From the NCBI GenBank assembly GCA_046116545.1, contig CP175956.1, positions 1,170,912 to 1,234,911 on the forward strand: a stretch of DNA of 64,000 nt, in the 5' to 3' direction. The stretch comes from Candidatus Moraniibacteriota bacterium (GTDB taxonomy: Bacteria; Patescibacteriota; Minisyncoccia; Moranbacterales; GCA-2747515). The notes beneath the pieces were generated by a model. That model searched no databases and was not told the origin of the DNA. It saw only the letters and a program-made list of their open reading frames with translations. Below are positions 1 through 64,000 of the stretch, piece after piece. The translations under genes were made by a program, and so were the position numbers. Numbering within the stretch: the first letter of the stretch is position 1; the number at the start of each line of letters is the position of its first letter.

Positions 1-698
1 TTTGATATAATTCTAGGCAATGTTTCTTCTTCACCTATAATTTTTTTCATATGCCCTCGTAGATCAACTAAATCCTGACCATTTCTAACAAATGATAGTG
101 CCACAAAGTCTACACTGTGGGCTAATGCGAACTCCAAATCACGATAATCTTTTTGGGTTACTGTTGGTAATGGAATTGTTGCATCTGGTATATTTATTCC
201 TTTATGATTTTTTATAAGTCCACCATCTATCACATCTACAACTGCATATGTGTCCATCAAATCAACAACCCTTACACGCATTAATCCATCCTCAATTAAT
301 ACATCATGTCCAACGGAAAGTTCAGCTATCACTTTTGGGCAATCCAGCACAATAACCTTTGTATCTCCTGCTTGTTTTTTTATTTCATCTTCCTTTGTTG
401 CAACATCAAATAAATAAATGGTTTCTCCACTTTCAATTTCAAGCTCTTCTGCCATATGAGTTCGTACTCTGGGCCCTTGTAAATCAGCTAATACAGCAAC
501 TGGAACTCCTACATTTTTTGCAGCAGTTCTTACATTTTCCATAACTCTCTCATGCCATTCATATTCCCCATGCGAAAAATTAAATCTTGCCACATTAAGA
601 CCTGCTTTAATCATCTCTTCTAAAATCTCAACTGTTTCTGATGCAGGTCCAAGTGTTGCAACAATTTTTGTATGTTTTGTCATTATATCTTTTTTCAT
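1..698 (-). CDS. pyk: Pyruvate kinase, N-terminal part; gene runs off the window start
   Basis: Manual translation of the reverse complement from ATG at 698-696 gives MKKDIMTKHTKIVATLGPAS...NFSHGEYEWHERVMENVR...LADLQGPRVRT, matching the pyruvate kinase N-terminus; no stop before the window edge. Confidence 0.8.
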   Translation of the reverse strand, partial: MKKDIMTKHTKIVATLGPASETVEILEEMIKAGLNVARFNFSHGEYEWHERVMENVRTAAKNVGVPVAVLADLQGPRVRTHMAEELEIESGETIYLFDVATKEDEIKKQAGDTKVIVLDCPKVIAELSVGHDVLIEDGLMRVRVVDLMDTYAVVDVIDGGLIKNHKGINIPDATIPLPTVTQKDYRDLEFALAHSVDFVALSFVRNGQDLVDLRGHMKKIIGEEETLPRIIS

Positions 699-746
699 AT
701 TTTTATTTTCATAATTTTTATCTCATCTTTCAATTGTACCACAAAA

Positions 747-776
747 AACAAGCTGCAGTTAGCAGCTTGTTTTTTA
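747..776. terminator. Bidirectional intrinsic terminator hairpin between pyk start and the upstream minus-strand gene end
   Basis: Perfect 10-bp inverted repeat aacaagctgc/gcagcttgtt with a 5-nt loop, A-run before and T-run after. Confidence 0.5.
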
Positions 777-794
777 AAATAATATTTGCAAATA

Positions 795-1214
795 CTATTT
801 GTCCAAGATATGAATTCCTCCGATAAGAGGAGTTTCTTTCATTTCTCCCTTAGACGCGCTAATCATTCCCATGATAGCAAATATCATTGGTACTATAAGT
901 AGCATCCATCCCAAGAATGGTATGAAGCTCAAAATAATATATGCCAAAAATATAACAAATCCTTGATTCGCATGAAATCTTGCAAATGGACTGTCTTTTG
1001 CATCAGTTATTAACGGCAAGAAAAAAATCAAATACGCCAAAATACCCATTGTTTTGTTTTTTTCTACATCAGCAGGATCAGCTTGTTTTACAGCTTCTGC
1101 ATTAGCAGTAGGAGTTTCTTGTTGCATTTGTGGTTGTTCTTGTTGTTGAGTTTGCTGTGGTTGTTCTTGTGGTTGTTCTTGTGGTTGTTCTTGTTCATTT
1201 TGTTGATTTTCCAT
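795..1214 (-). CDS. Small membrane protein, DUF4870-like, with Q/P-rich N-terminus
   Basis: 139-aa ORF; the N-terminus is EQPQ-type low complexity encoded by 12-bp tandem repeats; the C-terminal half has two hydrophobic helices resembling DUF4870/YvbJ-type proteins. Confidence 0.4.
   Translation of the reverse strand: MENQQNEQEQPQEQPQEQPQQTQQQEQPQMQQETPTANAEAVKQADPADVEKNKTMGILAYLIFFLPLITDAKDSPFARFHANQGFVIFLAYIILSFIPFLGWMLLIVPMIFAIMGMISASKGEMKETPLIGGIHILDK
1132..1194. repeat. In-frame 12-bp tandem repeat (ggttgttcttgt, about 4 copies) encoding EQPQ repeats
   Basis: Read directly from the sequence: three perfect copies plus one upstream copy. Confidence 0.7.
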
Positions 1215-1281
1215 AGTTTGTCACCCACCTTTCTATTTAATATATAAAATTCTTATTCTATTTATTTCCAGTATACCAACG

Positions 1282-1698
1282 TTATGCAACTTCTGCAATC
1301 TCATCCAATATCTCCTCCGGCAATCCTTCGCCTGGCACAGTTTTTCCAGGATAACGCCAAGTACTTATTATTTTAATCTGTTTACTATTTTGAGAGTTAT
1401 CCATCAAGAATTTTTTCATTTTTTCATCCATTGTGTCATCAATCTTACTACTATTATTTTTCAACTGATACATTACCCATATTTCATTTGTCCAAGTTTT
1501 TTCACCATTCTCACCGCGACGAGTTGACTGCGGTTGCACAACAGCAACAGTATTGCCTGTTACTCCACCTTCTATTCTCATTGGACTTTTTATAACACGC
1601 GTTATTCGCTGTGCGCTAAGTCCATACTGACGCATTTTTATTTTGACATGCTCAGTCCAATAATATTTATCTGAATTTTTTGGTGATTTCCAATGCAT
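1282..1698 (-). CDS. Hypothetical protein
   Basis: 138-aa ORF in an operon-like arrangement with htpX; no recognisable motif. Confidence 0.4.
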   Translation of the reverse strand: MHWKSPKNSDKYYWTEHVKIKMRQYGLSAQRITRVIKSPMRIEGGVTGNTVAVVQPQSTRRGENGEKTWTNEIWVMYQLKNNSSKIDDTMDEKMKKFLMDNSQNSKQIKIISTWRYPGKTVPGEGLPEEILDEIAEVA

Positions 1699-1710
1699 TT
1701 CAATATCTTA

Positions 1711-2580
1711 TTAATTAGCGTCTGACTCCCTAAGTTTTGCAATTCGTTCTTCCACAGGTGGATGCGTCATGAACCATTTTGACACCTTATTCCCCTTGAG
1801 TGGATTTGCTATAAATAAATGTGCTGTTGTATTAGAAGCAGTTATAACAGGTCTGGCATCAGCACTAATTTTTTCTAATGCACTCGCAAGTCCTTCTGGA
1901 TATCTAGTAAGCATCGCACCAGATGCATCTGCTAAAAATTCTCTTTTTCTAGAAATAGCCAATTTTAACATTGTGGCAATAAGTGGTGCAAGAATAAGTA
2001 GAGCAAGTCCAACAATCATCATAACCGCTCCACCCCTGTCCCTTGAACCTCCTGAAAAAAACATAATCCGAGATATCATAGCAATAATACTAGTAAAAAT
2101 AACTGCAACAGTTCCAATTAAAATATCTCTATTTCCTATATGAGACATCTCATGTGCAGCGACGCCGCGAATTTCTTCCTCATTTAATTTCTCAAGCAGT
2201 CCTCTAGTAAATACAATAACACCATGTTCTGGATTACGCCCTGTTGCAAAAGCGTTAAGTGCTATATCATCAATTACATAAATTTTTGGAGTAGGTAATC
2301 CCGCTGTGATTGCTAAATTATCAACTATCTCATATAAATCTTTTAAATTTTCTCGAGAAACTTCCTTCGCATTTGTCATTTTTAAAACCATTTTATCAGA
2401 AAACCAATACGACCAAATACTCGTACCTATTGCAAAAAGTGATGCAAATACAAGTATTGCACCATTTTCAAATATCACCGACGTAACAAAGCCAATCGCA
2501 ATCATAAGTCCAAAAAACGCAGTCATAAGTAACCACGTTTTTAAAATATTTTTGGATTGATGTGTATATAAAGTAGTCAT
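1711..2580 (-). CDS. htpX: M48-family zinc metalloprotease HtpX
   Basis: HEMSH (HExxH) zinc motif, N-terminal transmembrane helices, about 290 aa as is typical for HtpX. Confidence 0.85.
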   Translation of the reverse strand: MTTLYTHQSKNILKTWLLMTAFFGLMIAIGFVTSVIFENGAILVFASLFAIGTSIWSYWFSDKMVLKMTNAKEVSRENLKDLYEIVDNLAITAGLPTPKIYVIDDIALNAFATGRNPEHGVIVFTRGLLEKLNEEEIRGVAAHEMSHIGNRDILIGTVAVIFTSIIAMISRIMFFSGGSRDRGGAVMMIVGLALLILAPLIATMLKLAISRKREFLADASGAMLTRYPEGLASALEKISADARPVITASNTTAHLFIANPLKGNKVSKWFMTHPPVEERIAKLRESDAN

Positions 2581-2606
2581 TCCTAGAATATACTAAAATG
2601 TATTAT

Positions 2607-3188
2607 TTAGAATTTCACTGAAACATTCTCTCGCTCTTTTTTATCCTCAATTTCGAAAAATTCTCGTAATGCAAATCCAAACATTCCAGCTATTATATTA
2701 CTAGGTACTGTTTGTACTTTTGTATTATAATCACGTACAGTTCCATTATAAAATCTTCTTGATGCTTGAATTTTATCTTCTGTATCTGTCAGATCATTTT
2801 GCAACTCTAAGAAATTTTGATTTGCTTTCAAGTCTGGATAATTTTCTGACACTGCAAACAATTTTCCAAGTGCTCCACTAAGACCCTCCTGAGCTCCTGC
2901 AAATGCAGCCATATCTTCTGCTGTTGCACTACCAGCATCTACATTTATTGCTGTTGCTTTTGACCTAGCTTCCATAACAGCTTCTAATGTTTCACTTTCA
3001 TGTTTAGCATATCCTTTTACAGTTTCAACAAGGTTTGGAATTAGATCATATCGTCTTTTCAACTGCACATCTATATCACTCCACCCTTCATCAACACGCA
3101 TTCGTAATTTCACAAGTGAGTTATAGATACCTATAACCATAACTACAAGAGCTATAAGTCCCCCAATAAAAATTAAGCCTATAATCAT
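2607..3188 (-). CDS. lemA: LemA family protein
   Basis: N-terminal TM followed by the conserved LemA core (YNSLVKLR...[20 protein letters not shown]); sits just upstream of htpX, a conserved LemA-M48 protease pairing. Confidence 0.8.
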
Positions 3189-3265
3189 AATTTATTTTTA
3201 AATTTATTATATTTAAAATATATCACAATTTTACTAAAAAATGAAATACCTGTTATACTGTAATC

Positions 3266-3718
3266 ATGCTAGAAATAATATTACACTATAAACTTTTTTT
3301 AATTCCAATTATTGTCATTGTCTTTGCTCAATTAGTAAAGTTCACAAGAATGTCTATACGACACGGAATTAACCTTGATAGTCTTTTTGATCCAGGGCAT
3401 TTCCCTAGTGCTCATAGCGCTTTTGTAACTTCATTAGTCATTACTATTGGCTACTTTGAAAGTGTTACATCTGGAGTTTTTGCAGTTGCTACCTGTTTTG
3501 CATTTATTACAATTTATGATGCTATGCGAGTTCGTATGCATATCGGATTGCAAGGAAAAACATTAAATAAATTAGTTGCTGAAATTGATGAGATTGATTC
3601 AAACAAATTTCCAAAGTTAAAAGAACATGTGGGTCACTATGCCAATGAGGTTGCTGGAGGTGTTATACTTGGAATATTTTTAACAATTTCACTTATTTGG
3701 ATTTTTACATTATTTTAA
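3266..3718 (+). CDS. Divergent PAP2 family membrane protein (acid phosphatase/vanadium haloperoxidase-related)
   Basis: 150 aa, polytopic; a PGHFPSAHSAFV-type motif and overall pattern resemble PF02681. Confidence 0.5.
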   Translation: MLEIILHYKLFLIPIIVIVFAQLVKFTRMSIRHGINLDSLFDPGHFPSAHSAFVTSLVITIGYFESVTSGVFAVATCFAFITIYDAMRVRMHIGLQGKTLNKLVAEIDEIDSNKFPKLKEHVGHYANEVAGGVILGIFLTISLIWIFTLF

Positions 3719-3734
3719 AAGGTATATCAAATTT

Positions 3735-3772
3735 AAAAACACTGCATAATTATTTATACAGTGTTTTGTTTT
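3735..3772. terminator. Bidirectional terminator between convergent genes
   Basis: Stem aaaacactg/cagtgtttt with A-run before and T-run after. Confidence 0.4.
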
Positions 3773-3775
3773 TTG

Positions 3776-4255
3776 CTATCGCATCCAAAACCCAATAGAT
3801 TTCATTTGTTTTGAATAATTATTAACATTTACAAACTTGATTGATATTGACTGATCATTATTTATTCTACAAATAACTCCCTCAACTTGAATTTCAGTCT
3901 TTTTTCCATCTGTTAATGAAAATGTAATCTCAACATTACCACCTATCTTCACAGATATATTCTTTTGATTTAATGAAAATTTTGCACCCTGACATGATAA
4001 ATCATGTATGACTATGCCAATATGCACATTTCTTCCAGCACTACTCAACAATTCTCCTTCAAGCTGTGTTTTTTTTCTAAAAAATTTTCTATTTTCAATA
4101 TAGAAACGTATAGAAAAAATTTGTTTACATTTAGGACATGAAGTAGTTACTGTTTTTACAGGCACTTTTATACCCTTCTTTCTCATACCACAAAGTGGAC
4201 ATTCAACAGATGCAATGCCATTAAATACTTGTATTGAAATTCGTTTCAATGACAT
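3776..4255 (-). CDS. Zinc-ribbon plus PilZ-domain protein (putative c-di-GMP receptor)
   Basis: CPLC...CPKC zinc-ribbon pairs; RKFFRKK (RxxxR-like) and DLSCQGAKF (DxSxxG) PilZ signatures. Confidence 0.45.
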   Translation of the reverse strand: MSLKRISIQVFNGIASVECPLCGMRKKGIKVPVKTVTTSCPKCKQIFSIRFYIENRKFFRKKTQLEGELLSSAGRNVHIGIVIHDLSCQGAKFSLNQKNISVKIGGNVEITFSLTDGKKTEIQVEGVICRINNDQSISIKFVNVNNYSKQMKSIGFWMR

Positions 4256-4361
4256 TGTTTTCCTCTTATTTCATGGTTATATTAAACTTTTCAAATAACT
4301 ATTATGTTTCACGTAACAAAAAATGATAACATTATATTTTTCAAATGTCAATTCAATAAAA

Positions 4362-5705
4362 TTAAAGATTTTTTAAAATTTTAATTACAGTTTTTCTATC
4401 ATCCCACGCAATCAATTCTCCATTAGCTACTGCAATGGCTTGTTCTGAACCTTTTCCTGTTATCAATATTACATCATTCTCATTTGCAAGTGATACTGCC
4501 TTTTCTATGGCTTCAAACCTATCTTCTATCAAAAACAAATTTTCTTCAACTACAGCACCTTTTTCAATAACTCCGCTAGCTACATCATGAATTATTTCCA
4601 TAGGATCATCATCATATGGGTCTTCATTTGTTACTATGATGAAATCAGCTTTAGCTCCAGCAATATTCCCAAGCTCTTTTCTCCTAGATACATCCCTTCC
4701 TCCACCAGTTGAGCCTAAAACATGTATTATTTTATTTGGCTCTAGTACTTCAATTGTGTTATACAACTCTGTCACAGCAACAGGTTCAAATGCATAATCA
4801 ACAATTACAGAAAAACCTTGTCCTTCATCTATTCTCTCTATCCTTCCTGGAAGCTGCGGTATTTTTTCGAGTCCTTTTTTAATAGAATGATTATTGACTC
4901 CAAGTGCTCTTCCTACACAGCCAGCAGCTGATGCATTAAGCGCATTAAATTTACCAAAAATATTCATCTGAATCTCCTCATTCTCAAAGGACAAGTTCAC
5001 ACCTATTTTATTTACACTATTATATTTATATAAAACTTTCTCTAAATTTTTATCAATAATTTTATTATTTTCATTTTGAGTAAATCCTATTTTTAAATCA
5101 GCATCATATCTGATAAAATCACTGGCATGACTATCATCCAGGTTAACAATAATAACTTTTTGATCTTTCCTGCTACACAATTTTTTTGTTTTACAATTAC
5201 CCACATGCTCAAATAATTTTTCTTTGGCAGCTTTATAATTTTCAAAACTTCCATGTGATTCGATATGTTCTGGATATAATCCTGTAAAAAGTACTATATC
5301 ATAATTTATAAAACGATGTCTGTACTGCACAATTCCTTCTGAAGTTGTCTCCACTATTGCAATATCACACCCATTGTCAACCATTCGCCTAAGCATTTTT
5401 TGCGTAAAGAACCGCCCCAACATTGTCATTTTTTTATCATTAAGCCATTCATTTTTACCATCAGAAAACATCGCCGTTGAAGTATATCCCACACGATATC
5501 CCGCATACTCAAGCAACCTTGCTGTCATAAATGTAACTGTTGTCTTACCCGTTGTTCCAGTAATTCCAACAACTGTCATTTTATTACTAGGAAAGCCATA
5601 TGCAGCTGCAGCAATGAAATTTAATATATAATGATAAATTGGCTGCAGAAAACCAAATAAACTTTTGGGGATAATTTTTTTTATATATACCAATATTTTA
5701 TTCAT
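4362..5705 (-). CDS. Mur ligase family protein (UDP-MurNAc-peptide ligase-like)
   Basis: GITGTTGKTT P-loop of the Mur ligase central domain; DYAFEP in place of the DYAHNP-like motif; 447 aa. Confidence 0.6.
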   Translation of the reverse strand: MNKILVYIKKIIPKSLFGFLQPIYHYILNFIAAAAYGFPSNKMTVVGITGTTGKTTVTFMTARLLEYAGYRVGYTSTAMFSDGKNEWLNDKKMTMLGRFFTQKMLRRMVDNGCDIAIVETTSEGIVQYRHRFINYDIVLFTGLYPEHIESHGSFENYKAAKEKLFEHVGNCKTKKLCSRKDQKVIIVNLDDSHASDFIRYDADLKIGFTQNENNKIIDKNLEKVLYKYNSVNKIGVNLSFENEEIQMNIFGKFNALNASAAGCVGRALGVNNHSIKKGLEKIPQLPGRIERIDEGQGFSVIVDYAFEPVAVTELYNTIEVLEPNKIIHVLGSTGGGRDVSRRKELGNIAGAKADFIIVTNEDPYDDDPMEIIHDVASGVIEKGAVVEENLFLIEDRFEAIEKAVSLANENDVILITGKGSEQAIAVANGELIAWDDRKTVIKILKNL

Positions 5706-5708
5706 GTT

Positions 5709-6644
5709 TTATTTCTTAATTTTTTGTAAAAATCTATATATTCTATATTTAAACCCCTTCAACACAACATCATATGAACCTAATGTTTTAAATATTTCTG
5801 TCTTTGGTGAAAATCCCATTTTAAATCTAGTTATTCCCTGCTTACCACCATCTATGCTATCTGGGAATACACCACCAAAATCATACCAATTAAAATCTCT
5901 TTCTTTTGCATCTTTTATTGCTTGCCATTGCAACAAAAATGGTGCCATCACATTTCTATTATTGTCAGATGTTGCACCATGTAGATATGTTGCAACTCCG
6001 CCATAAAATGAAATAATATTTGCAGCAATTATTTCACCCTCATATTCTGCAACATATAATTTAATTATATCACCTGGTATCTTTGTAATTATTTTTTCAT
6101 AATGTTCCCTATTATGAAAAGAAACATCCTTTCTATTTGCTGTCTTTTCCACTAAATCACAAAATGTTTTTATATGCTTTTTATCCAAGGTTGTAAAAAT
6201 TTTCACACCCTTCCTTTGAGCCAATCTAACATTATATCTTGTCTTACTTTTCATTTCAGACAATAAATCATCTTCTGACTTTGATATATCTATAATAAAA
6301 TTTTCTTTTGGCTGCATATCATGTGGTGCTTTTTTATATTTTAAGCCATTTGCCTCCACAATACTTAACAACTCATCACTGCACACATCTATTCGCATCC
6401 AACTAGCAGAACAAAGTTTTGTTTTTACCAACAGCTCATTAATTGTTTTATTATTGATATTGCAAGCTCTGGCAACATATGTATACATTCCTACAATTGG
6501 TAATGTATTTATAATACAATGAATTCCGTCATCACCTTCATCAGCAAGTGCTAGAACATCCTTCTTTTCAAAACGCAATAAATCAGCCCATTCACTAGAC
6601 TGCAATAACCCACCTTCTGGTTGTTTTATATTTTCTGTATTCAT
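5709..6644 (-). CDS. FemAB-family (FemX-like) peptidyl/aminoacyl transferase
   Basis: YLHGATSD...LLQWQAIKDAKERDF..YDFGGV...FKMGFS matches the FemAB-family conserved core. Confidence 0.55.
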   Translation of the reverse strand: MNTENIKQPEGGLLQSSEWADLLRFEKKDVLALADEGDDGIHCIINTLPIVGMYTYVARACNINNKTINELLVKTKLCSASWMRIDVCSDELLSIVEANGLKYKKAPHDMQPKENFIIDISKSEDDLLSEMKSKTRYNVRLAQRKGVKIFTTLDKKHIKTFCDLVEKTANRKDVSFHNREHYEKIITKIPGDIIKLYVAEYEGEIIAANIISFYGGVATYLHGATSDNNRNVMAPFLLQWQAIKDAKERDFNWYDFGGVFPDSIDGGKQGITRFKMGFSPKTEIFKTLGSYDVVLKGFKYRIYRFLQKIKK

Positions 6645-6661
6645 TCTTTCATTATAGCAAA

Positions 6662-7687
6662 CTATGAGATTTTTTTCTCCATTACATCACTGACAAAAAG
6701 TCCTATAGCTCCAGCAATTGGAACAGCTAAAAATATTCCTACAATTCCAGCAATTTTACCACCTATAAGAAGTGCCAGAATTATAAGTACTGGATTTAAC
6801 CCAACTGCTCTATTCATTATTTTTGGAATAAGAAAATGATTTTCTATCAAATTAACTACAAAATAAGCTACTGCAACCATTAACCCCGTAGCTGAGTCAC
6901 CTACAACAGTAGCAAAAAGAATAGCAGGAATAGCAGCTATAATAGGTCCAAAATATGGAATTATCTCCAGTAAGCCTCCTATAATTGCTAGTACTGGCGC
7001 ATAAGGGACTCCCAATAAAATCAAAACAATATAATACAAAACACCCACAAAAACCATGGTAATCACTTGTCCAACCATCCATCTTCCAAAATTTTCTTGG
7101 ATTCTATCAATAAGTGATGTTATATATTTAATATATTGCTTTGGTGTTACAAGTAATAATGATTTTTTCAAGCCATCTTCTTGTAGAGACATATAGAACG
7201 ACATTGAAATAACAGCAACAACAGAAATAACAGTTGTTAAAAACCCTACCGTCGTAGAAAATGGATTATTCATAAGTTCGACAACTTTTTGACTAACATC
7301 TCCAAATGAAATATCTTGAGGAATGGTAATGTTGTCAGATGAAAATTGCTCCATAATATGAGGTAATTCCTTACCCAATTCTTCAAATTGTTGTGAAAGA
7401 GTCGGCACCATTATAGCAATAAGCATTGCAAGAATTGTAAAAAATAAAATATAGACAGCAACAACAGAAGAATTCCTAGGTGCTTTCATCAATTTTTGTA
7501 CACTCTTTATAACAGGATTAAGTGCTGCTGTAATAATAATAGCAATAAGAAAAAGCCAAATAACATCCCTGATAACAAACAAAAACCACACTATCAAAAG
7601 TGTTATCATAACTTTCATTATAATCTGTGATGCAATATCGATTTCTCTAGTCATATTTATGCGTAATTTAACAATTTCTAATTTCAA
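6662..7687 (-). CDS. AI-2E family transporter (PerM/YhhT-like)
   Basis: 341 aa, about 8 TM; LLEIIPYFGPIIAAIPAILFA motif typical of the AI-2E/UPF0118 family. Confidence 0.7.
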   Translation of the reverse strand: MKLEIVKLRINMTREIDIASQIIMKVMITLLIVWFLFVIRDVIWLFLIAIIITAALNPVIKSVQKLMKAPRNSSVVAVYILFFTILAMLIAIMVPTLSQQFEELGKELPHIMEQFSSDNITIPQDISFGDVSQKVVELMNNPFSTTVGFLTTVISVVAVISMSFYMSLQEDGLKKSLLLVTPKQYIKYITSLIDRIQENFGRWMVGQVITMVFVGVLYYIVLILLGVPYAPVLAIIGGLLEIIPYFGPIIAAIPAILFATVVGDSATGLMVAVAYFVVNLIENHFLIPKIMNRAVGLNPVLIILALLIGGKIAGIVGIFLAVPIAGAIGLFVSDVMEKKIS

Positions 7688-7847
7688 TACACTGTATCAC
7701 ACAAATAAGCTAAAAACAACCTGGAATACCATATCAAAAAAGTCCAACCTAGATTGGACTTTTTTAAAATATCTTCAATTAACTTCTCCTCCTTTTTAAG
7801 GAGGAGACTGAGGGGTGGTTCTATCACATCATTAATTAGAACAGTTT

Positions 7848-9122
7848 TTAAAATTTTAAAATATCTTTAATTTCTTTTTCATTCTTTTTCTGTGGTCCAA
7901 TAATTGCACAATTCAAATTTTCATCCACAAAAATTTCTTTTGCCACCCTTTGAATATCTTTCCTGGAAACTTTTTGGATTCGCTTTAAAGATTCTGTTGG
8001 TACAACTATTTCATCACGCACAGCTTCTTGCTCTGCAAAATTACTTGCTATTGCATCTGAAGTTTCCAAGCTAAATGCAATTCTTCCCTGAAATCCACTT
8101 TGAGCTCTTTTAAATTCTTCTTCAGTTACACCTTTATCTGCAACTTTTTTCATTTCTTTAAGAGCTATCTTAACTGTTTCAATTAAATTTTCATGCTCTA
8201 CACCTGCCTTAACTACAAAAAAACCAGTTTCAGGATAAAAATCCACCAACGCCTGCACGCTATAAGCTAAACCTCTTTTTTCTCTTATCTCCTCCCAAAG
8301 CCTACTGCTCATACCACCACCTAAAATATTTGCTAATACTGACAAAACATATCTATCCTTATGTGCAAAGCCACCCGTGCGTACTCCCACCATAAAATGA
8401 GTTTGATCTGTTTTTTTATTCTTGATTTTCAATGCTGCTTTTTCTTGTTCTCCAGCAAATAATTCATGAGTTGGTTTATCACCTTCTCTCAACTGTCCAA
8501 AATCTTTTCTTATTTTTGCAAGAACTTTTCCTTGTGGAAAATTACCAGCAACACATACAACTGTATTTTTTGCTGTATAGCATCGTTCTAAATATTTCAT
8601 AAAATCATTTCGTTTAAATGATTTTACGTTTTCTTTTGTTCCAATAATTTCACGCCCCAAAGGATGGTCTTCTCCATAAAGCAATGTTTCAAAAATATCA
8701 TAAACAAGTCGTGAAGGCATATCTTCATACATATTTATCTCTTGTATAATTGTTCCAGATTCTTTCTTAATTTCAGTACTTTTGAAAGTAGAATTGTTAA
8801 ACAGATCATTTAAAATATCCATTGCATCCAAAATTTTATTTGATGGGACTTTTGTATAATACCCAGTCCTATCCTTTCCTGTATAAGCATTGTGATGTGA
8901 GCCAATTGCATCCAATTCCTTTGTTATGTTTCTAGTCTTCGGTCGTTTTTTAGTTCCTTTAAAAAACATATGCTCCAAAAAATGAGCAAGTCCATTTTCT
9001 TTTTCATCTTCAAATCTAGAACCTGTTCCCACACAAATAAGCGCTGTGGCTGTAGTCATTTCCTTCATCGGCACAAATACAACTCGTAGTCCATTTTTCA
9101 ATACATGTTTTTTGTATTCCAT
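7848..9122 (-). CDS. M16-family (insulinase/pitrilysin-like) zinc peptidase
   Basis: Inverted zincin motif HFLEH near the N-terminus; 424 aa. Confidence 0.8.
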   Translation of the reverse strand: MEYKKHVLKNGLRVVFVPMKEMTTATALICVGTGSRFEDEKENGLAHFLEHMFFKGTKKRPKTRNITKELDAIGSHHNAYTGKDRTGYYTKVPSNKILDAMDILNDLFNNSTFKSTEIKKESGTIIQEINMYEDMPSRLVYDIFETLLYGEDHPLGREIIGTKENVKSFKRNDFMKYLERCYTAKNTVVCVAGNFPQGKVLAKIRKDFGQLREGDKPTHELFAGEQEKAALKIKNKKTDQTHFMVGVRTGGFAHKDRYVLSVLANILGGGMSSRLWEEIREKRGLAYSVQALVDFYPETGFFVVKAGVEHENLIETVKIALKEMKKVADKGVTEEEFKRAQSGFQGRIAFSLETSDAIASNFAEQEAVRDEIVVPTESLKRIQKVSRKDIQRVAKEIFVDENLNCAIIGPQKKNEKEIKDILKF

Positions 9123-9225
9123 AGTTTTATAATTTTACAATTTAAATATTTTTCCTTACTAAAAATTTATTACATCTATTACTCAGTCTATTATTTATCT
9201 TTAAAATTGTAAAGTGAACGTCACA

Positions 9226-9296
9226 TGTCATTCCAAAAATGTTTATTTTTTCACGACTAGTTAGTAAATAATTAGAAATATCATTGTTCAAAATTT
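9226..9296. repeat. Degenerate copy of an intergenic palindromic repeat family (long form)
   Basis: tgtcattccaaaaatgtttattttttcacga... aligns at about 75% with the copy at 48827-48906. Confidence 0.45.
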
Positions 9297-9514
9297 TTCG
9301 AATATATTAATATTAACTATTACATTATAGTAAAATTCCTGCCTTCAACCCCAAGTGTCTATCTTTCGAACCAAGTTCAATTCACTTTGATACAAATTTT
9401 TCTGAAAAAATAACCGTAAAAAGAATACATAACAATAAAACAAGATTTCAATGTACTTGCATCTGTAACTACATTGAAAATATTATCTACTGATTAATAA
9501 ATACTTCACAATAC

Positions 9515-9545
9515 AAAAAAGACAAAATATTAATCTGTCTTTTTT
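9515..9545. terminator. AT-rich terminator hairpin downstream of the giant gene
   Basis: aaaaaagaca/tgtctttttt stem with an 11-nt loop, then a T-run. Confidence 0.35.
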
Positions 9546-9566
9546 GTAACTTTACTTAATATGAAT

Positions 9567-12500
9567 TTAATTGATTATAAACCAATCAACTTTCAAGTCT
9601 TCTAATCTTTCCTCCAACAACTTCACAACAAATGATTTTCCATCAATGATATCTTCTGCTGCCAAAGTTTGCTCAAGCGGAATTTTTGGACTAACAAACA
9701 CCCTACTATTCACATTAATAGACTCAGTTTCCACAATAACCTCAGTCTCACCAGCAACTATAGTAGCAGTTCCAATGGATGAAGCATTGATTTCGTTACC
9801 TTGTTCATCGTGTGTTGTTATATCGTCATTGATGTTCAATGTATTTGTTTCTATACTATTTACTTTTAAGTCATCTAATACAGTTAGACCTTCTATCGTG
9901 GTTATGAGTCTTGTAGTAGACATTGTATTATTATCTATTGTAAACAAGAATCTTTCATTTATGGCTAGAACTGTATCTGAATTTTTAGACACTGTACTTG
10001 CTAGATCTGACTGATATCCATCTAATTCATCCATTCTATCTTCTATTTCAGTTAGAGTTTCTGTTGCTAAAGTATTTGCATTTATTTGTAGTGACAGTAC
10101 CTCGTGCCTGTCATTAATTCCTCCTATGTCATCCTGAACTTGATTCAGGATCTCAGATGCATCATTTGTTTGTAATGACAAACCTAATTGTTTATCATTT
10201 AAATCTATAATTTGAGTATCAATTTCTGTTATCTTTTGTGGAGTTGGTAGGTTTGATATATCTATCAGATTTAGATTTGGTACTTCTTGTCCTGTTGTTA
10301 TATCTGTTATATATATTAGTTGTTGTCCTGTTAGTTTTTCTATCAATCTTACTGTTTTTGTCATATCTACATTTATTGATTTGTTGTCTTTTTCTGAGTA
10401 ATAGCTCCATGCTAATTCTTCACTTTCTCCTCCGGGTATAGTTGAGAAATTATGTGGAGATAGAGTTGTTGTATTTCCTGCTTCATCTCTTACTCTTAGT
10501 TCATGGGACCCACTTTGATCTACTGCAAACAGTTGTATCCCATTAACTATTGATGTTGTTGGAGCTATTGAGTTTGAGATTGTTAGGATATTATCTGCTG
10601 TTGTTCCGTAGTTACTTGATCCTATTCCTACGTTTCCTGATGTGTAGGCTATATTATTTCCTGTTTGGGTCCATGGAGAGTTTGTGGAGCCTCCTGAGGT
10701 TGAGCCTCGATCTAATTCTACCGCTTTAACACCTACAGAAAGACCTGCTGAATCTGCCTTCACCTGAGTTTTTTCTACAGGATGAAACCCTGTCTTATTA
10801 CCATAGTTAGTATTACTATTTGCTGTAAATAATTCATATGCAAATCCGTTTGCTGAAGGTGTACTATCATATGAGATACGCAAATAACCATTTGTACCAC
10901 CAAAGAGTACAGTTTCTGCTCGTGTTACTGGAATGATATTTGAATAATTTGGATAATTCCATGTTGTTGACATACTTGTTGTAAATAATGGACCTGTATC
11001 TTTTGCGAAATAAATTGTATCACCCTTCATTATAAATTGTTCAATATTACTTGAACTATCTGTTACTACATACCCAAGCCACCTATATGAAGTAAATCCA
11101 CTAGGTATATTTGTTGCATTTATATCTGTATCAAAACCTATGTCTGTTGTTCCATCATCTTTTTCTATTAGGAATACATAATACATTGTATCGTTTGCTA
11201 TTGTTCCACTGAATAGACCTCCTTGGTCATCTCCTTCTGAGAAGCTTGCATCTAATTGTTTTGTTAATCCTGTAGCTAATTCTAGATCTTTTAAATCTGT
11301 TTCATCTTTTGCGTATCCACTTGATACATATACATCATGGTCTGTATCTCCTGAGTCATTTGATAAGTTGAATCCGTATAGGAATCCTGGGGTGTACGAT
11401 GATGAGCTACTTCCTGATGATTCTTCTATTTTCCAGATTTTTAGGTCTGTGTATATTTCATATGGATTTCTATTAGAAGATCGTCCTTGTGCAGCAATAT
11501 TATCTGTGTAAAGAAGGAAATCAATTATTGTTTCTTCTGTAAAGGTTACTTTACCTGTAACAGTAGCATTATCATAATCAGCATATGTTGTACTTGCTGC
11601 TAAAAATGTGTTATCAATTTTTTGAATTTCTAAACGTGTTTTTCCTAAAGAACCAGTTCTAAAGGAAAGACCTGTACCTTCTAAATAATAGTCCCCCGCA
11701 GGTAGAGTGATTTGATTTGATGCAAGTGACGCACCTGCAATTTCATTTGTCATAACTGTATTTAATTGAAGTTGATTTTCACCCGTTGTAATTGTTTGTG
11801 GTGCAGTATTAGTTACTTTCTGATCCTGCACATGCATAAGATTCCAAGTTTGTCCTCCTCCAGATATACTTGAACTTCCACCTCCAATTAATGAACCAGA
11901 AAAGTTAGTCCAATAACCACCACTCATATTTTTATTTGCAGCATTATCATGATAAGCTCTTACTTCGAAATAATCTGTAGTTCCATTTGCATCAACAACA
12001 ACTGAAATTTTATTAGTACGATATGTACCCGTCAAATATCCATAATCACCTGTAACAACACTACCATTTTTATATATATACACTTGAGTTATATCACTAT
12101 CATTCAAATTTTCCCAACGAGTAGTAAAAGTTAATAAATATTTACCTTGAACTGTTGGAGTAAACTGCTCTGTTGTTAAATCAAAATCGTTATTTGTATC
12201 AAATTCCTCAGCATCCCAAGTTACTAAAGTATTTGTAGAACTTGGAATACTTTGGTCTACAGTGTTTTTATTTATACTAAATGATGAAGTGTTTCCAACT
12301 ACACCATCAGCACATTCCCAGTCACTACTCGCTTCATTATATGAAAGAGTTTGTCCATCTGTACATGTTGGTAATGATGATGATTCTGAACTTCCTGCGT
12401 ATTCGTATATTATAACTACACCATCGCTACCTGCTGATGCAGATCTAATGGTTGAACCATCATAACATCCTCCACCCCCACCAGAACCATAGCCTATACT

Positions 12501-15500
12501 TGTTTCAGCATTTTTTCCATTCTGTGCACTTTTAGCATTTTCAAATCCTAAAAATGATAATCCTCCATCTCCAGCTGGACAAGCTTGATAATTTGATAAT
12601 TCTTTTCCTCGTGAACCTGTGTTATTTATGTCACCACCGACTCCACTACCTGGAGCATCAGATACTGCCAATCTATTTCCTTTACCTCCACCAGTTGCTG
12701 ATACATGTGTATCAAATGATGTATCAGTACCACTAGTATTTACAACACCACCAGCACCTACAGTAACTGGAACACTTGTAATTGATGATACATCTATTAT
12801 TTTTTCTGCATAACCAGCACCACTACCTCCTCCACCTCCATAGTTTTCTTCATAGGCTTTTCCTCCTCCACCTCCACCAATAACCTGAACACGAATAGTT
12901 TCAATTCCTGCTGGTTTTGTCCATGTATGTGCTCCTGCTATATCAAATGTTTGGATTGACTTTATTCCACCTCCGCCTGAACTACTAACACCAGCACTAA
13001 CAATACTACTATCATCAGATGTAACTTCTGATATTCTTACACGTGTACTAAATTTTTCATCTGTTGTTCCACGACTTCCATTAATTAATAAAGTGCCATC
13101 ATATGATTTATGTCTGAATTTAAATTGAATATCAAAATCACCGGTTACACTACCTAATTCTGCACGTGTCATTCGTATCATTCCTGAATGTGTTTCTATG
13201 TCAGTAGCACCGTTAGACATCGCCAATTGATAACCAGAATTACCGATTGCAGTCCATGCACCACCATTAAGACTATACTCTAAATAAAGATATCCTCCAC
13301 CCCAACTAGTAGAAGCATTACGTGCAGGAATATTATAATCTAAATCAACATCAAAGCCATCACGAATTGTGACTGTATCCCATGTTTTACCATCAGTTAT
13401 TGCTGTGGTAAATGATCTATCAATATTATCATATTGCACAAATGAATGTGGAATTATACTTGTTCCACTTGAACTTCCTGTAGCAAAAGCTCCCCACTGC
13501 GTTCCATTACAAAACTCCATGACTTTTGTAGTGTCATTGTATCTCATTGCACCTTCTTTGTTTACATCACATGCATCTGTATCATTTGTTAGAGTTATTG
13601 ATCCTGTTAAGTTTATTGGTGTTGAAAACTCTATTTCATTTGATATTGTATTATATGATATTACTGCTTCATTTCCATCTTCTCCTATATGTAATGATGA
13701 TGGTCCTAGGTATAGATCTCTAAATCTATTTGTTGAAGATCCTAGGTCGTATGTATCATCTGTATCTGGTCCTATATGTCCTGCTACTTGTAGTGTGAAG
13801 TTATCTGGTGTTGTTGTTCCTATTCCTATATTTCCTGTGTCGTAGTATGCGTCTGAACCATTTGCTGTCCATAGGGATGAACTTGAACTTGATGAACCAC
13901 TTGATCCAACTGTTACATGTGCTGTACCTGTGAATACTGATGCTGCTAATGTATATTCATTTATATCATCTCCTGATGAACCTACTATAAATACTTTTGT
14001 TCCATCGTTGTTAAATGCTATTCCTGACACTACACCTTCTTGTGCTGATAAACTATATGTTCCTATATGACCTTCTGAATCTATATCAAATGGCCTTGCT
14101 AATGAATATTCATTAATTTCATCTCCATTTTGACCTACTATATACATTCTTTTTCCTCCTGGGCTAAATTCTATACCATTTGGATTTGCTTCTTCTACAC
14201 TAACTGATGATTGTTGTATAAAAGCTGCTGTTGTAACATCAAATGGTGTTGATAATGTGTATTCACCCACATCAATGCCAGTGCTACCAACAACAAACAT
14301 TTTTGTTCCATCATTATTAAATATCACATCATCTGGACCTGTGTCTTCTGTTGCTACTGAAAATCTGTCTGTATATGTAGCTGTTGATACATCAAATGCA
14401 GTTGACAATGTATATTGATTTACATCATCACCTGTGGTACCTATTACATACATGCTTGTTCCATCAGGATTAAATGTAAATCCCGTTGGAGATATTTCTT
14501 GTGTTGCAACTGAAAAACTATCTACAAAAGTTATTGTTGATGCGTCATATGGTGTTGATAGTGTATATTCATTTATATCATCACCTACACCTCCTAGAAT
14601 GAATAATTTTGTTCCATCATTGTTAAATTCTATATCTAATACAGTTGTATCTTGTGCTGTTAAACTCGTTGCATCCACAAAGCTCATAGTACTCAGATCA
14701 TACCCTGTTGCTACTGACTTTATGTCTAATGTAGTATTTGGAGCTATTACTCTTGTTATTTTATCTTTTGGATCTATATATTCTATTGTAATTCCGTCTT
14801 CTATTATTTCTATATGACCTTGAGTCATATCTGTTGTATCAATCATTACTGACATTGCCTCTGTTCCGTCTAAACTATCTAGTGCATTCCAAATTTCTGC
14901 TGTTGTAAAGATATGATTTATTCCTGAAGTCCCCCCAGAACTCCCAGCAGAAGAAGAACTTATTGTTACAGTTTGTGTTCCTGGTGATTTTTTAACTATT
15001 GTTAGAGTTTGATCTCCTAATCCTGTTGTTTGATATACAGTATAATCATCTGTTACATTTTTTTGTGCGTATCCTGTTGCATCAACACTAACATCTATTC
15101 TTTTTAGATTTGGGTTTTGTGTATCAGATGTTGAATAGAAAGTTGATGATAGATCAAAAGTTGTTTGATCTATTGCAAAGGATCCTGATGATTCCCAATC
15201 TGCATCAGATATTGATTCTAATGTTGTAGAGTTCATTTGATTCATTACTCCACTTTCTACTGCTTTTGATATTGCACTATTTGCATTATCTTCTATGCCT
15301 ACTGTACTCCAAGTATCTACGTTATCTCTGAAATACCAAGTTCCATCAGTTCCTCCATGAACTGATGCTTCTTTACTTGCAATGTATCTCCATGCTGAAC
15401 CAGTCCATACTTTGAAAGTATGTCTATTATTGAAACTTACCCCGTAGAATATTGATTGAGAGTTTAGGTTTTCTAATACACTTACTGAGTTTATATCTGT

Positions 15501-18500
15501 CCAATTTGCGCTATCTAAACCATCTTGGTTTGTTATTGTTGTTACGTATGCTCCTGTGTAGTTTCCTAGGGTTTTTTCGTAGAAGGTCATTTCTGAAATA
15601 TCTGTATAACTAGCATCACCATTATTTGCAGTAATATTTAATCTATAATATCTATATGCTGTATTATTAGTAAATCCTGAGTAATTTCTTTTTTCGTTAG
15701 ATAACCAATTCATTTCAGCTGAACGCACATCTAAAACAGTCCAAGTATTTGCATCATTACTTCCTTCAAATGTCCAATCTTTTGGTAATCTTGCTACAGT
15801 AATACCTTGAACAGAATACTCATAAACAATTGCTTCATTTCCTGATCCTAAATCATATTGAATGTGTGCAGCGCCACCCGGAGTACTTAACCATTGTGTT
15901 GAAGTGTTATCATCAAAGGCTCTACTTGGCACATAAGTAGCATAAGCTGAACTTGCCGTAGCAGCACCCCCAGTAGCAATATCACTAACATATTTAACAC
16001 TAGTAGCCTGTCCCAATGTATGAGCTGCATTACTTCCATCGAAGTATGTTCCATATATATTATCTACATCATATATTCCTAATTCTATTTCATTATCATT
16101 TGTGATATGTACTGATTCATTTGCTGTTCCATCTCCTGTTACATCTGTAATTGTGAACCACGCATCTTCCATTTTAAATCTTGATCCTACTCTTACTTTA
16201 TCTGCTGTATTTCCACTTCCTATTGATACTGCTGTATCTGATACGTCTTCGAAGTGTCCTTTGTTGTTGTGTTGGTCTGCGAAGAATTCTAATTCTGAAA
16301 TATCTGTATAACTAGCATCACCATTATTAGCAGTAATATTTAATCTGAAATATCTGTATGCCGTATCATTAATAAATCCTGAGTAATTTCTTTTTTCATT
16401 AGCTATCCAACCCATCTCAGCTGAACGCACATCTAATGCAGTCCAAGTATTTGCATCATTACTTCCTTCAAATGTCCAATCCTTTGGAGCTCTTGTTACA
16501 GAAGTGCTTCGAACAGAATATTCAGAAACAATAGCTTCATTTCCTGATCCTAAATCATATTGAATCTGTGCAGCGCCACCTGGAGTACTTAACCATTGAG
16601 TTGACGTATTATCATCAAAGGCTCTACTTGGTGGATAAGAAGCATGATGAGCACTTGATGTAACAGCCCCACCCGTAGCCAAATCAGGACCAGTACCTCC
16701 ACCAGTATCAACTAAGTCAACTTGAAATTGAGTTATGTTTTCTTTTAAATCTTCTTGTGTATAATTATCTTCTGAATTGTAATTTATGTTTTGTATTTTA
16801 TCAGTTTCTGTTTGTTCTTCTGTAATACTTACAATTGCTGAACCTGATACTGTTGTTGATTCTCCTTGTGCTAGAGTTACTTGAGTTTGAGTTACTCCAC
16901 TTCCTGATGTTCCTGTTGATAATCCTCCCCATATAGTTCCATTACAAAACTCCATGACTTTTGAAGTGTCATTGTATCTCATTGCACCTTCTTTTGTTAC
17001 GTCACAAGCTGATGCGTCATTATTGAGAGTTATACTTCCTCCTATAGCTAGATTGTTTCCATCGTATGTGAAGTTTGAGTTTTGAGTTATTGCATTTCCT
17101 GCACTATTTGTGAATTGTATTTGATTTGCACTTAGGCTTGCTGGTGTATCTGTTAGTCCTGTATATGTTGAAGTTCCTCCACTTGATGTTAGAGAGTTCC
17201 ATACTGAACCATCGTATCCTTCTAGATCTGTTCCACTCCATCTTATCATTCCTGCTACTGCATTTGTACTTGTTCCAAATACTGCTGCTTTATCAAAGTT
17301 GAAAGCTTCGTTTATTGTATCGTAACTTATTATTCCTTCATTTCCGTTTTCTCCTATATGTAGAGAGTTTGGTCCTAGGTATAGGTCTCTGAATCTATTT
17401 GTACTACTTCCTAGGTCGTATGTATCATCTGCATCTGGTCCTATATGTCCTGCTACTTGTAGTTTGAAGTTTGTTGGAGTATTTGTTCCTATTCCAATAT
17501 TACCGTTACTATTTAGAATAGTAAACAAACTAGATGAAAATAAATCAGTAGTACTTGCACCACCACCTCTAGTAATTACAAAATCATTCCCCAAAAGTCC
17601 TTGTTGCCAAGCAGTTTGACCGCCTCTATGAAAAGACAAGTATGGAACATTCCCATCATCAGTGGAACTATTTGAATAAATTTCTTGAAAAGCAAATGTA
17701 CCATTTCCAATTTGATTTTTCATTGTTGAACCTGAATATGCACTTTCTACTTCTAATTTACTATTTGGTACCATTGTTCCTATGCCAATACTTCCTGCAA
17801 AATAATTTTTTGCAGTACTATTTTTTTGATATACTCCATATTTATTTATAACATTTGCTCCACCATCTAGATTATCAAGAAAAATTGCATATGAATTTGT
17901 AATTGTTCCTGTCGGATTGATTGTATTAGAGCCCACTCTACTCCATATACCATACTGTTCATTTAGAGCTCCTTGAAAATTTGAATCATTCGTAAAACCT
18001 TGAACACCTAATCCAATTCTATATCCCGAGTCTAAAACACCTGCCGCTATTGGCAAATCATAACCTGTGATATCTACAACTTTATAATGATTTGTTCCAC
18101 TAGCTATAACATCTGGATATGTTTCACCTATGTCTAATGTATTTGCTATTGGAGGATTTACCGCTATCCCAATTGAATCATAACTTGCATCTATACTAAA
18201 TAGATTCAAAATGTTTTCTCCTTCAATTCTAAAGTTATTATCTCCACCTTCTTCATTAAAAATCGCACTTCCTCTAACATCCAACATTGCATTTGGACTA
18301 TCCGTCCCAATCCCAACTCTCCCATTAACAGTATCAACAAAAAAATCATTTGAATTAACTGTAAAGTCATCTCCCAGAGTTAATCCTCCAGTTTTATTTT
18401 GAATTGAGTTTGAAGTATTTAAATAGTAATCTTCTGTTTGTCCATTAAACCTATGTGAGTTTAAAGCAAAACCTGTTGGAGTTATTTTTCTTCTTGGAGT

Positions 18501-18872
18501 CATCTCTGAATTTGAGTTTATTGTTACTCCTAGGTAATAGTTTGAATCAAAAGTTATATCTAATACATTATCTCCACTTTCTCCTAGAGTTGTACTAAAT
18601 ATCCCATTTGTTATTGTTAAAGTTTTTGAAGTTGGAGTTCCACATGTTCCTCTACTAGTCCATAGACATGTTCCTCCTGATTCTGCATCATATATTGTTA
18701 ATGTGAAATCATAATCTCCATCTGATACTGCTACGTTATTAGTATCTGTTAGTTTTCCATGATATGTTAGTTCACTGTCTGGTGCAGCTTGTGTAATTGA
18801 AAAATTAAGAATTATTGCTAACGCAATTATTCCTAATATGTAAGTTAATTTGTTTTTGAAAGTTTTTTTCAT
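9567..18872 (-). CDS. Giant (3101 aa) secreted multidomain surface protein with phage tail-fibre-like motifs, two discoidin (F5/8 type C)-like domains, a Gly-rich domain and beta-propeller-like repeats
   Basis: Single uninterrupted 9.3-kb ORF; signal peptide; recurrent VGIGT..P..L.V.G and DLGSS.NRFRDLYLG motifs; duplicated SRAFDDNTSTQWLS...YRYFRLNITAN discoidin-like domains; GGGGGG-rich block; 6 tandem repeats of about 48 aa. Confidence 0.8.
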   Translation of the reverse strand: MKKTFKNKLTYILGIIALAIILNFSITQAAPDSELTYHGKLTDTNNVAVSDGDYDFTLTIYDAESGGTCLWTSRGTCGTPTSKTLTITNGIFSTTLGESGDNVLDITFDSNYYLGVTINSNSEMTPRRKITPTGFALNSHRFNGQTEDYYLNTSNSIQNKTGGLTLGDDFTVNSNDFFVDTVNGRVGIGTDSPNAMLDVRGSAIFNEEGGDNNFRIEGENILNLFSIDASYDSIGIAVNPPIANTLDIGETYPDVIASGTNHYKVVDITGYDLPIAAGVLDSGYRIGLGVQGFTNDSNFQGALNEQYGIWSRVGSNTINPTGTITNSYAIFLDNLDGGANVINKYGVYQKNSTAKNYFAGSIGIGTMVPNSKLEVESAYSGSTMKNQIGNGTFAFQEIYSNSSTDDGNVPYLSFHRGGQTAWQQGLLGNDFVITRGGGASTTDLFSSSLFTILNSNGNIGIGTNTPTNFKLQVAGHIGPDADDTYDLGSSTNRFRDLYLGPNSLHIGENGNEGIISYDTINEAFNFDKAAVFGTSTNAVAGMIRWSGTDLEGYDGSVWNSLTSSGGTSTYTGLTDTPASLSANQIQFTNSAGNAITQNSNFTYDGNNLAIGGSITLNNDASACDVTKEGAMRYNDTSKVMEFCNGTIWGGLSTGTSGSGVTQTQVTLAQGESTTVSGSAIVSITEEQTETDKIQNINYNSEDNYTQEDLKENITQFQVDLVDTGGGTGPDLATGGAVTSSAHHASYPPSRAFDDNTSTQWLSTPGGAAQIQYDLGSGNEAIVSEYSVRSTSVTRAPKDWTFEGSNDANTWTALDVRSAEMGWIANEKRNYSGFINDTAYRYFRLNITANNGDASYTDISELEFFADQHNNKGHFEDVSDTAVSIGSGNTADKVRVGSRFKMEDAWFTITDVTGDGTANESVHITNDNEIELGIYDVDNIYGTYFDGSNAAHTLGQATSVKYVSDIATGGAATASSAYATYVPSRAFDDNTSTQWLSTPGGAAHIQYDLGSGNEAIVYEYSVQGITVARLPKDWTFEGSNDANTWTVLDVRSAEMNWLSNEKRNYSGFTNNTAYRYYRLNITANNGDASYTDISEMTFYEKTLGNYTGAYVTTITNQDGLDSANWTDINSVSVLENLNSQSIFYGVSFNNRHTFKVWTGSAWRYIASKEASVHGGTDGTWYFRDNVDTWSTVGIEDNANSAISKAVESGVMNQMNSTTLESISDADWESSGSFAIDQTTFDLSSTFYSTSDTQNPNLKRIDVSVDATGYAQKNVTDDYTVYQTTGLGDQTLTIVKKSPGTQTVTISSSSAGSSGGTSGINHIFTTAEIWNALDSLDGTEAMSVMIDTTDMTQGHIEIIEDGITIEYIDPKDKITRVIAPNTTLDIKSVATGYDLSTMSFVDATSLTAQDTTVLDIEFNNDGTKLFILGGVGDDINEYTLSTPYDASTITFVDSFSVATQEISPTGFTFNPDGTSMYVIGTTGDDVNQYTLSTAFDVSTATYTDRFSVATEDTGPDDVIFNNDGTKMFVVGSTGIDVGEYTLSTPFDVTTAAFIQQSSVSVEEANPNGIEFSPGGKRMYIVGQNGDEINEYSLARPFDIDSEGHIGTYSLSAQEGVVSGIAFNNDGTKVFIVGSSGDDINEYTLAASVFTGTAHVTVGSSGSSSSSSSLWTANGSDAYYDTGNIGIGTTTPDNFTLQVAGHIGPDTDDTYDLGSSTNRFRDLYLGPSSLHIGEDGNEAVISYNTISNEIEFSTPINLTGSITLTNDTDACDVNKEGAMRYNDTTKVMEFCNGTQWGAFATGSSSGTSIIPHSFVQYDNIDRSFTTAITDGKTWDTVTIRDGFDVDLDYNIPARNASTSWGGGYLYLEYSLNGGAWTAIGNSGYQLAMSNGATDIETHSGMIRMTRAELGSVTGDFDIQFKFRHKSYDGTLLINGSRGTTDEKFSTRVRISEVTSDDSSIVSAGVSSSGGGGIKSIQTFDIAGAHTWTKPAGIETIRVQVIGGGGGGKAYEENYGGGGGSGAGYAEKIIDVSSITSVPVTVGAGGVVNTSGTDTSFDTHVSATGGGKGNRLAVSDAPGSGVGGDINNTGSRGKELSNYQACPAGDGGLSFLGFENAKSAQNGKNAETSIGYGSGGGGGCYDGSTIRSASAGSDGVVIIYEYAGSSESSSLPTCTDGQTLSYNEASSDWECADGVVGNTSSFSINKNTVDQSIPSSTNTLVTWDAEEFDTNNDFDLTTEQFTPTVQGKYLLTFTTRWENLNDSDITQVYIYKNGSVVTGDYGYLTGTYRTNKISVVVDANGTTDYFEVRAYHDNAANKNMSGGYWTNFSGSLIGGGSSSISGGGQTWNLMHVQDQKVTNTAPQTITTGENQLQLNTVMTNEIAGASLASNQITLPAGDYYLEGTGLSFRTGSLGKTRLEIQKIDNTFLAASTTYADYDNATVTGKVTFTEETIIDFLLYTDNIAAQGRSSNRNPYEIYTDLKIWKIEESSGSSSSSYTPGFLYGFNLSNDSGDTDHDVYVSSGYAKDETDLKDLELATGLTKQLDASFSEGDDQGGLFSGTIANDTMYYVFLIEKDDGTTDIGFDTDINATNIPSGFTSYRWLGYVVTDSSSNIEQFIMKGDTIYFAKDTGPLFTTSMSTTWNYPNYSNIIPVTRAETVLFGGTNGYLRISYDSTPSANGFAYELFTANSNTNYGNKTGFHPVEKTQVKADSAGLSVGVKAVELDRGSTSGGSTNSPWTQTGNNIAYTSGNVGIGSSNYGTTADNILTISNSIAPTTSIVNGIQLFAVDQSGSHELRVRDEAGNTTTLSPHNFSTIPGGESEELAWSYYSEKDNKSINVDMTKTVRLIEKLTGQQLIYITDITTGQEVPNLNLIDISNLPTPQKITEIDTQIIDLNDKQLGLSLQTNDASEILNQVQDDIGGINDRHEVLSLQINANTLATETLTEIEDRMDELDGYQSDLASTVSKNSDTVLAINERFLFTIDNNTMSTTRLITTIEGLTVLDDLKVNSIETNTLNINDDITTHDEQGNEINASSIGTATIVAGETEVIVETESINVNSRVFVSPKIPLEQTLAAEDIIDGKSFVVKLLEERLEDLKVDWFIIN
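13870..14770. repeat. Coding tandem repeats (about 144-nt period, 6 copies) inside the giant gene
   Basis: Encodes repeated FNNDGTK.F..G..GDDINEYTLS units. Confidence 0.6.
15595..15928. repeat. Direct repeat copy 1 (about 334 bp, about 90% identical to copy 2) inside the giant gene
   Basis: Nucleotide-level near-identity seen by eye; encodes a duplicated discoidin-like domain. Confidence 0.8.
16297..16631. repeat. Direct repeat copy 2 inside the giant gene
   Basis: See copy 1. Confidence 0.8.
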
Positions 18873-19102
18873 TTTTTGTGTTTATTGTATCCCCTGTTCT
18901 CTCGTATTTACTAAGTTTTTAGTGTTTTTTATTATTTTCTTTTGTTTGTTTATGTAGGGTTATTATATCATATTGTTTATTTCTTGTCTTGTTTTGTTTG
19001 TATGGGTTTTTAAAACTGTTTGTTTTATTGACAAAATAGCCAAAATGGTGTATAAAGTAGACAAGTCGCAATCATGTTTATTTTACAAAAAGGAGTTTTA
19101 AA

Positions 19103-19753
19103 TTGGAAAAAACTATTAAAGTTGGTGGAATAATTCAATTGACACTAGATGGCAGGCCCCCAAGGCAAGCTACTGGTAAAATGACAATTTTAAATGAGCT
19201 TATAGGTTACCTATATTGTTTTTTAGGTGGTAGCGTATACCCTGGTAATAAACCGCAAACAACCAAAACTCTTGCCAAGATGTTAGTAAATGCTCAATTA
19301 TATGATAATCACAATAATTTATGCTTTTCCTTTCCAAAAAAAATTAGGCAGAAATTTGATTTGAATCAATGTTATTCAATATCATTGATAAAAGGGGATG
19401 TTTTTGGATTTTATTGTAAAGATTTACTTCCAAAAGCAAAACTATCCTGCATGATAAAAATTGATGCTTTTGGAAAAGAACAAAAATATGCCTTTCGCCG
19501 TATTCAACGAATAATTGTGAATTCGGAGCATTTTCTTAAATCTGTCACCATACAAAGAATTGATGATGGATTTATAACGACAATTAAATCGAGAATGGAA
19601 GGCATAGACGATATAACCATTGAATCACAAAAAGATTTATTATCGGCTATATACGAATTACAAAAAATATTAATTCCACTTACAAAAGAGGAAAAAAAGC
19701 GCAAACAAGAACGTGAGGAAGCATTGAAGAAATTACATCCTCAAAAAAATTAA
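19103..19753 (+). CDS. Hypothetical protein with Lys/Glu-rich C-terminus
   Basis: 216-aa ORF followed by a strong terminator; no recognisable motif. Confidence 0.45.
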   Translation: MEKTIKVGGIIQLTLDGRPPRQATGKMTILNELIGYLYCFLGGSVYPGNKPQTTKTLAKMLVNAQLYDNHNNLCFSFPKKIRQKFDLNQCYSISLIKGDVFGFYCKDLLPKAKLSCMIKIDAFGKEQKYAFRRIQRIIVNSEHFLKSVTIQRIDDGFITTIKSRMEGIDDITIESQKDLLSAIYELQKILIPLTKEEKKRKQEREEALKKLHPQKN

Positions 19754-19774
19754 TTTGACGTAGCTATTTACCCA

Positions 19775-19806
19775 GGAACAGATGTATTCATCTGTTCCTT
19801 TTTTCT
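19775..19806 (+). terminator. Intrinsic terminator
   Basis: 10-bp stem ggaacagatg/catctgttcc, 4-nt loop, then ttttttctttt. Confidence 0.55.
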
Positions 19807-19842
19807 TTTACAAAATCACTTTTTGCATGTACAATCCAAATT

Positions 19843-20907
19843 ATGTTTTGGCTTATATTTCGTACAACCATATATTTATCACTTTTTGCACTCATTTGGT
19901 ATGGTGGTCAATTTTATATTTCCTCAGAATTAAACAAGGACTTACATAAAATGACACCTGATACAATTTTTGTAAATAAAAAGATTTTAGAAAATCAAGA
20001 TTATGCCATAGAGCAAGATGGATCGTATACATATCCCTTTGCAACCATAACGCAAGCACTTGAAGTTATCCAAAAAGATGACACTATAACAATCATCATT
20101 TCTGACGGCTCTTATGATGAAGAGTTAATACTTCCTGAAAATACTACTCTATACGGAGATGGTGCTGTAACGATTTCACAAGGAATTGATGTTCCCTCCA
20201 TTAGGACAATAACAACTGCCAATAATACAAAATTAATAAACTTAACTGTCACTGGAGGCAATCATACAATTTATATACCACACAATACTTCTTTGACATT
20301 ATTAAATTCTACTATAAGTGGAGCTGATGACTTTGGTATAAAAATGGATAAAAAAGAACGCGCTCCCGACTTTAAAGAAAGCACAACAAATCTTGTTTAT
20401 GAATTTTTCAACAAAACAAAAGAAGAAATAGAAGCTATGCCACTTGTACGAATCAGTAACTCAACTATTACAAAAAACGATAACCAAGGATTATATCTAC
20501 AAAATGGTCGTGTTGAAATATTAAACTCTCAAGTTATAGAAAATGGAGAGGAAGGCATTGATTTACATCCTCATATGCATACCACAATCAAAAATACAAA
20601 TGCATCTAATAATGGTGAGAGTGGTCTTGAGAGTGAAATTTATGACAACATTATAATTATAGAAAATTCTACGTTTAACAATAATATAAAAAATGGATTG
20701 GGATTTATAACTTCACATGGACTTGGCAATATCACAGTATCAAATAATACAATAAATGATAATCAAAAATTTGGTATAAGGTGTGCTGTACACAAAAGTA
20801 AACCAAAGCAACCGAGACCTTTTTTCTCTTCCATGATTACGAACATTAATAATACATTAGAAAATAATATTAAAGCAAATATAGATTCTACTTGCATTAC
20901 CTTTTAA
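19843..20907 (+). CDS. Right-handed parallel beta-helix repeat protein (pectin-lyase-fold-like), membrane-anchored or secreted
   Basis: N-terminal hydrophobic segment; multiple N..I..N-type beta-helix repeats (NSTITKNDNQGLYLQNG..., NSTFNNNIKNGLGF..., NNTINDNQKFGIRC). Confidence 0.5.
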   Translation: MFWLIFRTTIYLSLFALIWYGGQFYISSELNKDLHKMTPDTIFVNKKILENQDYAIEQDGSYTYPFATITQALEVIQKDDTITIIISDGSYDEELILPENTTLYGDGAVTISQGIDVPSIRTITTANNTKLINLTVTGGNHTIYIPHNTSLTLLNSTISGADDFGIKMDKKERAPDFKESTTNLVYEFFNKTKEEIEAMPLVRISNSTITKNDNQGLYLQNGRVEILNSQVIENGEEGIDLHPHMHTTIKNTNASNNGESGLESEIYDNIIIIENSTFNNNIKNGLGFITSHGLGNITVSNNTINDNQKFGIRCAVHKSKPKQPRPFFSSMITNINNTLENNIKANIDSTCITF

Positions 20908-20928
20908 TATACTACTGAAATTCCATAT

Positions 20929-20960
20929 AAAAAACCCACCTTTATTTTAGATGGGTTTTT
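20929..20960. terminator. Bidirectional terminator between convergent genes
   Basis: aaaaaaccca/tgggttttt stem with a 13-nt loop, then T-rich. Confidence 0.5.
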
Positions 20961-21005
20961 ATTATTTTATACTATATAAGAATAGATATCTTTAAACTCT
21001 AGAAA

Positions 21006-21614
21006 CTACTGAATCATTTTTTGATAATACAAATCCACATCTTGTATCCATTTAGCAGAACCTGCTCGTGCTGCCCCATTACAACTTCCACATTTCCATA
21101 TCACCATCTTTTGTGGGGTATCATAACCTTTATCTATTAAATCATCGATTCTGCGAGCAACTGTATTTACAGCATCTTTTGGTGAATCAAAACAAGTATG
21201 TCCTCCACTCCCCATTCGCTCTTGCTTCTTTCTAAAACCCCAATAATTATAACATTCTTGTCCATTTAATTTTGGAGTTCTCTTTCCCCATGCACTTTCT
21301 TTTTTTGCAATCGCAACCAAAAATGCTGCAACTTCCCTATTTTCTGTTGCAATATATGGCGCCATCTCAGCCATTGGATAACCTTCTAACATCCTTTCTA
21401 CGTCAACAAGAATCGTAGGGTTCGGCTGATTGAATAAATATCTTCCAGCGTTTAGTAAATTTGTATCAGTATTGATTTGATATATACAAAATAAAACAAT
21501 AAAAATAAAAATATTAAAAACCACTGCAAAAAATAGCAGTGGGTGTTTATGTTCATATCCTTTTGTAACTTTATGTGTAATTTTACAAAAAGTATTTTGT
21601 TTTTTGTTTTTCAT
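21006..21614 (-). CDS. Membrane-anchored GH73-like peptidoglycan hydrolase (glucosaminidase-like), tentative
   Basis: N-terminal TM; AIAKKESAWGK...NYWGFRKK resembles the GH73 catalytic ESxWG...NxFGIK region. Confidence 0.35.
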   Translation of the reverse strand: MKNKKQNTFCKITHKVTKGYEHKHPLLFFAVVFNIFIFIVLFCIYQINTDTNLLNAGRYLFNQPNPTILVDVERMLEGYPMAEMAPYIATENREVAAFLVAIAKKESAWGKRTPKLNGQECYNYWGFRKKQERMGSGGHTCFDSPKDAVNTVARRIDDLIDKGYDTPQKMVIWKCGSCNGAARAGSAKWIQDVDLYYQKMIQ

Positions 21615-21652
21615 AAAATGAATTATGAATTTATTTTGATGTTTTTATTATA

Positions 21653-23617
21653 TCACATTCTTTTTAATTCCCTAATCTCATCCCGTATCATTGCAGCTTC
21701 TTCAAAATTAAGTGCTTTCGCTGCTTTTTTCATATCACCCTCCCTTTGTTTTATATAACCTTCTATATTTTCAATACTCGCTAACTCTACAAATTCTTTT
21801 ACTCGCTTTTTTTCATTTTCTGCCTTCTTTTTTATAATTGATTTAATATTTTTTTGAATTGTTGTTGGTGTAATATCATTCTCTTTATTATACGTCTCTT
21901 GTAATTCACGACGACGCTCTGTTTCATCTATAGCTCTTTTAAGTGAACCTGTTATTTTATCCGCATACAAAAGCACACGACCTCCAGCATTTCTAGCAGC
22001 TCGTCCTATAGTTTGAATGAGTGAGACTTCACTTCTCAAAAATCCTTCTTTATCAGCATCTAAAATCGCCACCAGTGAAACCTCTGGTAGATCAAGTCCT
22101 TCCCGAAGTAAGTTTACACCTACAAGAACATCAAACTTCCCTTCTCGCAGTTCTTCTAATATCGTAATTCTATCTAATGTATCAACATCCGAATGGAGAT
22201 ATTGAGATTTGATTTCATTTTCATCTAAATACTCAGACAAATTTTCTGCCTGCTTTTTTGTGAGTGTAGTAATTAAAACTCTCTCACCTTTTTTAATAGT
22301 TTTTCCAATTTCTTTTATCACATCAGCTACTTGTCCACCTGTAGGACGAACAATTAACTTTGGATCAAGCAATCCTGTAGGACGAATGATTTGCTCTACA
22401 ATTTGCGAGCTATTATCTTTTTCGTATTGTGCTGGAGTTGCTGATACAAAAATAGTTTGTCCCATTCGCTCTTCAAATTCAGAAAAATTAAGTGGTCTAT
22501 TATCCATCGCACTAGGAAGCCTAAAGCCATGCTCAACAAGGTTGTGCTTACGCGCTTTATCACCATTATACATTCCACCAATTTGAGGCACACTAACATG
22601 TGACTCATCAATTATCAACGTATAATCATCTGGAAAATAATCTATGAGAGTATACGGCGCTTCTCCAGTTTTTCTACCCGTTAGATATACTGAATAATTT
22701 TCTATTCCATTGCAATAACCAAGTTCTTTCATCATCTCTATATCTTGCCTTGTTCGCATCTCCAATCTTTGAGCCTCTAACAATTTTCCTTCTTTTTGAA
22801 AATAATCCAGCCTATCTGTTAGATCTTTTTCAATATGAACTATAGACTTTTCCAAAACTGGTTCAGGTACAACAAAATGCTTAGCTGGATAAATAATTAC
22901 CGTTTCCATATCTGCTCGTTTTTCTCCACTAGTTAATTCTATCTCCATAATTCTAGCAATCCTATTGCCTTTCATGATAATTCTCACAACAGCCTCACGA
23001 CCAGCTGGTACTATATCAATAGTTGGTCCAACAGCTCGAAATTTTGCTCGAGATAAAATTTCATTTCTCTCATAGTATTGATCAATAAAATTTTTTAGAA
23101 GCTCTTCTCTATCAATTTCATCACCAACCGCAAGCGTTATCATGCTTTTTTTATAAAAATCAGGAGAACCTAACCCATAAATACACGATACACTAGCTAC
23201 CACTATTACATCTTTACGAGTCAACACTGCTGCAGTTGCCGCATGTCTTAACCTATCAATCTCTTCATTAATCTGTACCTCTTTATCAATAAAGGTATCC
23301 GATGAACGCACATAAGCTTCCGGTTGATAATAATCATAATACGACACAAAATATTCCACAGCATTCTGTGGAAAAAAAGTTCTAAACTCCTGCACTAACT
23401 GTGCAGCTAAAGTTTTATTATGTGCAATTACAAGTGTCGGCTTTTGTATTTGCTCAATCACATTTGCAACAGTAAAAGTTTTACCACTACCAGTCACACC
23501 CAAAAGCGTCTGAGCATCACTGCCCGATTTCATGCCACTGACCAATTCCTTTATAGCCTGTGGCTGATCTCCTGTTGGTTCAAATTGTTTATGAAGTTTA
23601 AATTTCTGCATATACAA
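21653..23617 (-). CDS. uvrB: Excinuclease ABC subunit B
   Basis: 654 aa; Walker A GVTGSGKT, helicase motifs, a beta-hairpin region and a C-terminal UvrB/UvrC interaction helix (EEAAMIRDEIRELK). Confidence 0.95.
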   Translation of the reverse strand: MYMQKFKLHKQFEPTGDQPQAIKELVSGMKSGSDAQTLLGVTGSGKTFTVANVIEQIQKPTLVIAHNKTLAAQLVQEFRTFFPQNAVEYFVSYYDYYQPEAYVRSSDTFIDKEVQINEEIDRLRHAATAAVLTRKDVIVVASVSCIYGLGSPDFYKKSMITLAVGDEIDREELLKNFIDQYYERNEILSRAKFRAVGPTIDIVPAGREAVVRIIMKGNRIARIMEIELTSGEKRADMETVIIYPAKHFVVPEPVLEKSIVHIEKDLTDRLDYFQKEGKLLEAQRLEMRTRQDIEMMKELGYCNGIENYSVYLTGRKTGEAPYTLIDYFPDDYTLIIDESHVSVPQIGGMYNGDKARKHNLVEHGFRLPSAMDNRPLNFSEFEERMGQTIFVSATPAQYEKDNSSQIVEQIIRPTGLLDPKLIVRPTGGQVADVIKEIGKTIKKGERVLITTLTKKQAENLSEYLDENEIKSQYLHSDVDTLDRITILEELREGKFDVLVGVNLLREGLDLPEVSLVAILDADKEGFLRSEVSLIQTIGRAARNAGGRVLLYADKITGSLKRAIDETERRRELQETYNKENDITPTTIQKNIKSIIKKKAENEKKRVKEFVELASIENIEGYIKQREGDMKKAAKALNFEEAAMIRDEIRELKRM

Positions 23618-23694
23618 AAATTGTTACACATTTACATACAAAAAACAATACAGTCAGTATACAAATAAGGTACTCTATTTTTAAATAATTCTAA

Positions 23695-23736
23695 TTAAAA
23701 AAGAAATGAGATTAAATCATCCCATTTCTTTTTTGT
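23695..23736. terminator. Possible terminator downstream of the 1485-aa gene
   Basis: 8-bp stem aagaaatg/catttctt flanked by an A-run and a T-run. Confidence 0.3.
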
Positions 23737-23755
23737 GTTTTTGGTTGGTTTTACT

Positions 23756-26700
23756 TTAAACTTTAATATCCTCCCTAACAAGACCTTTCCTAACATTGAT
23801 ATTACCTTGTTTTTCAAAAGGTTGTCCTGATATTGGTTGTCCTTTTACTTTCATATTGTAATCTCCATTTTCTGCTAGAAGATAATATCTTCCTATTGCA
23901 TCTGTTACAGCGAATCCTGTTTTTTGATTTGTTTCTTTGTTATGGAGTGATACTACTGCAAAAGGTACTGGGTTTTTATCATGTTTTGTTACTGTTCCAT
24001 ATTTCTTTTGTTTTATGAAGTTATCATAAATGAACAGTGCCATATATAGAGATAGGAATATGTAATTTAGAGTTGATGGGTACAGGTAAGTTATTGCTGC
24101 TGTAGCTATAAATCCTACGTAAAAAAGAATTATGAAGCTCCATTTCTTTATTGCTGAGAAAGTTCCTGTATAGCTTTTTACTTTTTTATCTGCATATTCA
24201 TTCCAGTTTATATTCAGGGCATTCATTGCAATATTTGTTGCTAGAACTTTGTTTTCTTCTATTGTTAATGCTTCTCCTGTATATACATCTCCGTATAGTG
24301 AATCATGGTTATGAGTTAGGTCTTCTTCATATTTTGGTTTTTCTGGATGTATCAGATATGTTCCATTTGTTGTTAAGAATCCAAATCTTCCATGTTGATC
24401 TGAGTATGTTGTTTCTATTTCAAAGCCCTCTATATCAGTTAGAACTAGTTTTACTCCAGGCAATGGTTGTTTTGTTGTTTGTTCAAACACTGTTCCCCAG
24501 TTTTGTTCATTTTTTCTTCTAGCTAATATTCCTAAGAAAGGCATTATGAATATATCTGTTGCTGCCATTGGGATTGTTGTGAATAGAGGGATTGTTGTTG
24601 AAGCTAGAGCTATTAGTGTTCCTGTTGTTAATCCTACTACTGCAGCTGCTTGATATTGTTTTTCTTTTTGTTGTTCCTTTGTTGGTTCTTGTACAGGAGG
24701 ATCTGTTACTTCTTGTGCTGGTGGTTCAGGATCACTTCCTCCTTGTACTACTGGAGGAGTTACTATTTCTTTTTCTTCTCTACTAGCGCTACATGTTATT
24801 TCTTCATCATCATTTGTACATGTCCATGAAGATGATTCTCCTTGATTTGGAAATTCTGGTATATTTAATACTTCTCCTGTTTGACAGAAGTCTCCTGTGA
24901 ATTCTGATTCATCTTCTGTATATGTTTTACTTGATTCTCCACATTCTGGATTTACTATTTCTTTTGTAGGTCCTAGAGTTGTTTTTTCTGTTGTTGCTGT
25001 TTTAGAATGTGGACAGTATTCGTAGCTATCATCTTCTTGATATGATACTTTGAACCTATATTGGGTATCTTCTTCTAGGTTATCTATCTCTAGAGTTACT
25101 CTTCCACTATCAGATGGTTTATCCGTTAGTTTTATTGTTTCTTTTTCATTTGTATATAGATTCTCTACTTCTACTTTGAATTTTATTTTCTCATCTGCGT
25201 ATTCTTCATCTACTTCTACTCTTAGAGTTACTGAATCTTTTGTTATTTCTTTTATATTGTCGGTTTTGCATTCTTTTTCTTCTTCTGGATCCTCTGGGTG
25301 TATTGGTGGGGTTACTGGAGAATCACATGATGGGTCTGGTTTTGTTTTGTATGTGAAGTCTGATCCTGTGTTGTCAGGTTGTGTTGTATATGCTATCTCC
25401 CATTTATCTAGTTTTGGAGTTATTTGGTTGTCTGTTGTTTCAAATGTGAATTTTAGACAAATTTCAATATTACTCGTACTAATTCCACTTAAATCAATGT
25501 TCCTATCTACTGTACTTGGAATTAATGTTGTTATACAATTTTTATCTAGTATTTCTGTTTCTAATATGGTATTGGCAACAGAATCAACTGTTATATTTAA
25601 ATTATTCCACTCTTTTACAAATCCAACTGTACTAACAATTGTCTTATATTCTCCAGTTGCACTATAAGCCAATGGATCATAGGTTCCATCTGTGTTATAT
25701 GCTGTAAAAAATACATCTTTATCTCCATTAGAGATATGTTCATCTGACCCACCCGTTCCATCAAAATTTACCATTTCTGAAAACATTCCAATAATTCTAA
25801 CATCTTCACCATGTACCCATGGTTTTATAGCATAATCGCCACCAACTCCACCAAACGTACGTGTCCATCCATATGTTCCATCTGCATTATATCTAGTCAA
25901 AAATGCATCTTCCATTCCGTTTGAAGCATGTTCATCTGTTCCACCGGTTCCATCAAAATTACCATCCTCCCAAAAATATCCAGATACATAAATATTATTA
26001 GCACCATCAACTGCAACACCATTTCCAGTACCAGCCCCAAATGTGCGTGTCCATTCATATGTTCCATTTGTAGCATATTTTGTTAAAAATACATCACTAG
26101 TTCCGTCTGCTACATGCACATCACTACCACCACCCGTATCAAAATTCACAGAATCAGAAAAAGTTCCCACAATAAGTATATCTCCATTTATATCTATTAC
26201 ATTACCAAATCCCCTATCTTGATTGGTAGCTCCAAATGTACGTGTCCATCCATATGTTCCATCTGCATTATATCTTGTTAAAAATACATCATTACTTCCA
26301 TTAGATGTATGATTATCTACGCTACCACTAGCATCAAAATCAAATACACCTGTAAAGGAACCCGTTGAAAATACACCACCAAAAGAATCAACTGCTAGAG
26401 AATTGGCACTTCCATCTTGCACGCCTCCAAATGTACGTGTCCATCCATATGTTCCATCTGCATTATATCTTGTTAAAAACATGTCACTTGTTCCACTACT
26501 TACCGTATGCATATCTGCTCCACCAGTATCATCAAAATTTACAGTAGCATGGAACACACCTACTATAAAAACATTTCCGCTAGCATCAATGCCAATATGC
26601 CCTGCTTCATCAGGTCCACAGTGCGTCATCATACAATCTGCACTACCTAGACCGATTACGCGTGTCCATCCATATGTTCCATCTGCATTATATTTTGTTA

Positions 26701-28213
26701 AAAATCCATCTGCACCTTCGTTATGATCATGCCGAATATCTGTTCCAATACCTGCATCAAAATCAACAGAGTTCTCAAATGATCCAGTCATGAATATATC
26801 TCCCGATGCATTAACAACAATTGAATCAGGGTGATCAAAACCACTTCCACCAAATGTACGTGTCCATCCGTATGAACCATCTGCATTATATTTTGTTAAA
26901 TATGCGTCTGCAAATCCACCATTAGACGTGTGAATATCAACTCCATCAGTAGCATCAAAGTCAACATCATTTGAAAAAGAACCTGTCAAAAAAGTATTAT
27001 CATTACTATCCATAGCCATAAAACTCCCAGAATCCCAACCAACACTACCAAAAGTACTAGCTCTCATAGTTCCCGGTACATAATCCAAAGCTACCATACC
27101 ATTTCCATCACTTACAACCTGCGTATTTGTTAAATCTCCTATGAACTCACTCTCAATATCTTCTTTTTTTGTAACTTTTTCTTGTGAAATCATTTTCAAT
27201 TCAGTAACATTACAATCCTTTCCTTCACTATCAGGGACTGGCGCATAATCCCAAGAAACTCTATTATTATTTGAATATAAAAATGAAGTTGTGTCTGGGT
27301 GTGTACTTTCTTCAGAACCTATTTCATAACACTCACATTCTGAAACTGTTTTTATTATTGTCGTATCCCCTGGTGCCGCAGCTCTATCTGCATTACAACT
27401 TTGAGTTTCACCGTTAGATAGACAATTCCAATGCACTATTTGTTCATAGTCTGGAAAAGCAGGAGCAACATCAACCACTCCAACGTTACAAAAAGTTCCA
27501 TCAAAAGCTGTTTCATTTGCTGTATATGTACGTGCTGCTATTCCACATTGTGGCACAATATCTTCAGCAAGAACCTCTAGCTCATTGATTTGAGGGTCAA
27601 CTGTACTTGTGGTAGTTGTAGTAGTTGTGGTTGTAGTTGTATAATAGTGAAAATTTTGATTTGTATAATAGTTAGTATAACACGTATATGTCCCTGACAT
27701 TGACGTGCACATAAAACCTGTATATGTAGTTGTAGTTATAGATTGATTTTGATTTTGATGTGGATTTTGATGTGGGTTTTGAAAACTACTTCCTCCATCA
27801 TGAAATTCAAACTTGATATACCTACCAGTTGCATCAAAAATGGGTGATTCTTGCCACGAGGCTAATGGATTCGGCTCCCAATTACTAATAACTGGAAATA
27901 TAGGAAAATTATCGGGATCCTCAGAAACAAAAATTTCAACAGTTGAAAGTCCTCCTGAATCATTAATATATAAACGAGCTTGAGTAATAGATTTTGATAT
28001 GCCAAGGTCATATATTGCACTAGCATTGGGAACCTCATGTAAATATTCATTCCCAGTTGATGTATTCTGATCGATTGTCAAATCAGCTGATCCCCAACTA
28101 CCATCAACATCGTATACAGAAACGGGAGTTTGCCATGCTGCACTTGCAGTATGAGTCACCGCCAAAGACACGCTAAAAAGAAAAATTAAACTACTTATTT
28201 TAATTTTATACAT
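23756..28213 (-). CDS. Large (1485 aa) secreted surface protein with eight SBBP-type beta-propeller repeats, a poly-Thr linker, an FN3-like region and C-terminal TM segments with CarboxypepD_reg-like domains
   Basis: Signal peptide; eight repeats of DGTYGWTRTFGG...; TTTTTTTTTTST tract; C-terminal hydrophobic helices. Confidence 0.75.
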   Translation of the reverse strand: MYKIKISSLIFLFSVSLAVTHTASAAWQTPVSVYDVDGSWGSADLTIDQNTSTGNEYLHEVPNASAIYDLGISKSITQARLYINDSGGLSTVEIFVSEDPDNFPIFPVISNWEPNPLASWQESPIFDATGRYIKFEFHDGGSSFQNPHQNPHQNQNQSITTTTYTGFMCTSMSGTYTCYTNYYTNQNFHYYTTTTTTTTTTTSTVDPQINELEVLAEDIVPQCGIAARTYTANETAFDGTFCNVGVVDVAPAFPDYEQIVHWNCLSNGETQSCNADRAAAPGDTTIIKTVSECECYEIGSEESTHPDTTSFLYSNNNRVSWDYAPVPDSEGKDCNVTELKMISQEKVTKKEDIESEFIGDLTNTQVVSDGNGMVALDYVPGTMRASTFGSVGWDSGSFMAMDSNDNTFLTGSFSNDVDFDATDGVDIHTSNGGFADAYLTKYNADGSYGWTRTFGGSGFDHPDSIVVNASGDIFMTGSFENSVDFDAGIGTDIRHDHNEGADGFLTKYNADGTYGWTRVIGLGSADCMMTHCGPDEAGHIGIDASGNVFIVGVFHATVNFDDTGGADMHTVSSGTSDMFLTRYNADGTYGWTRTFGGVQDGSANSLAVDSFGGVFSTGSFTGVFDFDASGSVDNHTSNGSNDVFLTRYNADGTYGWTRTFGATNQDRGFGNVIDINGDILIVGTFSDSVNFDTGGGSDVHVADGTSDVFLTKYATNGTYEWTRTFGAGTGNGVAVDGANNIYVSGYFWEDGNFDGTGGTDEHASNGMEDAFLTRYNADGTYGWTRTFGGVGGDYAIKPWVHGEDVRIIGMFSEMVNFDGTGGSDEHISNGDKDVFFTAYNTDGTYDPLAYSATGEYKTIVSTVGFVKEWNNLNITVDSVANTILETEILDKNCITTLIPSTVDRNIDLSGISTSNIEICLKFTFETTDNQITPKLDKWEIAYTTQPDNTGSDFTYKTKPDPSCDSPVTPPIHPEDPEEEKECKTDNIKEITKDSVTLRVEVDEEYADEKIKFKVEVENLYTNEKETIKLTDKPSDSGRVTLEIDNLEEDTQYRFKVSYQEDDSYEYCPHSKTATTEKTTLGPTKEIVNPECGESSKTYTEDESEFTGDFCQTGEVLNIPEFPNQGESSSWTCTNDDEEITCSASREEKEIVTPPVVQGGSDPEPPAQEVTDPPVQEPTKEQQKEKQYQAAAVVGLTTGTLIALASTTIPLFTTIPMAATDIFIMPFLGILARRKNEQNWGTVFEQTTKQPLPGVKLVLTDIEGFEIETTYSDQHGRFGFLTTNGTYLIHPEKPKYEEDLTHNHDSLYGDVYTGEALTIEENKVLATNIAMNALNINWNEYADKKVKSYTGTFSAIKKWSFIILFYVGFIATAAITYLYPSTLNYIFLSLYMALFIYDNFIKQKKYGTVTKHDKNPVPFAVVSLHNKETNQKTGFAVTDAIGRYYLLAENGDYNMKVKGQPISGQPFEKQGNINVRKGLVREDIKV
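25756..27031. repeat. Coding tandem repeats (SBBP units, about 8 copies) within the 1485-aa gene
   Basis: Recurrent nucleotide motif ccaaatgtacgtgtccatccatatgttccatctgcattatat. Confidence 0.7.
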
Positions 28214-28292
28214 TTTTTTTTGATTAAATTTATATTATTAATATTATAACATACAACTACAATTCGACCCAAATAAATCATACTTTTTCAAA

Positions 28293-29492
28293 TTATTTAG
28301 ATACAATCCCTATTGCAACAATAGTTCCCTTATTTAAAATTGTAACGGTGCCTAATTCATCTAACTCATCATATTTACTTACTGCAATTTTATTATCAAG
28401 TGCTACGATACCTTTAAAAAGATTACCCTTGTCTTTATTTTTTCTATTTTTATTTATATATAGCTCTTTTTGTAAAACTATCTGACAAGATGCTGCTTGT
28501 GTGGCAACATTTACATAATATTGCTTTGATTCATCATATTTTTCATCACCTGTCCATACAATATCCAAAGAAATTTTCTTCGTAGAATATACAATATCAC
28601 TCCCATCCATGAGAATATCACCTCTTTTTACATTTGCCTCGTCATTTAACTGTACCAATGCTAAATCGCCCCTATTGATCTCATTAATACAATCTCCCGA
28701 ATTATTTTTTATATTTATAATCTTATACTTTTCTTTATTAATTATATTTAGAACTTCATCTGAACCTTTATCCATACTACCCGACAGAACCTTCCCTGCA
28801 ATATATTTCACCCCACTTATTTCATATATATCTTGTACAGAAAACACAAAATCACTTCTAGAAGTCTCTTTCTCTATTTTCATACTTATCAATGACTCAA
28901 TGACTGACAAACCAGTATACCACTTACACAAGTTTTGATTTTTTACAACATTGATACCTTTTTGTGCTGAAATCGGAATAATATTATCAATATTAATCCT
29001 TAATTCTTTACAAATTTTATTGATTTGTTTTTCAATTTCAGAAAATTGCTCTTTACTACAATTAATCCTGTCCATTTTATTTATGACAACTGTAATATTC
29101 CTCACTTCAAACAAAGATAATATATTCAAATGATGTATCGTTTGTTCTTGTATCCCCTGTAATACATCAATGACTATAAGCGCATAATCAACTTTTGATA
29201 TACTAGTTATCATTCTATCTATATATTCAGCATGTCCTGGAACATCAAAAAAAATACAACTTCTATTGTTAATATCAACAGCAACCCGCATAGAATTAAT
29301 TGTTTTCCCCTGTTTTTGTTCTTGTTCAAATGAATCAAGGAGATATGCAAAATTTATATTATCCACAACATCAATATTTAATCCTTCTTTTTTACTTTTT
29401 GAAATATTATCTGTATCAAATAACAACCTGCCAAGTAACGTCGACTTGCCATGATCAATATGTCCAACAATCGCTATGTTTAATTCACTCAT
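28293..29492 (-). CDS. cysN: Sulfate adenylyltransferase subunit 1-like GTPase (CysN/NodQ-like)
   Basis: G1 [10 protein letters not shown]3 DVPGH and G4 NKMD motifs; lies immediately downstream of cysD with no gap. Confidence 0.6.
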
Positions 29493-30296
29493 TTACATAT
29501 AACCTAATGATCGTAATTTTTGCATTGCAAATTCTTTTTCCTTATCCTGTGCCCTACCATCCCTTTCATCTGTATTTTCATTTTTTAATTCCTCTATGAT
29601 CTCATCAATTGTTATCGCACTACTATTTATTGGATTTGTTATTTGTTGACATCCCAAACTACGATATCTTTTACCATTTTTTGCAAAATATAACTCATTT
29701 ACTGGCATATTTTCTTGTTTGATATATTCCCAAATTTCAACTTCAGTCCAGTTCAATATTGGATGTATACGAACATGTCCTCCATCTTCTATATTTTGAG
29801 TATAAACATCACCTACTTGTGTATCATGATTCATATAATCCCAAGAAAAATCTGATTTTCTAGGAGAAACTACTTGTTCTTTTGCACGAATTCCGTGTTC
29901 ATCAGCTCTAATACCTACAAATAATCCTTTAATTTCTTTTTCTTTAACTATATCTTGTAATGGTACTGTTTTTAAATTATGACATACTGTCACAGCATCA
30001 TGTGATTCATATGACATCCCTTCTTTTATAGCTCTTTCATTCGTTTTTATAATTAAATCTAATTCTAATTCATTAGCATAATAATCACGAAATTCATACA
30101 TTTCTGGAAATTTAAATGTTGTATCTATATGAATGACTGGAAATGGAATATTACCAAAAAATGCTTTTTTACAAAGCCAAAGTAATACAGTGGAATCTTT
30201 CCCCATACTCCAAAGTAATGCTAGATTTTTTTGTTGTGCATACATTTCACGGATGATATAAATACTTTCATCCTCACGCTCTTTCAAAATACTCAT
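29493..30296 (-). CDS. cysD: Sulfate adenylyltransferase subunit 2 (PAPS reductase/ATP sulfurylase small subunit family)
   Basis: LLWSMGKDSTVLLWL (SxGKDS PP-loop), HIDTTFKFPEMYEFRD, both CysD-like. Confidence 0.7.
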   Translation of the reverse strand: MSILKEREDESIYIIREMYAQQKNLALLWSMGKDSTVLLWLCKKAFFGNIPFPVIHIDTTFKFPEMYEFRDYYANELELDLIIKTNERAIKEGMSYESHDAVTVCHNLKTVPLQDIVKEKEIKGLFVGIRADEHGIRAKEQVVSPRKSDFSWDYMNHDTQVGDVYTQNIEDGGHVRIHPILNWTEVEIWEYIKQENMPVNELYFAKNGKRYRSLGCQQITNPINSSAITIDEIIEELKNENTDERDGRAQDKEKEFAMQKLRSLGYM

Positions 30297-32242
30297 AATA
30301 AACTTTCTCCATCAAAGTCATCTGATGGTTCTATATTTAAAATATTATAAATTGTTGGTACAATATCAACCTGCTCAATATTTGTCCGATTAATTTTTAA
30401 ATTTGTAAAAAATATACCGGGTACAAATTTCTTATCTACCATATGATCACCTGTCCACTGCTTTTCATTATCAGTTATTTCATCAACTGTAAATCCACCT
30501 ATAGCTGTTTTCCAATCAGTTCTATATCCCGGATAATAACCCAAAACAATATCTGGAGCATTATCTAATGCATCTCCATGCCATATTTCAGATGCTTTAT
30601 ATGCTTTATGAATAACTTTTTTTCCTGTTTTTTCATCAGTAATTTGCTCCAATTCTGAAATAATTTCTTCAATTAATTCTTCTTTGTCATCAACAATTCC
30701 ATTACTTTCTCTCCCAACTTGATTTATATATATTGCATTAAAGCCAATAGAATACGCCTTTGTTTTACTCCAATCAACGTATTCAAATAAAGACCCATCA
30801 TCTTTTTCTGTAATATCTTTATCTAATGTCATCAAATCATTATTTTTTAACCAAGTGTTTACATTTAACCCTCTTTCAAATGATGTAAAGCCATGATCTG
30901 ATAGAACCATCATTGCAGTATCCTCATCAATATTATTCATCACTTCTCCAATAAATTTATCTTTATTTACATAATATTGTTCTATAACATCATCATACTC
31001 AACTTTATCTGTAGAATTTTCTGCCAAAATAGTATCGGACCAATGCGTATGTTGCAACCTATCTGAAGAATCATATACAAAAGCTAATACTCCAGTATCT
31101 TTTTTTTGAAATTCATCGAATTCTCTCCAAAACATTTTATCACGCTCTTCCTCAATTTGTGCAATATGCTTCAAAAATCCATCTTCAGATAATGCTCCAT
31201 CCATAAGTCCATCAGTTTCCTCTGGCATGCCCAAGGTATAATAAAGTCCAATGTCTTTTGCTATATCAGTTGAATAATTATGCGGATAAGATATTTCAGT
31301 AATTGGATCTTCTGGATCAATTTGCATAGTTGTTACATACATCTGAAATGGTTCCATACTTTGCAAATAAGCTCTCCAAATACCACTTTTTTTACTAAAA
31401 AAATTAATATCAAATGAAGATTTCATCCAATCCGTCCATTCACCAATTGAAATTTCTTTTTCTATCTTTCCATTTATAATTTTAACTGTTTTATCATTTA
31501 CTTTTTCTAACGTTATTGGAGCTGTTATATCTTTTACTTCCCCACCCTGCATGCTTCTCGGACCATACACAATAGTATCAACAGTACCTTCTGACAAGTT
31601 TACTCTTATGATTTTATTAGACTCCTTTTCTGATTCAAACTCATTCTCGGTGTATAAAGAATACCCACTCAAAAATCCTTTTACATCTGGTACTCCTAAT
31701 CCTGCTAATGATTTGCCATTAAAATTTTCAGATGGAAATGTCATTGGCCACTTAACAACGGTTGAAGAAATACCTTTTTCTCCAATTTTTTTCCAAAAAG
31801 GCTCTTTTTTTATAAAAGAAGAGTATCTTGTTCCATTAAAAGTGTTTTCAGACTCAAATAATCCAAGAACCGGCATGTATGTATCGGGATTACGTCTGAT
31901 GAAGTCAAATATATTATGTTTTCCTGCATTTACTCCAGTGGCAATTGTAGTCCAAGCAACTGGACTCTGTGGTGGAAAAACTGTTTGCAATTCTGTACCC
32001 AATCCACTATCTGCCAATTTTTTAAAGTTTGGCATTTTGTCATCCTCCATAAGAGAATTAACTATTTTTGGATCCATTCCATCAATACCAATTAGTAAAA
32101 CTTTATTATATTCAGTATTTTTTACCATTTGTTTTTTGTTACAAAAATTTAAACATATAAATACTATACCAATCATAATAATAAATCCCATAAGAAAACT
32201 TATTATATGTGGTTTTTTTATTTTACTCATTCCATGAAACAT
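30293..32242 (-). CDS. Membrane-anchored type I phosphodiesterase/nucleotide pyrophosphatase family protein (alkaline phosphatase superfamily)
   Basis: N-terminal TM; LLIGIDGMDPKIV..MPNFKKLADSG core typical of PF01663; 4-nt overlap with cysD. Confidence 0.55.
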   Translation of the reverse strand: MFHGMSKIKKPHIISFLMGFIIMIGIVFICLNFCNKKQMVKNTEYNKVLLIGIDGMDPKIVNSLMEDDKMPNFKKLADSGLGTELQTVFPPQSPVAWTTIATGVNAGKHNIFDFIRRNPDTYMPVLGLFESENTFNGTRYSSFIKKEPFWKKIGEKGISSTVVKWPMTFPSENFNGKSLAGLGVPDVKGFLSGYSLYTENEFESEKESNKIIRVNLSEGTVDTIVYGPRSMQGGEVKDITAPITLEKVNDKTVKIINGKIEKEISIGEWTDWMKSSFDINFFSKKSGIWRAYLQSMEPFQMYVTTMQIDPEDPITEISYPHNYSTDIAKDIGLYYTLGMPEETDGLMDGALSEDGFLKHIAQIEEERDKMFWREFDEFQKKDTGVLAFVYDSSDRLQHTHWSDTILAENSTDKVEYDDVIEQYYVNKDKFIGEVMNNIDEDTAMMVLSDHGFTSFERGLNVNTWLKNNDLMTLDKDITEKDDGSLFEYVDWSKTKAYSIGFNAIYINQVGRESNGIVDDKEELIEEIISELEQITDEKTGKKVIHKAYKASEIWHGDALDNAPDIVLGYYPGYRTDWKTAIGGFTVDEITDNEKQWTGDHMVDKKFVPGIFFTNLKINRTNIEQVDIVPTIYNILNIEPSDDFDGESLL

Positions 32243-32251
32243 AATTCACAC

Positions 32252-32536
32252 CTATATAAAAAATGAAATACAAATCCATACAATACCAATTAAAACTAAT
32301 ACTGCTAATATAATTATTAATTTTCCAAATACATTCCAGTTCCAAAGTTTTTTAATTTTCATCAATGTTGCAACAGCAAGGCTCCCAAAAAATGCAAATA
32401 CCAATCCAATTCCAGCACCAAGTCCTCCAACAACACTCCCAGCTGTTCCAGGGTCAATGTAGGCATACACACTTTGTACTTGCACAGCAGTTACTATTAC
32501 CAACGATAAACACAGACTTATATACTTCATATTCAC
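32252..32536 (-). CDS. Small membrane protein (signal peptide plus Gly-zipper TM)
   Basis: 94 aa; GGLGAGIGLVFAFFG motif; lies in the operon between two AlkP-family genes. Confidence 0.4.
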   Translation of the reverse strand: MNMKYISLCLSLVIVTAVQVQSVYAYIDPGTAGSVVGGLGAGIGLVFAFFGSLAVATLMKIKKLWNWNVFGKLIIILAVLVLIGIVWICISFFI

Positions 32537-32544
32537 TTTTTATT

Positions 32545-33999
32545 TTATTTAAGATACCCTAATGACTTTAATATCTGGATTTCCTCTTCTGTTAATTTTA
32601 TCTCTTCATTTGTTATATTTCCAGCCTTAAGCATCAACTCTAACTGATCAATCATTGCAGTTGCTATTTCTGGATTTCCTTCTAAAACATTCTCATCTTC
32701 ACCATTATTCATATCATATAATACATACTCTATTTCTTCTACATCATTCACAGAATTCACAAATCGAATCAACTTCCATTCATCCGTTCGTAGTGTAGCT
32801 CGCAATCCCTTACCAAACTTCTTTTTGCCATTATTAATTTTCTGTTTTTTACCAGCTTTTGCCTCTACCAATTCATTTTCTACATATTTTAATATACTAA
32901 ATGTAAAATCATTTATTTTTGCAACTTCTCCATTTATAAGTGGCACTAAACTACTTCCCTCAACCTCTTTTGGTACATCTATACTTAACATATCCAAAAT
33001 TGTAGGTAAGATATCTATTGATTGAGTTAACTCCTCAACCTCTTCTCCAATATATTTATTTGCTGGATTATATATTACTAATGGAACATGTATTTCTTCA
33101 TCATAAACTGTCTGATAATGCCCTCTAGTTAATTGATTTGGTGTATTAGGTGCAAATAAACCTTTTTCATGTTCTCCAAAAGCTTCCCCGTGATCTGAAG
33201 TTATAACTATGATAGTTTTATCATCAATTTTCAACTCTCGCAATAGCTCAATTATACGGTTAAATTGATAGTCCACATGTTTAATTTCACCATCATAACG
33301 TCTTTGCATATACAAAAACTTATCAAATTCTTCTTCAGGACTATCTGGATAAACATATTCTGCAGGTGGCTTGTATGGATCATGAGGATCCCAATAATGA
33401 ATCCATGTAAAAAATTTACGCTCACTATTATCTTGTATCCATGTAATCGCCTTATCAGTTACTTCTTGTGCTGTATTATCCTTTCTCGCTGCAGGTGTTA
33501 AGTCAATCATATCGAACCCAGGCACCAAACTGTGTACCATTTTACTCCCCATAAATGCAATTGTTGCATAATGATTTTCTTTTAAGATTTTTGCAATAAA
33601 AGGCAAATCTGTATCATCCGGCCCACCATCTTCTATAGGTATTCCTGGAGAGTAATGTTTATGTGTATGAGGATATGTACCACTCATGATAGACCAATGC
33701 GATGTTGGTGTGTATGGCATCTGTACAAAATTATTTTTAAATAGAATGCCCTTTTTTGCTAATTTATCAATTAAAGTTGTCGTGTCCCTATCATAACCAT
33801 ACGAAGAAAAATGATCTGCTCTAGTTGTATCCATTGTAACTAAAATTACATTGCAATCTTCACATGACTCTCTCACAACGTCCATGATATCAGACTCTTT
33901 TTTTGGTAGCACCTCTCTACTATAAAAGATTACTACTGTGATTATTAATAAGATAACAACTGCAATAATTGATTTTTTTTCTTTTACTTGAATTTTCAT
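32545..33999 (-). CDS. Sulfatase-like hydrolase/transferase (alkaline phosphatase superfamily), membrane-anchored; probably not a formylglycine sulfatase
   Basis: N-terminal TM; metal-site motifs MDTTRADHF and SDHGE; no C/S-x-P-x-R sulfatase signature found. Confidence 0.6.
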   Translation of the reverse strand: MKIQVKEKKSIIAVVILLIITVVIFYSREVLPKKESDIMDVVRESCEDCNVILVTMDTTRADHFSSYGYDRDTTTLIDKLAKKGILFKNNFVQMPYTPTSHWSIMSGTYPHTHKHYSPGIPIEDGGPDDTDLPFIAKILKENHYATIAFMGSKMVHSLVPGFDMIDLTPAARKDNTAQEVTDKAITWIQDNSERKFFTWIHYWDPHDPYKPPAEYVYPDSPEEEFDKFLYMQRRYDGEIKHVDYQFNRIIELLRELKIDDKTIIVITSDHGEAFGEHEKGLFAPNTPNQLTRGHYQTVYDEEIHVPLVIYNPANKYIGEEVEELTQSIDILPTILDMLSIDVPKEVEGSSLVPLINGEVAKINDFTFSILKYVENELVEAKAGKKQKINNGKKKFGKGLRATLRTDEWKLIRFVNSVNDVEEIEYVLYDMNNGEDENVLEGNPEIATAMIDQLELMLKAGNITNEEIKLTEEEIQILKSLGYLK

Positions 34000-34085
34000 A
34001 TCGCTTCAAAAAATGTTTATTATTTTGTATTAATCAATGATACAGTCTGAATCTATATTTTACAAATAATTTTTAATATATGCCC

Positions 34086-35717
34086 TTATCGTGCACTACT
34101 CTGCTCTTCGTTTGCTACTTGTGGTCTACCAAATATGCTTATTATTATTTTTTTCTTTATAGTTTCAAATTCTTTCATTCCAAATACTGACGTTACTACC
34201 AAGTATGTAATTATTCCAAAACCTCCTGCTATCACTAATTGAACTATTACAGCCCACACAAATTTTAAAGGCAACAAATCTCCCAAAATATTTCTAGTAA
34301 AATATGTAACTATAAATACAACAAAAGTAGAAATAGCTATCTGCATAGCTGTTCTAAGTGTATTTCTATATTCACAATCTTCTACATGTCTATGTAATAT
34401 TACAAACAATAAAGTTGCATTCAAAATGGCAGTTGCTGAAAACGCAACCGCTATAGCATAAATGCCAATTTGTCGTATTAACACTGTTATTACAATTACA
34501 TTAAAAATTTGAGCCCCTATTGCTATATATAACGGTGTCTTTGTGTTTTGCATAGCATAAAAACCTCTTGCTAAAAGAGGGATTACACTCTGAGCAAATA
34601 AACTCACACAAAGTATTCCAAGGACTTGATAAGTTAACGTTGTATCATCTGCATCAAAATGTCCAGCTCCATATACAACCCTTACAATTTGCTCTCTAAG
34701 TACAAAAAATATAATACTGAGTGGCACTGCATAATATAATATCCTACGCAATGTTTGTGATAATATTCCTGCAAATGCTTTAAAGTCCTTTATGGCAAAT
34801 TTATTTGATAACACTGGAAATGCTGCAATTGCAAATGGAACTCCTACTAATCCTAGTACTACACTCTGGATATTTATTGCAAAAGTAAATACTGTAAGGC
34901 TTCCTGCAGCTAATAATGATGCGAAGAAAGTTATTAATAATAATGATATTTGACTTGAAGCACTGGAAAACATCCTCGGCAACATTAACCTTAATATTTT
35001 AATAACATCTTTATTTTTGTATGGATTTTGCTTTAATAACGTAATTTTTACATCAGTAAATCTCACAGCTATTATGTGTATCATAAAATGTAATAACGCT
35101 CCTAAAACAACACCATATGCCAATCCTATCAACCCCATCTTTGGTGCTATTATAGTTGCTCCAATTATTATTCCAATATTATAAAATATAGGAGCTGTTG
35201 AATATAATACAAATCTTCTAAAAGATACTAGCACTCCACCTAAAACTGCACTTGCTGCTAGAAAGATTGGACTTAAAAACATAATTCTTGCAAGATCTAC
35301 TGTCTCTGCCATTTTTTCAGCAGGAAATCCAGGAACAATTACATGCATAAGCGTTGGTGCAAATATTATCCCAATAATTGACATTACCACCATAGCAGAA
35401 ACAACTACAGCAAACACATCACTAACAGCTTTCCACGCTCTATCTTTATTATCTTCCGTTATAAGCTTGCTAAATACTGGTATAAAAGCAGCACCCAATG
35501 CACCCATAACTAATAGCTCAAATGTTAGATCAGGAAGCCTAAATGCAGCGTAATAAATATCCAAATCATCACCAGCACCATAATGAGATGCTAATATTCT
35601 ATCCCTCACAAGACCCAAAATTCTACTAATAATACCAAAAAACGCAACAACCAATGCTCCTGCAGCAATTGATTGTCTTGTTGACTTTGTAACAAATTGT
35701 TTTACATTAGCTATCAT
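34086..35717 (-). CDS. murJ: Lipid II flippase MurJ/MviN
   Basis: 543 aa, about 14 TM; N-terminal region with conserved Arg residues typical of MurJ (GLVRDRILASHYGAGDDLDIYYAAFRLPD). Confidence 0.85.
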   Translation of the reverse strand: MIANVKQFVTKSTRQSIAAGALVVAFFGIISRILGLVRDRILASHYGAGDDLDIYYAAFRLPDLTFELLVMGALGAAFIPVFSKLITEDNKDRAWKAVSDVFAVVVSAMVVMSIIGIIFAPTLMHVIVPGFPAEKMAETVDLARIMFLSPIFLAASAVLGGVLVSFRRFVLYSTAPIFYNIGIIIGATIIAPKMGLIGLAYGVVLGALLHFMIHIIAVRFTDVKITLLKQNPYKNKDVIKILRLMLPRMFSSASSQISLLLITFFASLLAAGSLTVFTFAINIQSVVLGLVGVPFAIAAFPVLSNKFAIKDFKAFAGILSQTLRRILYYAVPLSIIFFVLREQIVRVVYGAGHFDADDTTLTYQVLGILCVSLFAQSVIPLLARGFYAMQNTKTPLYIAIGAQIFNVIVITVLIRQIGIYAIAVAFSATAILNATLLFVILHRHVEDCEYRNTLRTAMQIAISTFVVFIVTYFTRNILGDLLPLKFVWAVIVQLVIAGGFGIITYLVVTSVFGMKEFETIKKKIIISIFGRPQVANEEQSSAR

Positions 35718-35778
35718 CTTTGATAATTCTATAATACTGTATAACTATATAGCGTTTTACCCACTAAATCAACCATTA

Positions 35779-38208
35779 TTAACCCTCTCTAAATACTACT
35801 CCGTGATATCTATCTATTTTCAAATCATTTTTCATAATATCATCATCACTTGAATTCCACACCTCTGCAAAACTATCATGTAATTTTACATTACTCTCAA
35901 TTATAGATCTCTCACTACCAGACTGTTTCTGAAATAGTACTGCATATGACCCAAATTTTCCAAATTCATCCGACTCAAAATCAACACGAAATGGCAATCT
36001 ATATTTATATGTTACTGTCACACTTTCCTGTGGAGATACATACACCCAATTAGCAAACACTGTTTTTCCATGTTCATCATAAATTCTAGTACCAGTTTCT
36101 TTATCTATATAGATACCATTTTCTTCTCTTTCTACATCAGGATCTCTTTCATAACCCAATTCATCATAATTTAATCGCTCCTCATTAATCTCCCTAGTGT
36201 GACCTTCCACTGATATAAATTCAGAACCTTTTGGAACATAAATTCTCATATAATTGGAATTAACAGCGTCCCACCAAGGAAATCCTGTTTTACCACCTTC
36301 ATGTACTCTACGCACTTGTACAGTATTTATAATATAACCATAACCATCTATCTCAGCTGTATGTTTAATTGTTTCATCTATAACCCCATCAGTTTTAAAC
36401 CCATTTATATTTGTATTTATCACACTCAAATAATCTTTATCTGTTTGTAAAATAGATCCACTCCAACCCTTATCTTCAATAATATTTTGCACCTCCTCAT
36501 CAGACATATAAATCATAATATGTCGCTCCTTTAATCCACTAGACACGGCTTCGATTAATTTTGATAAATTTTTTGGATTTTCTCTATTTGATAATTTTTC
36601 TATTAATATTGGCATTAAATCTGATAATACTTTCTTTGGCTGCTTTTGTGCTTCCTCATCTTCATTTAATTCATTGACTGAAATCTTTAAACTCTCATTT
36701 TCAATATCATCTACACTATCAACATTTACTTCTTTATTATTATCACTTTTTGATTTATAGTTTTCTTCATCCTCTACCTCATCTTGCATTACCTCCATAA
36801 AATTATTACTCGTCAAAATCATTTCATACTGTGGTAACGCTATTGGTCCTGTGATTTCTAAAAATTTTTCCATCATAACAGGTGTGATAGTTATAACACC
36901 ATCAACTGTTGGACCACCTGTTCTTTCATAAAAATCCATTGCTTTTTTTGCTGACAACGGAAAATCAACAAACCAGTTACTATCATGCATGCTCCAATTG
37001 GCTGATATTTTTTGTATTGGCAACGGGGGTACAATTCTATCCATCAATTGACCATCTGGATTGTATATATCATCAACTATAATCTTCTCTATATGACCAT
37101 TCTTCATTTTCAAAATGCCATAACTACCTATAAAACCTCCCGTGGCTCTCATCTCATGGTTATTTTGGAATAAAAATAAATATGTTTTTTGTCCATTTGC
37201 TCCCAATAATGTCTCTATTGCACCTCTAGATTCAACAGCTTCATTCAATGATTTTGCAACAATCGGTAATGTTTCTTTCATTTGCACAAATGTCTCTCTA
37301 TACTCACTTGGAACATCATCTAAATGAACTTGAGCTATATGTTCATTTGCTTTTGTAATATCATCATTAGCAATTTCCATCCTATCAGCCAGCATGCTAT
37401 ATAATTTCAAAAAAGAAATATGTGCACCATCAACAGATACAATTGGATTATCTGAGCCTATAACCTCTGGAATTACAGAATGAAAGGCTGTTGCAGTATG
37501 TGTCAAATATTTTCCAGCCTCTATTATATGATTTCCACTTGATAATTTTGAGGCTCCTGGTATAAACTGTGATATAAATGTCGCAAATCTATTTATTTTA
37601 TTCATTTCTTCGGATGCAAATAGAAATTCATCATGAGCATTTTTCAATTCTTCTCCAGAACTATCAAAATCACTAACACTTAACCCAGCTGCTGCTACCT
37701 TAATCGAATCTATAGCCCTCTTACCAGCTCCATCTATACGATTTTTTACAGCCCATGCTGTTCCAATGAATAAAAAACTACTCATAATAAAAACGAATGC
37801 TACTGCAACAATAGCAAATCGAGATGATATATATTTTGACATTATCACACTATTTTGTGAAAAAATTGGCAAATCTGACAAAGTAAATGTTGCGTATTTT
37901 TCTTCAGTTTCTTGATTATCTGACTCAAATTTAATTTGGTCATCTTCTTTGTTATCAATCTTTATGCTTTCATTCGCATAATTTTCTTCAGAATCCATTT
38001 CTGAATTTGCTCCCATTGCAACATCGTATTGCGTTGCCCCTATTGCACTATCTTCAAAATCATTTAAATGTTCAACATCATAACGCATCCCTAATTCATA
38101 CACATGATACTCATTATCTTTATTTTCTTGTGTGCCAAAATCAGATGACTGAACATCTTTATTAAAATTATTTTCAACTTTATTTTGTTTTGATACTACA
38201 CCATCCAT
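35779..38208 (-). CDS. DUF4012-like protein with acidic N-terminal region and TM anchor
   Basis: 809 aa; NNHEMRATGGFIGSYG core that I recall as the DUF4012 signature; this family often flanks glycosyltransferase loci. Confidence 0.55.
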   Translation of the reverse strand: MDGVVSKQNKVENNFNKDVQSSDFGTQENKDNEYHVYELGMRYDVEHLNDFEDSAIGATQYDVAMGANSEMDSEENYANESIKIDNKEDDQIKFESDNQETEEKYATFTLSDLPIFSQNSVIMSKYISSRFAIVAVAFVFIMSSFLFIGTAWAVKNRIDGAGKRAIDSIKVAAAGLSVSDFDSSGEELKNAHDEFLFASEEMNKINRFATFISQFIPGASKLSSGNHIIEAGKYLTHTATAFHSVIPEVIGSDNPIVSVDGAHISFLKLYSMLADRMEIANDDITKANEHIAQVHLDDVPSEYRETFVQMKETLPIVAKSLNEAVESRGAIETLLGANGQKTYLFLFQNNHEMRATGGFIGSYGILKMKNGHIEKIIVDDIYNPDGQLMDRIVPPLPIQKISANWSMHDSNWFVDFPLSAKKAMDFYERTGGPTVDGVITITPVMMEKFLEITGPIALPQYEMILTSNNFMEVMQDEVEDEENYKSKSDNNKEVNVDSVDDIENESLKISVNELNEDEEAQKQPKKVLSDLMPILIEKLSNRENPKNLSKLIEAVSSGLKERHIMIYMSDEEVQNIIEDKGWSGSILQTDKDYLSVINTNINGFKTDGVIDETIKHTAEIDGYGYIINTVQVRRVHEGGKTGFPWWDAVNSNYMRIYVPKGSEFISVEGHTREINEERLNYDELGYERDPDVEREENGIYIDKETGTRIYDEHGKTVFANWVYVSPQESVTVTYKYRLPFRVDFESDEFGKFGSYAVLFQKQSGSERSIIESNVKLHDSFAEVWNSSDDDIMKNDLKIDRYHGVVFREG

Positions 38209-38211
38209 ATT

Positions 38212-39336
38212 TTAAATTTTGTTTGTATATATATCATGTATTTCTTGTGCCATTTTTTGCCAAGAATATTTTTTTGCATTCTTATAACCATCTTGCACTA
38301 GTCTTTTTCTTAACTCATTATCATTAGAAATAGTTTTCATCGCATCTGCAAATTCTTCTACATTCTCCACATCACAATATAATGCACCATTATCAGATAA
38401 TATTTCTCTCATACATGCATGTTCTGATGAAAGAACTGGAACACTCAGCAACTGCGCTTCTAATGGAGGAAGTCCAAATCCTTCATACAACGAAGGAAAT
38501 ACAAAAAATTCAGATTCTTTGTATAAAGCAAATAGCATTTTGTCAGTAACTGTACTCAATATATTAACGCCTTTCACATCATATTTGTTAATATATAATT
38601 TTAATTCATTGTAAAAATAATCATTCTTACCCACTAAAATCAATTCTTTAACTGTACCACCAGATTTAACATATTTATCAAATGCATCTACTAATTTGTA
38701 CAGATTTTTATGAGGATACGCATTACCAACATAAAGCATGTACTTATTCATTATACCATACTTTTTTATAATACTCTCACTATCTTTTATATCAGTATCC
38801 ACAATTTCAGCAGATTCCTTCACTACGTCAATCTTGTCGCAAGCAAATTCATATTTATTGCAAATATCTGACTTTGTAAATTCTGATACAGCAATAATTC
38901 TGCTAGCTCTAGTAATTGCACTAAATATTACAAACCTATACATAATGTATTTAATCCAATATACAAATGCATTACGAGTTGATGCTTTTTTTGTATGATG
39001 ATACAACAATATAAGATCATGTATGGTAACCATAAATTTACCAAAATACAAAACCGGTACATTAAAATGCGGAAAATGTACAAAATCACATTTTTGTTTA
39101 TACAGTACAAATGGGAAAAATATTTGTTCAGCAAAAGAATACCACCGATAATCTGCTTTTACTTTTGTGAATTTTTTATTTTTAGGAACATATTCATCAA
39201 AATTATTTTCACGTAAAAAAATAACATATTCATTTTCACAATCAACGTCCTCTAAGTGTTCTATTAATTTTTGAGTATACCTACCAAGTCCCTTACTGTC
39301 AGGACCAAAGAAACGTGCATCTATTCCAATTTTCAT
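38212..39336 (-). CDS. GT4-family glycosyltransferase
   Basis: C-terminal EGFGLPPLEA motif (the E-x7-E-like region of GT-B/GT4). Confidence 0.75.
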   Translation of the reverse strand: MKIGIDARFFGPDSKGLGRYTQKLIEHLEDVDCENEYVIFLRENNFDEYVPKNKKFTKVKADYRWYSFAEQIFFPFVLYKQKCDFVHFPHFNVPVLYFGKFMVTIHDLILLYHHTKKASTRNAFVYWIKYIMYRFVIFSAITRASRIIAVSEFTKSDICNKYEFACDKIDVVKESAEIVDTDIKDSESIIKKYGIMNKYMLYVGNAYPHKNLYKLVDAFDKYVKSGGTVKELILVGKNDYFYNELKLYINKYDVKGVNILSTVTDKMLFALYKESEFFVFPSLYEGFGLPPLEAQLLSVPVLSSEHACMREILSDNGALYCDVENVEEFADAMKTISNDNELRKRLVQDGYKNAKKYSWQKMAQEIHDIYTNKI

Positions 39337-39362
39337 ATAATTAAATTATACCAAAATTATGA

Positions 39363-40502
39363 TTACATTTCCATACATTTCATAAATATAAATGAAGAAT
39401 CTTTCCATTGGGTTTCTCCTATTTGCTTTTCTCCAACATTTAAGACTTCACTTATTTTTTTATCTATGATTGAAAATTTCATAGCATCTTTTAGCTCATC
39501 TGGACGCATTGGGTTTATCATTATTGCGTTTTTACCAATGACTTCTGGTAAAGACGTTGTATTTGAAGCTATTACGGGTGTTCCACACGCCAATGATTCT
39601 AATGGCGGAAATCCAAAGCCTTCAAAAAATGAAGGATATATGAACAATGAAGCCAGAACATACAGTGATTCTTTTTCTTCTTCTGGCACATCTGTTATAA
39701 AAATAATATCATTAACATATTTTGATTTATTTGCTGTATCATATATATTTTCACTCTTCCAACCATTTGCTCCAGCTATCACCAATTTATGAGTAATTTG
39801 TTTATTCTCAAATCTCAATTTATCATACGCTCTTATGATATTTGCTATATTCTTTCGAGGCTCTATTGTTCCAAAATATAAAATAAATTTATACGGAAGA
39901 TTATATTTTTCTTTTACATCTATCATTTCTAAGGCATTTCTATCGATTTTTCCACTTATAAGTGATTGTCCATTTAGTGTTACACTGACCTTTTTTTTAT
40001 CAATGCCATATGTCTGACACACATCAACTTTAGTAGCTTCTGACACTACAAAAATATGCTCAGCACAACTAGCTATTAATCTGGAATTTACAAAAAAATG
40101 CCAAAAACTACGTTTCCACGAAAATGTAGTTTCAAAATGTTCAAATGACAAATCATGAATTGTAAGAAATAAGGGAACGCTACATGACACAGCATAAAAA
40201 TTGCTATTTGGCATAAAAAATCTATCAACACCACCGCATAGCTTATCCAACCTAGGATAATTCAGAAACCACATACTTAAATTTAATAACTTATTTGGAA
40301 TTGCATATTTTTTTACAGTTACATTCTCATATTTTGTTGCCCAAGAAAAATCAATATCAACATTTTTCCACGCATTAAAAAAAAGAATATATTCATTATT
40401 CCTATCAAGTTCAAAAATAGCAGTTAATGCTTTTTTTGAGTACTCTTCAATTCCTGTGTTTTTCCCTCTAGCAAAACACCTAACATCTATGCCTATGCGC
40501 AT
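39363..40502 (-). CDS. GT4-family glycosyltransferase
   Basis: EGFGFPPLESLACGTPVI motif. Confidence 0.75.
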   Translation of the reverse strand: MRIGIDVRCFARGKNTGIEEYSKKALTAIFELDRNNEYILFFNAWKNVDIDFSWATKYENVTVKKYAIPNKLLNLSMWFLNYPRLDKLCGGVDRFFMPNSNFYAVSCSVPLFLTIHDLSFEHFETTFSWKRSFWHFFVNSRLIASCAEHIFVVSEATKVDVCQTYGIDKKKVSVTLNGQSLISGKIDRNALEMIDVKEKYNLPYKFILYFGTIEPRKNIANIIRAYDKLRFENKQITHKLVIAGANGWKSENIYDTANKSKYVNDIIFITDVPEEEKESLYVLASLFIYPSFFEGFGFPPLESLACGTPVIASNTTSLPEVIGKNAIMINPMRPDELKDAMKFSIIDKKISEVLNVGEKQIGETQWKDSSFIFMKCMEM

Positions 40503-40505
40503 AAT

Positions 40506-41108
40506 TTATTTATCATCTATCATATAATGCCTTATCATAACAGCCCAAAATGCCACAAAAAATCCCAAAAATAAACTAACTCCAAAAATAAATATTAATG
40601 ACTTATTAGCATTCTCAGTTATTGGCTCACTACCCAAAATCACAAACCAATTTTCTTGATCCTGTTTTTGATTTAATTTTTGGGATTCCTCGTTTAATAA
40701 AATTACTAATTTTTTGGAAACGTTTTTTGCATCTTTTTTGGAAAAAGTTACAAATTCCACATTCACAACCTGTGATGAAAGTCTTTTAGCATCAAACTTC
40801 TTTTTATTAAAAAGCATGCTATTTGTATCAATTTCATCAAATACATTTACAATAATGTGCGGAGCTTGAATCCATCTAACTACAGTATCCGCAAATCGCT
40901 CATCCGCTTGCAATCTATAAAAATCATCATAAGAATATTCTTTTACTTTTACTGACACATCTCTAGTTATGTTCAATGTCAATATAGTTTTATAAGTTTG
41001 TGTTTGAGTAAAATAAAAAATACTTCCAATAATTAAGAAAATAGCTATTATACCAAAAAATAACTTCTTATGTATTTGAAACATTTTAAAAAATTCTTTT
41101 AACTCCAT
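40506..41108 (-). CDS. Small bitopic protein, Wzz/polysaccharide co-polymerase-like (tentative)
   Basis: TM near both the N- and C-terminus with a soluble middle; sits inside the glycosyltransferase cluster. Confidence 0.35.
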   Translation of the reverse strand: MELKEFFKMFQIHKKLFFGIIAIFLIIGSIFYFTQTQTYKTILTLNITRDVSVKVKEYSYDDFYRLQADERFADTVVRWIQAPHIIVNVFDEIDTNSMLFNKKKFDAKRLSSQVVNVEFVTFSKKDAKNVSKKLVILLNEESQKLNQKQDQENWFVILGSEPITENANKSLIFIFGVSLFLGFFVAFWAVMIRHYMIDDK

Positions 41109-41112
41109 AAAT

Positions 41113-42219
41113 CTATTTATTTATCATATGCTCATTAAACGCTTTTTCAACGTAGTCCTTTATTTTACCCTTGAAAATTTCTCTGTCAAATTTTTTAGCT
41201 TTATTTCTAATATAATTTGCATCAAAATCATACTCATCAAACTCCTTCATTACCGTATTCAAGGAACTTACCGATTGTGTATCAAAAAATAATCCTGTTT
41301 TTTCATCCTCTACATGCTCTACAATATCACCACCCTTATACGCAATAATTGGCCTTCCTGCAGACATTGCTTCTATGGCAACAATTCCAAAGTCTTCTTC
41401 TTGTGGAAATATAAATGCTTTTGCATTTTCATAATAATTAGCCAAATCATCATCTTCAACTCTCTCTAAAAATTCTATATTATCATTTGCTCTCTTTTTG
41501 AGCGCCTTCAATTCTGGTCCTCTTCCTATTATTTTAAGTGGCAAACCATTCTTATTAAAAGCATCTATTGCTATATCATGTTTTTTATATGCAATAAGTC
41601 TACCAACCATCAAAAAATAATCTTCAGATGCATTTTTATTTACATGAAAGTTATTAACATTAACAGGAGGATTAATTACAAAAGAATCCTTATCATAATA
41701 TTTCTTGATTCTTCGTGATACAAATTCTGAATTTGCTATATATTTATCAACTCTATCACTACTAACTCTATCCCAAATTCTGACTCCATTCATCATAAAT
41801 GGCACAGCCTTTTCCACAATCTTTGGCAATCCGAAATCTCTTGTGTACTTTTGACAATCATCCCAAGCATATCTCATAGGTGTATGTACATAAGAAATAT
41901 GAAGTGTTTCCGGTCTAGTTATTATACCCTTTGCAAAACTAGAAGAATCTGACAAAACAATATCAAATTTAGAAAAATCAAACTCTTCTATTGCCATAGG
42001 CATAAGAAGTGGAAATATTCTATGTCTCTTTTTTGAAAAAGGCATTTTTTGTAGAGATGACGTATGTATATTGCAATCAGAAAAAGTATCTCCCATAACA
42101 TCTTTGTCATAAATGAGAGTATAAATAGGTGCATCAGGAAACAATTCACAAAAACACTCCAAAACTTTTTCAGCACCACCATGCTGCACTAGATAATCAT
42201 GTACTAAAGCTATCTTCAT
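41113..42219 (-). CDS. GT4-family glycosyltransferase
   Basis: GIVAIEAMSAGRPIIAY GT-B C-terminal motif; its start overlaps the stop of the upstream gene. Confidence 0.75.
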   Translation of the reverse strand: MKIALVHDYLVQHGGAEKVLECFCELFPDAPIYTLIYDKDVMGDTFSDCNIHTSSLQKMPFSKKRHRIFPLLMPMAIEEFDFSKFDIVLSDSSSFAKGIITRPETLHISYVHTPMRYAWDDCQKYTRDFGLPKIVEKAVPFMMNGVRIWDRVSSDRVDKYIANSEFVSRRIKKYYDKDSFVINPPVNVNNFHVNKNASEDYFLMVGRLIAYKKHDIAIDAFNKNGLPLKIIGRGPELKALKKRANDNIEFLERVEDDDLANYYENAKAFIFPQEEDFGIVAIEAMSAGRPIIAYKGGDIVEHVEDEKTGLFFDTQSVSSLNTVMKEFDEYDFDANYIRNKAKKFDREIFKGKIKDYVEKAFNEHMINK

Positions 42220-42557
42220 TATTTAAGTATTGCGTCAGCAATCCAACCAACAACTGTAACAATTATAAGTCCCCATACTGCTGGCATAAATCCATCTATT
42301 GTCATACCTGGCACAAAAGTTATCAACCAAAAAACTAAAATATTTATCAAAAGCCCAAAAAGACCTAATGTCAAAAAAGTAATAGGCAGTGCAAATAATT
42401 TCAAAAGAGGTCTAACTGTAACACTCAAAACTCCAAATATAAATGCAGCCAATATTGCTGTCGGCCAAAAACTATCTACAGTGATCCCATCCACAAAGTG
42501 TTGTGCAAGCAATAATGATCCCGCTACAACCAAAAGTTTGATTATATATTTTATCAT
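42219..42557 (-). CDS. Phage holin family 4 / DUF360 four-TM membrane protein
   Basis: 112 aa; AILAAFIFGVLSVTVRPLLKLFALPITFLTLGLFGLLINILVFWL matches the PF04020 pattern. Confidence 0.65.
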   Translation of the reverse strand: MIKYIIKLLVVAGSLLLAQHFVDGITVDSFWPTAILAAFIFGVLSVTVRPLLKLFALPITFLTLGLFGLLINILVFWLITFVPGMTIDGFMPAVWGLIIVTVVGWIADAILK

Positions 42558-42687
42558 AATATGATAATAACAAATTACATTGTCATTATAGCATTAATTC
42601 TGTCATAAGAACAAAAACAATAAAAATGACCGCATTAAATCCAAATTTAAATAGGTAATTAATTATTTATTGTTTCAAGTTTGTTGT

Positions 42688-45255
42688 CTACTGATAAAAC
42701 CCACTAGCATCAGAGGTAGCAGTATAAGTAACAGAACCAGTATATATTCCTGAAGGTTGTGATGGTGATACATCAACTTTGTAACATACATCAGTTGTTG
42801 ATGAAGTTGAATTATATGCTGTGTGTGCTGCTACTGCTTGAGCTGTTTGTGGTACACCTGCGTATTGGGCATCATCTGATGTTGTTCCTTCTTCGCATAG
42901 GTTTCCTGAGGTTGTCCATACGTTATTAAACGTATTATTTGTTGTATCTGCTTGTGGAAATTGTATTACACTGAATCCTAGACCTTTTGTTGTTGGAGCG
43001 TTCCATGATTCTGTTACTTTTGTTGTTTCATTGAATTGTGTTAGGTCTGGTATTTCATCTGTATTATTTGAATGTACTAGAGTTGTATTTGAAGCTCCAT
43101 TATCATTTATCATTGACAGGTAGTAACCTTGGGTATCATTTGTTGTTACTATACAAGTTGATTGTCCTACTGCTGGAGTTCCTGCTATTACTATTCCTGG
43201 ATTTGCTATTGTTCCTAGTATTACATCGTAATCTCCTGTTACACCATCTTTATCGTAACAATCCATTGATAGGGTTGCATTTACTTCTACATTTAGGTTT
43301 AGGTCATCTATTCCTGATATTGTTCCATCTCCGTTTACAATATAAGTTGTTGCATGGTTTGTTGTGAATGTACATATTCCGTTTGTTACTGTACATGTTG
43401 TATGTAGGACTTCAGTTCCTTGTGCTGCTCCTTCCTCTCTCGAAAGTACATCCAATATCATTCCATTGTAAGCTTCGCTTACAGTTATTTCCATTGTTAT
43501 ATCATTAGTAAAGTCTAATGATATTCCTGGTACACCTATTCTTACTGCTCCTACTGCATTTGGTAGATTTACTTGTTCACTTGTTAATGTATTTTCTGTT
43601 ATGAAGTTTTCAAAGTTAAAGTTTCCATTTAAACTTTCGGTTATTACTGTATTATTTGGAAATATTGCATTTGTTGTATTTGATTGGAATGTTACTTGTA
43701 CTTGGGTTGTTGTTTGGGTTGTGTTATCTATTGTTCCGTTGTCTACTGTTATATATCCATTATCTACTGATTGTTGCATTTCTGAATTATTTGGGTCTGT
43801 GATTATCACTTCTTCTACTACATCATCTACTGATATTATTATTTGTTTTTCGAATTGTTCTTGTAATGATTTGTATATATTTGAATTTATATTCTTTGTT
43901 GCATCGTTATAAAAATTTGTAACAACTAGATAATTTTCCATTCCTATCATAAAGTATTCCCAACTTGTTGCACCACTTGTTGCGATTGATTGAAATTCTA
44001 CAAAAGTTGAACCGTTCCATTTGTAGATTTTTGAGTTTATATTATATGTTGAACCATTATAATTATTTGCAACAACTAAATAATGTTCTGTGTCTATTGT
44101 AAAGTATTCCCAGTCTGATGCACCATTTGTCGCAATAGACTGAAACTCCACAAAAGATGTTCCATTCCATTTGTAGATTTTTGAGTTTATATTTGTTGAG
44201 CCATTGGAATAATTTGCGACTACCAGATAATCATCTACACCTATTGTGAAATGCTTCCAACCCGATGCACCGCTTGTTGCGATTGATTGAAAATCTACAA
44301 AAGATGTTCCATTCCATTTGTAGATTTTTGAGTTTATATTATATGAACCACTATATGAATTTGCAAGTGCCAAATAGTTATCTGTACCAATTGTAAAGTA
44401 TTCCCAACTATTTGCGCCAGTCGTTGCAATTGATTGAAATTCTACAAAAGATGTTCCATTCCATTTGTAGATTTTTGAGTTTATATTTCTCGATGAACCA
44501 TTATAATAATTTGTAACAGCTAGATAATCATCTATACCTATTCTGAAATGTTCCCAATTTCTTGCACCATTTGTTGCAATTGATTGAAGCACTCCAAAAG
44601 ATGTGCCGTTCCATTTGTAGATTTTTGAGCTTATGTTATATGTTGAACCATTATAATAATTTGTAACAGCCAAATAATCATCGGTACCTATCGTAAAGTG
44701 TTCCCAGTCTGATGCACCGCTTGTTGCGATTGATTGAAAATCTACAAAAGATGTTCCATTCCATTTGTAGATTTTTGAGTTTATATTATATGTTGAGTTA
44801 TTATGATAATTTGCAACAACCAGATAATCATCTGTGCCTATTGTGAAATATTCCAAGTCTTGTGCTCCATTCGTTAAAATGCCTTGTTCCAATACAAAAT
44901 CAGAATATGAATCAGTTGTTTTCACTCTTGTTGAATAGTTATTATCGCCAGGAGTACCTCCTAGGTCTTCTGGATTTTCATAATCTGGTGTAAAGTTTAG
45001 ATTTAGATTATCTCCATCTATTGTGAATTTGGAATTATCTTCGTCTCCTATTCCATTTATTAATTCATATGTGTATGGAGAATTTCCTCCTGTTGTAGTT
45101 AAAGTTCCTGAAGTTGTTCCACTTGGTGTATTTTCATCTATACTATCTGAACTTCCTCCATCTATTTGTATATCTGTTATTGCTGCTTGTGTTGTCTGTG
45201 TTAAAAAAAGTATAACAATCAATGTTATTGGGAATAGTAATATATATTTTTTCAT
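42688..45255 (-). CDS. Secreted 855-aa protein: N-terminal cadherin-like domain plus eight EAR/EPTP-like beta-propeller repeats plus a C-terminal region
   Basis: Signal peptide; IDENTPSGTTSGTL...YTYELI...FTIDGDNL cadherin-like pattern; 8 repeats SKIYKWNGTSFVDFQSIATSGASDWEHFTIGTDDYLAVTNYYNGS resembling LGI1/ADGRV1 EPTP repeats (IYKWNG, YLVVAN). Confidence 0.7.
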   Translation of the reverse strand: MKKYILLFPITLIVILFLTQTTQAAITDIQIDGGSSDSIDENTPSGTTSGTLTTTGGNSPYTYELINGIGDEDNSKFTIDGDNLNLNFTPDYENPEDLGGTPGDNNYSTRVKTTDSYSDFVLEQGILTNGAQDLEYFTIGTDDYLVVANYHNNSTYNINSKIYKWNGTSFVDFQSIATSGASDWEHFTIGTDDYLAVTNYYNGSTYNISSKIYKWNGTSFGVLQSIATNGARNWEHFRIGIDDYLAVTNYYNGSSRNINSKIYKWNGTSFVEFQSIATTGANSWEYFTIGTDNYLALANSYSGSYNINSKIYKWNGTSFVDFQSIATSGASGWKHFTIGVDDYLVVANYSNGSTNINSKIYKWNGTSFVEFQSIATNGASDWEYFTIDTEHYLVVANNYNGSTYNINSKIYKWNGSTFVEFQSIATSGATSWEYFMIGMENYLVVTNFYNDATKNINSNIYKSLQEQFEKQIIISVDDVVEEVIITDPNNSEMQQSVDNGYITVDNGTIDNTTQTTTQVQVTFQSNTTNAIFPNNTVITESLNGNFNFENFITENTLTSEQVNLPNAVGAVRIGVPGISLDFTNDITMEITVSEAYNGMILDVLSREEGAAQGTEVLHTTCTVTNGICTFTTNHATTYIVNGDGTISGIDDLNLNVEVNATLSMDCYDKDGVTGDYDVILGTIANPGIVIAGTPAVGQSTCIVTTNDTQGYYLSMINDNGASNTTLVHSNNTDEIPDLTQFNETTKVTESWNAPTTKGLGFSVIQFPQADTTNNTFNNVWTTSGNLCEEGTTSDDAQYAGVPQTAQAVAAHTAYNSTSSTTDVCYKVDVSPSQPSGIYTGSVTYTATSDASGFYQ
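43905..44930. repeat. Coding tandem repeats (about 147-nt period, 8 copies) for the EAR/EPTP-like blades
   Basis: ccatttgtagatttttgagtttatatt recurs at a regular period. Confidence 0.75.
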
Positions 45256-45340
45256 ATTTATTTTTATTTTATATCATCATGTATTAGGACATGCTGTCAT
45301 TTAGTATATCATCAATTATCATTTTCACAAAAAATAAGTA

Positions 45341-46762
45341 CTAGTTTTTTCTTACACGTAAAACTGCCCAAGGTGTTTTGAGTAATATTTTAGCATCAAG
45401 CAATAATGACCAATTTTCTATATAATAAACATCTAGACGATATTCATCTTCGAAATCTAAATCACTCCGCCCTGAAATCTGTGCCATACCTGTTATACCT
45501 GGTTTTATAGTTAACAATCTCCTATGGTATTCCCGATATTTGTCTACTTCTCTTTGTTGATGTGGTCTCGGACCAACTAAGCTCATATCCCCTTTCCAGA
45601 CATTGAAAAACTGTGGGAATTCATCTATAGAAAATCTTTCCAAAAATTTACCAATCCAAGACTTACGAGGGTCATTTTCTATTTTATAAATCGGACCAAC
45701 TCTAACTGACTGATTTTTAATTAATTCTTTTTCATATTTTACAGCTTCTTTGTAATTTGGGTTTTTCTCAGTTGTACACCATTTCCATTTAAAATATCTA
45801 AATTTATACACATAAAACTCTTTTCCATTTGATCCAATTCGTGCATTTTTAAATACTATCGGAGCATGTATATCTTCAAGCTTTACTAAAATTGCGGCTA
45901 CTATAAGTATGGGGCTTGTAAGTATAATCAAAATACTAGAAATTATTACATCTACAATTCTTTTGAGAATTTTTCCCCATCCATCCAACGGTGTATGCAT
46001 AACCTCTATAATTGGCTCACCCTCAAATATCATCATTTCAAATTTAGTTGTTTGAAGTGAAGCTGGTATAAATTTATAGGTTATATTGTTTATTGCACAG
46101 TAATCATGTAATTTCATTAGCAAATCATCTGGCATGGCTGATTCATGTACAATTACCTCATCAATACCATCCCTTTCTTGAATTTTTTTAATCTGACGAA
46201 TATTAATGTAATCAACATGATCCACTATTTTATAGCCTAACCGCTTCTGCGTTCGTATAACCTGACACAAATATTTAATTTTATCATTTGAGCCAATCAG
46301 CAAAACACGATGAACGCCAATTTCATTTCTCACTAAAAGAAATTTTTGAAAAGCATGCATCATCACCCTGCCAATTGATACTCCAGCTATCGCCATGAAC
46401 CATGCAGCTACAATTATAAATCGTGAAGAAAACCATTCTCGTTGCAAAAAGAAACCAATCATAACTAAAACAAGTACAATCGTCATGCCTTTTGTAACAT
46501 AATAAGTTTCTTTCCAAAATTTCCTAGTGGACCTGATATTATAAAGTCCTTCAAATGCAAAAATTATAATTGCAACAACTGCTATAAGAATTGTAAAGTT
46601 TAAATATTGATCAAAAGACACATTATAGATTCCTTCTTTATTTATAATTGATTGGACTTCTGCAGTATGTCTTAACTTATAAGCAAATAAAGATGCTCCG
46701 ATTATCAATATAAAATCAACAAAAACTTGTATAAAACTAAAAAATAACTCTGATTTTTTCAT
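45341..46762 (-). CDS. Polyprenyl glycosylphosphotransferase (WbaP/bacterial sugar transferase family), the priming enzyme
   Basis: 473 aa; N-terminal TM helices; C-terminal PRPHQQREVDKY...IKPGITGMAQISGRSDLDFEDEYRLDVYYIENWSLLLD, the hallmark of the bacterial sugar transferase domain. Confidence 0.8.
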   Translation of the reverse strand: MKKSELFFSFIQVFVDFILIIGASLFAYKLRHTAEVQSIINKEGIYNVSFDQYLNFTILIAVVAIIIFAFEGLYNIRSTRKFWKETYYVTKGMTIVLVLVMIGFFLQREWFSSRFIIVAAWFMAIAGVSIGRVMMHAFQKFLLVRNEIGVHRVLLIGSNDKIKYLCQVIRTQKRLGYKIVDHVDYINIRQIKKIQERDGIDEVIVHESAMPDDLLMKLHDYCAINNITYKFIPASLQTTKFEMMIFEGEPIIEVMHTPLDGWGKILKRIVDVIISSILIILTSPILIVAAILVKLEDIHAPIVFKNARIGSNGKEFYVYKFRYFKWKWCTTEKNPNYKEAVKYEKELIKNQSVRVGPIYKIENDPRKSWIGKFLERFSIDEFPQFFNVWKGDMSLVGPRPHQQREVDKYREYHRRLLTIKPGITGMAQISGRSDLDFEDEYRLDVYYIENWSLLLDAKILLKTPWAVLRVRKN

Positions 46763-46789
46763 AAAAAAATATAATAATAACTTTCATGT

Positions 46790-47157
46790 ATATTATTGGA
46801 AGACAGTTAATAAGCCGGATTCTGTCAAAAAATAAATTTTGGATGACAATCTATCTTGTTTATATGTTGCCATATAAATCCTTGCGACTCTTTCCAATTA
46901 CTTGGAATACGGTCTTGCACTTCAGTAAGGATTTAGCCGTTTCACTCTCTGTGTTACCACAAAGCATTATCCAAATAAATTTGGATAGTTTTTTACTTGC
47001 GCAAAAAACCGTCACTGCTCGCACCTCGTAGATTACTCTAGACGGGTATTACCCGCTACCGTTTTTTTGGTCATAAAGACCAAACTAGTGTCCGGACTTT
47101 CCTCTCCGAAATAAATTTCAAGAGCTGTCATCAAACGGTCTCCCAATAATATAAATG
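46790..47157 (-). ncRNA. rnpB: RNase P RNA (bacterial)
   Basis: Both conserved P4 strands are present on the minus strand: GAGGAAAGTCCGGAC (reverse complement of 47090-47108) and ACAGAATCCGGCTTAT (reverse complement of 46805-46826); terminal P1 pairing GGGAGAC/GTCTTCC; length about 370 nt. The + strand ORF 46786-47031 is spurious. Confidence 0.8.
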
Positions 47158-47159
47158 AA

Positions 47160-47190
47160 CTTCAATATTCTTATTATACACCAAAAACTT
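47160..47190 (-). promoter_or_regulatory. Putative rnpB promoter (-10 TATAAT at 47178-47173 on the minus strand)
   Basis: TATAAT hexamer a few nucleotides upstream of the P1 5' strand; -35 not clear. Confidence 0.25.
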
Positions 47191-47225
47191 CCAAATAAAA
47201 AACCTACACAAATCGCATAGGTTTT
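47191..47225 (-). terminator. Intrinsic terminator downstream of the SdrD-B-like gene
   Basis: aaaaccta/taggtttt stem with an 11-nt loop; T-run on the minus strand. Confidence 0.5.
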
Positions 47226-47248
47226 CTATTTATAAAGTACCTTGAAAC

Positions 47249-47803
47249 TTATTTTCTCAAAGCTGTTTTTTTGCTTTGTCTTTTGTAAACAAACATTGCT
47301 CCACCAGCAGCCATCGCAATTGCTATAATAGCAATCATTGTGCTTGGACCAGTTACAGGAGAACTTTGTCCTACTGCAACATAACTAGTTGCTGGACAAT
47401 GATATCCAAAGTCTGCATGAGTATAATAGTCATCACCACCTACCCATTTGTCTTCATACTTACCATCTTTATTCCAATCACGGTCATATGTATTGTAACA
47501 ACCTTCTGGAAGAGTTTCTTGTGCAACTACAATGTCGTAGCTACCATCATCAAGATCCTTAAACTTATAACGACCTTGAGAGTTTGTCTTATCTGTCTCA
47601 ACATCATTTCCATTGTAAAGTTTTATCTTTACCCCAGAAATACCTTCTTCTCCAGCGTCTTGAACGCCATTTGCATTGCGGTCATTCCATACAGTATTAC
47701 CAATTGACGCAGCGCTAACATTAGCAGCAACACCCATAATAGTAATAGCACATAGTGCCACAATTGCCATTTGCATTTTCTTCATAAAATATGCTTTTAA
47801 CAA
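47249..47803 (-). CDS. Secreted protein with SdrD B-like / Cna-B-type beta-sandwich domain and C-terminal TM anchor
   Basis: Signal peptide; NTVWNDRNANGVQDAGEEGISGVKIKLYNGNDVETDKTNSQGRYKFKDLDDGSYDIVV pattern; hydrophobic C-terminus followed by KRQSKK. Confidence 0.5.
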   Translation of the reverse strand: MLKAYFMKKMQMAIVALCAITIMGVAANVSAASIGNTVWNDRNANGVQDAGEEGISGVKIKLYNGNDVETDKTNSQGRYKFKDLDDGSYDIVVAQETLPEGCYNTYDRDWNKDGKYEDKWVGGDDYYTHADFGYHCPATSYVAVGQSSPVTGPSTMIAIIAIAMAAGGAMFVYKRQSKKTALRK

Positions 47804-47942
47804 TTAAATGTCTCCACCGCACACGATTTTTGCAACAAACCACGTACGCTTGGATAACGTATAAATATAGCATTTTTTACTAATTTTGTCAATGAAAAAG
47901 CCACAATAATAATTTTATATTATTGTGGCTACTTACCACTGC

Positions 47943-48701
47943 TTATTCACCTATTTTGAGTGTAATATTGGAAATAGACTTTATTTCACTACCCTTTATT
48001 GAAGCAACTAACGGACCTTGTCCATATAGCCAGGTACCCTCTTCAATTTTCTCATTTTTGCTTACATATGGCTTTTCTTCCATGAAAATTTCCCGTACGA
48101 CATCGGCATTTTGAAATAATTCATCTATCCCAAAATCGATTGCTGACATTGAATATCTGTCATTTGACTGCGCCATGTAATCTCCTGGGGCATGCATACT
48201 AAGACAAATTGATTCAGTTGCAATTACACTCATCGTATCACCATCTTGTGAATCATCGCTGTATTCCCATACAGCAGCTTCTAATTGATAAAACTTATCA
48301 TTCAGTTCTACAATATTATTTGCGAGATAGGTTATCCGATCATTAAAAATATCTTCATTTTCTTTACTAAAATATCTTCCAAGCTCCTTTGAAACTGCAA
48401 TTTGCATAGCTCTCGACATATGTCCTGCATAATCAATATTTGCAAGTTTGTCACTTAAGTCTGCTATTATTTCTTGCCTTACTGCACGTTCACTTTTTGT
48501 AACTAACAATTCTTGTTTTGCAACTAACAGTTCTTTTTGCAACATTTCAATTTGAATAGATTGTTCCAAAACAACATCCGTCTGCATATTATCTACAAAA
48601 TATGCAGACAATGGAAAAAATGTTTCAAACAAAAATGAAACTGGTGTAACCATGGCAATAAACTTTATTGACCAAAACACTAACTCAGTGATGACGCTCA
48701 T
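47943..48701 (-). CDS. Hypothetical membrane-anchored coiled-coil protein
   Basis: N-terminal TM; heptad-like LQKELLVAKQELLVTK segment. Confidence 0.4.
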   Translation of the reverse strand: MSVITELVFWSIKFIAMVTPVSFLFETFFPLSAYFVDNMQTDVVLEQSIQIEMLQKELLVAKQELLVTKSERAVRQEIIADLSDKLANIDYAGHMSRAMQIAVSKELGRYFSKENEDIFNDRITYLANNIVELNDKFYQLEAAVWEYSDDSQDGDTMSVIATESICLSMHAPGDYMAQSNDRYSMSAIDFGIDELFQNADVVREIFMEEKPYVSKNEKIEEGTWLYGQGPLVASIKGSEIKSISNITLKIGE

Positions 48702-48826
48702 GACTTCCTCCTTTTATTTTTAAAAAACAACATACATCCATCAAACTGAAAAATTATACTAACATGACTCAATAAAAAAATCAATAGAAAAAGCAGTAAC
48801 TATTTACCTTTATCTAATGAAAATAA

Positions 48827-48906
48827 CCTGTCATTCCGGAAATGTTTATTTCTTCACGAACGATTAGTGAGTGATTGGAAATAACATTATCCGGAATCTC
48901 TAGAAC
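48827..48906. repeat. Intergenic palindromic repeat, long form (MITE/REP-like), with TTCCGGAA core at both ends
   Basis: cctgtcattccggaaatgttt...aacattatccggaatctctag; the ends are inverted copies of each other; related copies at 9226, 53170, 63127 and 48937. Confidence 0.6.
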
Positions 48907-48936
48907 ACATCAAGAAAAATTCGTGTATTACAATAA

Positions 48937-48963
48937 GATTCCTGCCTGCGCAGGAATGACATT
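48937..48963. repeat. Short hairpin form of the same repeat family, in inverse orientation
   Basis: gattcctgcctgcgcaggaatgacatt; its reverse complement gtcattcctgcgcaggcaggaatc parallels the 63127 copy. Confidence 0.5.
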
Positions 48964-49074
48964 AGAAAAATCTGAATAATTACAAAAAGCACCCTCCATA
49001 AATATAAGCTACTGCATGCTTGTAACTTGTAAAAGGCATAATCCTTACTAACAATATTATTCAACTCTAAAATA

Positions 49075-49108
49075 AAAACTGTTTGCAAAATTCTTTGCAA
49101 ACAGTTTT
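49075..49108 (-). terminator. Intrinsic terminator of the 49130-49642 gene
   Basis: 13-bp perfect stem aaaactgtttgca/tgcaaacagtttt with an 8-nt loop; T-rich on the minus strand. Confidence 0.55.
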
Positions 49109-49129
49109 ATATTGTTCTTGAAAAAATAT

Positions 49130-49642
49130 TCAAAGACTAAATATACCTTTAACTATATCAGTAACGATTTTCTCTGGTTTTTGATATATCGCTAAATATA
49201 CCAGTACCAGACTTTCTCGCTCAATAGCTATTGAGTGTGTAGTATTCTGTGACTTATTTATGATATTCATCTTGAACCATTCTTTGCCTTTCTCATGAAA
49301 TACAGATAAGTTTGTAGTATACCACCTCTGTGTATTCATGGTGATGTCCATATCTTTATATTCAAACTTACCACCTTTAACAAATGCCATCCAAGAGCCA
49401 CGTATGTCTTCTCGATTGATAACATATGATTGTGTATTCGTTCCATCAGTCACAACCATATCAATGAACTCTGTCGATTCCCCACCTTTTTCTTTGAAGG
49501 AATTTATTACCCTTTGAGCTGTCCATTCTTTCCCATTAATTCTTATGCGCAAATGTTGCGCAATATCTTCTGGAGAAAGCTTACTATTTCCATTACTCAT
49601 ACAATTTACCTCCTTATAAAAAGGAAAGGGCACACCGGTCAT
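49130..49642 (-). CDS. Hypothetical protein
   Basis: 170-aa ORF with its own terminator; no recognisable motif. Confidence 0.45.
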   Translation of the reverse strand: MTGVPFPFYKEVNCMSNGNSKLSPEDIAQHLRIRINGKEWTAQRVINSFKEKGGESTEFIDMVVTDGTNTQSYVINREDIRGSWMAFVKGGKFEYKDMDITMNTQRWYTTNLSVFHEKGKEWFKMNIINKSQNTTHSIAIERESLVLVYLAIYQKPEKIVTDIVKGIFSL

Positions 49643-49673
49643 TAACCAACATGCCCCTTATAACACAATAATC

Positions 49674-50333
49674 TTATTTGTCAGGATCTGACATTGAATC
49701 CGAATCTGTTAAGTCCTCATCCTTAGATTCAACAGAAGAGACTTCATTAATCGGCTCAGACTGTTCACGTTTCGGCTCATCGACAACATCAGAGCTATCG
49801 TCATCTTCTGACTCCAACACTTCCTCATCAGCTTCTTGAAGACCATCGTCTTCTTTCTCATGATCAGACTTATCAGCAGAATGCCCCACACTAACACCAG
49901 CAGCAACCGCTGCTACTTCCGGAGATACCGAGCCTGACTTCTCCTTTTCAACTTCTGTAGAAGCATCATCTTTTTTCTTATGGTCAGACTTATCATTAGC
50001 ATGAGCAGCAGCAATACCTCCCTCAGGTTTTACTCTTGACTTAGGATTGCTTTTCTTCGCCAACTGCATTTTTTTCACAACGAAATAGAAAACTCCAAAC
50101 ATAATACCAAGCACTATGGCATCGCCATACCAAGCAGCGGGAAGACATAAGATGGCCCCCGCAGCCATAATTGGCCAACCAAAAAACATTACCTTAATAT
50201 CACTTAAGTAATCTGGGCCAACTTTGTCATTCAAAAATTTTTGTCCCCTTGGATGCCTTTTTGCAACCTCAGCAATAATACCTATGATTATACAAACAAT
50301 ACCCACTAAATTCTCTTGCCAAAATAAAGTCAT
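49674..50333 (-). CDS. Membrane protein (3 TM) with a long acidic, internally duplicated C-terminal tail
   Basis: Hydrophobic N-terminal half; the tail repeats AAHANDKSDHKKKDDAS and VGHSADKSDHEKEDDGL; D/E/S-rich. Confidence 0.45.
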   Translation of the reverse strand: MTLFWQENLVGIVCIIIGIIAEVAKRHPRGQKFLNDKVGPDYLSDIKVMFFGWPIMAAGAILCLPAAWYGDAIVLGIMFGVFYFVVKKMQLAKKSNPKSRVKPEGGIAAAHANDKSDHKKKDDASTEVEKEKSGSVSPEVAAVAAGVSVGHSADKSDHEKEDDGLQEADEEVLESEDDDSSDVVDEPKREQSEPINEVSSVESKDEDLTDSDSMSDPDK

Positions 50334-50446
50334 ACCTTCTACCTCTTCGCTAAATTTATGTTAAACAACTTTACTATACCCGCAATTACGGACTTTTAAA
50401 TCTATCACAAAATCAAAATTAAATCAAGCATTCGCGTACTTGATTT

Positions 50447-50488
50447 TAAAAATAAAAATTGCTTCGTAGAATTTATCTACGAAGCAAT
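50447..50488 (-). terminator. Intrinsic terminator of the 50512-51711 gene, with a second weaker hairpin at about 50423-50449
   Basis: 13-bp perfect stem attgcttcgtaga/tctacgaagcaat with a 5-nt loop; T-run on the minus strand. Confidence 0.55.
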
Positions 50489-50511
50489 TATACTTCCCTA
50501 CAGACTTACGA

Positions 50512-51711
50512 CTATGTCGTAACTTCTGCAGTTATTTCTTCACTCTTTTCTTCTTCATCTCCCTTAAGAATGTCGATATCCTTCTTGAACGCTATAATTA
50601 GAGATACTAAGAAAGCTACCAGAAATGGTCCCACCAACGCACCCTTGAGACCGTATGCATTCATCCCTGCAATCATGCAAAGCATCAATGCAACAGCTGA
50701 TAATGTTGCTTCCTCGCCACCTAAGACTTTGAACTTGATCCAGTTATCACATGTTGCAACAAGAACTGTTGCAACAAGTAAAACACCTGTTGCTATATAA
50801 TGACCTTGCACTGCACTAATAACAACTAACCCGATTACTACTGGGGTTGCTACAAGCGGAAGTCCACAAGCAGATGTCGCAATAGCCAGTATGGCAATAA
50901 CCAAAAGCACAGCTATGTCTACAGGCATATACATAAAACAATATATCCCCACAATAAGCGTAGCCAAACCTCCCTGTCCCAAGCCAACTGCTACCATACT
51001 TTTTACAAGACTATTCATAACCTTCTGGACATCCAGGAGGATTTGTCTCGTATCCTCTTTTCCAAAAAAGGCGATATGCGGAAGCAGCCACTCTATCATC
51101 TTTTTACCTCTCAAAAGAAAAATAATTACGGCTACTACAGTTATGCTTATATCAACAAAGATCTTCCACACTTTTGCTAAAGTACCTGTAACTGCTCCGA
51201 GAACTGATTTACTTAATTTGCCAATCATACCACCACCCTGAAGTAGGACAGTGACACTGCCAAAATTTGAATCAGCTATCTCTATAGCCTTGTCCACAAA
51301 CATTGTTGACCATTCATGTTTTTTCTTTACTTTTACAAGCAAGTCCACAGCCTCTTCCTGAAATTCCGTAACCATAGTACTTCCATCCTTCACAGCCTCA
51401 ATTCCAGTATCAATCTTGTTGATACCATATACCCCAAAGCCCACCATCACAATAAAACACATGCCAATAAATGACATTATCATTATTGCTATAGCCGTCT
51501 TTGCTCTTCCTCCCAAAAACTCACTGAGAGGCTGATATACCGTTGGATACAACGCCGATGCTAATACTGCACCAATAAAAAATTGTGATACAAATGGTGT
51601 TATCATGGGCATAGTCACCCACATCATAAAAGCAACAAAAACTGCCCCTGCTACTTTCATTACTACTACCTTGTCTTTGGCTGTGTACCTGATATTTGGT
51701 CGTGTTTTCAC
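50512..51711 (-). CDS. Polytopic membrane protein, possibly AI-2E family transporter-like
   Basis: 399 aa, about 8-9 TM with a soluble loop after TM3; C-terminal GLKGALVGPFLVAFLV region resembles the AI-2E end motif; the assignment is weak. Confidence 0.4.
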   Translation of the reverse strand: MKTRPNIRYTAKDKVVVMKVAGAVFVAFMMWVTMPMITPFVSQFFIGAVLASALYPTVYQPLSEFLGGRAKTAIAIMIMSFIGMCFIVMVGFGVYGINKIDTGIEAVKDGSTMVTEFQEEAVDLLVKVKKKHEWSTMFVDKAIEIADSNFGSVTVLLQGGGMIGKLSKSVLGAVTGTLAKVWKIFVDISITVVAVIIFLLRGKKMIEWLLPHIAFFGKEDTRQILLDVQKVMNSLVKSMVAVGLGQGGLATLIVGIYCFMYMPVDIAVLLVIAILAIATSACGLPLVATPVVIGLVVISAVQGHYIATGVLLVATVLVATCDNWIKFKVLGGEEATLSAVALMLCMIAGMNAYGLKGALVGPFLVAFLVSLIIAFKKDIDILKGDEEEKSEEITAEVTT

Positions 51712-51824
51712 TTTTTATCTCCCAAAATAAATTGATTTTAAAAAACCAACAAAGCAATTTCGTGCTTTCATCGATGTTTCTTCAGTTGATATATAAGACA
51801 TGATTGCCTTACATGATTGTATGA

Positions 51825-53000
51825 CTATACTGCATGTTCTTGAGATATTTTATCCCATTTGATCATGCCCTCCTTAAATCGTTTTGATCGAAGATACTCA
51901 ATGAACATTCCCGCTTCAATACAACGTGATTTTGGTGGATTAACTTCAAGCTTGCCACCAGCTTTGTGACCTGCTGCAATTGCATCTGCTTTATTATTTC
52001 CTGACTTGAAAAATCTCTTCAAATCATCCCAACTACATCCGTCGAAATCCTCCGGAACTTGCAAACGATATTTTGTTTGTCCATCAGCATCTATCATATC
52101 CATCATGGTATACGATGATCCTGGATCCTGTATGCACCTAGCAATTAGCTCAGGCATACTAGTTGGAACAGGCTCGATGTTTTCCCCAAGAAGTTTAACA
52201 ACAGGAGCATTTTCATGCATTACGTCAAACGCAACTACAATATGAGCCTTTGGATTTACATTTCTCATAATGATACATAATGCGATGTTATAATTATCAT
52301 CACCTGTATCAATCAAAATTCTAGCAGCATCTGCGATACGTGCCTCTTTGAGAAATTTGTCAGACTTAAATCCTGTCTTGGTGCTTTTGCCACTGACAAT
52401 TCCACTCATTGGGTTTTTGTCATACCTCTCCTTATCAAAGCATAACAATAATTGTCGTTTTTCTCTACGAGTGTCGGCCAAAATATTATCAATGATAATA
52501 TTTGTTCTATTTCGTTGAAACGAAATAATTGGTATATGATCTTTTATACTCACAATGATATCTCCATGATATATTTTGTACGAAATTTTCCAAAAATCTT
52601 TAACCAACATTGCACCATAAGCAACTAAAAAGGCCGGGTAAAAATTGAATGAAAATGCAGAAACTAGCCTACCCATTTCTGACACAGGAGCCACATCTCC
52701 AAGTCCAACTGTTGAACTCAAAGCACTGACAAAATATAAATAATTTATCCAATTAGTTATATCGTTGTCAACAGGCTCAAATGAAATAAATATTCCCCAA
52801 TTAAAAAGAAAATATGACACCCAAATTATGACGGGCCACTTTGACTTAAATAGCTCTTTTTCTATTTCTAGAAAAATAAACGCTGCAGTAGCCGACTGTG
52901 ACTCCAGTCTCCCATATACAAACCCACGTACTTTTTTTGCAATACTTAGCAAATTAGCACGTATACCTGATAATATATTTTTTGACTTATTCACATTCAA
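51825..53000 (-). CDS. Two-TM potassium-channel-like protein with a noncanonical TVGLGD pore motif and a C-terminal cytoplasmic domain
   Basis: TM1, then pore helix plus STVGLGDVAP, then TM2 (KcsA-like layout); the C-terminal ~250 aa are not clearly RCK (no GxGxxG). Confidence 0.5.
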   Translation of the reverse strand: MNVNKSKNILSGIRANLLSIAKKVRGFVYGRLESQSATAAFIFLEIEKELFKSKWPVIIWVSYFLFNWGIFISFEPVDNDITNWINYLYFVSALSSTVGLGDVAPVSEMGRLVSAFSFNFYPAFLVAYGAMLVKDFWKISYKIYHGDIIVSIKDHIPIISFQRNRTNIIIDNILADTRREKRQLLLCFDKERYDKNPMSGIVSGKSTKTGFKSDKFLKEARIADAARILIDTGDDNYNIALCIIMRNVNPKAHIVVAFDVMHENAPVVKLLGENIEPVPTSMPELIARCIQDPGSSYTMMDMIDADGQTKYRLQVPEDFDGCSWDDLKRFFKSGNNKADAIAAGHKAGGKLEVNPPKSRCIEAGMFIEYLRSKRFKEGMIKWDKISQEHAV

Positions 53001-53169
53001 TCCCCCTCCTTTTCATCACAGTTTTCTGATATATTTTGTTAAAAAAACTAAAATCTAACACAATTTACACATTATAAATTGACTCATCAGATTAGCATAA
53101 ATTACAAAAGAAATCAAGTATAGTATCTTACATCCCACCTTCAACCTTAATCACAAATAAATATAAAAG

Positions 53170-53246
53170 CCTGTCATTCCGGAAGATATTATTTGTATCA
53201 GAGCGGTTAGCGATGATAACCAAATAAATCTGTCCGGAATCTATAC
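53170..53246. repeat. Intergenic palindromic repeat, long form
   Basis: cctgtcattccggaag...tctgtccggaatctatac; same termini as 48827-48906. Confidence 0.55.
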
Positions 53247-53410
53247 TGTGACATTAAAGGTCAGCTTTCGTACAAGTGATTTTTTGATGGATGGACAGGC
53301 ACAAGGCACTGTCCCTACTAAAAATCTATTTTACGAAATGACAGAAATTCAATATTTTTGTTGATTGAAATTTGAATTAGAATTCAGGAGTAAATGATAC
53401 TATCCCTACA

Positions 53411-53452
53411 AAAAATAAAAAGCTGCAGAAACATTATATAATGTTTCTGCAG
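53411..53452 (-). terminator. Intrinsic terminator of the 53461-54447 gene
   Basis: 13-bp perfect stem ctgcagaaacatt/aatgtttctgcag with a 4-nt loop; A-run upstream on +, so a T-run on the minus strand. Confidence 0.6.
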
Positions 53453-53460
53453 TTAACTAC

Positions 53461-54447
53461 TTATTGTTCTTTTTTTGGGAGATCTAGCCTAGACTCCTCA
53501 TCAGGTTCCCAGTCTAGTTCAAAAGCATCATCAATTTCTTCTTCCTCAACTTCAAAACCAATTTCGCCTTCATCAATATCCAACAATGAAAGTTCCCGAT
53601 CATCATCAAGTTCCGAATCTCCTCCATCTTCTATATCAAATATTCCTAAATCCAAATCATCCTCTTCATCATCAAGAAAAGTAGATGATACAGACTCATC
53701 CTCAATTTCATCTTCTTGTGTATCTGTCATTACTGGTTCAGTATCCAATATTGATATAGTGCCTATCTCTGAATTCATTGCGGTTAGTTTGTCAGATAAT
53801 TCACCCAATTCTGCTGTAACAACCTGCTGTAACATGTTGATTAAACCACTGAAATGATCTACTAAATGATCATTATTTTCACCTACCTGTTGTAATAAAT
53901 TGGCAACAATAGTATCAATAGCCAGCTCTCCAGTTTGAGTGCCACTATGCTTATAAAACTTTTGCAATGATGCGTCCATGGCAGTGCTCAATCGTGTAAC
54001 CTCTCTTCCTTCGACATCACGCATTTCAGTGAGTTCTTCACGTAATTCATCACCCTCTTTACGCAATGCTACAATCATTTGTTGTGCCTCTGCCTCACCT
54101 TCCTGCAATCGTTTACGTTCTTTTTCAACTAACTCAAGAGTCTTTTTCACACCTCCCAACTCACTAACACGCTCATAGAGAGCATCAGCCTTGTCTTCTT
54201 CCTTCACTAATCGCTTATTAAATTGAAATGCAAGTCTACTAAACCCTGCTACCATGAAAGCCAGTGCTACAATACAAATTGTAGCCCCAGCATTCATGCC
54301 CATCCATGCTAACAACTCGCTTGATGAATCTGCAATATTTGTAGTTAAATAACTCCAAGATACTTGTGCTGACTCTCGTAAAGTTTCAATCATTTTTCCC
54401 ATCTCCAAGTTATAATTTTGTATTGTAAAACAACAATTAATTTGCAA
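53461..54447 (-). CDS. Single-pass membrane protein with a coiled-coil domain and a highly acidic C-terminal tail
   Basis: TM (ATICIVALAFMVAGF), a long Glu/Lys-rich helical region, and a C-terminal DDEEDDLDLGIFDIEDGGDSELDDD tail; the real start is probably an internal Met. Confidence 0.45.
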   Translation of the reverse strand: MQINCCFTIQNYNLEMGKMIETLRESAQVSWSYLTTNIADSSSELLAWMGMNAGATICIVALAFMVAGFSRLAFQFNKRLVKEEDKADALYERVSELGGVKKTLELVEKERKRLQEGEAEAQQMIVALRKEGDELREELTEMRDVEGREVTRLSTAMDASLQKFYKHSGTQTGELAIDTIVANLLQQVGENNDHLVDHFSGLINMLQQVVTAELGELSDKLTAMNSEIGTISILDTEPVMTDTQEDEIEDESVSSTFLDDEEDDLDLGIFDIEDGGDSELDDDRELSLLDIDEGEIGFEVEEEEIDDAFELDWEPDEESRLDLPKKEQ

Positions 54448-54499
54448 TCAAATAAATTTGATATATAACTATATCACTGATACTACATTTGGTCAATTA

Positions 54500-54542
54500 T
54501 AAATAAAAAGCTGCTACGATATTTTGTAATATCGTAGCAGCT
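54500..54542 (-). terminator. Intrinsic terminator of the 54563-55783 gene
   Basis: 14-bp perfect stem agctgctacgatat/atatcgtagcagct with a 6-nt loop; T-run on the minus strand. Confidence 0.6.
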
Positions 54543-54562
54543 ATACTGTACCTCACACGCAA

Positions 54563-55783
54563 TTATTTATTGCGCTGTGCTTTTTCAAAATCTCCAACAG
54601 TTTGTAAATCATCTTCATCAATAGAATCCTCTGTCATATCCACTTCAGAAAGATACACAAATGTATTCAACTTTTTAAGCATGAGCGCAGCCATCTCCAA
54701 TAAGTCAATTGGATCTGTAGAGTCATTGATATCTACAACTGGCTTTGTTGATACCATTTTTGGAATTAACTCAAGTCCTTCAACACTCTTTTCAAGTTGC
54801 TTCATCAACGCCTGTCGATCACCTGCAAGCAATCTTGTGATCAGATCCTCATCAACTGATTTATTCACAATAATTACTTTTTTCTTAATAGTGTCAAGTT
54901 GGTTACTGGATTCTGCATTCAATTCTGCAACAGTCCATGTGTGAATGCCTGAACGTTCACTCTGTATAGCAGTGAGACGCTTATCTATATCAACTTGATA
55001 TTGCTTGATAGCTTTTTCAACAAGCTTATCAAGATCAACTTCCGGTGCACTCTTAGCATCCTCAAGCTTCTTCACCAGACCGTCAGTAAGAGTTTCCAGT
55101 GACTTATTAATTGAATCACTTCCGTCTCCAAGTTGTTTCTTTACAAAATCATGCAATTCCTGCATCGGAACTTTCATCTCTGCGGCCACATTTTCAGCCA
55201 GCGCTTTACCATTATCATCAGGACCGATAGTAATCACTGCACCAATGACTTCAGCCATTTCTTTGAGATTAGTCAGGACCTCTTTGTTAAAAATTGGCAC
55301 AGAAATTGGATTTTCATCAACTCCTGATGATTGTTTCAATTCACCCACAGGACTTACCTCAAGTTCCTTGAAAAAATCAACCCCATAAAACTCACGCAAG
55401 GCTTCTAAATTACTCAACTTACGTCGACCAATTTTATCAGCTATTTCTTGCTCAAGCTTTTGCTTGTCTTGTGTCAGCTTTTTAACATCATTCTCTGACT
55501 TCTTGATGATTTTATCTAACACCTTTATTTGATCTTGACTTGCTAAGTCATATTTTTTCAATCGCGCAATTTTTTTCAATCGCTTTTTAGTGGCACGTTT
55601 CTGTGCCCAAATCACCGCACACAGTACGATAAATAGAATCCCAACTCCTCCAATTGCAATAGCAAACGGAGAATTTGTCAAAAATTCTTCCCCAAAATTT
55701 GTCATTACATTCTTAACAGACTCAATAATTTCGCCTACTTCAACTCTAATGTTGCCATCAGTTACACTTATCACACTTGCCAT
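54563..55783 (-). CDS. Single-pass membrane protein with coiled-coil domains and an acidic C-terminus (paralogous architecture to 53461-54447)
   Basis: TM (FAIAIGGVGILFIVLCAVIW), then KRATKKRLKK, then coiled-coil segments, then a C-terminal EDSIDEDD. Confidence 0.45.
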   Translation of the reverse strand: MASVISVTDGNIRVEVGEIIESVKNVMTNFGEEFLTNSPFAIAIGGVGILFIVLCAVIWAQKRATKKRLKKIARLKKYDLASQDQIKVLDKIIKKSENDVKKLTQDKQKLEQEIADKIGRRKLSNLEALREFYGVDFFKELEVSPVGELKQSSGVDENPISVPIFNKEVLTNLKEMAEVIGAVITIGPDDNGKALAENVAAEMKVPMQELHDFVKKQLGDGSDSINKSLETLTDGLVKKLEDAKSAPEVDLDKLVEKAIKQYQVDIDKRLTAIQSERSGIHTWTVAELNAESSNQLDTIKKKVIIVNKSVDEDLITRLLAGDRQALMKQLEKSVEGLELIPKMVSTKPVVDINDSTDPIDLLEMAALMLKKLNTFVYLSEVDMTEDSIDEDDLQTVGDFEKAQRNK

Positions 55784-55868
55784 AATCTTTTCCTCTCCAA
55801 AAATGAGATATTTCGTTTAGCTAATTACTTTTTACACAAATAACTAACCTATTTTATACTTCCAATTT

Positions 55869-55967
55869 CTACTCCAATTTAAAAATCCAACGCACAAAAA
55901 TACTAAATGATATAACTGCCACAACAATTGCACCCAAAAGTGCACTTGCATGTATCCAATTATCCAT
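55869..55967 (-). CDS. Unannotated 32-aa hydrophobic mini-protein (MDNWIHASALLGAIVVAVISFSIFVRWIFKLE)
   Basis: Manual translation; one TM; its start overlaps the stop of the 55960-56223 ORF by 8 nt. Confidence 0.25.
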   Translation of the reverse strand: MDNWIHASALLGAIVVAVISFSIFVRWIFKLE

Positions 55968-56223
55968 AACCTATCACCCTCCCAAATCTAAATGTGGTAC
56001 TACAGCCTCGCTTCCTTTGTAACCATAAAAAATATACAAAAACAAATAAAGCAATACACAATATCAACATAGCTCGAATAGATTCCATCACAAGGGCTGC
56101 TGTTCGATATACAGTAATACTGATTAATCTAAATGGCATCACAAGAAATATTATCCAAATAAGTTTAGACATATCACTCACCTTCTTGAAATTATTTTTC
56201 AAATTTTCTGTCTTTAGGCACAA
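55960..56223 (-). CDS. Small two-TM membrane protein (possibly starting at the internal Met, about 56175)
   Basis: 87-aa ORF; two hydrophobic helices; its 5' end overlaps the 46-aa mini-ORF. Confidence 0.35.
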   Translation of the reverse strand: MCLKTENLKNNFKKVSDMSKLIWIIFLVMPFRLISITVYRTAALVMESIRAMLILCIALFVFVYFLWLQRKRGCSTTFRFGRVIGYG

Positions 56224-56332
56224 AAATAATACAAGCTATAAAACTTGTAACAATCACTGATACAATAATAATCGTCTCAATGTTATTTGCAATAACTGGT
56301 ACTGACTGCAATAAATCCTGAATCATTATCAT
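56192..56332 (-). CDS. Unannotated 46-aa single-TM mini-protein (MIMIQDLLQSVPVIANNIETIIIVSVIVTSFIACIIFVPKDRKFEK)
   Basis: Manual translation of the minus strand; ATG at 56332; TAA stop at 56194-56192. Confidence 0.25.
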   Translation of the reverse strand: MIMIQDLLQSVPVIANNIETIIIVSVIVTSFIACIIFVPKDRKFEK

Positions 56333-56490
56333 GCTATTTTCTCCTCAATATTCAATTATTAAATTACATCTGAAAAATATACCTATACTTTTCACAATTA
56401 TATTTACAAAAAATAAATACTGTTGTAAAAACTATTGTGCTTTGAGTATTGATATCAATACTCAAAGCACGCTCCTTTAAATTGTTGAAT

Positions 56491-58263
56491 TTATAATGTC
56501 ACAACCTGATCTTCATCCATAGGCTCTGCCTTTTGGATAGTTGCCCATGGCATTTTGGATATTGCTGTCATAATGTTTCTCTGAGCATACATTCCCATGC
56601 CCATGCCTACATGTACAGCTGATCCCAAGACCTTGCCAGATGCATTGATGACGCTTTGACCTGTTGCCTGCAATGCCTGCAACTTTCCACCATCAATACT
56701 AATTTGACGTAAGCGTCTAGCCTCTTTTCTACTATCTTTATTGATAAGCATTACGAGACGATTATTGCCGATTACAAATCGACCTATCTTCCACTTACGA
56801 AACATGTACATACGATGTTTCCCACCTAGTGACATCTTGCCAAAAAATGTTTTTGCTAATATTACAGAAATGAATTCAAAGACTTTGTTCACACCAAGTT
56901 TTCTCAAACCTGCTCCAAACAATCCCATCACAGTCCTGAAACCAGCAAAAATTTTAATGAGAACGCCCTTTGGAAAAAGTGGATAAATAAAATCAGCAGA
57001 ACCACCCATCAACCAAATTGCTGTCATGCCAATAATGCACCAAAACATCTGTCTGGGAAATGATAATGATTTATAATGAGTCACTGCTCTATCTTTGTAT
57101 TTACCAAAGAATAACTTCGCCCACATAACTTTTTCATTTTTTAACGCTCTTGCTTTCTTATTCGCAAAAAATTGCGTAATAGCAAGTGCAATGCCTAACT
57201 TAATAGCACCTCTTGCGCTCACCTTTTGTGCTGCAAAGACTCCAAAATTTTTGGCCTGTGCCCATGAAAGAGTAGTTATCAAAGTAATGCCACGTCCCCA
57301 CCACAGTTTTGTAAAACTGATGATGTAACCTGTGTACAAAATTGCTTTACTCTTTATGAAAATAAGCACTTTTAATATGATACTTCTCCAAACAATGGTT
57401 ACAGCAGCAAAAAAGTGTACATCCCACACCAATTGGCAAATGAGAATAATTATACTGAGTATGATACATAACCATATTACAGGACAAATCTGTCTTTTAA
57501 CCTTTACAGTAAGCCTGCTCCATATACGCCACATTATCGTAGTTCCCATAATTGCAGCAACTTCGATAACAAACATAGCTTTGGAGATGGTCAATCTATA
57601 ACACACCCACTTCACTGCAAATGTAACAACTCCTACTTCCCCACAAAAAAATAAAATATTGCGAGCTTTCTGAGTCATTGATTCAAATACAGCATTCAAA
57701 TTATGCAATATACATAATATTGGCAATGTAATTGTCACCAAAATACCAAACGGTACAATTGATTTGCATACCAGCTTATGTACATTCACAACAGTGGCCA
57801 TAAAAATATCCTGTGCCAATTTCTGACTGAAATTCACAATGGAATGCCACAAAATTATTGCATCTTGCAGAGACCTTACATCACCCTTGTTATGTAACAA
57901 GGCCAAGGCAAATGCCCAAACAGGCACCCATCTCAATAAAACACGAATTGACTCTTTTTTTTCATCTGACAATCTCGGCCATATAAATGACCATGTGGAC
58001 CACGTCAATACTAACGTAAACCAGATTGTAGCAAATACAACGATACTACCGTGTTGCCAATGTGACCCTCCAAAGATTGCTATTGCCATCTGCAATATAA
58101 CTGCATACTCCAAGAAAAAAATAAATACACTTTTCACACGTGAATGTACTACTTGTTGCAATAAATTTCCTTGATGCAATAACATACATGGTCTCATCAA
58201 TAGCACGATAGCAAAGATGGACCACAGGTCATGCCTTGTAATACCAAGCGCTGTAATATCCAT
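56491..58263 (-). CDS. Large (590 aa) polytopic membrane protein, Trp/Lys/Cys-rich, unknown family
   Basis: At least 10 hydrophobic segments; no transporter-like G/A-rich motifs; first gene of a tightly packed four-gene minus-strand operon. Confidence 0.5.
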   Translation of the reverse strand: MDITALGITRHDLWSIFAIVLLMRPCMLLHQGNLLQQVVHSRVKSVFIFFLEYAVILQMAIAIFGGSHWQHGSIVVFATIWFTLVLTWSTWSFIWPRLSDEKKESIRVLLRWVPVWAFALALLHNKGDVRSLQDAIILWHSIVNFSQKLAQDIFMATVVNVHKLVCKSIVPFGILVTITLPILCILHNLNAVFESMTQKARNILFFCGEVGVVTFAVKWVCYRLTISKAMFVIEVAAIMGTTIMWRIWSRLTVKVKRQICPVIWLCIILSIIILICQLVWDVHFFAAVTIVWRSIILKVLIFIKSKAILYTGYIISFTKLWWGRGITLITTLSWAQAKNFGVFAAQKVSARGAIKLGIALAITQFFANKKARALKNEKVMWAKLFFGKYKDRAVTHYKSLSFPRQMFWCIIGMTAIWLMGGSADFIYPLFPKGVLIKIFAGFRTVMGLFGAGLRKLGVNKVFEFISVILAKTFFGKMSLGGKHRMYMFRKWKIGRFVIGNNRLVMLINKDSRKEARRLRQISIDGGKLQALQATGQSVINASGKVLGSAVHVGMGMGMYAQRNIMTAISKMPWATIQKAEPMDEDQVVTL

Positions 58264-58278
58264 CTAAATTGCCTCCAA

Positions 58279-58569
58279 TTACTTTTTCATTTCAATCACA
58301 CGATTACTGTACGGCGCATCTGATTTATTTTTTTCGATTATTGCCTGATTAAGCAATATCGCAATAATAATTACCCATGCCAAAATGCCAAGGATAAAAT
58401 TACGCGTCGCTCTAACAGCACATTCACGAATAAACTTAATTGGTTTCTCTTTGATTTCCTCAATCGTGTACATAGACATCTCCTCAAAAAAAGAAAAGTG
58501 ACCACCACGACGATATCGTAGTGGCCACAAGAATATTTCATCTGTCACATTAATTATTATCCACTTCAT
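58279..58569 (-). CDS. Small single-TM protein
   Basis: 96 aa; 20-nt overlap with the upstream gene. Confidence 0.35.
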   Translation of the reverse strand: MKWIIINVTDEIFLWPLRYRRGGHFSFFEEMSMYTIEEIKEKPIKFIRECAVRATRNFILGILAWVIIIAILLNQAIIEKNKSDAPYSNRVIEMKK

Positions 58570-59074
58570 CAGTAGACATTTGTCCAGATAATCTTCTAAT
58601 CAAGATTCCCGTAGCCATCCCAACAGCAAACAGAATCGAAATGATAAATGTAGTATACCATTGCGCCTCACTTGCCTTTGTTAAATCAAGGTAACCATGA
58701 TCAATTAAGAACCACGTGGCCAAACCTGAAATGCCAAACATTGCAATAAGCCCAACTGTACCAAGTGCTTTCTTTGCCAGAAAGGCAAAAATTCCCCACA
58801 CAATAACAGCAGCTCCCACAGCAAGTGCTTTGGAACTCATAGCTGCATCAGATGTTTGTACCCATTTATATAAGCAGTACTGTGTGGGATTATATGTAGC
58901 CCACACAACAACCAAAGCATAAACCAACCTGGTATATAGAACTTCTACAAAATTTTGATTCTTGAATGATTTGAAAAAACTCGTAAATGCGAATTTCAAC
59001 ATTCCCTTTCCAGCAGCCTTTCCATGTTTAGTCGCAACAGCTTTTGCATTTTCCATCTTTTGCCTTACCTCCAT
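58550..59074 (-). CDS. Four-TM membrane protein, unknown family
   Basis: 174 aa; contiguous with the 59075-59371 gene. Confidence 0.45.
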   Translation of the reverse strand: MEVRQKMENAKAVATKHGKAAGKGMLKFAFTSFFKSFKNQNFVEVLYTRLVYALVVVWATYNPTQYCLYKWVQTSDAAMSSKALAVGAAVIVWGIFAFLAKKALGTVGLIAMFGISGLATWFLIDHGYLDLTKASEAQWYTTFIISILFAVGMATGILIRRLSGQMSTDEVDNN

Positions 59075-59371
59075 CTAAATTGATTTGAAAATATCGAGAG
59101 CATCATCATAGAGCTCATCAGATATTTGAAAACATTTTTCACCTGTATCAACAACATATGTAGTAGTTGTATCTGTCACATCAACAACAGCTACTGCCAT
59201 TGAACATGTGGTGCACATAGCTATATTAGCCTGTACCTCTGGTGGCATTTTTTTGCAAAATGCATGCCATCCATATGAAGTACTCACTATTATCACAGTT
59301 GGAATAAAAAATAAATACAATATTTTTTCCTTCCATGTAAATCTCCAGGCTATACTGAACCAATCCAACAT
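59075..59371 (-). CDS. Small N-terminally anchored protein with Cys-rich and Thr-rich segment
   Basis: 98 aa; TM followed by CKK...CTTCS...TDTTTTYVVDTG. Confidence 0.35.
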   Translation of the reverse strand: MLDWFSIAWRFTWKEKILYLFFIPTVIIVSTSYGWHAFCKKMPPEVQANIAMCTTCSMAVAVVDVTDTTTTYVVDTGEKCFQISDELYDDALDIFKSI

Positions 59372-59562
59372 AATTTCTCCTCCTGAATTATAAATTCAAC
59401 AATTGTTAAAATACTTTTTTGAAACATATTTATGTCACAAAATTTTATATACTATCTACAAATAATCTACAAAATTCTGTACATAACGCCTTAAAACTTC
59501 CAAAATGTTAATAAAATGACACGACCACTTATTATACATAATATTTTAAATTTGTCAATAAA

Positions 59563-59594
59563 AATTCCCACTGATGAATTCATCAGTGGGAATT
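59563..59594. terminator. Perfect 32-bp palindrome (aattcccactgatgaattcatcagtgggaatt) acting as a terminator for the 59641-60564 gene
   Basis: Read directly; it contains GAATTC at its centre; A-run upstream on +, so a T-run on the minus strand. Confidence 0.5.
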
Positions 59595-59640
59595 AGATCT
59601 ATCTGGATTTCCAGACTATATTTACTATATTGCTCAATGA

Positions 59641-60564
59641 TTAAATTTGAGCTTTTAATTCTTCAAACTTTACAAGTCCCTGACTCTTCCAGCCCTTAAT
59701 CTTGAGCCATGCTTTCTGAGTCCATGTGGGCTGTGGTGAAAAGTCTTCCGAAGACATTCCTTTTAAGATATCTTTGGTAGCATCAACCATTTCAGCAACA
59801 TCTACTGAATACTGAGCTGATGAATCAAACACAGCAACTACAGGCATCATAACAGTTGATACTTCTCCGAATCCAGGAATAGTAACCTTTCCAGCTTTGA
59901 GACCCTCTTTAATCAAAGAGCGCGACAATACACCGGTAACCTTCAGTTTTTCCTTGTCAATTGCCTGCATCAGCTTGGAATACGGATTAGGATATCGCGA
60001 TACAAACCCAACCATATTAGGATTGGACTTCAGAGCGTTTAAAAAATCAGCTTCTGATGTAAAGCTTTGAATGCGTGATTTATCCAATCCATGCGAAATG
60101 GCAAAAGAGGCTTCTCCACTATCCATCCCACCCAGGACTGCCAATCTCAGTCGCTTCATGTTCAAGAGTGTTTCCCATGTGCGAAGTTTTGACTTGGATC
60201 CAAGAAATGTAATAGTTTTTTCCTGTCCGACAAGCAACATAGCCTCTGAAAATGGTGCTATCATCACATCATTCATGCCTTCTGCTTCGGCAACTTTTTG
60301 CATTGCCCAGCCAAAATGAAGATTTCCAGCTTTTACATTATCACAATTAAATTTACTTCCACCTGGGGAACCCACTTCAATTGGGATCAGTTGTTCTTCA
60401 GCCTTCTGCTTGAGAATATTGGCGGTTCGATAAAACTCACCAGTTTCTCCACCTGAACCAAAACAAACAACTCCATCAGGACAAGCTGCCATAGCCATTG
60501 AAGCCGCTGTAAATACAAACGCCACTGCTGTGACCGCCACTGTCTTTAATAAGTCTCTTTTCAT
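59641..60564 (-). CDS. Periplasmic solute-binding protein, TAXI-family TRAP receptor-like
   Basis: Lipoprotein-like signal (AMAAC); CFGSGGETGEFY resembles the TAXI GGTGGTYY motif; strong GGAGG Shine-Dalgarno 9 nt upstream. Confidence 0.4.
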   Translation of the reverse strand: MKRDLLKTVAVTAVAFVFTAASMAMAACPDGVVCFGSGGETGEFYRTANILKQKAEEQLIPIEVGSPGGSKFNCDNVKAGNLHFGWAMQKVAEAEGMNDVMIAPFSEAMLLVGQEKTITFLGSKSKLRTWETLLNMKRLRLAVLGGMDSGEASFAISHGLDKSRIQSFTSEADFLNALKSNPNMVGFVSRYPNPYSKLMQAIDKEKLKVTGVLSRSLIKEGLKAGKVTIPGFGEVSTVMMPVVAVFDSSAQYSVDVAEMVDATKDILKGMSSEDFSPQPTWTQKAWLKIKGWKSQGLVKFEELKAQI

Positions 60565-60827
60565 CTTTTCAAACCTCCAGTTTGAGAATAATGTTTATTG
60601 ACACAATGCCAACATAAAAAATTGTAAAATCTACTTTATCGAATTATGAAATTTCTTCACATCGAAATATTATCCTAGTATACTTTACTTTTCTTGTCAA
60701 GTATTTTTTATAGATTTTCTTATATAAATTAATTTTTATTTTTCATCCTACTGCAATAAAAAAAGCAAGAAGAAAAATTTCTCCTTGCCTCAATATTGTG
60801 CGAATTATTCGCTTTTCATTATCTTTT

Positions 60828-61544
60828 TTAAACAGGTGTAGCTGAGATAACCTTTGGATATACTCCGAAAGCTCTAAGCCATCTTATCCCATAAACTCTA
60901 ATTTTCAATCTTCTGTCTTGGGTAAATTCATCCCAAAGCAATGTACGCTCAAATCTTAAAGCAAAAACTTCAACTTCCCGCAACTTCACTGTAAATTTTT
61001 TGCCATCGTCAGGTTTCACGGTTACGTTAAACTTAGACCCCGTATCTTCTGGCTTACCCACCGTCACATCATATTCATAATAAAATACATGTATAGCAAG
61101 TGGTTGCCATAATACAGCAGCAGCAAGAAGTACTATTAAAACCGTTTTAGTTTTCTTGTATTTCTGCAGTCTGTCTATTGATCCATACAACATAACAGCA
61201 ACTGTTAATACTGCTACAGGAACAGTCCAAGCTGGTTCAAAATAAAACATCATCAGTAAAAAACCCATGAGTACTACAGTAGCTGTAGTCTGAAATCTAT
61301 ATTCAGCTAAACTCTCAATTGCGTAAGGCAATATCACAGCTGCCAATACAATCGTAACTAAAGATGCTATGATTGGATACATCATTGCTACAGCAATCAA
61401 TGCACCTACAATGGCAAGTATTACTATCCATTGCTTTTTACTAAGCGATTTCACTGAATCCCATAGTTCTCCACCCTTTACTTGTGCCGAACTAGCAAAA
61501 GTAACTGCCCTAGCCTTACTTCCTTCAAACCAACTATTTTGCAT
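60828..61544 (-). CDS. Polytopic membrane protein, unknown
   Basis: 238 aa; about 4-5 TM, then a soluble C-terminal domain. Confidence 0.45.
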   Translation of the reverse strand: MQNSWFEGSKARAVTFASSAQVKGGELWDSVKSLSKKQWIVILAIVGALIAVAMMYPIIASLVTIVLAAVILPYAIESLAEYRFQTTATVVLMGFLLMMFYFEPAWTVPVAVLTVAVMLYGSIDRLQKYKKTKTVLIVLLAAAVLWQPLAIHVFYYEYDVTVGKPEDTGSKFNVTVKPDDGKKFTVKLREVEVFALRFERTLLWDEFTQDRRLKIRVYGIRWLRAFGVYPKVISATPV

Positions 61545-61870
61545 AGCGTCTCCTTTCTCCCTTTTATATTTCTTATGAGTACTACCCTACATTAACTATA
61601 TGTTAAATGACTTTGCAACATCAATCTATCGCAATAACAAATCGACAGATAACCATATCATGTAATACCCACTTAGTCAATATACTTTATCACCAACTGA
61701 AAAACTTTAGGAATTTAATAAGTAAAAAAATCTACTAGACAATTCTTGCATCTCCTTTTACAAAATGATTGAGAATTCTTTACTTTACATACCATGGATT
61801 AAAAAAATTAATCACTCTTTTAAAGAGTAATTAATTAAAAAAATGATAATACTACATTTTTTTGATATAA

Positions 61871-62170
61871 CTATGCTATAAATATATCCTGAACAATTCC
61901 TTCTTTTTCTTCAAAATCAACACCCCGCGTATTAAGTGCCTCAATCATCTTATCACCAAATTTACCTGCGATAATTTTATCAACTGACTTATCTGCTAGC
62001 ATTTTAGCAACTCCCAATCCTGCACCTCCCCCTCCTGTGCTAAATGGATTTTTTATTGTTTCAAGTAAAGTTCCATTTTCATCAAAAATTAAAAAGAATG
62101 GTGCACGTCCTGCTTGTGAAGATACTGTGGAATCTATATTTTTATCCATTGATCCAACTGCAATTTTCAT
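61871..62170 (-). CDS. NifB/NifX-family (dinitrogenase FeMo-cofactor-binding-like, MTH1175-like) small protein
   Basis: 99 aa; MKIAV.S...LD..V....GRAP.F.IFD.......E..KN pattern and a central GGGAG loop. Confidence 0.55.
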   Translation of the reverse strand: MKIAVGSMDKNIDSTVSSQAGRAPFFLIFDENGTLLETIKNPFSTGGGGAGLGVAKMLADKSVDKIIAGKFGDKMIEALNTRGVDFEEKEGIVQDIFIA

Positions 62171-62694
62171 ACTTTATTCGCCTCCTCTCCTTTTTTCAAT
62201 ATTTGCCTTACAACAATGCCATTAATAACTGAAAATATAATAATATATATACTTAATACTACTGTAAAAGCAAGTCCAAAATAATAAATCATCATTGGCA
62301 AAAGTGGTAATTTAATAGACCTACTATAAAGAAATGCTGCTAAAAAAGAATCTTTCACTCCTTTTTCTTTCAAATCTGAAAGAAGTGGAAACCACATATA
62401 AATCGGACCAGATGATATAATACCACTTACAATTGCGATAACCCAACCACGTATTTTTTTACTATGGCCTAAATGCGTAACTAACATATCTGTTGTTACA
62501 AATATATTAAATATAAACATCAAACCAAAAACAATAATTACTGTTGGCATAATTTGCTTAAATGTTTGCCAAAAAAATGTAAGTGATTCCTGAAATAGCA
62601 TCATATCTACAAAAGCAAGTCCACCATAAAGGCAAGCTACAAAAATAAGTAGCCACCACTTTCCCTCCACATTGTGTATTAATGCACGAATCAT
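62167..62694 (-). CDS. Membrane permease subunit (second half of a split DUF318/ArsP-like permease), tentative
   Basis: 175 aa, about 5 TM; 4-nt overlaps with both neighbouring genes. Confidence 0.35.
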   Translation of the reverse strand: MIRALIHNVEGKWWLLIFVACLYGGLAFVDMMLFQESLTFFWQTFKQIMPTVIIVFGLMFIFNIFVTTDMLVTHLGHSKKIRGWVIAIVSGIISSGPIYMWFPLLSDLKEKGVKDSFLAAFLYSRSIKLPLLPMMIYYFGLAFTVVLSIYIIIFSVINGIVVRQILKKGEEANKV

Positions 62695-63116
62695 AGTAAA
62701 TTAAGAGTAATAACAGTTAAAAAAGAAATAATAATTGCACTCACAAAACTAGCAATATTACGTGTCCAAGTGAATCTCTTACCCATCATGACAATCTCAG
62801 CTGGAATCTGCACCGTACCCACTGTAACCCAAGTCAAAATAAACGCTGTAACAGCAATCAAACTTACACCATTATTCAAAAGCTCACCACCTATAACATA
62901 ACTAGTCATGGGATTACCCGCAGCAATACTTCCCACAGCAGCTCCCAAAAATGCATCAACAACCTTATTTCCAATAAAAAACTGCGTATACATATCATCA
63001 GGCACCACAGTAATTATAAAACTAGTCAACAACAAAATACCAACCAAAGTCGGAAACGACATCTTAATTGCACCAAATGTTTGCTTTGCAGCTTTTTTAA
63101 CTCTCACTTTTTTCAT
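62691..63116 (-). CDS. Membrane permease subunit (first half of a split DUF318/ArsP-like permease), tentative
   Basis: 141 aa, about 4 TM; VGSIAAGNPMTSYVIGGELLNNG resembles the DUF318 loop but without the Cys residues. Confidence 0.35.
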   Translation of the reverse strand: MKKVRVKKAAKQTFGAIKMSFPTLVGILLLTSFIITVVPDDMYTQFFIGNKVVDAFLGAAVGSIAAGNPMTSYVIGGELLNNGVSLIAVTAFILTWVTVGTVQIPAEIVMMGKRFTWTRNIASFVSAIIISFLTVITLNLL

Positions 63117-63126
63117 AAATATACAT

Positions 63127-63154
63127 TGTCATTCCCGCGTAGGCGGGAATCTAG
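63127..63154. repeat. Short hairpin form of the palindromic repeat family
   Basis: tgtcattcccgcgtaggcgggaatctag; 9-bp GC-rich stem. Confidence 0.5.
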
Positions 63155-63189
63155 GACATTATAAATAATTTACAAATATTTCACTACAG

Positions 63190-63996
63190 TTATTGTTTAT
63201 TTCTTATCCAATACCTTTTAATAAAAGGTAACGATAATGTAGATAAAAGATATCCACCCGTCGGTACAAGTGCATTTAAATATGCATCATCCACACCAAT
63301 GCTCCACATAAACCAAACTGCAATTAAATATGTAACACCAGCAATAAAACCACGTCTCATAAAACTTGTTTCCCACGCTTTATTTAATTCTACTCTTTCA
63401 TTCCTTTCTTGTACATCAGCTAATTGTTCTTGAATATTATCCATATTTTTTATATTTAATATTTTATACAAATCGTTTTTTACTTGTTCACTGTTTTCAA
63501 ATATAATACCCTTCATGCCTACACTCTTTGCTCCATCTATAAATTCAGATTTATCATCAATAAAAACACTCTCCTCAGGCAAAATATCCATTCTATTACA
63601 AATCATTTGATAAATTTCTCTATCTGGCTTTGCAATGCGCTCTACACATGAAAAAACCTTCTCATCAAAATATTTTTCATAATTATTCTTTTTCCAATAT
63701 TCTACTGCCGGCATTTCAGTATTTGAAAGAAATCCGATTTTATAACCTTGTTCTTTCAATCTTTCTATTAACTCAAACATCTCTACCTTCTCATTAAAGA
63801 CTTCTTCCACAGCATCACCCCACAATGAATCTACACTTGGCATATCAATATCCAATTCACTACATACTATCTGCCAAAATTCATATTCTGTAATATCACC
63901 ACGAGCAAAATCATCAAAACCTTTTTGACGTGCAACATTATAATTTTCAACTTTCACATCCAAAACATCTGCACAATACTTGTCCATCTTCCCCAA
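63190..63996 (-). CDS. HAD-superfamily hydrolase-like domain fused to a C-terminal two-TM region; probably 5'-truncated by the window edge
   Basis: LSNTEMPAVEYW...VFIDDKSEFIDGAKSVGMKG resembles HAD motifs II-IV; the N-terminal DxD motif I is absent, which suggests the true start lies beyond position 64000. Confidence 0.45.
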   Translation of the reverse strand: MGKMDKYCADVLDVKVENYNVARQKGFDDFARGDITEYEFWQIVCSELDIDMPSVDSLWGDAVEEVFNEKVEMFELIERLKEQGYKIGFLSNTEMPAVEYWKKNNYEKYFDEKVFSCVERIAKPDREIYQMICNRMDILPEESVFIDDKSEFIDGAKSVGMKGIIFENSEQVKNDLYKILNIKNMDNIQEQLADVQERNERVELNKAWETSFMRRGFIAGVTYLIAVWFMWSIGVDDAYLNALVPTGGYLLSTLSLPFIKRYWIRNKQ

Positions 63997-64000
63997 AGTT

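What the first reader, a model, noticed from the sequence alone, without database searches (positions are those of the whole stretch)
9567..18872. A 9.3-kb single gene encoding a chimeric 3101-aa surface protein built from phage tail-fibre-like modules
One ORF occupies about 15% of the window. It carries a signal peptide, repeated VGIGT(x)P..L(x)V(x)G and DLGSS.NRFRDLYLG motifs that I associate with phage tail-fibre or tail-spike proteins, two discoidin-like carbohydrate-binding domains, a Gly-rich GGGGGG block, six propeller-like repeats and a long coiled C-terminal region. There are no capsid or terminase genes nearby, so this looks like cellular co-option of tail-fibre receptor-binding modules into a giant adhesin. 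That would be consistent with an epibiotic lifestyle.
Basis: partly seen in the sequence, partly recalled or inferred. Interest (0 to 1): 0.65.

Follow-up and report, generated by a model that had tools for sequence, protein, structure and literature searches.

The report
Phage-fibre-like giant adhesin of a CPR bacterium
This 9.3-kb gene of a tiny, probably host-dependent Moraniibacteriota bacterium encodes a secreted 3101-residue fibre that joins a purely cellular N-terminal domain to a string of phage tail-fibre-type and sugar-binding modules, most likely to grip other cells much as predatory Bdellovibrio does with its MAT fibres.

Summary
There is one intact ORF (9567..18872, minus strand, 3101 aa). 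It has a Sec-type signal peptide, five VGIGTxxPxxxL motifs, two DLGSSxNRFRDLYLG motifs, two discoidin domains, a Gly_rich_2 domain, an SGL/lactonase-type propeller (five full 51-aa repeats plus a partial one) and a C-terminal coiled coil.

The motifs are statistically tied to a cyanophage fibre and to four Bdellovibrio MAT fibre structures. Peptidase_S74 is absent. In its place is an unannotated ~111-aa module that ends more than 70 short proteins; the two whose contigs I examined lie in phage tail gene clusters. The N-terminal domain is cellular: 323 loci in species-representative genomes, none in IMG/VR, no PHROG match. It heads thousands of long proteins, mostly from Patescibacteria.

The same 1.29-Mb genome carries five paralogs with shared ends and shuffled middles. 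No phage structural genes lie in the 64 kb.

Best reading: a trimeric, MAT-like surface adhesin from a recombining repertoire. Function and trimerisation are inferred. A mis-join between paralogs cannot be excluded, because near-identical tracts reach 318 aa. Novelty: a new variant of a known kind. Interest: moderate.

The parts
9567..18872 (-). Whole ORF, 3101 aa plus stop. Identical to NCBI XLQ20057.1, 'MAG: discoidin domain-containing protein [Candidatus Moraniibacteriota bacterium]'.
18786..18872 (-). Sec-type signal peptide (aa 1-29). The predicted cleavage after TQA is inferred from the sequence pattern.
18453..18785 (-). Family-defining N-terminal Ig-like beta-sandwich (aa 30-140). It is cellular, not viral, and is the presumed cell-proximal anchor.
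   Evidence: pLDDT 84-97 over aa 31-130. No significant PDB fold match. 323 loci in GTDB species genomes, 0 in IMG/VR, no PHROG match. A profile that also includes the signal peptide and the first capping loop hits 3,096 representatives at E<=1e-30.
16773..18452 (-). Fibre shaft 1 (aa 141-700). It has capping-loop motifs at aa 186, 362 and 459, a DLGSSTNRFRDLYLG motif at aa 487, and a Cys623/Cys643 mini-motif.
   Evidence: phrog_9942 and phrog_18345, tail fibre, E 1e-6 to 1e-5
16290..16664 (-). Discoidin (F5_F8_type_C) domain 1, aa 737-861.
15579..15983 (-). Discoidin (F5_F8_type_C) domain 2, aa 964-1098. It is 81-84% identical to copy 1.
14937..15575 (-). Unassigned domain, aa 1100-1312. It is 99.5% identical to aa 917-1129 of paralog XLQ19999.1.
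13908..14771 (-). SGL/lactonase-type beta-propeller, aa 1368-1655. Five full 51-aa repeats plus a partial first one.
13473..13874 (-). Fibre shaft 2 (aa 1667-1800). It duplicates part of shaft 1 at 71-80% identity: capping loop at aa 1682, DLGSS motif at aa 1710, Cys1768/Cys1788.
12987..13463 (-). Unassigned domain, aa 1804-1962. It has no homolog among the retrieved proteins.
12408..12938 (-). Glycine-rich domain (Pfam Gly_rich_2), aa 1979-2155. It lies within the phrog_863 match (aa 1879-2186).
11868..12293 (-). gC1q/TNF-like jelly-roll domain, aa 2194-2335.
   Evidence: Pfam C1q is below cutoff. A profile of 14 homologous segments hits adiponectin (E=7e-7), C1q, C1q-related factor and collagen X NC1.
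11403..11867 (-). Phage tail-fibre-type domain, aa 2336-2490 (phrog_24210).
   Evidence: E=1.3e-9 for this segment; all 5 homologous segments match, best 5.5e-24. No PDB sequence match.
10683..11396 (-). Unassigned domain, aa 2493-2730.
10311..10643 (-). ~111-aa module (aa 2744-2854) absent from Pfam and PHROGs. It sits where relatives carry Peptidase_S74. It forms the extreme C-terminus of more than 70 short proteins, and the two whose contigs I examined lie in phage tail gene clusters.
9981..10241 (-). Predicted coiled coil, aa 2878-2964 (two long helices).
9570..9818 (-). Terminal beta-sandwich, aa 3019-3101. It resembles the C-terminal domain of phage tailspikes and depolymerases (K1-lyase_C-like) and ends in the family-conserved DWFI(I/V) motif.
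18962..18990 (-). Candidate promoter (AAGACA-17-TATAAT with TG), ~90 nt upstream of the ATG. This is a consensus match only; the region has no more such sites than shuffled sequence.
9513..9547 (-). A/T-rich hairpin followed by a T run, ~20 nt after the stop codon. Possible terminator, read by eye and not reported by the scanner.

Best explanation
The gene encodes a Sec-exported, probably homotrimeric fibre displayed on the surface of a Moraniibacteriota (Patescibacteria) cell.

Proposed arrangement:
- The conserved N-terminal Ig-like domain holds the fibre at the cell envelope.
- Two beta-helical shaft segments with capping loops, of the kind seen in phage S74-type fibres and Bdellovibrio MAT fibres, space out a series of ligand-binding modules.
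- Those modules are two discoidin domains, a beta-propeller, a polyglycine-rich domain, a gC1q/TNF-like head and further phage-fibre domains. They bind glycans or proteins on another cell, the presumed host.
- The conserved C-terminal cassette (phage tail-fibre end module, coiled coil, tailspike-like beta-sandwich) nucleates and registers trimer assembly. In this lineage it does so without the S74 autoprotease that relatives use.

Five paralogs in the same genome share the two ends and exchange middle cassettes by recombination, giving a repertoire of specificities.

Shown here: the ORF, the domain identities, their phage and MAT affinities, the cellular-only distribution of the N-domain, the chromosomal context, and the paralog mosaic.

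Inferred: export and surface anchoring, trimerisation, adhesion to a host cell, and the assembly role of the C-terminal cassette.
For: The shaft-unit profile hits a cyanophage fibre (8i4m, E=2e-8) and four Bdellovibrio MAT structures: 8ond Bd2133 (5e-8), 8ol4 Bd2439, 8oml Bd1334 and 8ojn Bd3182. The MAT paper's capping-loop consensus V-G-G/N-pi-x-x-P-x-x-x-L matches the five VGIGTxxPxxxL copies.

The architecture of a signal peptide followed directly by a conserved beta-rich N-domain matches the published MAT description.

The N-domain is cellular only. It sits at the N-terminus of nearly all of the 150 best-scoring proteins, which are 169-4986 aa long.

gC1q heads and TNF-like tips are trimeric in known cases, and MATs use TNF-like tips.

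The C-terminal cassette is conserved in relatives that carry a canonical S74 (SDxRLK) at the position of the aa 2744-2854 module. That module ends short proteins that sit at the tail-fibre position of a GTA-like siphophage tail cluster and a SU10-like podophage structural cluster, and whose N-terminal parts match PHROG tail-fibre families.

The terminal sandwich matches tailspike and depolymerase C-terminal domains: 9k4a, 7eea, 7w1c, 2vbe and BFVD K1-lyase_C proteins.

Five paralogs (XLQ19853, 19940, 19999, 20013, 20057) have N-termini 73-100% identical and C-termini 45-90% identical, with different middles and shared near-identical tracts.

The neighbourhood is chromosomal: Mur ligase, FemAB, M16 peptidase, UvrB, RNase P RNA and a polysaccharide gene cluster.

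GC (0.346) is typical of the window, whose other ORFs average 0.338.
Against: - There is no experimental or expression evidence.
- Trimerisation could not be modelled because only monomer predictions were available.
- Homology of the N-domain to the Bdellovibrio MAT N-domain could not be tested. No MAT N-domain is in the PDB, and the AlphaFold database library was unavailable.
- No known wall-anchoring signal is present: no LPxTG and no lipobox.
- Four regions (aa 860-965, 1100-1312, 1804-1962, 2493-2730) have no assignment and could hold an enzymatic activity.
- GC3 (0.145) is about 1.7 SD below the window's other ORFs.
- Near-identical tracts shared with paralogs leave an assembly mis-join possible.
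Confidence: 0.68

Rival explanations
1. Assembly chimera. The ORF as deposited is a mis-join of two or more of the five paralogous giant genes of the same genome, made where they share near-identical sequence.
For: This protein shares tracts of at least 95% identity with different paralogs: aa 454-740 and 1092-1331 with XLQ19999.1, and aa 501-740, 857-979 and 2732-3049 with XLQ19940.1. These are up to 318 aa, or about 950 nt. That is longer than short reads.
Against: The frame is open over 9306 nt. The genome is a single 1,286,331-bp contig. Most module junctions in this protein recur colinearly in a paralog or in an independent 14.5-kb contig (P0004). Recombination among paralogs would give the same mosaic pattern, and the Bdellovibrio MAT study infers evolutionary tip swapping.
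Confidence: 0.1
2. The gene is a real tail-fibre gene of a prophage, tailocin or other phage-derived particle, not a cellular surface protein.
For: Many modules have phage fibre or spike relatives. NCBI names two paralogs 'tail fiber protein'.
Against: No capsid, portal, terminase, tape-measure, sheath or baseplate family was found in 40 other ORFs across the 64 kb. The protein starts with a Sec signal peptide. Its N-domain has 323 loci in cellular genomes, none in 2.9 million viral contigs, and no PHROG match. The five paralogs are spread over about 200 protein accession numbers.
Confidence: 0.03
3. It is a surface fibre whose main job is not attachment to a partner cell. It might be an envelope or S-layer-like structural element, a scavenger of environmental polysaccharide, or a carrier of an unrecognised glycan-degrading activity, as in phage depolymerase spikes.
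For: The terminal domain resembles those of capsule depolymerases and lyases. About 700 residues are unassigned. The window is rich in envelope and polysaccharide genes, and a beta-helix protein gene lies next door.
Against: No catalytic family was detected. The End_tail_spike hits are far below cutoff (12.9 and 13.6 bits against 25) and lie on the shaft motif. The recognisable modules are all binding folds (discoidin, gC1q, propeller). A multi-paralog repertoire with swapped binding modules is the pattern described for recognition proteins.
Confidence: 0.17

Closest known systems
Bdellovibrio bacteriovorus MAT (mosaic adhesive trimer) fibre superfamily (Caulton et al. 2024, PMC10769870)
   Same: - A signal peptide is followed directly by a conserved beta-rich N-domain.
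- The beta-helical shaft carries the V-G-G/N-pi-x-x-P-x-x-x-L capping loop. The profile hits Bd2133, Bd2439, Bd1334 and Bd3182.
- Ligand-binding domains are swapped between family members, including TNF/C1q-like ones.
- Family members occur with or without S74.
- Each genome carries many paralogs.
- The organism lives on other bacteria.
   Different: - The protein is about three times longer (3101 aa against ~1000 aa).
- Binding modules are strung along the fibre rather than placed only at the tip.
- An extra conserved C-terminal cassette (coiled coil plus tailspike-like sandwich) follows the S74 position.
- The organism is a Patescibacterium, a group absent from the MAT paper's survey table.
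- Homology of the N-domains is untested.
Phage tail fibres and tailspikes with a C-terminal Peptidase_S74 intramolecular chaperone (K1F endosialidase 3GW6, T5 pb1 4UW8)
   Same: The shaft motifs are shared, with weak profile hits to 4uw8 and 3gw6 and a strong one to the cyanophage P-SCSP1u fibre. Relatives of this protein carry a canonical S74 with SDxRLK.
   Different: This protein has no S74: no Pfam hit, SPHNFS in place of SDxxxK, and a mostly beta module in the model. It also has a signal peptide and a cellular N-domain instead of a virion-attachment domain.
Short proteins of uncultured phages that end in the ~111-aa 'ELKVRDEAGNxTTLSPHNF...INVDM...LTGEKLVY' module (for example P0058 and P0112)
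   Same: Identity is 50-68% over aa 2744-2854. In 75 of 112 of these proteins the match ends within 5 residues of the C-terminus.
   Different: They are 200-750 aa long. P0058 and P0112 lie in phage tail or structural gene clusters, and several have N-terminal parts that match PHROG tail-fibre families. In the giant protein the module is internal and is followed by 247 more residues.
Phage tailspike and depolymerase C-terminal beta-sandwich domains (K1-lyase_C, PF24146; 7w1c, 9k4a, 7eea, Sf6 2vbe)
   Same: The fold of aa ~3019-3101 matches: Foldseek probability 0.98-1.00 and rmsd 2.5-2.7 A over 73-86 columns for 9k4a and 7eea. Twenty BFVD hits reach E<=1e-3.
   Different: Sequence similarity is below the Pfam cutoff (20 bits against 27). 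No lyase or beta-helix catalytic domain precedes it here.

Membership tests
MAT (mosaic adhesive trimer) fibre superfamily | Signal peptide followed directly by a conserved ~130-aa beta-rich N-terminal domain | tested here: inconclusive
   The architecture is present: a signal peptide, then a beta-sandwich (aa 31-130, pLDDT 84-97). Homology to the Bdellovibrio N-domain could not be tested. None is in the PDB, afdb50 was unavailable, and the PDB fold search gave only generic Ig-like hits. As an indirect hint, the best genomic matches include MAGs labelled Micavibrio, Bdellovibrionales and Pseudobdellovibrionaceae, but those labels may reflect mis-binning.
MAT (mosaic adhesive trimer) fibre superfamily | Beta-helical shaft with capping-loop motif V-G-G/N-pi-x-x-P-x-x-x-L | tested here: met
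   There are five copies. The unit profile hits Bd2133 (E=4.8e-8), Bd2439 (4.2e-4), Bd1334 (1.9e-3) and Bd3182 (0.011).
MAT (mosaic adhesive trimer) fibre superfamily | Homotrimeric fibre along its whole length | not testable with these tools
   Only monomer AlphaFold2 was available. A gC1q-like domain and a coiled coil are compatible with a trimer.
MAT (mosaic adhesive trimer) fibre superfamily | Multi-paralog repertoire with a conserved N-terminus and swapped adhesive domains | tested here: met
   Five paralogs in one genome have N-termini 73-100% identical and different middle domains (SPRY, LamG, RCC1, collar, discoidin).
MAT (mosaic adhesive trimer) fibre superfamily | Surface display and binding of prey or host glycans | not testable with these tools
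   This needs experiments.
Peptidase_S74 intramolecular chaperone (PF13884) | Pfam PF13884 match near the C-terminus | tested here: not met
   There is no hit in the whole protein at E<=1 or in the C-terminal 373 aa at E<=0.05. Five of the 11 aligned C-terminal sequences do match, best 2e-17.
Peptidase_S74 intramolecular chaperone (PF13884) | Catalytic S-D-x-x-x-K motif | tested here: not met
   At the aligned position this protein and its Moraniibacteriota paralogs read SPHNFS, where relatives read SDQRLK, SDINLK, SDARLK or SDERLK.
Peptidase_S74 intramolecular chaperone (PF13884) | S74 fold | tested here: not met
   The model of aa 2738-2858 is mostly beta with one helix. The 50 listed Foldseek PDB matches include no S74 structure such as 3GW6 or 4UW8.
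Discoidin / F5_F8_type_C (PF00754) | Pfam score above the gathering cutoff | tested here: met
   59.3 bits against 28.2, with two stretches.
Gly_rich_2 (PF21722) | Pfam score above the gathering cutoff | tested here: met
   41.9 bits against 24.3, covering profile positions 3-223 of 226.
gC1q / TNF-like head domain (PF00386) | Sequence-profile similarity to C1q-family globular heads | tested here: met
   Pfam alone is below cutoff (17.4 bits against 23.7). A 14-segment profile hits adiponectin (7e-7), C1q A/C (3e-6), C1q-related factor (1e-5) and collagen X NC1 (4e-5).
SGL / lactonase-type beta-propeller (PF08450, PF10282) | Pfam score above cutoff and a blade-like repeat series | tested here: met
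   As a tile, SGL scores 28.3 bits against 26.3 and Lactonase 22.2 against 21.7. There are five full 51-aa repeats plus a partial one. The blade count of the folded propeller was not determined.
Prophage or tailocin tail-fibre gene | Location inside a cluster of phage structural genes (capsid, portal, terminase, tail) | tested here: not met
   None was found in the 64-kb window by Pfam.

The most novel reading that the evidence does not exclude
Patescibacteria carry a very large, so far undescribed branch of MAT-like host-recognition fibres. These are built on a cell-specific N-terminal anchor domain and a C-terminal assembly cassette. In the Moraniibacteriota lineage the S74 autoproteolytic chaperone has been exchanged for a different, unannotated phage tail-fibre end module. 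That module may be a new kind of intramolecular folding or registration domain that is not cleaved off. Gene conversion among the five dispersed paralogs (about 44.5 kb, roughly 3.5% of a 1.29-Mb genome) would then continually reshuffle binding cassettes to track host surfaces.
Probability: 0.3. Interest if true: 0.7.

Novelty: new variant of a known kind. Interest (0 to 1): 0.5.

Why it matters
How ultrasmall Patescibacteria find and hold their hosts is largely unknown. The experimental papers my searches returned concern type IV pili and a few unnamed adhesins in Saccharibacteria.

This gene points to a second, phage-like recognition system. It is a repertoire of modular fibres comparable to the Bdellovibrio MAT proteins, and it takes up several per cent of a minimal genome. 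The N-domain family is very large: its profile, which also covers the signal peptide and the first capping loop, hits 36,170 representatives at E<=1e-10.

Three things follow:
- The binding cassettes are concrete handles for predicting host range.
- The S74-replacing module is a testable candidate for a new fibre-assembly domain, with possible use in phage and tailocin engineering.
- Module sharing between cells and phages is a case study in the exchange of receptor-binding parts.

Tried and rejected
- Whole-protein phmmer against PDB sequences gave no hit at E<=1.
- A Foldseek search of the N-domain model against the PDB gave only generic Ig-like matches, none at E<=1e-3.
- The afdb50 library, needed to compare with MAT N-domains, was not available.
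- tblastn of the aa 2730-2855 module against 50,697 GenBank phage records found nothing. Only one IMG/VR contig (L001) has the module by pattern scan.
- The first genome contigs attempt, with the broad N-terminal alignment, failed because it had no conserved stretch.
- The third homolog search used the N-terminus of a MAG labelled Pseudobdellovibrionaceae. It returned only short proteins (336 aa or less), mostly with no source name; the few named ones near the top were CPR. It did not bridge to Bdellovibrio MATs.
- Exact look-ups of P0001 and P0002 in the contig index found no record, so the paralog loci could not be read.
- The profile of aa 2336-2490 had no PDB sequence match.
- Four regions (aa 860-965, 1100-1312, 1804-1962, 2493-2730) stayed unassigned in Pfam and PHROGs.
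- No paralog or related gene lies elsewhere in the window.
- The prophage reading was rejected on context.
- S74 membership was rejected on three tests.
- The supplements of the MAT paper hold no N-domain sequences.
Full report
OBSERVATION

The window has one uninterrupted ORF at 9567..18872 on the minus strand, 3101 codons with an ATG start.

An identical protein is on record at NCBI as XLQ20057.1, 'MAG: discoidin domain-containing protein [Candidatus Moraniibacteriota bacterium]'. It lies on a single 1,286,331-bp contig.

The window is AT-rich (GC 0.33). Nearly all genes are on the minus strand.

The neighbours are ordinary chromosomal genes:
- Mur ligase, FemAB, an AI-2E transporter and an M16 peptidase on one side.
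- UvrB and an EF-Tu-like GTPase on the other.
- A MurJ, glycosyltransferase, Wzz and sugar-transferase cluster further on.
- RNase P RNA.

No capsid, portal, terminase or tail family appeared in the 40 other ORFs that I scanned.

The gene's GC (0.346) is typical of the window. Its GC3 (0.145) is about 1.7 SD below the other ORFs.

*Signal peptide.* The N-terminus has a basic n-region, a hydrophobic core and a TQA|AP site. AlphaFold models it as a helix.

*Motifs.* VGIGTxxPxxxL-type motifs occur five times (aa 186, 362, 459, 1682, 2748). DLGSSTNRFRDLYLG occurs twice (aa 487, 1710).

*Discoidin.* Two F5_F8_type_C domains score well above the Pfam cutoff and are 81-84% identical to each other.

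*Glycine block.* It is a Gly_rich_2 domain.

*Propeller.* It consists of five full 51-aa repeats plus a partial one. As a tile it passes the SGL and Lactonase cutoffs.

*Coiled C-terminus.* The helical part is only about 90 residues, aa 2878-2964.

*Repeat collapse.* The internal DNA repeats are 84-87% identical and at most 394 nt long, so collapse within the gene is unlikely.

ARE THE MOTIFS REALLY PHAGE-FIBRE-LIKE?

I built a profile from 20 copies of the VGIGT/DLGSS unit and searched PDB sequences. The hits were:

| Target | E-value |
|---|---|
| Cyanophage P-SCSP1u fibre gp28 | 2e-8 |
| Bdellovibrio Bd2133 | 5e-8 |
| Bd2439 | 4e-4 |
| Bd1334 | 2e-3 |
| Bd3182 | 0.011 |
| T5 L-shaped fibre, K1F endosialidase, K5 lyase | 0.13-0.55 (weak) |

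The Bdellovibrio proteins are the MAT (mosaic adhesive trimer) fibres (PMC10769870).

PHROGs add further phage links:
- phrog_17517 ('tail protein') over the discoidin region, and phrog_863 over aa 1879-2186.
- phrog_24210 ('tail fiber protein', E=1.3e-9) over aa 2336-2490.
- Weak tail-fibre families on both shaft segments.

A profile of aa 2194-2335 identifies a gC1q/TNF-like head, with adiponectin at 7e-7.

THE C-TERMINUS AND THE S74 TEST

Relatives share a conserved C-terminal region of about 370 residues.

In P0005, P0008, P0012 and P0020 that region begins with a canonical Peptidase_S74 carrying SDxRLK. A coiled coil and a small terminal domain ending in DWFIV follow it.

This protein and its Moraniibacteriota paralogs fail three S74 tests:
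- There is no Pfam hit. None of the window protein's C-terminal 373 aa matches, whereas 5 of the 11 aligned C-terminal sequences do.
- The catalytic motif is replaced by SPHNFS.
- The modelled fold is mostly beta, and the listed PDB matches include no S74 structure.

The slot is filled by a ~111-aa module, aa 2744-2854. This module is 50-68% identical to the end of short proteins of 200-750 aa. In 75 of 112 of them the match ends within 5 residues of the C-terminus.

Two of those proteins lie in clear phage structural or tail gene clusters:
- One follows TMP, DUF2460, gp84, NlpC/P60 and Phage-tail_3 genes.
- The other follows SU10-type portal, capsid and adaptor genes.

The N-terminal parts of several of these proteins hit PHROG tail-fibre families.

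The module itself is in neither Pfam nor PHROGs. It is also absent from 50,697 GenBank phage records.

The last ~83 residues fold into a beta-sandwich with pLDDT above 90. It matches tailspike and depolymerase C-terminal domains:
- PDB: 9k4a, 7eea, 7w1c and Sf6 2vbe.
- BFVD: many phage proteins named 'K1-lyase C-terminal domain'.
- Pfam: K1-lyase_C at E=1e-3.

THE N-TERMINUS

Residues 30-140 form a confident Ig-like sandwich with no significant PDB neighbour.

The domain has no Pfam or PHROG family.

Pattern scans found 323 confirmed loci in GTDB species-representative genomes. The best 80 are almost all Patescibacteria (Moraniibacteriota, Saccharibacteria, Vogel-, Kaiser- and Magasanikbacteria, Paceibacteria). 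A few MAGs are labelled Micavibrio or Bdellovibrionales.

The same kind of scan found none in 2.9 million IMG/VR contigs.

An exhaustive profile search was also run. Its profile includes the signal peptide and the first capping loop. It hit 66,205, 36,170 and 3,096 cluster representatives at E<=1e-3, 1e-10 and 1e-30. In nearly all of the 150 best-scoring proteins (169-4986 aa) the match is at the N-terminus.

So a cellular anchor-type domain is joined to phage-type fibre parts.

PARALOGS AND MOSAICISM

The same genome encodes five such proteins:

| Accession | Length (aa) |
|---|---|
| XLQ19853 | 2466 |
| XLQ19940 | 3249 |
| XLQ19999 | 3250 |
| XLQ20013 | 2780 |
| XLQ20057 (this one) | 3101 |

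Together they total 14,846 aa, about 3.5% of the genome.

Their N-termini are 73-100% identical and their C-termini 45-90% identical. Their middles differ: SPRY, LamG, RCC1, collar or discoidin.

This protein shares tracts of at least 95% identity, up to 318 aa long, with different paralogs.

That pattern fits cassette exchange by recombination. It is also the situation in which short-read assemblers mis-join. I could not read the paralog loci or the reads, so the chimera rival stays at about 0.1.

MECHANISM

The best-supported model has five parts:
- The protein is exported by the Sec pathway.
- It is held at the envelope by the N-domain.
- It assembles as a trimer, nucleated from the C-terminal cassette.
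- It projects a long shaft that carries several binding modules for surface glycans or proteins of a partner cell.
- The paralog set provides breadth of recognition.

The domain identities, context and family structure are shown. Export, trimerisation, anchoring and adhesion are inferred by analogy with MAT fibres and phage fibres.

COMPARISON AND NOVELTY

The closest described system is the Bdellovibrio MAT superfamily.

Features met:
- The capping-loop shaft.
- The architecture of a signal peptide followed by an N-domain.
- The multi-paralog repertoire.
- TNF/C1q-type binding domains.

N-domain homology was untestable here.

Differences:
- Threefold greater length.
- Binding modules placed in series along the fibre.
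- An extra conserved C-terminal cassette.
- S74 replaced by an unannotated phage module.

The MAT paper's survey of other lineages lists no Patescibacteria. My literature searches found no description of such fibres in CPR bacteria.

I rate this a new variant of a known kind, with moderate interest (0.5). It is real and biologically suggestive. It also has a clear conceptual precedent, and automated pipelines already annotate parts of it.

Noticed in passing
window 42688-45255 (-): An 855-aa protein has seven EPTP (PF03736) repeats, E=1.3e-96. I know this repeat mainly from vertebrate LGI/epitempin proteins (from memory, not checked here). It is probably a beta-propeller surface protein.
   Followed up: no
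window 23756-28213 (-): A second large ORF (1485 aa) has CarboxypepD_reg-like domains and an SBBP propeller repeat. It is another likely surface protein and is unrelated in sequence to the giant gene.
   Followed up: partly
window 19843-20907 (+), with 19103-19753 (+): A 354-aa right-handed beta-helix (Beta_helix/NosD) protein and a 216-aa ORF with no family are transcribed divergently from the giant gene's upstream region. Any functional link is unknown.
   Followed up: no
window 34086-46762 (-): An envelope-polysaccharide cluster: MurJ, DUF4012, three GT4 glycosyltransferases, a Wzz-like protein, a Phage_holin_4_2-family membrane protein and a Bac_transf sugar transferase.
   Followed up: no
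window 46795-47143 (-): A bacterial class A RNase P RNA (109 bits). No tRNA gene occurs in the whole 64 kb.
   Followed up: no
window 29493-33999 (-): PAPS reductase, a 649-aa phosphodiesterase/pyrophosphatase-family protein and a sulfatase lie side by side. This is an unexpected set for a reduced CPR genome.
   Followed up: no
giant protein aa 623-643 and 1768-1788 (window about 16944-17006 and 13509-13571): A duplicated Cys-x19-Cys mini-motif, 'ACDV(T/N)KEGAMRYNDT(S/T)KVMEFCNGT(I/Q)WG', closes each shaft segment. It recurs in the relatives P0005 and P0008. I found no family for it.
   Followed up: partly
proteins P0032, P0039, P0042 (relatives, not in the window): In these relatives the N-domain lies 330-580 residues in from the start. 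It is preceded by precomputed phage-integrase SAM-like N-terminal Pfam hits (PF02899, PF13495). This may be a gene-call fusion or a real fusion.
   Followed up: no
loci L002, L004, L010, L018: MAGs labelled Micavibrio, Bdellovibrionales and Pseudobdellovibrionaceae carry the N-domain at 49-75% identity to the CPR consensus. L002 has CPR-like GC (0.32). The named close homologs of the L018 sequence are Parcubacteria and Pacebacteria, so these contigs may be mis-binned.
   Followed up: partly
relatives P0005, P0008, P0012, P0020 (C-terminal regions): In these relatives a canonical S74 domain is not terminal. About 250-300 further residues follow it (coiled coil plus beta-sandwich). Autocleavage would release a much larger fragment than in the S74 proteins I know of, where the domain is terminal.
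   Followed up: partly
locus L083, 15762-21686: The SU10-like phage contig that carries a module-bearing fibre also encodes a protein of more than 2680 aa with InPase and LPD39 domains.
   Followed up: no

Follow-up and report, generated by a model that had tools for sequence, protein, structure and literature searches.

Pairs of F5/8-type-C (F5/8C; discoidin/CBM32) domains have been described in a number of modular proteins, including Clostridium perfringens ZmpB (CBM32-1/-2), the Neobacillus GH92 mannosidase 7nsn and a Paenibacillus chitosanase (DD1/DD2), and are also found in factor V/VIII (C1-C2) and neuropilin (b1b2). Repeated domains of other surface proteins can resemble each other very closely at the DNA level; in the Periscope Proteins such high identity between domain repeats is said to promote changes in repeat number (PMC8201768). 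A further route to similarity is gene conversion between paralogues, for which a prokaryotic example of concerted evolution has been reported (PMC6053082). Here we analyse a window of 64 kb of DNA from Candidatus Moraniibacteriota in which one giant gene carries two discoidin domains, D1 and D2, that were originally predicted to be the products of a recent duplication.

The product of the host gene is a 100% match to XLQ20057.1 (P0001), which NCBI names 'discoidin domain-containing protein' and which derives from a Candidatus Moraniibacteriota MAG, where it is encoded on a contig of 1,286,331 bp. Pfam reports two F5_F8_type_C matches and one to Gly_rich_2 in this protein, and NCBIfam contains no family for it. 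The N-terminus (MKKTFKNKLTYILGIIALAIILNFSITQA/AP) reads as a putative Sec signal peptide and, judged from its sequence, the protein is predicted to be a secreted, modular, tail-fibre-like giant surface protein. The gene is chromosomal, with housekeeping neighbours (Mur ligase, FemAB, UvrB and an EF-Tu-like GTPase), and its paralogues carry the annotation 'tail fiber protein'. The gene family is mosaic overall. A conserved scaffold can be recognized in it, comprising a near-identical N-terminal ~170 aa, a C-terminal ~380 aa, the flanks of the discoidin domains and the module between them. Elsewhere in the gene there are a dispersed internal duplication and a run of tandem blade-like repeats with the 51-aa pattern 'FNNDGTK.F..G..GDDINEY.LS..FD'; both are context that falls outside the D1/D2 pair (Table 1).

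Table 1. Positions of the host gene, the two discoidin domains, the module that surrounds D1 and the other internal repeats, numbered from the start of the window.
Feature	Position	Strand	Residues	Basis or remark
Host gene	9567..18872	minus		ORF list and translation; 3101-aa product
Host module, N-terminal part	16698..16787	minus	~696-725	'...NYTQEDLKENITQFQVDLVDT'; directly upstream of D1
Domain D1 (copy B)	16293..16686	minus	729-860	blastn self-match
Host module, C-terminal part ('spacer')	15990..16289	minus	~862-961	
Domain D2 (copy A)	15591..15984	minus	963-1094	blastn self-match, Pfam, AF2, Foldseek
Five tandem 153-nt (51-aa) blade-like repeats	13938..14642	minus		62-77% identical
Dispersed duplication, first copies	17313-17504; 16896-17033			84% nt; 80% nt
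Dispersed duplication, second copy	13464..13835	minus	1680-1743 and 1759-1803	

When the gene is compared with itself by blastn the repeat is recovered as a match of D1 to D2 over 394 nt, with an identity of 87.3% (E 3e-139; 50 of the 394 positions differ). In the codon-aligned 336-nt core there are 33 differences and no internal gaps, giving identities of 90.2% for nucleotides and 86.6% for amino acids. Thus, the original prediction of near-identical direct repeats inside the giant gene, about 90% identical, is borne out, as a gap-free alignment does not make the two segments much less similar than was first judged. Its boundaries, however, were drawn too tightly: the segments 15595-15928 and 16297-16631 lie inside the true repeat, which continues for a further ~55 nt at the high-coordinate end, at lower identity. 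The offset between the copies is exactly 702 nt (234 codons), so that both share one reading frame, that of the 3101-aa ORF. Identity at this offset drops to background outside the domain, and the flanks of the copies are distinct. The differences between the copies show a fairly even distribution and no exact match exceeds 43 nt; a very recent conversion tract is thus not indicated in the window gene. The dN/dS of ~0.33 between D1 and D2 indicates that both are under purifying selection. Neither a third copy of the repeat (blastn) nor a silent cassette archive was found in the 64-kb window.

Each copy was also correctly predicted to be a discoidin-type domain, an assignment on which Pfam, AF2 and Foldseek agree. 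The Pfam family F5_F8_type_C (PF00754) matches two stretches, scoring 59.3 bits against a cut-off of 28.2, and the best stretch for D1 comprises aa 737-861. In an AF2 model of aa 722-1104 both domains have a pLDDT >90 and display a beta-sandwich fold. Among solved structures the nearest by sequence is 7nsn_A, both of whose F5/8C domains are matched (E 2e-20), and Foldseek aligns a single domain with 7nsn_B over 138 columns with an rmsd of 1.9 Å and 28% identity. Other Foldseek matches are 4zy9/4zxe and the CBM32 modules of AlyQ and NanJ; against stand-alone CBM32 modules the target-normalized score (TMt) is 0.76-0.80. As both the Pfam match and the eight-stranded beta-sandwich are present, D1 and D2 are F5/8-type-C (discoidin/CBM32) domains, which may bind glycans and could have a role in attachment. 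The residues that distinguish D1 from D2 occupy 13 of the 71 loop positions and 11 of the 61 strand positions assigned by DSSP, and thus give no clear signal of enrichment in loops over strands. Tandem pairs in this domain subfamily are usually 40-60% identical in amino-acid sequence, the highest value in 71 proteins being 88%, and the 87% identity of D1 and D2 is exceptional.

The segment that separates the two domains, termed here the spacer, displays the pattern 'NNKGHFED..IGSGNT..VGSRF..WFTITDVTGDG..'. An exhaustive HMMER search with the spacer identified 25 homologues at E<=1e-3. The residues directly upstream of D1 (aa ~696-725) align to those that adjoin a spacer-like segment in P0169, P0174, P0183, P0184, P0185 and P0192, and P0169 contains two copies of this N-terminal stretch (E 3e-4 and 5e-4). 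In multiple alignments the module formed by the two parts is uninterrupted in 11-16 aligned distant homologues and D1 appears as one large insertion, the position of which is ambiguous within ~12 residues as two MAFFT runs disagree. These alignments indicate that D1 is nested inside a small conserved module, with D2 located after the module, and that D1 is not a tandem copy. D1 would thus represent a domain copy inserted into a loop or junction of the small neighbouring module. In the AF2 model described above the spacer has a pLDDT <50, which is probably explained by the construct, which excluded the N-terminal part of the host module. A second model (aa 686-965, built from an 18-sequence alignment) has a mean pLDDT of 51 and contains a small beta domain at aa ~860-943 with a pLDDT of 70-90; only the C-terminal part of the module is confident, and the model is too weak to show how the two halves pack. 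By BLASTP the spacer displays no similarity to the stretch that precedes D1 (aa ~650-730) and no homology to the flank that follows D2, and these flanks are therefore not additional spacer copies. A tandem unit consisting of spacer plus domain was considered and rejected, as the spacer is unlike either flank and the identity at offset 702 is at background beyond the domain.

Both copies are resolved in three genes, two of which are from one genome: the window gene (Q); P0002 (XLQ19940.1), a paralogue in the same genome whose DNA is provided by metagenome contig L067 (100% match to aa 1-1521); and L184 (GCA_017973795.1), a distant relative from a short-read MAG. P0002 has the same D1-module-D2 layout and the same junctions as Q. 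D2 follows D1 at an offset of 702 nt in both Q and L184, and of 714 nt in P0002, where small indels account for the difference. Q and P0002 are 92-98% identical at the nucleotide level in the flanks and the module (97.6% for the inter-domain module itself) and 58-69% identical in the N-terminal half of both cores; the inter-domain modules of Q and L184 share 58% nucleotide and 54% amino-acid identity. Within a gene, D1 and D2 are 88% (Q), 87% (P0002) and 99.4% (L184) identical in nucleotide sequence, whereas domain cores of different genes are 68-76% identical. The near-identity in L184 (99.5% over 397 nt) may in part be consensus collapse, as this MAG was assembled from short reads and a scaffold gap lies in its D1.

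In a neighbour-joining tree of the six domains, the D1 and D2 of each of the three genes fall together. In the four-domain codon alignment of Q and P0002 the within-gene grouping is supported by 52 informative sites, compared with 7 for the positional and 1 for the crosswise arrangement. Where all four copies encode an identical amino acid, the corresponding numbers, although small, are 7, 3 and 0, placing the signal at synonymous sites and arguing against convergent selection as its source. For D1 against D2, dS amounts to 0.32 (Q) and 0.37 (P0002), lower than that between the cores of different genes (0.60-0.76) and higher than that between the flanks of the paralogues (0.09-0.21).

Copies within a gene are thus closer to each other than to their positional counterparts, and the two-domain architecture predates the divergence of the genes compared. 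As the layout is shared with the diverged L184 gene, and D1 and D2 differ at synonymous sites by more than the flanks of the paralogues do, the similarity of the copies reflects concerted evolution and not youth. The most probable explanation, in which we have reasonable confidence, is that D1 and D2 are an old duplication kept alike by intragenic gene conversion, the mechanism that we infer from the grouping of copies observed in the three genes. Such conversion would repeatedly homogenize both cores within each gene. Cores that differ strongly between genes and strains, and that switch sharply at the domain edges within near-identical flanks and module, may in addition have been swapped between genes at these boundaries. 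Indeed, in contig L001 flanks that are 97-99% identical to those of the window surround a third type of core, with sharp switches at the 5' edge of D1 and the 3' edge of D2. Genome contigs selected as one genome per species contained no close relative (best identity 46%), and the tandem pairs among them belong to unrelated Paenibacillus-type proteins; viral contigs likewise contained no close relative, the matches being distant, to single domains and at most 47% identical.

It could be argued that intragenic conversion need not be invoked, and that both cores were imported together from a donor that already possessed a matched pair, the divergence of D1 and D2 within a gene then recording the age of one old duplication. 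The sharp switches at the domain edges and the third core of L001 are consistent with this proposal, as are the similar D1-D2 dS values of Q and P0002 and the mosaic character of the family. Paired replacement, however, leaves the matched pair of the donor unexplained; core dS between genes exceeds that within genes. It also requires two separate tracts, since the module between the domains is almost unchanged between Q and P0002, and a later homogenization would still be needed for the L184 copies, whose identity is far above that of the other pairs. We therefore regard this alternative as unlikely overall, although it may hold for the window gene compared with P0002.

Much less support can be found for the original view that the 90% identity reflects a short time since a tandem duplication in the window gene. 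The high nucleotide identity, and the direct, in-frame arrangement of the repeats, are what such an event would generate. The same layout and junctions are present, however, in P0002 and in the distant L184, whose module is so diverged, and the D1-D2 dS is above that of the paralogues' flanks. Furthermore, the 702-nt period does not correspond to a duplication unit: between the copies lies one half of a module that homologues contain without interruption, and this half is unrelated to the remaining flanks. A recent duplication is thus very improbable, and it should be emphasized that where gene conversion acts the age of a duplication cannot be read from a high nucleotide identity of internal repeats.

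The probability is equally low that the similarity is kept for changes in domain number, as in the variable-length stalk of a Periscope-type protein or a contingency repeat. D1 and D2 resemble the repeats of Periscope Proteins (PMC8201768) in that folded domains of a bacterial surface protein are repeated with unusually high DNA identity. In contrast to the tandem head-to-tail array of those proteins, there are only two copies, which are not head to tail but are separated by ~100 residues of an unrelated module, and most of the module that hosts D1 would be lost in an unequal crossover between the two domains, the deletion product being a truncated module. Discoidin-type domains, moreover, usually bind ligands, and there is no hint of a spacer role. 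Gain or loss of domains by recombination, which had been anticipated, was not observed: exactly two copies are present in each of the three resolvable genes, and no variation in copy number or length was seen among them, L001 being gapped between the head of D1 and the tail of D2.

The warning that such repeats are a source of assembly error was well founded for related contigs, three of the four examined being broken or gapped in the repeat region. L001 contains a 10-N gap at the position just described, in L184 a gap of 100 N interrupts D1 and a 55-nt overlap is duplicated, and contig L143 stops 10 nt short of the repeat. These short-read assemblies break at exactly the same spot, which might suggest that misassembly of this repeat-rich gene gave rise to the second copy, or to its similarity to the first. 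The window copy, however, displays no sign of misassembly: its two domains are intact and in frame, are distinguished by 50 differing positions and by what flanks them, and are nowhere identical for more than 43 nt. In addition, the source contig is 1.29 Mb in length and L067 (P0002) provides an independent assembly with the same two-copy layout. An artefact is consequently even less probable than a recent duplication.

Finally, the proposal that D1 and D2 are the template and variable repeat of a diversity-generating retroelement (DGR), elements that are common in CPR (candidate phyla radiation) bacteria and whose two imperfect repeats of a few hundred nucleotides the pair recalls, was rejected as scarcely credible, as the mismatches are not adenine-specific (of 53 differing sites, A is present in D1 at 12 and in D2 at 18), all 12 substitution types occur with transitions about as frequent as transversions, each copy is an in-frame coding sequence under purifying selection, the fold is that of discoidin and not of a C-type lectin, and no reverse transcriptase family was matched by the ORFs of at least 150 aa scanned in the 64-kb window (all except three opposite-strand ORFs inside larger genes).

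With respect to function, the pair is likely to constitute a bivalent lectin head, with two sites of the same specificity and a specificity that differs between paralogues. A broader proposal, which we consider possible but on balance doubtful, is that the matched pair acts as the specificity head of a multigene family, combining recognition of host glycans, core exchange at conserved 'handles' and conversion that re-matches the two sites. In such a scheme an episymbiotic Moraniibacteriota cell would recognize the glycans of its host through the matched discoidin head of its giant surface proteins. The conserved handles, that is the flanks and the host module, would be the sites at which cores are exchanged or diversified between paralogues and strains, and intragenic conversion would then transfer a new specificity of one binding site to its partner, such that the bivalent head stays matched. 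In any case, the discoidin cores stand out as the part of this little-understood protein family that probably varies and faces the ligand, and the D1/D2 region as a point of failure for short-read metagenome assemblies of these genes.

The organization described here can be set against three kinds of known system. As in tandem CBM32 pairs, D1 and D2 have the same fold, belong to the same sequence family, occur as two domains per protein and are presumed to bind glycans bivalently. In contrast with those pairs, D1 is nested in another module, the copies are 87% identical in amino-acid sequence where 40-60% is usual, and the two belong to a tail-fibre-like, non-enzymatic protein of 3101 aa from a CPR bacterium. 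Similarly, the combination of a conserved scaffold with divergent, swappable binding modules recalls the cassette exchange known from the receptor-binding proteins and tail fibres of phages and from polymorphic surface or toxin proteins, although this is a chromosomal bacterial gene with no close relative among the viral contigs and no cassette archive in the window; if the specificity-head proposal is true, the family would represent a cellular analogue of the exchange in phage receptor-binding proteins. In prokaryotic concerted evolution, and in the homogenization of surface-protein repeats, copies within a gene are likewise closest to each other and the architecture is older than the gene split, as is seen in all three genes here, and in this respect D1/D2 is a clear example of concerted evolution, if a fairly ordinary one. 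It differs from known examples in that the process acts on two non-adjacent domains in one gene, and not on whole genes or tandem arrays, and is combined with core replacement between paralogues and strains at the domain edges. Thus, three processes, nested domain insertion, within-gene homogenization and the swapping of cores between genes, would appear to have acted on a single 1.1-kb stretch.

The giant gene that carries the repeat comprises 3101 codons and is identical to NCBI XLQ20057.1, encoded on a 1,286,331-bp contig and annotated as 'MAG: discoidin domain-containing protein [Candidatus Moraniibacteriota bacterium]'. The translation shows a typical Sec signal at the N-terminus of the product, and Pfam identified two F5_F8_type_C domains and a glycine-rich domain; a search of NCBIfam returned no family match. 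The G+C content of the window is ~32% and the neighbours of the gene are of ordinary chromosomal type (among them Mur ligase, FemAB, M16 peptidase, UvrB, EF-Tu-like GTPase, MurJ and RNase P RNA). The 64-kb window as a whole yielded no tRNA genes. The EPTP/EAR repeat, present in another protein of the window, is best known from vertebrate LGI1/ADGRV1. A paralogous stretch of this EPTP/EAR gene (L067:1671-2799), 85.7% identical, lies upstream of the gene for P0002, a same-genome paralogue of the giant protein.

Features of the window, with positions along the whole stretch
Feature	Position	Strand	Remarks
Giant gene (host ORF)	9567-18872	-	
Repeat copy with domain D1	16293-16686		
Repeat copy with domain D2	15591-15984		
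Dispersed in-gene duplication	17313-17504 vs 13644-13835		84% nt
Dispersed in-gene duplication	16896-17033 vs 13464-13598		80% nt
Five tandem 153-nt (51-aa) blade-like repeats	13938-14642	-	62-77% identical
Large surface-type protein	23756-28213	-	1485 aa, CarboxypepD_reg domains
Sulfatase and phosphodiesterases	30293-33999		
Run of glycosyltransferases	38212-42219		
EPTP/EAR protein	42688-45255	-	855 aa, 7 repeats (PF03736, E 1.3e-96)
Sugar transferase	45341-46762		
RNase P RNA, bacterial class A	46795-47143	-	109 bits
Small SdrD_B-like protein	47249-47803	-	

The near-identical direct repeats that the original prediction placed inside this gene, at 15595-15928 and 16297-16631, are confirmed. 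Between these segments 33 of the 336 codon-aligned positions differ, with no internal gaps (90.2% nucleotide and 86.6% amino-acid identity). Comparison of the gene with itself by blastn set the repeat at 394 nt with 87.3% identity (E 3e-139), and outside these limits the sliding identity at fixed offset is at background (about 30%). D1 and D2 are offset by 702 nt (234 codons), which places both copies in frame within one ORF, and a dN/dS of 0.33 between them indicates purifying selection on each. The blastn self-comparison revealed no further copies in the 64-kb window. In an AlphaFold2 model of residues 722-1104 both D1 and D2 are beta-sandwiches (pLDDT >90 each), and Foldseek matched CBM32 and F5/8C structures in the PDB. 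Among the single-domain matches were the GH92 mannosidase 7nsn, superposed with an rmsd of 1.9 A over 138 columns at 28% identity, chitosan-binding modules from Paenibacillus (4zy9/4zxe) and the CBM32s of AlyQ and NanJ; those with two domains included ZmpB CBM32-1/-2, factor VIII C1-C2 and neuropilin b1b2. 7nsn was also the sole solved structure matched by sequence (E 2e-20). Taken together, these results show the label 'discoidin-like' to be correct. Given its domain family and the signal peptide of the protein, the pair is predicted to function in bivalent glycan binding, possibly with a role in host-cell attachment.

The further claim that the duplication is recent is contradicted by other genes. 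P0002 (XLQ19940.1), for which the DNA was provided by the metagenome contig L067 (encoding residues 1-1521 at 100%), has the D1-spacer-D2 layout of the window gene. By position, the flanks and spacer of the two genes are 92-98% identical in nucleotide sequence (dS 0.09-0.21); in the N-terminal half of each core, identity drops to 58-69%. In a four-domain codon alignment 52 informative core sites join the domains within genes, 7 by position and 1 crosswise, and among codons whose amino acid is invariant across the four domains the counts are 7, 3 and 0, respectively. The D1-D2 dS is 0.32 in the window gene and 0.37 in P0002, compared with 0.60-0.76 for cores of different genes. Thus, D1 and D2 of one gene are mutual closest relatives, despite the common architecture, junctions and spacer.

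A third gene, encoding P0168 (3902 aa; contig JAEMOL010000028.1 of GCA_017973795.1, locus L184), was located by using the spacer as query in an exhaustive HMMER search. The word-indexed protein search missed the window protein and P0002 when queried with their own sub-segments, and its sub-region negatives for giant proteins are untrustworthy. The L184 spacer is merely 58% identical to that of the window in nucleotide and 54% in amino-acid sequence; the layout is the same, the D1-D2 offset is again 702 nt, and the two domains match at 99.5% over a length of 397 nt. When the six copies are placed in a neighbour-joining tree, each pairs with its partner from the same gene, and this holds for all three genes; identities are 88%, 87% and 99.4% within genes and 68-76% between genes. 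In every gene the two members therefore coalesce far more recently than the pair itself arose. Such a pattern is by definition concerted evolution, most simply explained by recurrent intragenic gene conversion. That the D1/D2 similarity is maintained is underlined by 71 distant two-domain proteins of the subfamily, in which the two domains of a protein usually share 40-60% identity and at most 88%. In some genes the matched pair may have been imported jointly instead of arising by D1/D2 conversion; the near-identity of the L184 copies requires a late homogenisation event. We conclude that the window holds a real duplicated discoidin domain, an old pair whose likeness is probably kept by gene conversion.

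The exhaustive HMMER search returned 25 distant homologues of the spacer. A segment that matches the flank preceding D1 in the window ('NYTQEDLKENITQFQVDLVDT') directly adjoins one that matches the spacer ('N.SGHFED..IG.GNT..G.RF..W.EIT.ITGDG') in P0169 (two copies), P0171, P0172, P0174, P0178, P0181, P0183, P0184, P0185 and P0192, as well as in the small proteins P0170, P0173, P0175, P0177 and P0186. This module is interrupted by D1 in the window gene, in P0002 and in L184. Judged by these alignments, D1 is nested in the neighbouring module and not in tandem, with an insertion point that two alignments placed differently and that is uncertain within about 12 residues. In one P0169 copy a discoidin-like domain comes after the uninterrupted module, presumably the ancestral order. 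BLASTP found no similarity of the spacer to the post-D2 flank or to the stretch before D1, indicating that neither is an extra spacer copy. The module matched no Pfam family in the window protein, and a second AlphaFold2 model was confident for its C-terminal part alone. In the small proteins, of 230-250 aa, the module ('VDTA.TSGHFE..G.GNT..') lies near the N-terminus and the C-terminal half is helical.

The family of giant surface proteins to which the pair belongs is mosaic. The same-genome paralogues P0002, P0003 and P0007 share an N-terminus (~170 aa) and a C-terminus (~380 aa) that range from 70-90% identical to near-identical, and Kelch-like, SPRY, RCC1-like and phage tail-collar modules are shuffled through the middle of these proteins and the window protein. 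Modules encoded by the dispersed duplications ('GNIGIGT..LQVAGHIGPD.DDTYDLGSSTNRFRDLYLGP.SLHIGE' and 'C.DV.KEGAMRYND..KVMEFCNGT.WG') recur in all paralogues, and P0003, P0004 and P0005 each contain at least 10 of the 51-aa blades. The related contig L001 (SWBW01007414.1) matches the window at 96.9% as far as the D1 start and at 98.7% from the D2 end on. The D1 head and D2 tail that can be seen in it belong to a third type, with ~72% identity to each of the four other heads. Three-way DNA alignments switch sharply from near-identity to divergence at the D1 5' edge and the D2 3' edge. The cores thus act as variable cassettes in a conserved scaffold.

Domain gain or loss producing length variants, which had also been proposed, was not observed: every gene resolvable in the comparison carries exactly two copies. 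Length variation of the Periscope type (PMC8201768) is likewise not supported, as the copies are only two, non-adjacent, and constant in number across resolvable genes. With D1 nested, an unequal exchange between the two repeats would cost the gene most of the host module, and length variation would thus be less likely to be tolerated here than in a true tandem array. Misassembly of the window at the repeat is unlikely because the copies are intact, in frame and diverged (50 of 394 positions), with no exact run longer than 43 nt; the layout was seen independently in L067 for P0002. The warning of assembly error did hold for relatives. In L001 a run of 10 N, accompanied by a frame change, separates the D1 head from the D2 tail, and L143 (SWBX01003515.1), a contig with 99.3% identity to the window, stops 10 nt short of the repeat. 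L184 has a 100-N scaffold gap within D1 flanked on both sides by the same 55 nt (L184:747-956), an exact repeat indicating that the gap is spurious and can be closed by overlap. For assembly, the kilobase-scale near-identical stretches shared by paralogues pose a greater risk than the D1/D2 repeat does; the window gene and the P0002 gene share exact runs of up to 167 nt. A diversity-generating retroelement was rejected, since the mismatches show no adenine specificity and none of the ORFs scanned in the window matched a reverse transcriptase.

The window pair thus joins two known kinds of system, tandem CBM32 pairs and the concerted evolution of repeats.

Follow-up and report, generated by a model that had tools for sequence, protein, structure and literature searches.

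Gene content and boundaries

The locus occupies positions 34086-46762 of the window, the whole 64-kb stretch of DNA that was analyzed, from a Moranbacteria-type CPR bacterium. An earlier note on this DNA described nine co-oriented minus-strand genes there and named their families. All nine reading frames are confirmed on that strand, and comparison of their translations with the curated Pfam and NCBIfam HMMs matched the families, except that the Wzz-like protein scores below threshold and that the 'cadherin' portion of a gene labeled EAR/cadherin has no Pfam match. The genes, together with the RNA gene that precedes them, are as follows.

34086-35717, minus strand: MurJ-family MOP flippase, 543 aa (PF03023, E 7.5e-80; TIGR01695)
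35779-38208, minus strand: DUF4012 protein, 809 aa (PF13196, 104.5 bits against a gathering threshold of 28, E 9.2e-30, over residues 338-477 only)
38212-39336, minus strand: GT4a, 374 aa, the constant upstream partner of the DUF4012 gene across a 3-nt gap (PF00534, Glycos_transf_1, E 1.4e-26)
39363-40502, minus strand: GT4b, 379 aa (PF00534, E 5.5e-28)
40506-41108, minus strand: Wzz/PCP-like small 2-TM protein, 200 aa (PF02706, 23.3 bits, under the gathering threshold of 25.5)
41113-42219, minus strand: GT4c, 368 aa, cytoplasmic (PF00534, E 2.3e-28; zero TM segments)
42219-42557, minus strand: PF04020/DUF360 ('Phage_holin_4_2') small 4-TM membrane protein (PF04020, E 1.1e-26)
42688-45255, minus strand: secreted 855-aa protein with a seven-bladed EPTP/EAR propeller (PF03736, E 1.3e-96, seven repeats)
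45341-46762, minus strand: PGT, a large WbaP/CpsE-type priming polyprenyl-phosphate hexose-1-phosphate transferase, 473 aa (N-terminal TM segments and a Bac_transf domain)
46795-47143, minus strand: rnpB, the RNase P RNA gene (Rfam RF00010, 109.3 bits against a gathering threshold of 100, E 1.6e-32)

The genes are indeed tightly packed, as had been noticed. The gap between DUF4012 and GT4a is followed by gaps of 26, 3 and 4 nt, and the start of GT4c overlaps the stop of the PF04020 gene by 1 nt. The EPTP gene is flanked by gaps of 130 and 85 nt. The upstream limit of the locus is rnpB, which lies outside the system. On the 3′ side of murJ there are five further co-oriented and tightly packed genes at 28293-33999, omitted from the earlier description, and these are a separate mobile cassette. 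A promoter scan of the locus gave matches at chance level only, and the terminator-like matches fall within annotated genes, the sole exception being one hairpin upstream of rnpB.

The priming transferase is well defined as to family (PF02397, E 1.8e-58; TIGR03025, 340.5 bits against a cutoff of 295.6), while its scores with both the WcaJ and the WbaP equivalog models are under cutoff; its ortholog in a close relative (L001) is 89% identical. The Wzz-like protein has TM segments at residues 16-34 and 172-190 in a TM scan, a topology that fits a PCP protein. The Wzz match of its ortholog in another close relative (L086) is likewise weak, and there is no kinase partner at the locus. The PF04020 protein was also considered as GtrA-like, and this was rejected as the sole match is non-significant (E 2.6). 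The MOP flippase scores as MurJ and not as Wzx, with 297.7 bits against a cutoff of 235.55 for the NCBIfam equivalog TIGR01695. The simplest reading is that it is the housekeeping lipid II flippase, which either happens to serve the locus or doubles as its flippase. Genes for sugar nucleotides, Wzx and Wzy are all absent from the locus, and its product therefore cannot be named. Elsewhere in the window a 590-aa multi-TM protein (56491-58263), weighed as a possible cryptic GT-C or Wzy, has zero Pfam matches.

Conservation of the gene order in Moranbacteria

How well is this arrangement conserved? We compared the neighborhood in 80 related, syntenic Moranbacteria loci, and find that their common core is GT4-DUF4012-MurJ. 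The full order PGT-PF04020-GT4-Wzz-like-GT4-GT4-DUF4012-MurJ is kept in the closest relatives (L001, L003, L004, L006/L086 and L007), and again at lower identity in L015. Since the same order recurs in independent genomes, the arrangement is not due to chance. In 67 of 75 loci the DUF4012 gene has GT4a upstream of it at a distance of no more than 400 nt, bearing out the statement in the earlier note that DUF4012 recurs beside glycosyltransferases in small-genome bacteria, and MurJ follows immediately 3′ of DUF4012 in 55/74 (within 10 kb in 62/74). This triad persists even where housekeeping genes flank it. The remaining genes are found less regularly: GT4b is present in 30, and GT4c upstream of DUF4012 in 26, of the 50 loci with enough sequence, and the PGT was seen in only 12 of the 50 loci whose upstream sequence reaches 7.5 kb or more.

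The EPTP gene is different. It occurs in none of the 80 related loci and is therefore a lineage-specific, recent insertion with no conserved part in the system. In the closest relatives, which are free of it (the six loci L001, L003, L004, L006, L007 and L086), the PF04020 gene directly follows the PGT, and the spacer just upstream of PF04020 in the window aligns with the PGT-PF04020 spacer of L001, so that the ancestral spacer has been kept. The encoded protein is a domain mosaic with 3048 representative matches, and among the best 150 of these the only full-length relative is the query itself. The view that this embedded secreted repeat protein belongs to the locus thus falls, and as an insertion its position is uninformative on protein glycosylation.

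The earlier note also pointed to a missing Wzy polymerase or ligase. None came to light within the window or the 80 syntenic loci: there is no Pfam match to Wzy in the scanned reading frames of the window, and a jackhmmer search with a Moranbacteria Wzy_C was empty for the window and the 80 loci. Counterparts sit elsewhere in related CPR genomes. Wzy_C is found near a second, short DUF4012 paralog, and together with a true PF03816 LCP at another locus; true LCPs occur in the genomes of L059, L068 and L100. What seems missing is probably a matter of location. The variable neighbors in the 80 loci were inspected as candidate Wzy or LCP genes and rejected, the representatives being of the housekeeping kind: RecJ, a Mur ligase, SHMT, TrxB, an NTP transferase, TerC, ProS-like tRNA synthetases and an HNH endonuclease. 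Matches to 'CysN' after MurJ in relatives were likewise discarded as sulfate adenylyltransferase; the one in L086 is LepA by Pfam (601 aa), and those in the other inspected loci are also about 600-610 aa.

The DUF4012 protein

The 35779-38208 product had been called DUF4012-like, and its match to PF13196 is well above the gathering threshold. It can be divided into four regions.

37819-38208, minus strand: residues 1-130, acidic low-complexity N-terminus, presumably cytoplasmic (from the translation)
37204-37818, minus strand: residues 131-335, a single TM helix (about 131-152) followed by a long helical-bundle stalk (TM scan; AF2)
36445-37203, minus strand: residues 336-588, alpha/beta core made of the Pfam domain and the following helices, with a predicted LCP-like fold
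35782-36444, minus strand: residues 589-809, C-terminal beta-sandwich domain

The N-terminal region is variable or absent in homologs (query coverage 82-88%). The TM scan and the AF2 model agree on one TM helix followed by a large domain outside the membrane; in model 1 the stalk is built from helices H2-53 to H204-210. The core carries the motifs FQNNxEMRATGGFIG, NPDGQ, HDSNW and DGV..TP. Within it, residues 483-520 form an insert that is acidic and of low complexity. A Foldseek search with the predicted structure matches the LCP protein 3pe5_A with E 2.3e-4 over 278/278 columns. The protein is thus predicted to have an N-terminal membrane anchor and an extracytoplasmic alpha-beta-alpha core of LCP topology, and its architecture equals the generic LCP arrangement of TM segment, accessory domain, core and C-terminal domain (PMC7831098). 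The suggestion that DUF4012 is a candidate ligase or transferase accordingly gains support at the level of fold, from the resemblance of the predicted core to the LCP glycopolymer transferases. The beta-sandwich resembles OST1/ribophorin I of the eukaryotic oligosaccharyltransferase; because M1 aminopeptidase N-domains and DUF4424 match it too, this similarity of the modeled domain is a fold-class match only. Folds of glycoside hydrolases or transglycosylases did not turn up for the protein.

At the level of sequence no link to the LCP family was detected. PF03816 gives no Pfam match to the protein even at E≤10, and hmmsearch of PDB sequences with two DUF4012 profiles returned no LCP. When DUF4012 alignments were compared with 10 annotated LCPs by hhalign, in local, greedy and global modes and whether or not members from Firmicutes and Actinobacteria were added, the probability was below 1% (E 0.06-0.16; reversed control 0.41). 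In LCP enzymes three conserved arginines and an aspartate bind the pyrophosphate and Mg2+ (PMC7831098). By alignment this arginine cluster appears not to be conserved in DUF4012, where R354 is the only invariant core arginine across CPR, Firmicutes and Actinobacteria; the other polar core residues invariant across phyla are Q348, E352, D436 and N469. The most conserved motifs sit in low-confidence loops of the model.

DUF4012 proteins come in two forms. In the short paralogs the stalk is absent and the TM helix runs directly into the core. The short form lies beside FtsW-MurG-MurC-MurB in both of the genomes looked at, and the long form lies beside MurJ in 55 of 74 loci. Each form has as its partner a 2-TM protein whose external loop measures ~140 aa; these two partners, of which the Wzz-like protein belongs to the long form, have a common topology, with undetectable sequence similarity.

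The family extends to other phyla. It is the fam000574 of Meheust et al. 2019 (PMC6744442), who noted its enrichment in CPR and in bacteria of Gram-positive type and its link to capsule/EPS clusters, with no structure, partner genes or mechanism given; it had been singled out as one of the few families common to these two groups. New beyond that study are the triad of GT4, DUF4012 and MurJ, the distinction of two classes of paralog, and the predicted resemblance to the LCP fold. In the EPS locus of Bifidobacterium longum 105-A DUF4012 (BL105A_0406) adjoins the PGT and Wzz (PMC5412050), and in a Rhodococcus cluster with an ABC transporter it adjoins the PGT. Clusters of Streptomyces and Rhodococcus with a gene of the O-antigen-ligase family contain it as well. 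In the five clusters the 9-10 kb around DUF4012 show no annotated LCP, a count that is soft for the plasmid clusters as the PLSDB gene tables are incomplete. DUF4012 thus accompanies both Wzy-type and ABC-transporter export, a pattern that suits action after export and speaks against a role as the polymerase.

Function of the locus and comparison with known systems

CPR bacteria (Patescibacteria) are mostly uncultured episymbionts that attach to their hosts via the cell surface. To our knowledge, very little has been established on the way in which their surface glycans are made and fixed in place. A broad search of the literature for glycosylation in CPR gave archaeal and unrelated papers only, and we found no paper connecting LCP proteins to CPR.

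The gene families and the conserved synteny agree with the earlier note in that this is very probably a system for assembly and export of a lipid-linked glycan, and apart from DUF4012 it is an ordinary polyprenol-dependent glycan assembly cluster. The PGT, by its family, would load hexose-1-phosphate onto the lipid carrier at the cytoplasmic face, and the three soluble GT4 enzymes would lengthen the glycan to a tetrasaccharide or beyond. Flipping would fall to the neighboring MOP transporter of the MurJ family, most likely also the lipid II flippase of the cell, and outside the membrane the 2-TM Wzz-like protein and the membrane-anchored DUF4012 would handle the flipped glycan. Any polymerization would be performed by a Wzy_C encoded elsewhere in the genome, as in the relatives. 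It is rather likely that DUF4012 acts on the glycan of the locus after export. We go further with some hesitation, to a reading that we judge just short of probable: a conserved Moranbacteria envelope-glycopolymer locus on polyprenyl-phosphate, for a secondary cell-wall polysaccharide or something capsule-like, with DUF4012 as an LCP-like protein of proposed wall transfer. From the predicted fold and the gene context, its alpha/beta core may bind the polyprenyl-(pyro)phosphate-linked glycan and hand it over to an acceptor in the wall, for which peptidoglycan is the likeliest candidate. That DUF4012 is itself a catalytic LCP-like transferase is possible on the predicted model, and on balance doubtful. 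It is not simply 'the' LCP of these bacteria, because true LCPs are present in three related genomes, as noted above. In a broader and rather unlikely form of the idea, DUF4012 would be a divergent branch of the LCP fold with another catalytic set (E-x-R plus Asp/Asn), ligating lipid-linked polysaccharides to wall or proteins in CPR, Actinobacteria, Bifidobacteria, Chloroflexi and others. If true, a Pfam DUF that counts thousands of members would acquire a function, and the polysaccharide clusters devoid of an LCP would be explained.

The divergence from the LCP arginine cluster suits a DUF4012 that is not an enzyme. It might be a scaffold, regulator or co-polymerase-like stalk that organizes export or chain length, or couples the polymer to peptidoglycan synthesis, its LCP-like fold serving only to bind the lipid-linked glycan. 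The helical stalk of the long form recalls PCP proteins, both forms have the 2-TM partner with its external loop, and a true LCP and Wzy_C are encoded elsewhere in related genomes. Yet the five residues invariant across phyla, R354 included, are grouped in the core loops in a manner more like an active site, and the short paralogs lack the stalk altogether; we consider this explanation unlikely.

The persistence of the triad with no PGT, GT4b or GT4c nearby raises the question of whether GT4a-DUF4012-MurJ is instead a peptidoglycan-related module, for lipid II modification or wall remodeling, that adjoins the polysaccharide operon incidentally. DUF4012 might then be a hydrolase or transglycosylase rather than a phosphotransferase, with which the wealth of acids and amides (E, D, N, Q) plus aromatics among the invariant residues, as in carbohydrate-active enzymes, would agree. 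The MurJ score and the Mur genes abutting the short paralog point the same way. But in Actinobacteria and Bifidobacterium DUF4012 lies in exopolysaccharide clusters beside the PGT and not with peptidoglycan genes, the search for a hydrolase-type fold was negative, and envelope genes cluster in small genomes anyway, all of which makes this improbable.

There is as little to favor protein O-glycosylation, in which DUF4012 would move a lipid-linked oligosaccharide to Ser/Thr-rich surface proteins and not to peptidoglycan, as the earlier note supposed: its main argument, the embedded surface-protein gene, is lost with the EPTP insertion, the Ser/Thr-rich tracts on the window's surface proteins (among them a run of Thr in a 1485-aa protein) are generic among CPR surface proteins, the OST1-like sandwich has its other matches, and no PglL/PglB/Wzy_C-type (or STT3) oligosaccharyltransferase was found in the window, even if the closest relatives keep a small SdrD_B-domain surface protein immediately 5′ of the PGT and a locus with no polymerase could plausibly make a short oligosaccharide.

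The link to LCP proteins at the level of fold provides a concrete hypothesis for DUF4012, that it acts on an exported lipid-linked glycan, and this can be tested in the cultivable carriers Bifidobacterium longum, Rhodococcus and Streptomyces. Compared with the LCP phosphotransferases (Cps2A, TagT/U/V, S. aureus LcpA and A. oris LcpA), DUF4012 has no detectable similarity in sequence or profile and differs in the arginine cluster, while it has a beta-sandwich in addition, to which the long form adds the helical stalk; true LCPs co-exist with it in related genomes. The locus as a whole is closest in plan to the Gram-positive Wzx/Wzy capsule/EPS loci, such as the streptococcal cpsA-E type and the eps locus of B. 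longum 105-A (PMC5412050), with which it has in common a large PGT, several GT4s, a 2-TM PCP-like protein, a MOP flippase and a large membrane-anchored extracytoplasmic protein. Unlike those loci it has no Wzy, tyrosine kinase/phosphatase pair, sugar-nucleotide genes or PF03816 LCP, and its flippase scores as MurJ rather than Wzx. The PGT-DUF4012-Wzz order of B. longum 105-A is directly comparable (PMC5412050). The role and position of the streptococcal LCP protein CpsA are taken here by DUF4012, a member of the same Pfam family as fam000574 (PMC6744442).

A probable glycan assembly locus with a conserved core

The window has a GC content of ~0.31, and carries nearly all its genes on one strand; the best homologs all belong to Moranbacteria/Patescibacteria. 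Between 34086 and 46762 there are exactly nine co-oriented ORFs, all on the minus strand. These are the nine genes described in the earlier note, all present in the same region, and their families are confirmed by curated HMMs.

Genes of the locus (34086-46762, in order of increasing coordinate)
minus, MurJ: PF03023, E 7.5e-80; TIGR01695, 297.7 bits (equivalog cutoff 235.6)
minus, DUF4012 protein, 809 aa: PF13196, E 9e-30, residues 338-477
38212-39336, minus, GT4a glycosyltransferase
39363-40502, minus, GT4b glycosyltransferase
minus, Wzz-like protein, 200 aa: sub-threshold Wzz match (23.3 vs 25.5 bits); TM segments at residues 16-34 and 172-190
41113-42219, minus, GT4c glycosyltransferase
minus, PF04020 protein, 112 aa, four TM segments
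42688-45255, minus, EPTP protein, 855 aa, secreted: seven EPTP repeats, E 1e-96
minus, PGT, polyprenyl-phosphate sugar-phosphate transferase, 473 aa: TIGR03025, 340.5 bits (above cutoff)

The PF13196 match bears out the DUF4012-like identity suggested for the large protein. The reported tight spacing, with overlap of a glycosyltransferase start and the holin-family stop, is seen as intergenic gaps of 3, 26, 3 and 4 nt and a single base shared by the PF04020 stop and the GT4c start; the EPTP gene is bounded by gaps of 130 and 85 nt. Pfam did not reproduce the cadherin label given to the N-terminal part of the EPTP protein.

The apparently intergenic 486 nt 5′ of PGT contain the RNase P RNA gene (46795-47143, minus; Rfam RF00010, 109 bits), flanked on its other side by an SdrD_B-domain gene, and this sets the upstream boundary of the locus. 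The PGT start codon lies just 32 nt downstream of the RNA gene. Downstream of MurJ, five more tightly packed genes (28293-33999) are a separate cassette.

How general is this arrangement? A scan of genome contigs gave 80 loci with an ortholog of the long DUF4012 protein at 40-69% identity, whose ORFs were compared with the window proteins by BLASTP. Of the 75 loci with room for it, 67 have a GT4a ortholog no more than 400 nt upstream of DUF4012. On the downstream side, MurJ is at most 400 nt away in 55 of 74 loci and at most 10 kb away in 62 of 74. Fifty loci extend upstream by 7.5 kb or more; 30 of these have GT4b, 26 GT4c, 20 the Wzz-like gene and 12 PGT. The exact order PGT-PF04020-GT4c-Wzz-like-GT4b-GT4a-DUF4012-MurJ is found in the closest relatives, L001, L003, L004, L006/L086 and L007, in all of which a small SdrD_B-domain protein gene precedes PGT, and at lower identity in L015. 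Variable insertions are frequent between GT4b and GT4a in the relatives, for example of a nucleotidyl transferase, and in more distant relatives the GT4a-DUF4012-MurJ triad is surrounded by housekeeping genes.

On the family assignments, PGT would prime polyprenyl phosphate and the three GT4 enzymes would build at least a tetrasaccharide, and the lipid-linked glycan could then be flipped by the neighbouring MurJ-type MOP transporter. Outside, it would be received by the Wzz-like protein and putatively by DUF4012, which may transfer it, or present it for transfer, to a wall acceptor. We regard it as highly likely that the locus is a lipid-linked glycan assembly and export system, and on balance probable that DUF4012 acts on the glycan after export.

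The DUF4012 protein and its short paralog

Regions of the DUF4012 protein
N-terminal ~130 aa, acidic and of low complexity
131-152, single TM helix
to ~335, long helical stalk
336-588, alpha/beta core, containing the Pfam domain and an acidic insert (483-520)
589-809, beta-sandwich

Ten annotated plasmid-encoded LCP proteins were aligned and compared by hhalign with DUF4012 alignments, in which the short paralogs and sequences of Lachnospira, Rhodococcus and Streptomyces were included. The match was never significant (probability <1%, E 0.06-0.16 vs 0.41 for the reversed control), and LCP is absent from the results of DUF4012 sequence searches of PDB and Pfam. Within the core Q348, E352, R354, G357-G358, D436-G437 and N469 are invariant across phyla. 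Compared by eye, E352-x-R354, an acidic-x-Arg element right after the first strand, parallels the GxDxR of the LCPs, but DUF4012 has one invariant arginine where the LCPs have a cluster of three, and its conserved motifs fall in loops of low model confidence. For these reasons we claim a predicted LCP-like fold and not membership of the LCP family. That DUF4012 is a catalytic LCP-like transferase is a tentative proposal, which we hold to be less likely than not; a role as non-catalytic scaffold seems unlikely.

The earlier note had found polymerase and ligase missing here. Neither Wzy_C nor LCP is detectable in the window or the 80 long-type loci, except for a canonical LCP ~7.5 kb downstream in the relatives L059 and L068. 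Yet canonical LCP genes and genes of the polymerase/ligase families do exist elsewhere in these bacteria, and location is the simplest explanation for their absence here. On one CPR contig (L100) the order is Wzy_C-GT4-LCP-GT2, with the LCP matching PF03816 at 107 bits. Besides the long form, Moranbacteria have a short DUF4012 paralog (~456 aa) that lacks the helical stalk, its TM segment leading straight into the core.

Short DUF4012 paralog loci in related contigs
L085 1-16000
L087 1581-17062
L017 752-5527

Its gene order in two genomes is Wzy_C, GT4, ACS-like (acetyl-CoA-synthetase-like, oppositely oriented), beta-helix, GT4, 2-TM, DUF4012, TrmD, FtsW, MurG, MurC, MurB. The short paralog thus adjoins lipid II genes in both genomes examined, and the long form commonly stands beside MurJ; all the same, we think it improbable that GT4a-DUF4012-MurJ is a peptidoglycan-related module.

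The beta-helix gene heading the relatives' short-DUF4012 locus has its ortholog (jackhmmer E 6e-95) in a right-handed, pectate-lyase-like beta-helix protein that stands alone on the opposite strand of the window (19843-20907, plus). At 56491-58263 (minus), a 590-aa protein with at least six TM segments in its N-terminal half and no Pfam match even at E<=5 could be a candidate unrecognised membrane glycosyltransferase or polymerase.

The EPTP insertion and the neighbouring cassette

The embedded surface protein, which the earlier note lists among the genes of the locus, is not one of its conserved members. Its gene was found in none of the 80 syntenic loci. In the relatives PF04020 follows PGT after ~40 nt, and immediately 5′ of PF04020 the window sequence can still be aligned with this ancestral spacer as present in L001. 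The protein is a domain mosaic, with 3048 representative matches and no full-length relative among the best 150 of them. The EPTP gene is therefore a lineage-specific insertion without functional implication for the locus. A protein O-glycosylation system is an unlikely function of the locus. The junctions lie at 42558-42687 and 45256-45340. The last PGT bases seem to be repeated 5′ of PF04020 (AAGAAnAAnTAG-like), as if the insertion had duplicated a short stretch at its site.

Cassette directly 3′ of MurJ (28293-33999, minus; gaps 8, 9, -4 and 0 nt)
exported sulfatase-family protein, 484 aa, with Thr, not Cys/Ser, at the formylglycine (nucleophile) position
3-TM protein, 94 aa
exported AlkP-superfamily 'Phosphodiest' protein, 649 aa
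CysD-like protein (NF003587, 308 bits)
CysN-like GTPase without an APS-kinase domain

The threonine means that the first is probably not a true sulfatase. This cassette was found in none of the 80 syntenic loci; other CPR genomes (L098, L100) carry it with the gene order kept, at sites unrelated to this one, and in each case a large surface protein follows. A reduced AP-sulfatase-PAPS_reduct form is present in a contig of Woesearchaeota, a DPANN archaeon (L099), and the 649-aa protein has homologs in DPANN archaea at 45-50% identity. The cassette might sulfate a surface polymer or give it a phospho-modification.

Two very large surface proteins with Ser/Thr-rich tracts are encoded at 23756-28213 (minus, 1485 aa, with CarboxypepD_reg domains and a run of ~10 threonines near residue 190) and 9567-18872 (minus, 3101 aa); in other genomes, proteins of this kind come after the CysD/CysN cassette. 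Elsewhere in the window a Mur ligase adjoins a FemAB-family peptidyl transferase of peptidoglycan cross-bridge synthesis (4362-6644 and 3776-4255, both minus), and a PilZ-domain protein nearby may point to c-di-GMP signalling in this small genome. Adjacent ORFs of 141 and 175 aa with a 4-nt overlap (62167-63116, minus) correspond to the N-terminal and the C-terminal half of ArsP_1 family permeases; either the gene has been split or frameshifted, or the permease truly consists of two pieces.

DUF4012 in cultured bacteria and the LCP comparison

The locus type is already known, and the association of DUF4012 with CPR and EPS clusters has been noted before (PMC6744442, PMC5412050). What this analysis adds is the conserved triad GT4-DUF4012-MurJ, the distinction of two DUF4012 paralog classes (next to MurJ and next to FtsW-MurG, respectively), proof that the gene for the surface protein was inserted, and the predicted LCP-like fold. 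The literature mentioning DUF4012 is sparse; we found in it neither structure nor mechanism, and no literature link between LCP and CPR.

In the EPS locus of B. longum 105-A the order is PGT-DUF4012-Wzz (PMC5412050). On a Rhodococcus qingshengii plasmid it is ABC-transporter permease, ATPase, PGT, DUF4012, esterase, GT and rfb genes. The 'putative esterase' right after DUF4012 on the Rhodococcus plasmid L102 (10217-11203) belongs to PF00756 (E 4e-34), a family to which the Ag85 mycolyltransferases of mycobacteria, enzymes active on the arabinogalactan of the cell wall, also belong. The clusters next to DUF4012 on Streptomyces and Rhodococcus YL-1 plasmids carry a BY-kinase, an O-antigen-ligase-family gene or both, and in Rhodococcus DK17 the neighbour of DUF4012 is a fucose/pyruvyl polysaccharide cluster. 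In the PLSDB gene tables, which are incomplete, none of five clusters has an annotated LCP within 9-10 kb of DUF4012. Pathways of the Wzy type and of the ABC-transporter type are thus both accompanied by DUF4012, which also co-occurs with Wzy_C; this speaks against DUF4012 being a polymerase and favours a post-export step shared by the two routes. The LCPs themselves were identified by the same reasoning.

Follow-up and report, generated by a model that had tools for sequence, protein, structure and literature searches.

The DNA analyzed here, a 64-kb stretch that we call the window, belongs to a 1,286,331-bp Candidatus Moraniibacteriota MAG (Patescibacteria), and two further loci of this genome, L181 and L184, lie on the same contig. 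Two large ORFs in the window, 9567-18872 and 23756-28213 (-), encode products of 3101 and 1485 aa with internal repeats of 153 nt and ~195 nt and with F5/8 type C, glycine-rich, and CarboxypepD_reg domains; these products are probably surface proteins. The sole Rfam family found in the window at gathering score is a class A RNase P RNA (46795-47143, minus strand, 109 bits). An 855-aa repeat protein gene with 150-nt tandem repeats and an EPTP domain lies at 42688-45255 and is absent from the syntenic region (L157) of a related MAG. The 14 kb at 47900-61900, made up mostly of unannotated genes, are likewise absent from that syntenic region, and the related MAG has a second copy of a 178-aa SdrD_B-like gene instead. 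Type IV pilus genes (competence) are present in the same genome as the window.

Hairpin repeats in the window and elsewhere in the genome

The window holds seven copies of a hairpin repeat, and three more lie in the two other loci of the genome. The copies are labeled below as putative Ssn-related motifs (SRMs), an assignment for which we argue in the next section, and their z scores refer to folds of single-stranded DNA with DNA parameters.

9227-9296, plus strand: decayed long-form copy; left end GTCATTCC kept, hairpin lost (z +0.65)
10128-10152, plus strand: probable SRM with a core of a second type, GTCATCCTGAACTTGATTCAGGATC, placed in frame within the 3101-aa ORF (peptide ILNQVQDD)
48830-48899, plus strand: long-form SRM; GTC, base stem ATTCCGGA(A), extended imperfect stem, TCCGGAAT, and C(T)
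48936-48960, minus strand: short-form SRM, GTCATTCCTGCGCAGGCAGGAATCT (z -4.63); tail-to-tail partner of the 48830 copy across a 36-nt spacer
53102-53399, no strand: composite imperfect palindrome of ~290 nt; arm, SRM, spacer, inverted SRM, arm
53173-53242, plus strand: long-form SRM (z -5.45)
53264-53342, minus strand: long-form SRM; GTC, base stem ATTTCGTA...TACGAAAG, and C (z -4.97)
63127-63154 (hairpin 63128-63152), plus strand: short-form SRM, TGTCATTCCCGCGTAGGCGGGAATCTAG (z -5.43)
L181 10488-10568: long-form SRM, same genome
L181 14356-14379: short SRM, same genome, in frame, read as KDSCLRRND

Every intact copy in the window, L181, and L184 keeps a 5′ GTC and a 3′ C, and the core common to the family is GTC, ATTCC...GGAAT, and C(T). 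An earlier note on this DNA, made from the sequence alone, had placed the self-complementary octamer TTCCGGAA at the core; this octamer is present only twice, in the 5′ arms of two long copies. The note was right to recognize hairpin repeats with shared GTCATTCC...GGAATCT termini, which are intact at 48830-48899, 48936-48960, 53173-53242, and 63128-63152, and all five of the copies that it listed are indeed intergenic. Its fifth copy, at 9227, is a decayed one that no longer folds, and it missed the copies at 53264-53342 and 10128-10152. It had also considered that the motif might be confined to those five loci, or the similarity to the 8-bp palindrome. We found more copies, both elsewhere in this genome and across many other organisms, and the similarity reaches well past 8 bp.

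The repeats are enriched, and the intact ones are predicted to fold stably. The string GTCATTCC occurs 7 times in the window versus 1.68 expected, a count reached by none of 100 shuffles, and a strict detector (GTC, a perfect 8-bp stem, a loop of 3 to 8, and C) returned three window matches versus 0.043 in shuffles. Folded as single-stranded DNA, the five intact window copies have z scores between -4.6 and -5.5. Short copies measure 24 to 25 nt, while long forms measure 69 to 79 nt here and up to 116 nt in L136. Eight intact copies were counted in the ~117 kb of the genome that we read, roughly one per 15 kb. The same population appears in eight metagenome assemblies with identical repeats.

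Several differences between copies preserve pairing. The long copy at 48830-48899 (-15.8 kcal/mol, z -4.70) is identical in five strain contigs; its interior differs from that of the 53173 long copy, and pairing is kept in both. The stem of the short 48936 copy differs from that of the 63128 copy by one compensated change, C-G to T-A, and the base stem ATTTCGTA/TACGAAAG of the 53264-53342 copy is likewise a compensated change. A copy identical to the one at 63128 occurs in the same genome at L184 6606-6629. In the decayed 9227-9296 copy, G>A and C>T transitions have affected both arms, turning the CCGGAA arms into CCAAAA/TTCAAAAT. Folded alone, the 10128-10152 copy has a z score of -2.05, and its core is similar to those of the SRMs on the flanks of Ssn-type genes in L189 and L195.

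The long and short copies at 48.8 kb stand in opposite orientation, as the earlier note described, with 36 bp rather than 30 between them. Because the minus-strand copy at 53264-53342 is present as the tail-to-tail partner of the 53173 copy, the 53.2-kb site is an inverted pair as well. The unit around it, 53102-53399, aligns to its own reverse (nhmmer, E 7.5e-9). In alignments, this ~290-nt unit recurs in the related MAG at L157, L164, L172, and L135 with ~90% identity; the same four loci carry near-identical equivalents of the 53173 copy, and intact equivalents of the 53264-53342 copy, GTCATTCCGTAAAA...TACGGAATC, occur in L164 and L136.

Three further observations concern the placement of these copies. 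A second GC-rich hairpin, GTAGGGACAGTGCCTTGTGCCTGTCC, which starts with a REP-like GTAG, is nested in the loops of long SRMs in the window (53293-53315, minus strand), in L181 (10488-10568), and in L136 (1732-1847). The short SRM at L181 14356-14379 lies within a 631-aa transketolase ORF, in the linker that joins its N-terminal half to the pyrimidine-binding half. These halves are separate genes in many organisms, and the L181 transketolase may be a fusion across a former intergenic SRM. Finally, the forward strand of six unpaired copies (63128, 9227, and 10128 in the window; 10488 and 14356 in L181; 6606 in L184) is antisense to the adjoining genes and lies on the C-rich strand. We dropped antisense orientation as a general rule when a control on other loci gave 10 versus 12, with no bias; the bias in this genome may be due to chance or be lineage specific.

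Relationship to the Neisseria transformation sequence and Ssn-related motifs

The main text of Chenal et al. (Nat Commun 2025; PMC11893778) presents the Neisseria Transformation Sequence (NTS), CGTCATTCCCGCGMAVGCGGGAATCYRG, as an oriented extension of dRS3 (ATTCCC-N8-GGGAAT), and defines a wider class of Ssn-related motifs of 20 to 50 nt with a short loop. As described there, the partner protein SsnA is a 94-aa single-domain GIY-YIG protein (cd10448) that binds the hairpin in single-stranded DNA only and cuts the forward strand only, a few nucleotides 5′ of GTC. Binding depends above all on the C that directly follows the palindrome, and cleavage on the three nucleotides that precede it; in vitro the hairpin loop can be dispensed with, and stem-lengthening extensions can take its place (PMC11893778). 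In the Ssn systems characterized in that text, recombination of incoming single-stranded DNA is restricted or modulated, and the repeats cluster around variable genes; the SRM-rich genera that it names include Rickettsia (PMC11893778).

Of the 28 positions of the NTS consensus CGTCATTCCCGCGMAVGCGGGAATCYRG, 26 are matched by the copy at 63127-63154, which also fits the published degenerate SRM pattern (1 match, versus 0.03 in shuffles). Within it, 63131-63150 (ATTCCCGCGTAGGCGGGAAT) is a perfect dRS3, from which the other copies deviate at the sixth stem position (ATTCCT, ATTCCG, or ATTTCG stems). The 48936 copy narrowly misses the SRM pattern, with a T in the stem and an A at the last position, and the long forms do not match that pattern, whose loop is at most 5 nt. 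The short copies fall within the published 20 to 50 nt and the long forms exceed it. We conclude, with a probability of roughly 0.78, that the repeats belong to the Ssn-related motifs, as do the NTS and dRS3 repeats of Neisseria, and that they are oriented DNA hairpins composed of a 5′ GTC, an ATTCC...GGAAT palindrome, and a C.

GC-rich stems in AT-rich intergenic DNA would also suit a role in transcripts, whether as Rho-independent terminators (a proposal of the earlier note), as regulatory hairpins, or as small RNAs such as FtrB. The stems covary (see below), the 48957-48938 hairpin passes a loose terminator scan, and window positions 48915-48974 give a weak match (26 bits, E 0.008) to Rfam RF02748, Francisella sRNA B (FtrB). 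However, that match is far under the gathering score of 66 and covers the 48936 hairpin only; at gathering thresholds Rfam returned no family for the repeats, and its E-value mode returned sub-threshold FtrB and noise. FtrB is a 115-nt sRNA, of which everything but the hairpin is absent here. Nor do the repeats behave as terminators: the long forms and the 63128 copy have no T-runs, 48957-48938 is the only hairpin to pass even the loose scan, and the upstream genes have canonical terminators of their own elsewhere in the same spacers, at 49075-49108 and 53423-53452. Orientation relative to genes is unbiased (10 versus 12), and the conserved GTC and C flanks, which a terminator leaves unexplained, fit a DNA-level recognition site. 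In addition, an RNA version of the hairpin is not bound by SsnA, according to the main text of PMC11893778. We therefore regard a function in RNA as very improbable. A literature search with the peptide string AFAGMT gave no match.

The FtrB entry is informative in another respect. Its consensus contains GUCAUUCCCGCGUAGGCGGGAAUCU, identical to the 63128 copy, and because this is the exact SRM/NTS hairpin, the annotated Francisella sRNA probably overlaps an SRM copy. The two spacer palindromes at 49075-49108 and 53423-53452 are long, AT rich, and perfect, are followed by T-runs, and stand directly after the upstream stop codons; they are probably the real terminators of the upstream genes and distinct from SRMs.

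Long forms and tail-to-tail pairs

A metagenome scan with the pattern GTCATTCCGGAA-N40-65-CCGGAATC located long forms in at least 120 contigs, with GC contents of 25 to 70%. The 101 distinct long forms from metagenomes have 75 different inner arms. In this set an arm and its own partner are paired at 4.49 of 7 positions, compared to 1.98 with shuffled partners (maximum of 2.41 in 1000 shuffles), and the 3′ side has a conserved purine bulge (A in 75, G in 21). Given that every intact copy keeps GTC and C, and that the loop is dispensable for SsnA, the sequences of the long forms are best read as those of SRMs in which the loop has been replaced by a long, covarying secondary stem.

We also collected 207 elements from all fetched loci with a detector that required the GTC and C flanks. 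Where adjacent elements lay less than 300 bp apart, 52 of 60 arrangements were tail-to-tail, 2 were head-to-head, and 6 were tandem, with a median gap of 32 nt. Combinations of a long and a short form are common, as in the 69+24 pair at 48.8 kb. The preponderance of tail-to-tail pairs indicates that the 48.8-kb arrangement, which the earlier note likened to a BIME, is standard for the SRM family. Term searches of the main text of PMC11893778 returned no mention of such pairs.

In L189 (3336-3382), L193 (3336-3401), and L191 (3336-3423), and also in L038, L078, L089, and L112, a complete hairpin follows a tandem series of 5′ half-sites (GTCACCCTGAAC with ~10 nt). The number of half-sites differs between strains (2, 3, or 4) beside an Ssn-type gene, which looks like the product of repeated cut-and-repair or of slippage on the cleavage side.

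Candidate partner nucleases

The published link between nuclease genes and repeats was reproduced in other organisms: in three unrelated lineages (L189-L199), Ssn-type GIY-YIG genes have SRM arrays on both sides. A long-form tail-to-tail pair lies 8 nt after an Ssn-type gene in L188/L059, and a long form lies 84 nt upstream of a frameshifted Ssn-type gene in L006. Searches of the window, its flanks, and the two further loci with tblastn and phmmer, a total of ~117 kb or ~9% of the 1.286-Mb genome, found no Ssn-type (cd10448) gene. A homologue search with an Ssn-type query returned no protein of the host contig among 470 scored candidates, a weak negative.

The sole GIY-YIG protein seen in the genome, P0033 (86 aa), is of the UPF0213 type. 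It matches PDB entries 1zg2 (E 1e-17) and 1ywl (E 1e-15), compared to E 0.002 for an Ssn-type protein. A weak GIY-YIG match in the related MAG (L136) is the orthologue of P0033 and is also UPF0213-type. The synteny around P0033 is conserved in relatives as well, and no SRM occurs in the loci fetched from these (17.6 and 11.3 kb), so we rejected P0033 as the likely partner. Since the ~117 kb that we read yielded neither an Ssn-type gene nor a RAYT (REP-associated tyrosine transposase) or other transposase, the action of an Ssn-type nuclease on the copies in this Moraniibacteriota genome is an inference, as is its biological outcome.

A further possibility is that the repeats are REP/BIME or REPIN elements kept by a RAYT, or that they derive from IS200/IS605 ends. 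In favor of this, the 5′ flank of the hairpins is asymmetric, most pairs are inverted, as in REPINs, a composite palindromic unit is repeated in the relative, and the nested hairpin begins with GTAG. The earlier note had drawn this analogy and suggested looking for a cognate RAYT or IS200-like gene. We found neither in the window or its flanks, nor any other transposase among the window ORFs or the called genes of the flanks (Pfam families), and the ~117 kb of the genome hold no Y1 (HUH) transposase or IS200-like ORF. Furthermore, REP sequences are species-specific, whereas the motif studied here is conserved across contigs of 25 to 70% GC from many phyla, its sequence agrees with the NTS/SRM consensus, and the genes that such repeats flank encode GIY-YIG proteins. 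The analogy is thus right in kind, as these are oriented hairpin repeats of a nuclease-linked family, often in inverted pairs, while its link to RAYT or IS200 did not hold up; we consider an origin from RAYT or IS200/IS605 elements highly unlikely.

The repeats and a variable gene block

The closest available relative, GMC4_bin_51, came from a genome-collection scan and shares 80 to 85% identity with the host in syntenic genes. This MAG lacks the whole 47.9-61.9 kb block at the syntenic position, and the junction carries a 53173-type SRM unit. The 63128 site is empty in GMC4_bin_51. In the L136 spacer, an SRM pair is present in GMC4_bin_51 and the site is empty in two more distant relatives. 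The earlier note had described copies at the borders of a compositionally odd block. Its composition is only mildly different (GC of 0.35 to 0.385, versus 0.30 to 0.35), but the block is variable relative to GMC4_bin_51.

Filled and empty sites between related genomes are what one would look for in non-autonomous MITEs, moved by a conventional transposase that acts on terminal inverted repeats, and the earlier note had offered this reading too. Inverted ends are present in the repeats, and the ~290-nt unit exists in several copies of ~90% identity in the related MAG. However, comparison of the filled and empty states at 63128 revealed no clean target-site duplication, although the flanks there have diverged, and neither an autonomous element nor a transposase was seen in the sampled DNA. 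The interiors of the copies differ within one genome and yet keep their pairing, unlike recent copies of a single MITE, and the short forms, at 24 to 25 nt, are too small for classical MITEs. For these reasons MITEs seem to us a quite improbable explanation.

The copies could also serve as the target of a recombinase, as dRS3, a known phage integration target (PMC1797815), does for Neisseria prophage. The perfect dRS3 at 63131-63150 agrees with this, as does the position of copies at the borders of a block that is absent in the relative. On the other hand, neither the block nor its immediate surroundings yielded an integrase, an IS110-type gene, or prophage genes. Such a role, which would be compatible with the action of an Ssn nuclease, seems very unlikely to us here.

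Discussion

We favor the reading of the repeats as Ssn-related motifs. The repeat family itself is of an already known kind, described in 2025, and represents no new category of biology. What is new here is the host phylum, the natural long-stem forms that fall outside the published pattern, and a strong rule of tail-to-tail pairing.

If the Moraniibacteriota repeats work as their relatives do, the hairpin would form once the DNA becomes single-stranded, and an SsnA-like GIY-YIG nuclease of ~94 aa would bind it and cut that strand a few nucleotides 5′ of GTC. Cleavage would then restrict, or modulate, the recombination of incoming single-stranded DNA. The long forms would present the same recognition base, with a long, covarying second stem in place of the loop. 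In a tail-to-tail pair, each strand would have one cleavable copy, with the expected cut site facing outward. One can speculate further that such pairs, among them those with long-stem forms and the ~290-nt unit, are REPIN-like mobile units, excised or copied from single-stranded DNA by a GIY-YIG Ssn protein via the outward cut sites, active in CPR bacteria and shaping their variable gene blocks, with the nuclease possibly acting in trans or lost. We hold this extension to be unlikely. Were it true, Ssn and SRM together would make up a hairpin-dependent mobile or domesticated system, parallel to RAYT/REP and built on another nuclease fold.

The reading as SRMs places the recently described NTS/SRM-Ssn repeat system in the Candidate Phyla Radiation (CPR). 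The CPR consists of bacteria with tiny genomes, in which the uptake of foreign DNA is considered important. The SRM reading also implies that a large class of naturally occurring long-stem copies escapes the published motif definition. For genome annotation, SRMs explain GC-rich intergenic hairpins as well as spurious or in-frame peptides such as KDSCLRRND, and they flag likely boundaries of variable gene blocks.

Several known repeat systems invite comparison. Rickettsia palindromic elements (RPEs) are palindromic repeats of small, AT-rich genomes that may lie within protein-coding genes without breaking the reading frame, a placement to which those of L181 14356-14379 and window 10128-10152 can be likened. 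RPEs are 100 to 150 bp long, and their sequences are different from those of the repeats here; the two kinds of element may coexist in Rickettsia. The dRS3 repeats and NIMEs of Neisseria (PMC1797815) are, as here, interspersed with other short repeat modules and adjoin genes that vary between genomes. There they form arrays with RS repeat families of 50 to 150 bp, whereas here we see pairs and single copies only, and the Neisseria RS elements are unrelated to the spacer modules of this genome.

REP, BIME, and REPIN sequences are extragenic hairpins, often in inverted pairs, that are recognized as single-stranded DNA by a dedicated nuclease whose own gene is flanked by repeats, and the same is true of the SRM family. 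The partner of REP sequences is a HUH tyrosine transposase, while that of SRMs is a GIY-YIG protein, and the SRM motif crosses phyla rather than being species-specific.

The NTS/SRM-SsnA system is the closest counterpart. The present case differs from it in its Patescibacteria/CPR host, in the long forms and the 48936 copy that lie outside the published pattern, and in that no Ssn-type gene was seen in ~9% of the genome. Copy number also differs, as the organisms of the Ssn studies carry hundreds of copies per genome, compared to a modest one per ~15 kb here. In both, the consensus is the same, GTCATTCC(C)GCG-loop-CGC(G)GGAATC, and both share the GTC and C flanks, the hairpin, a mostly intergenic spread in multiple copies, and clustering near variable genes.
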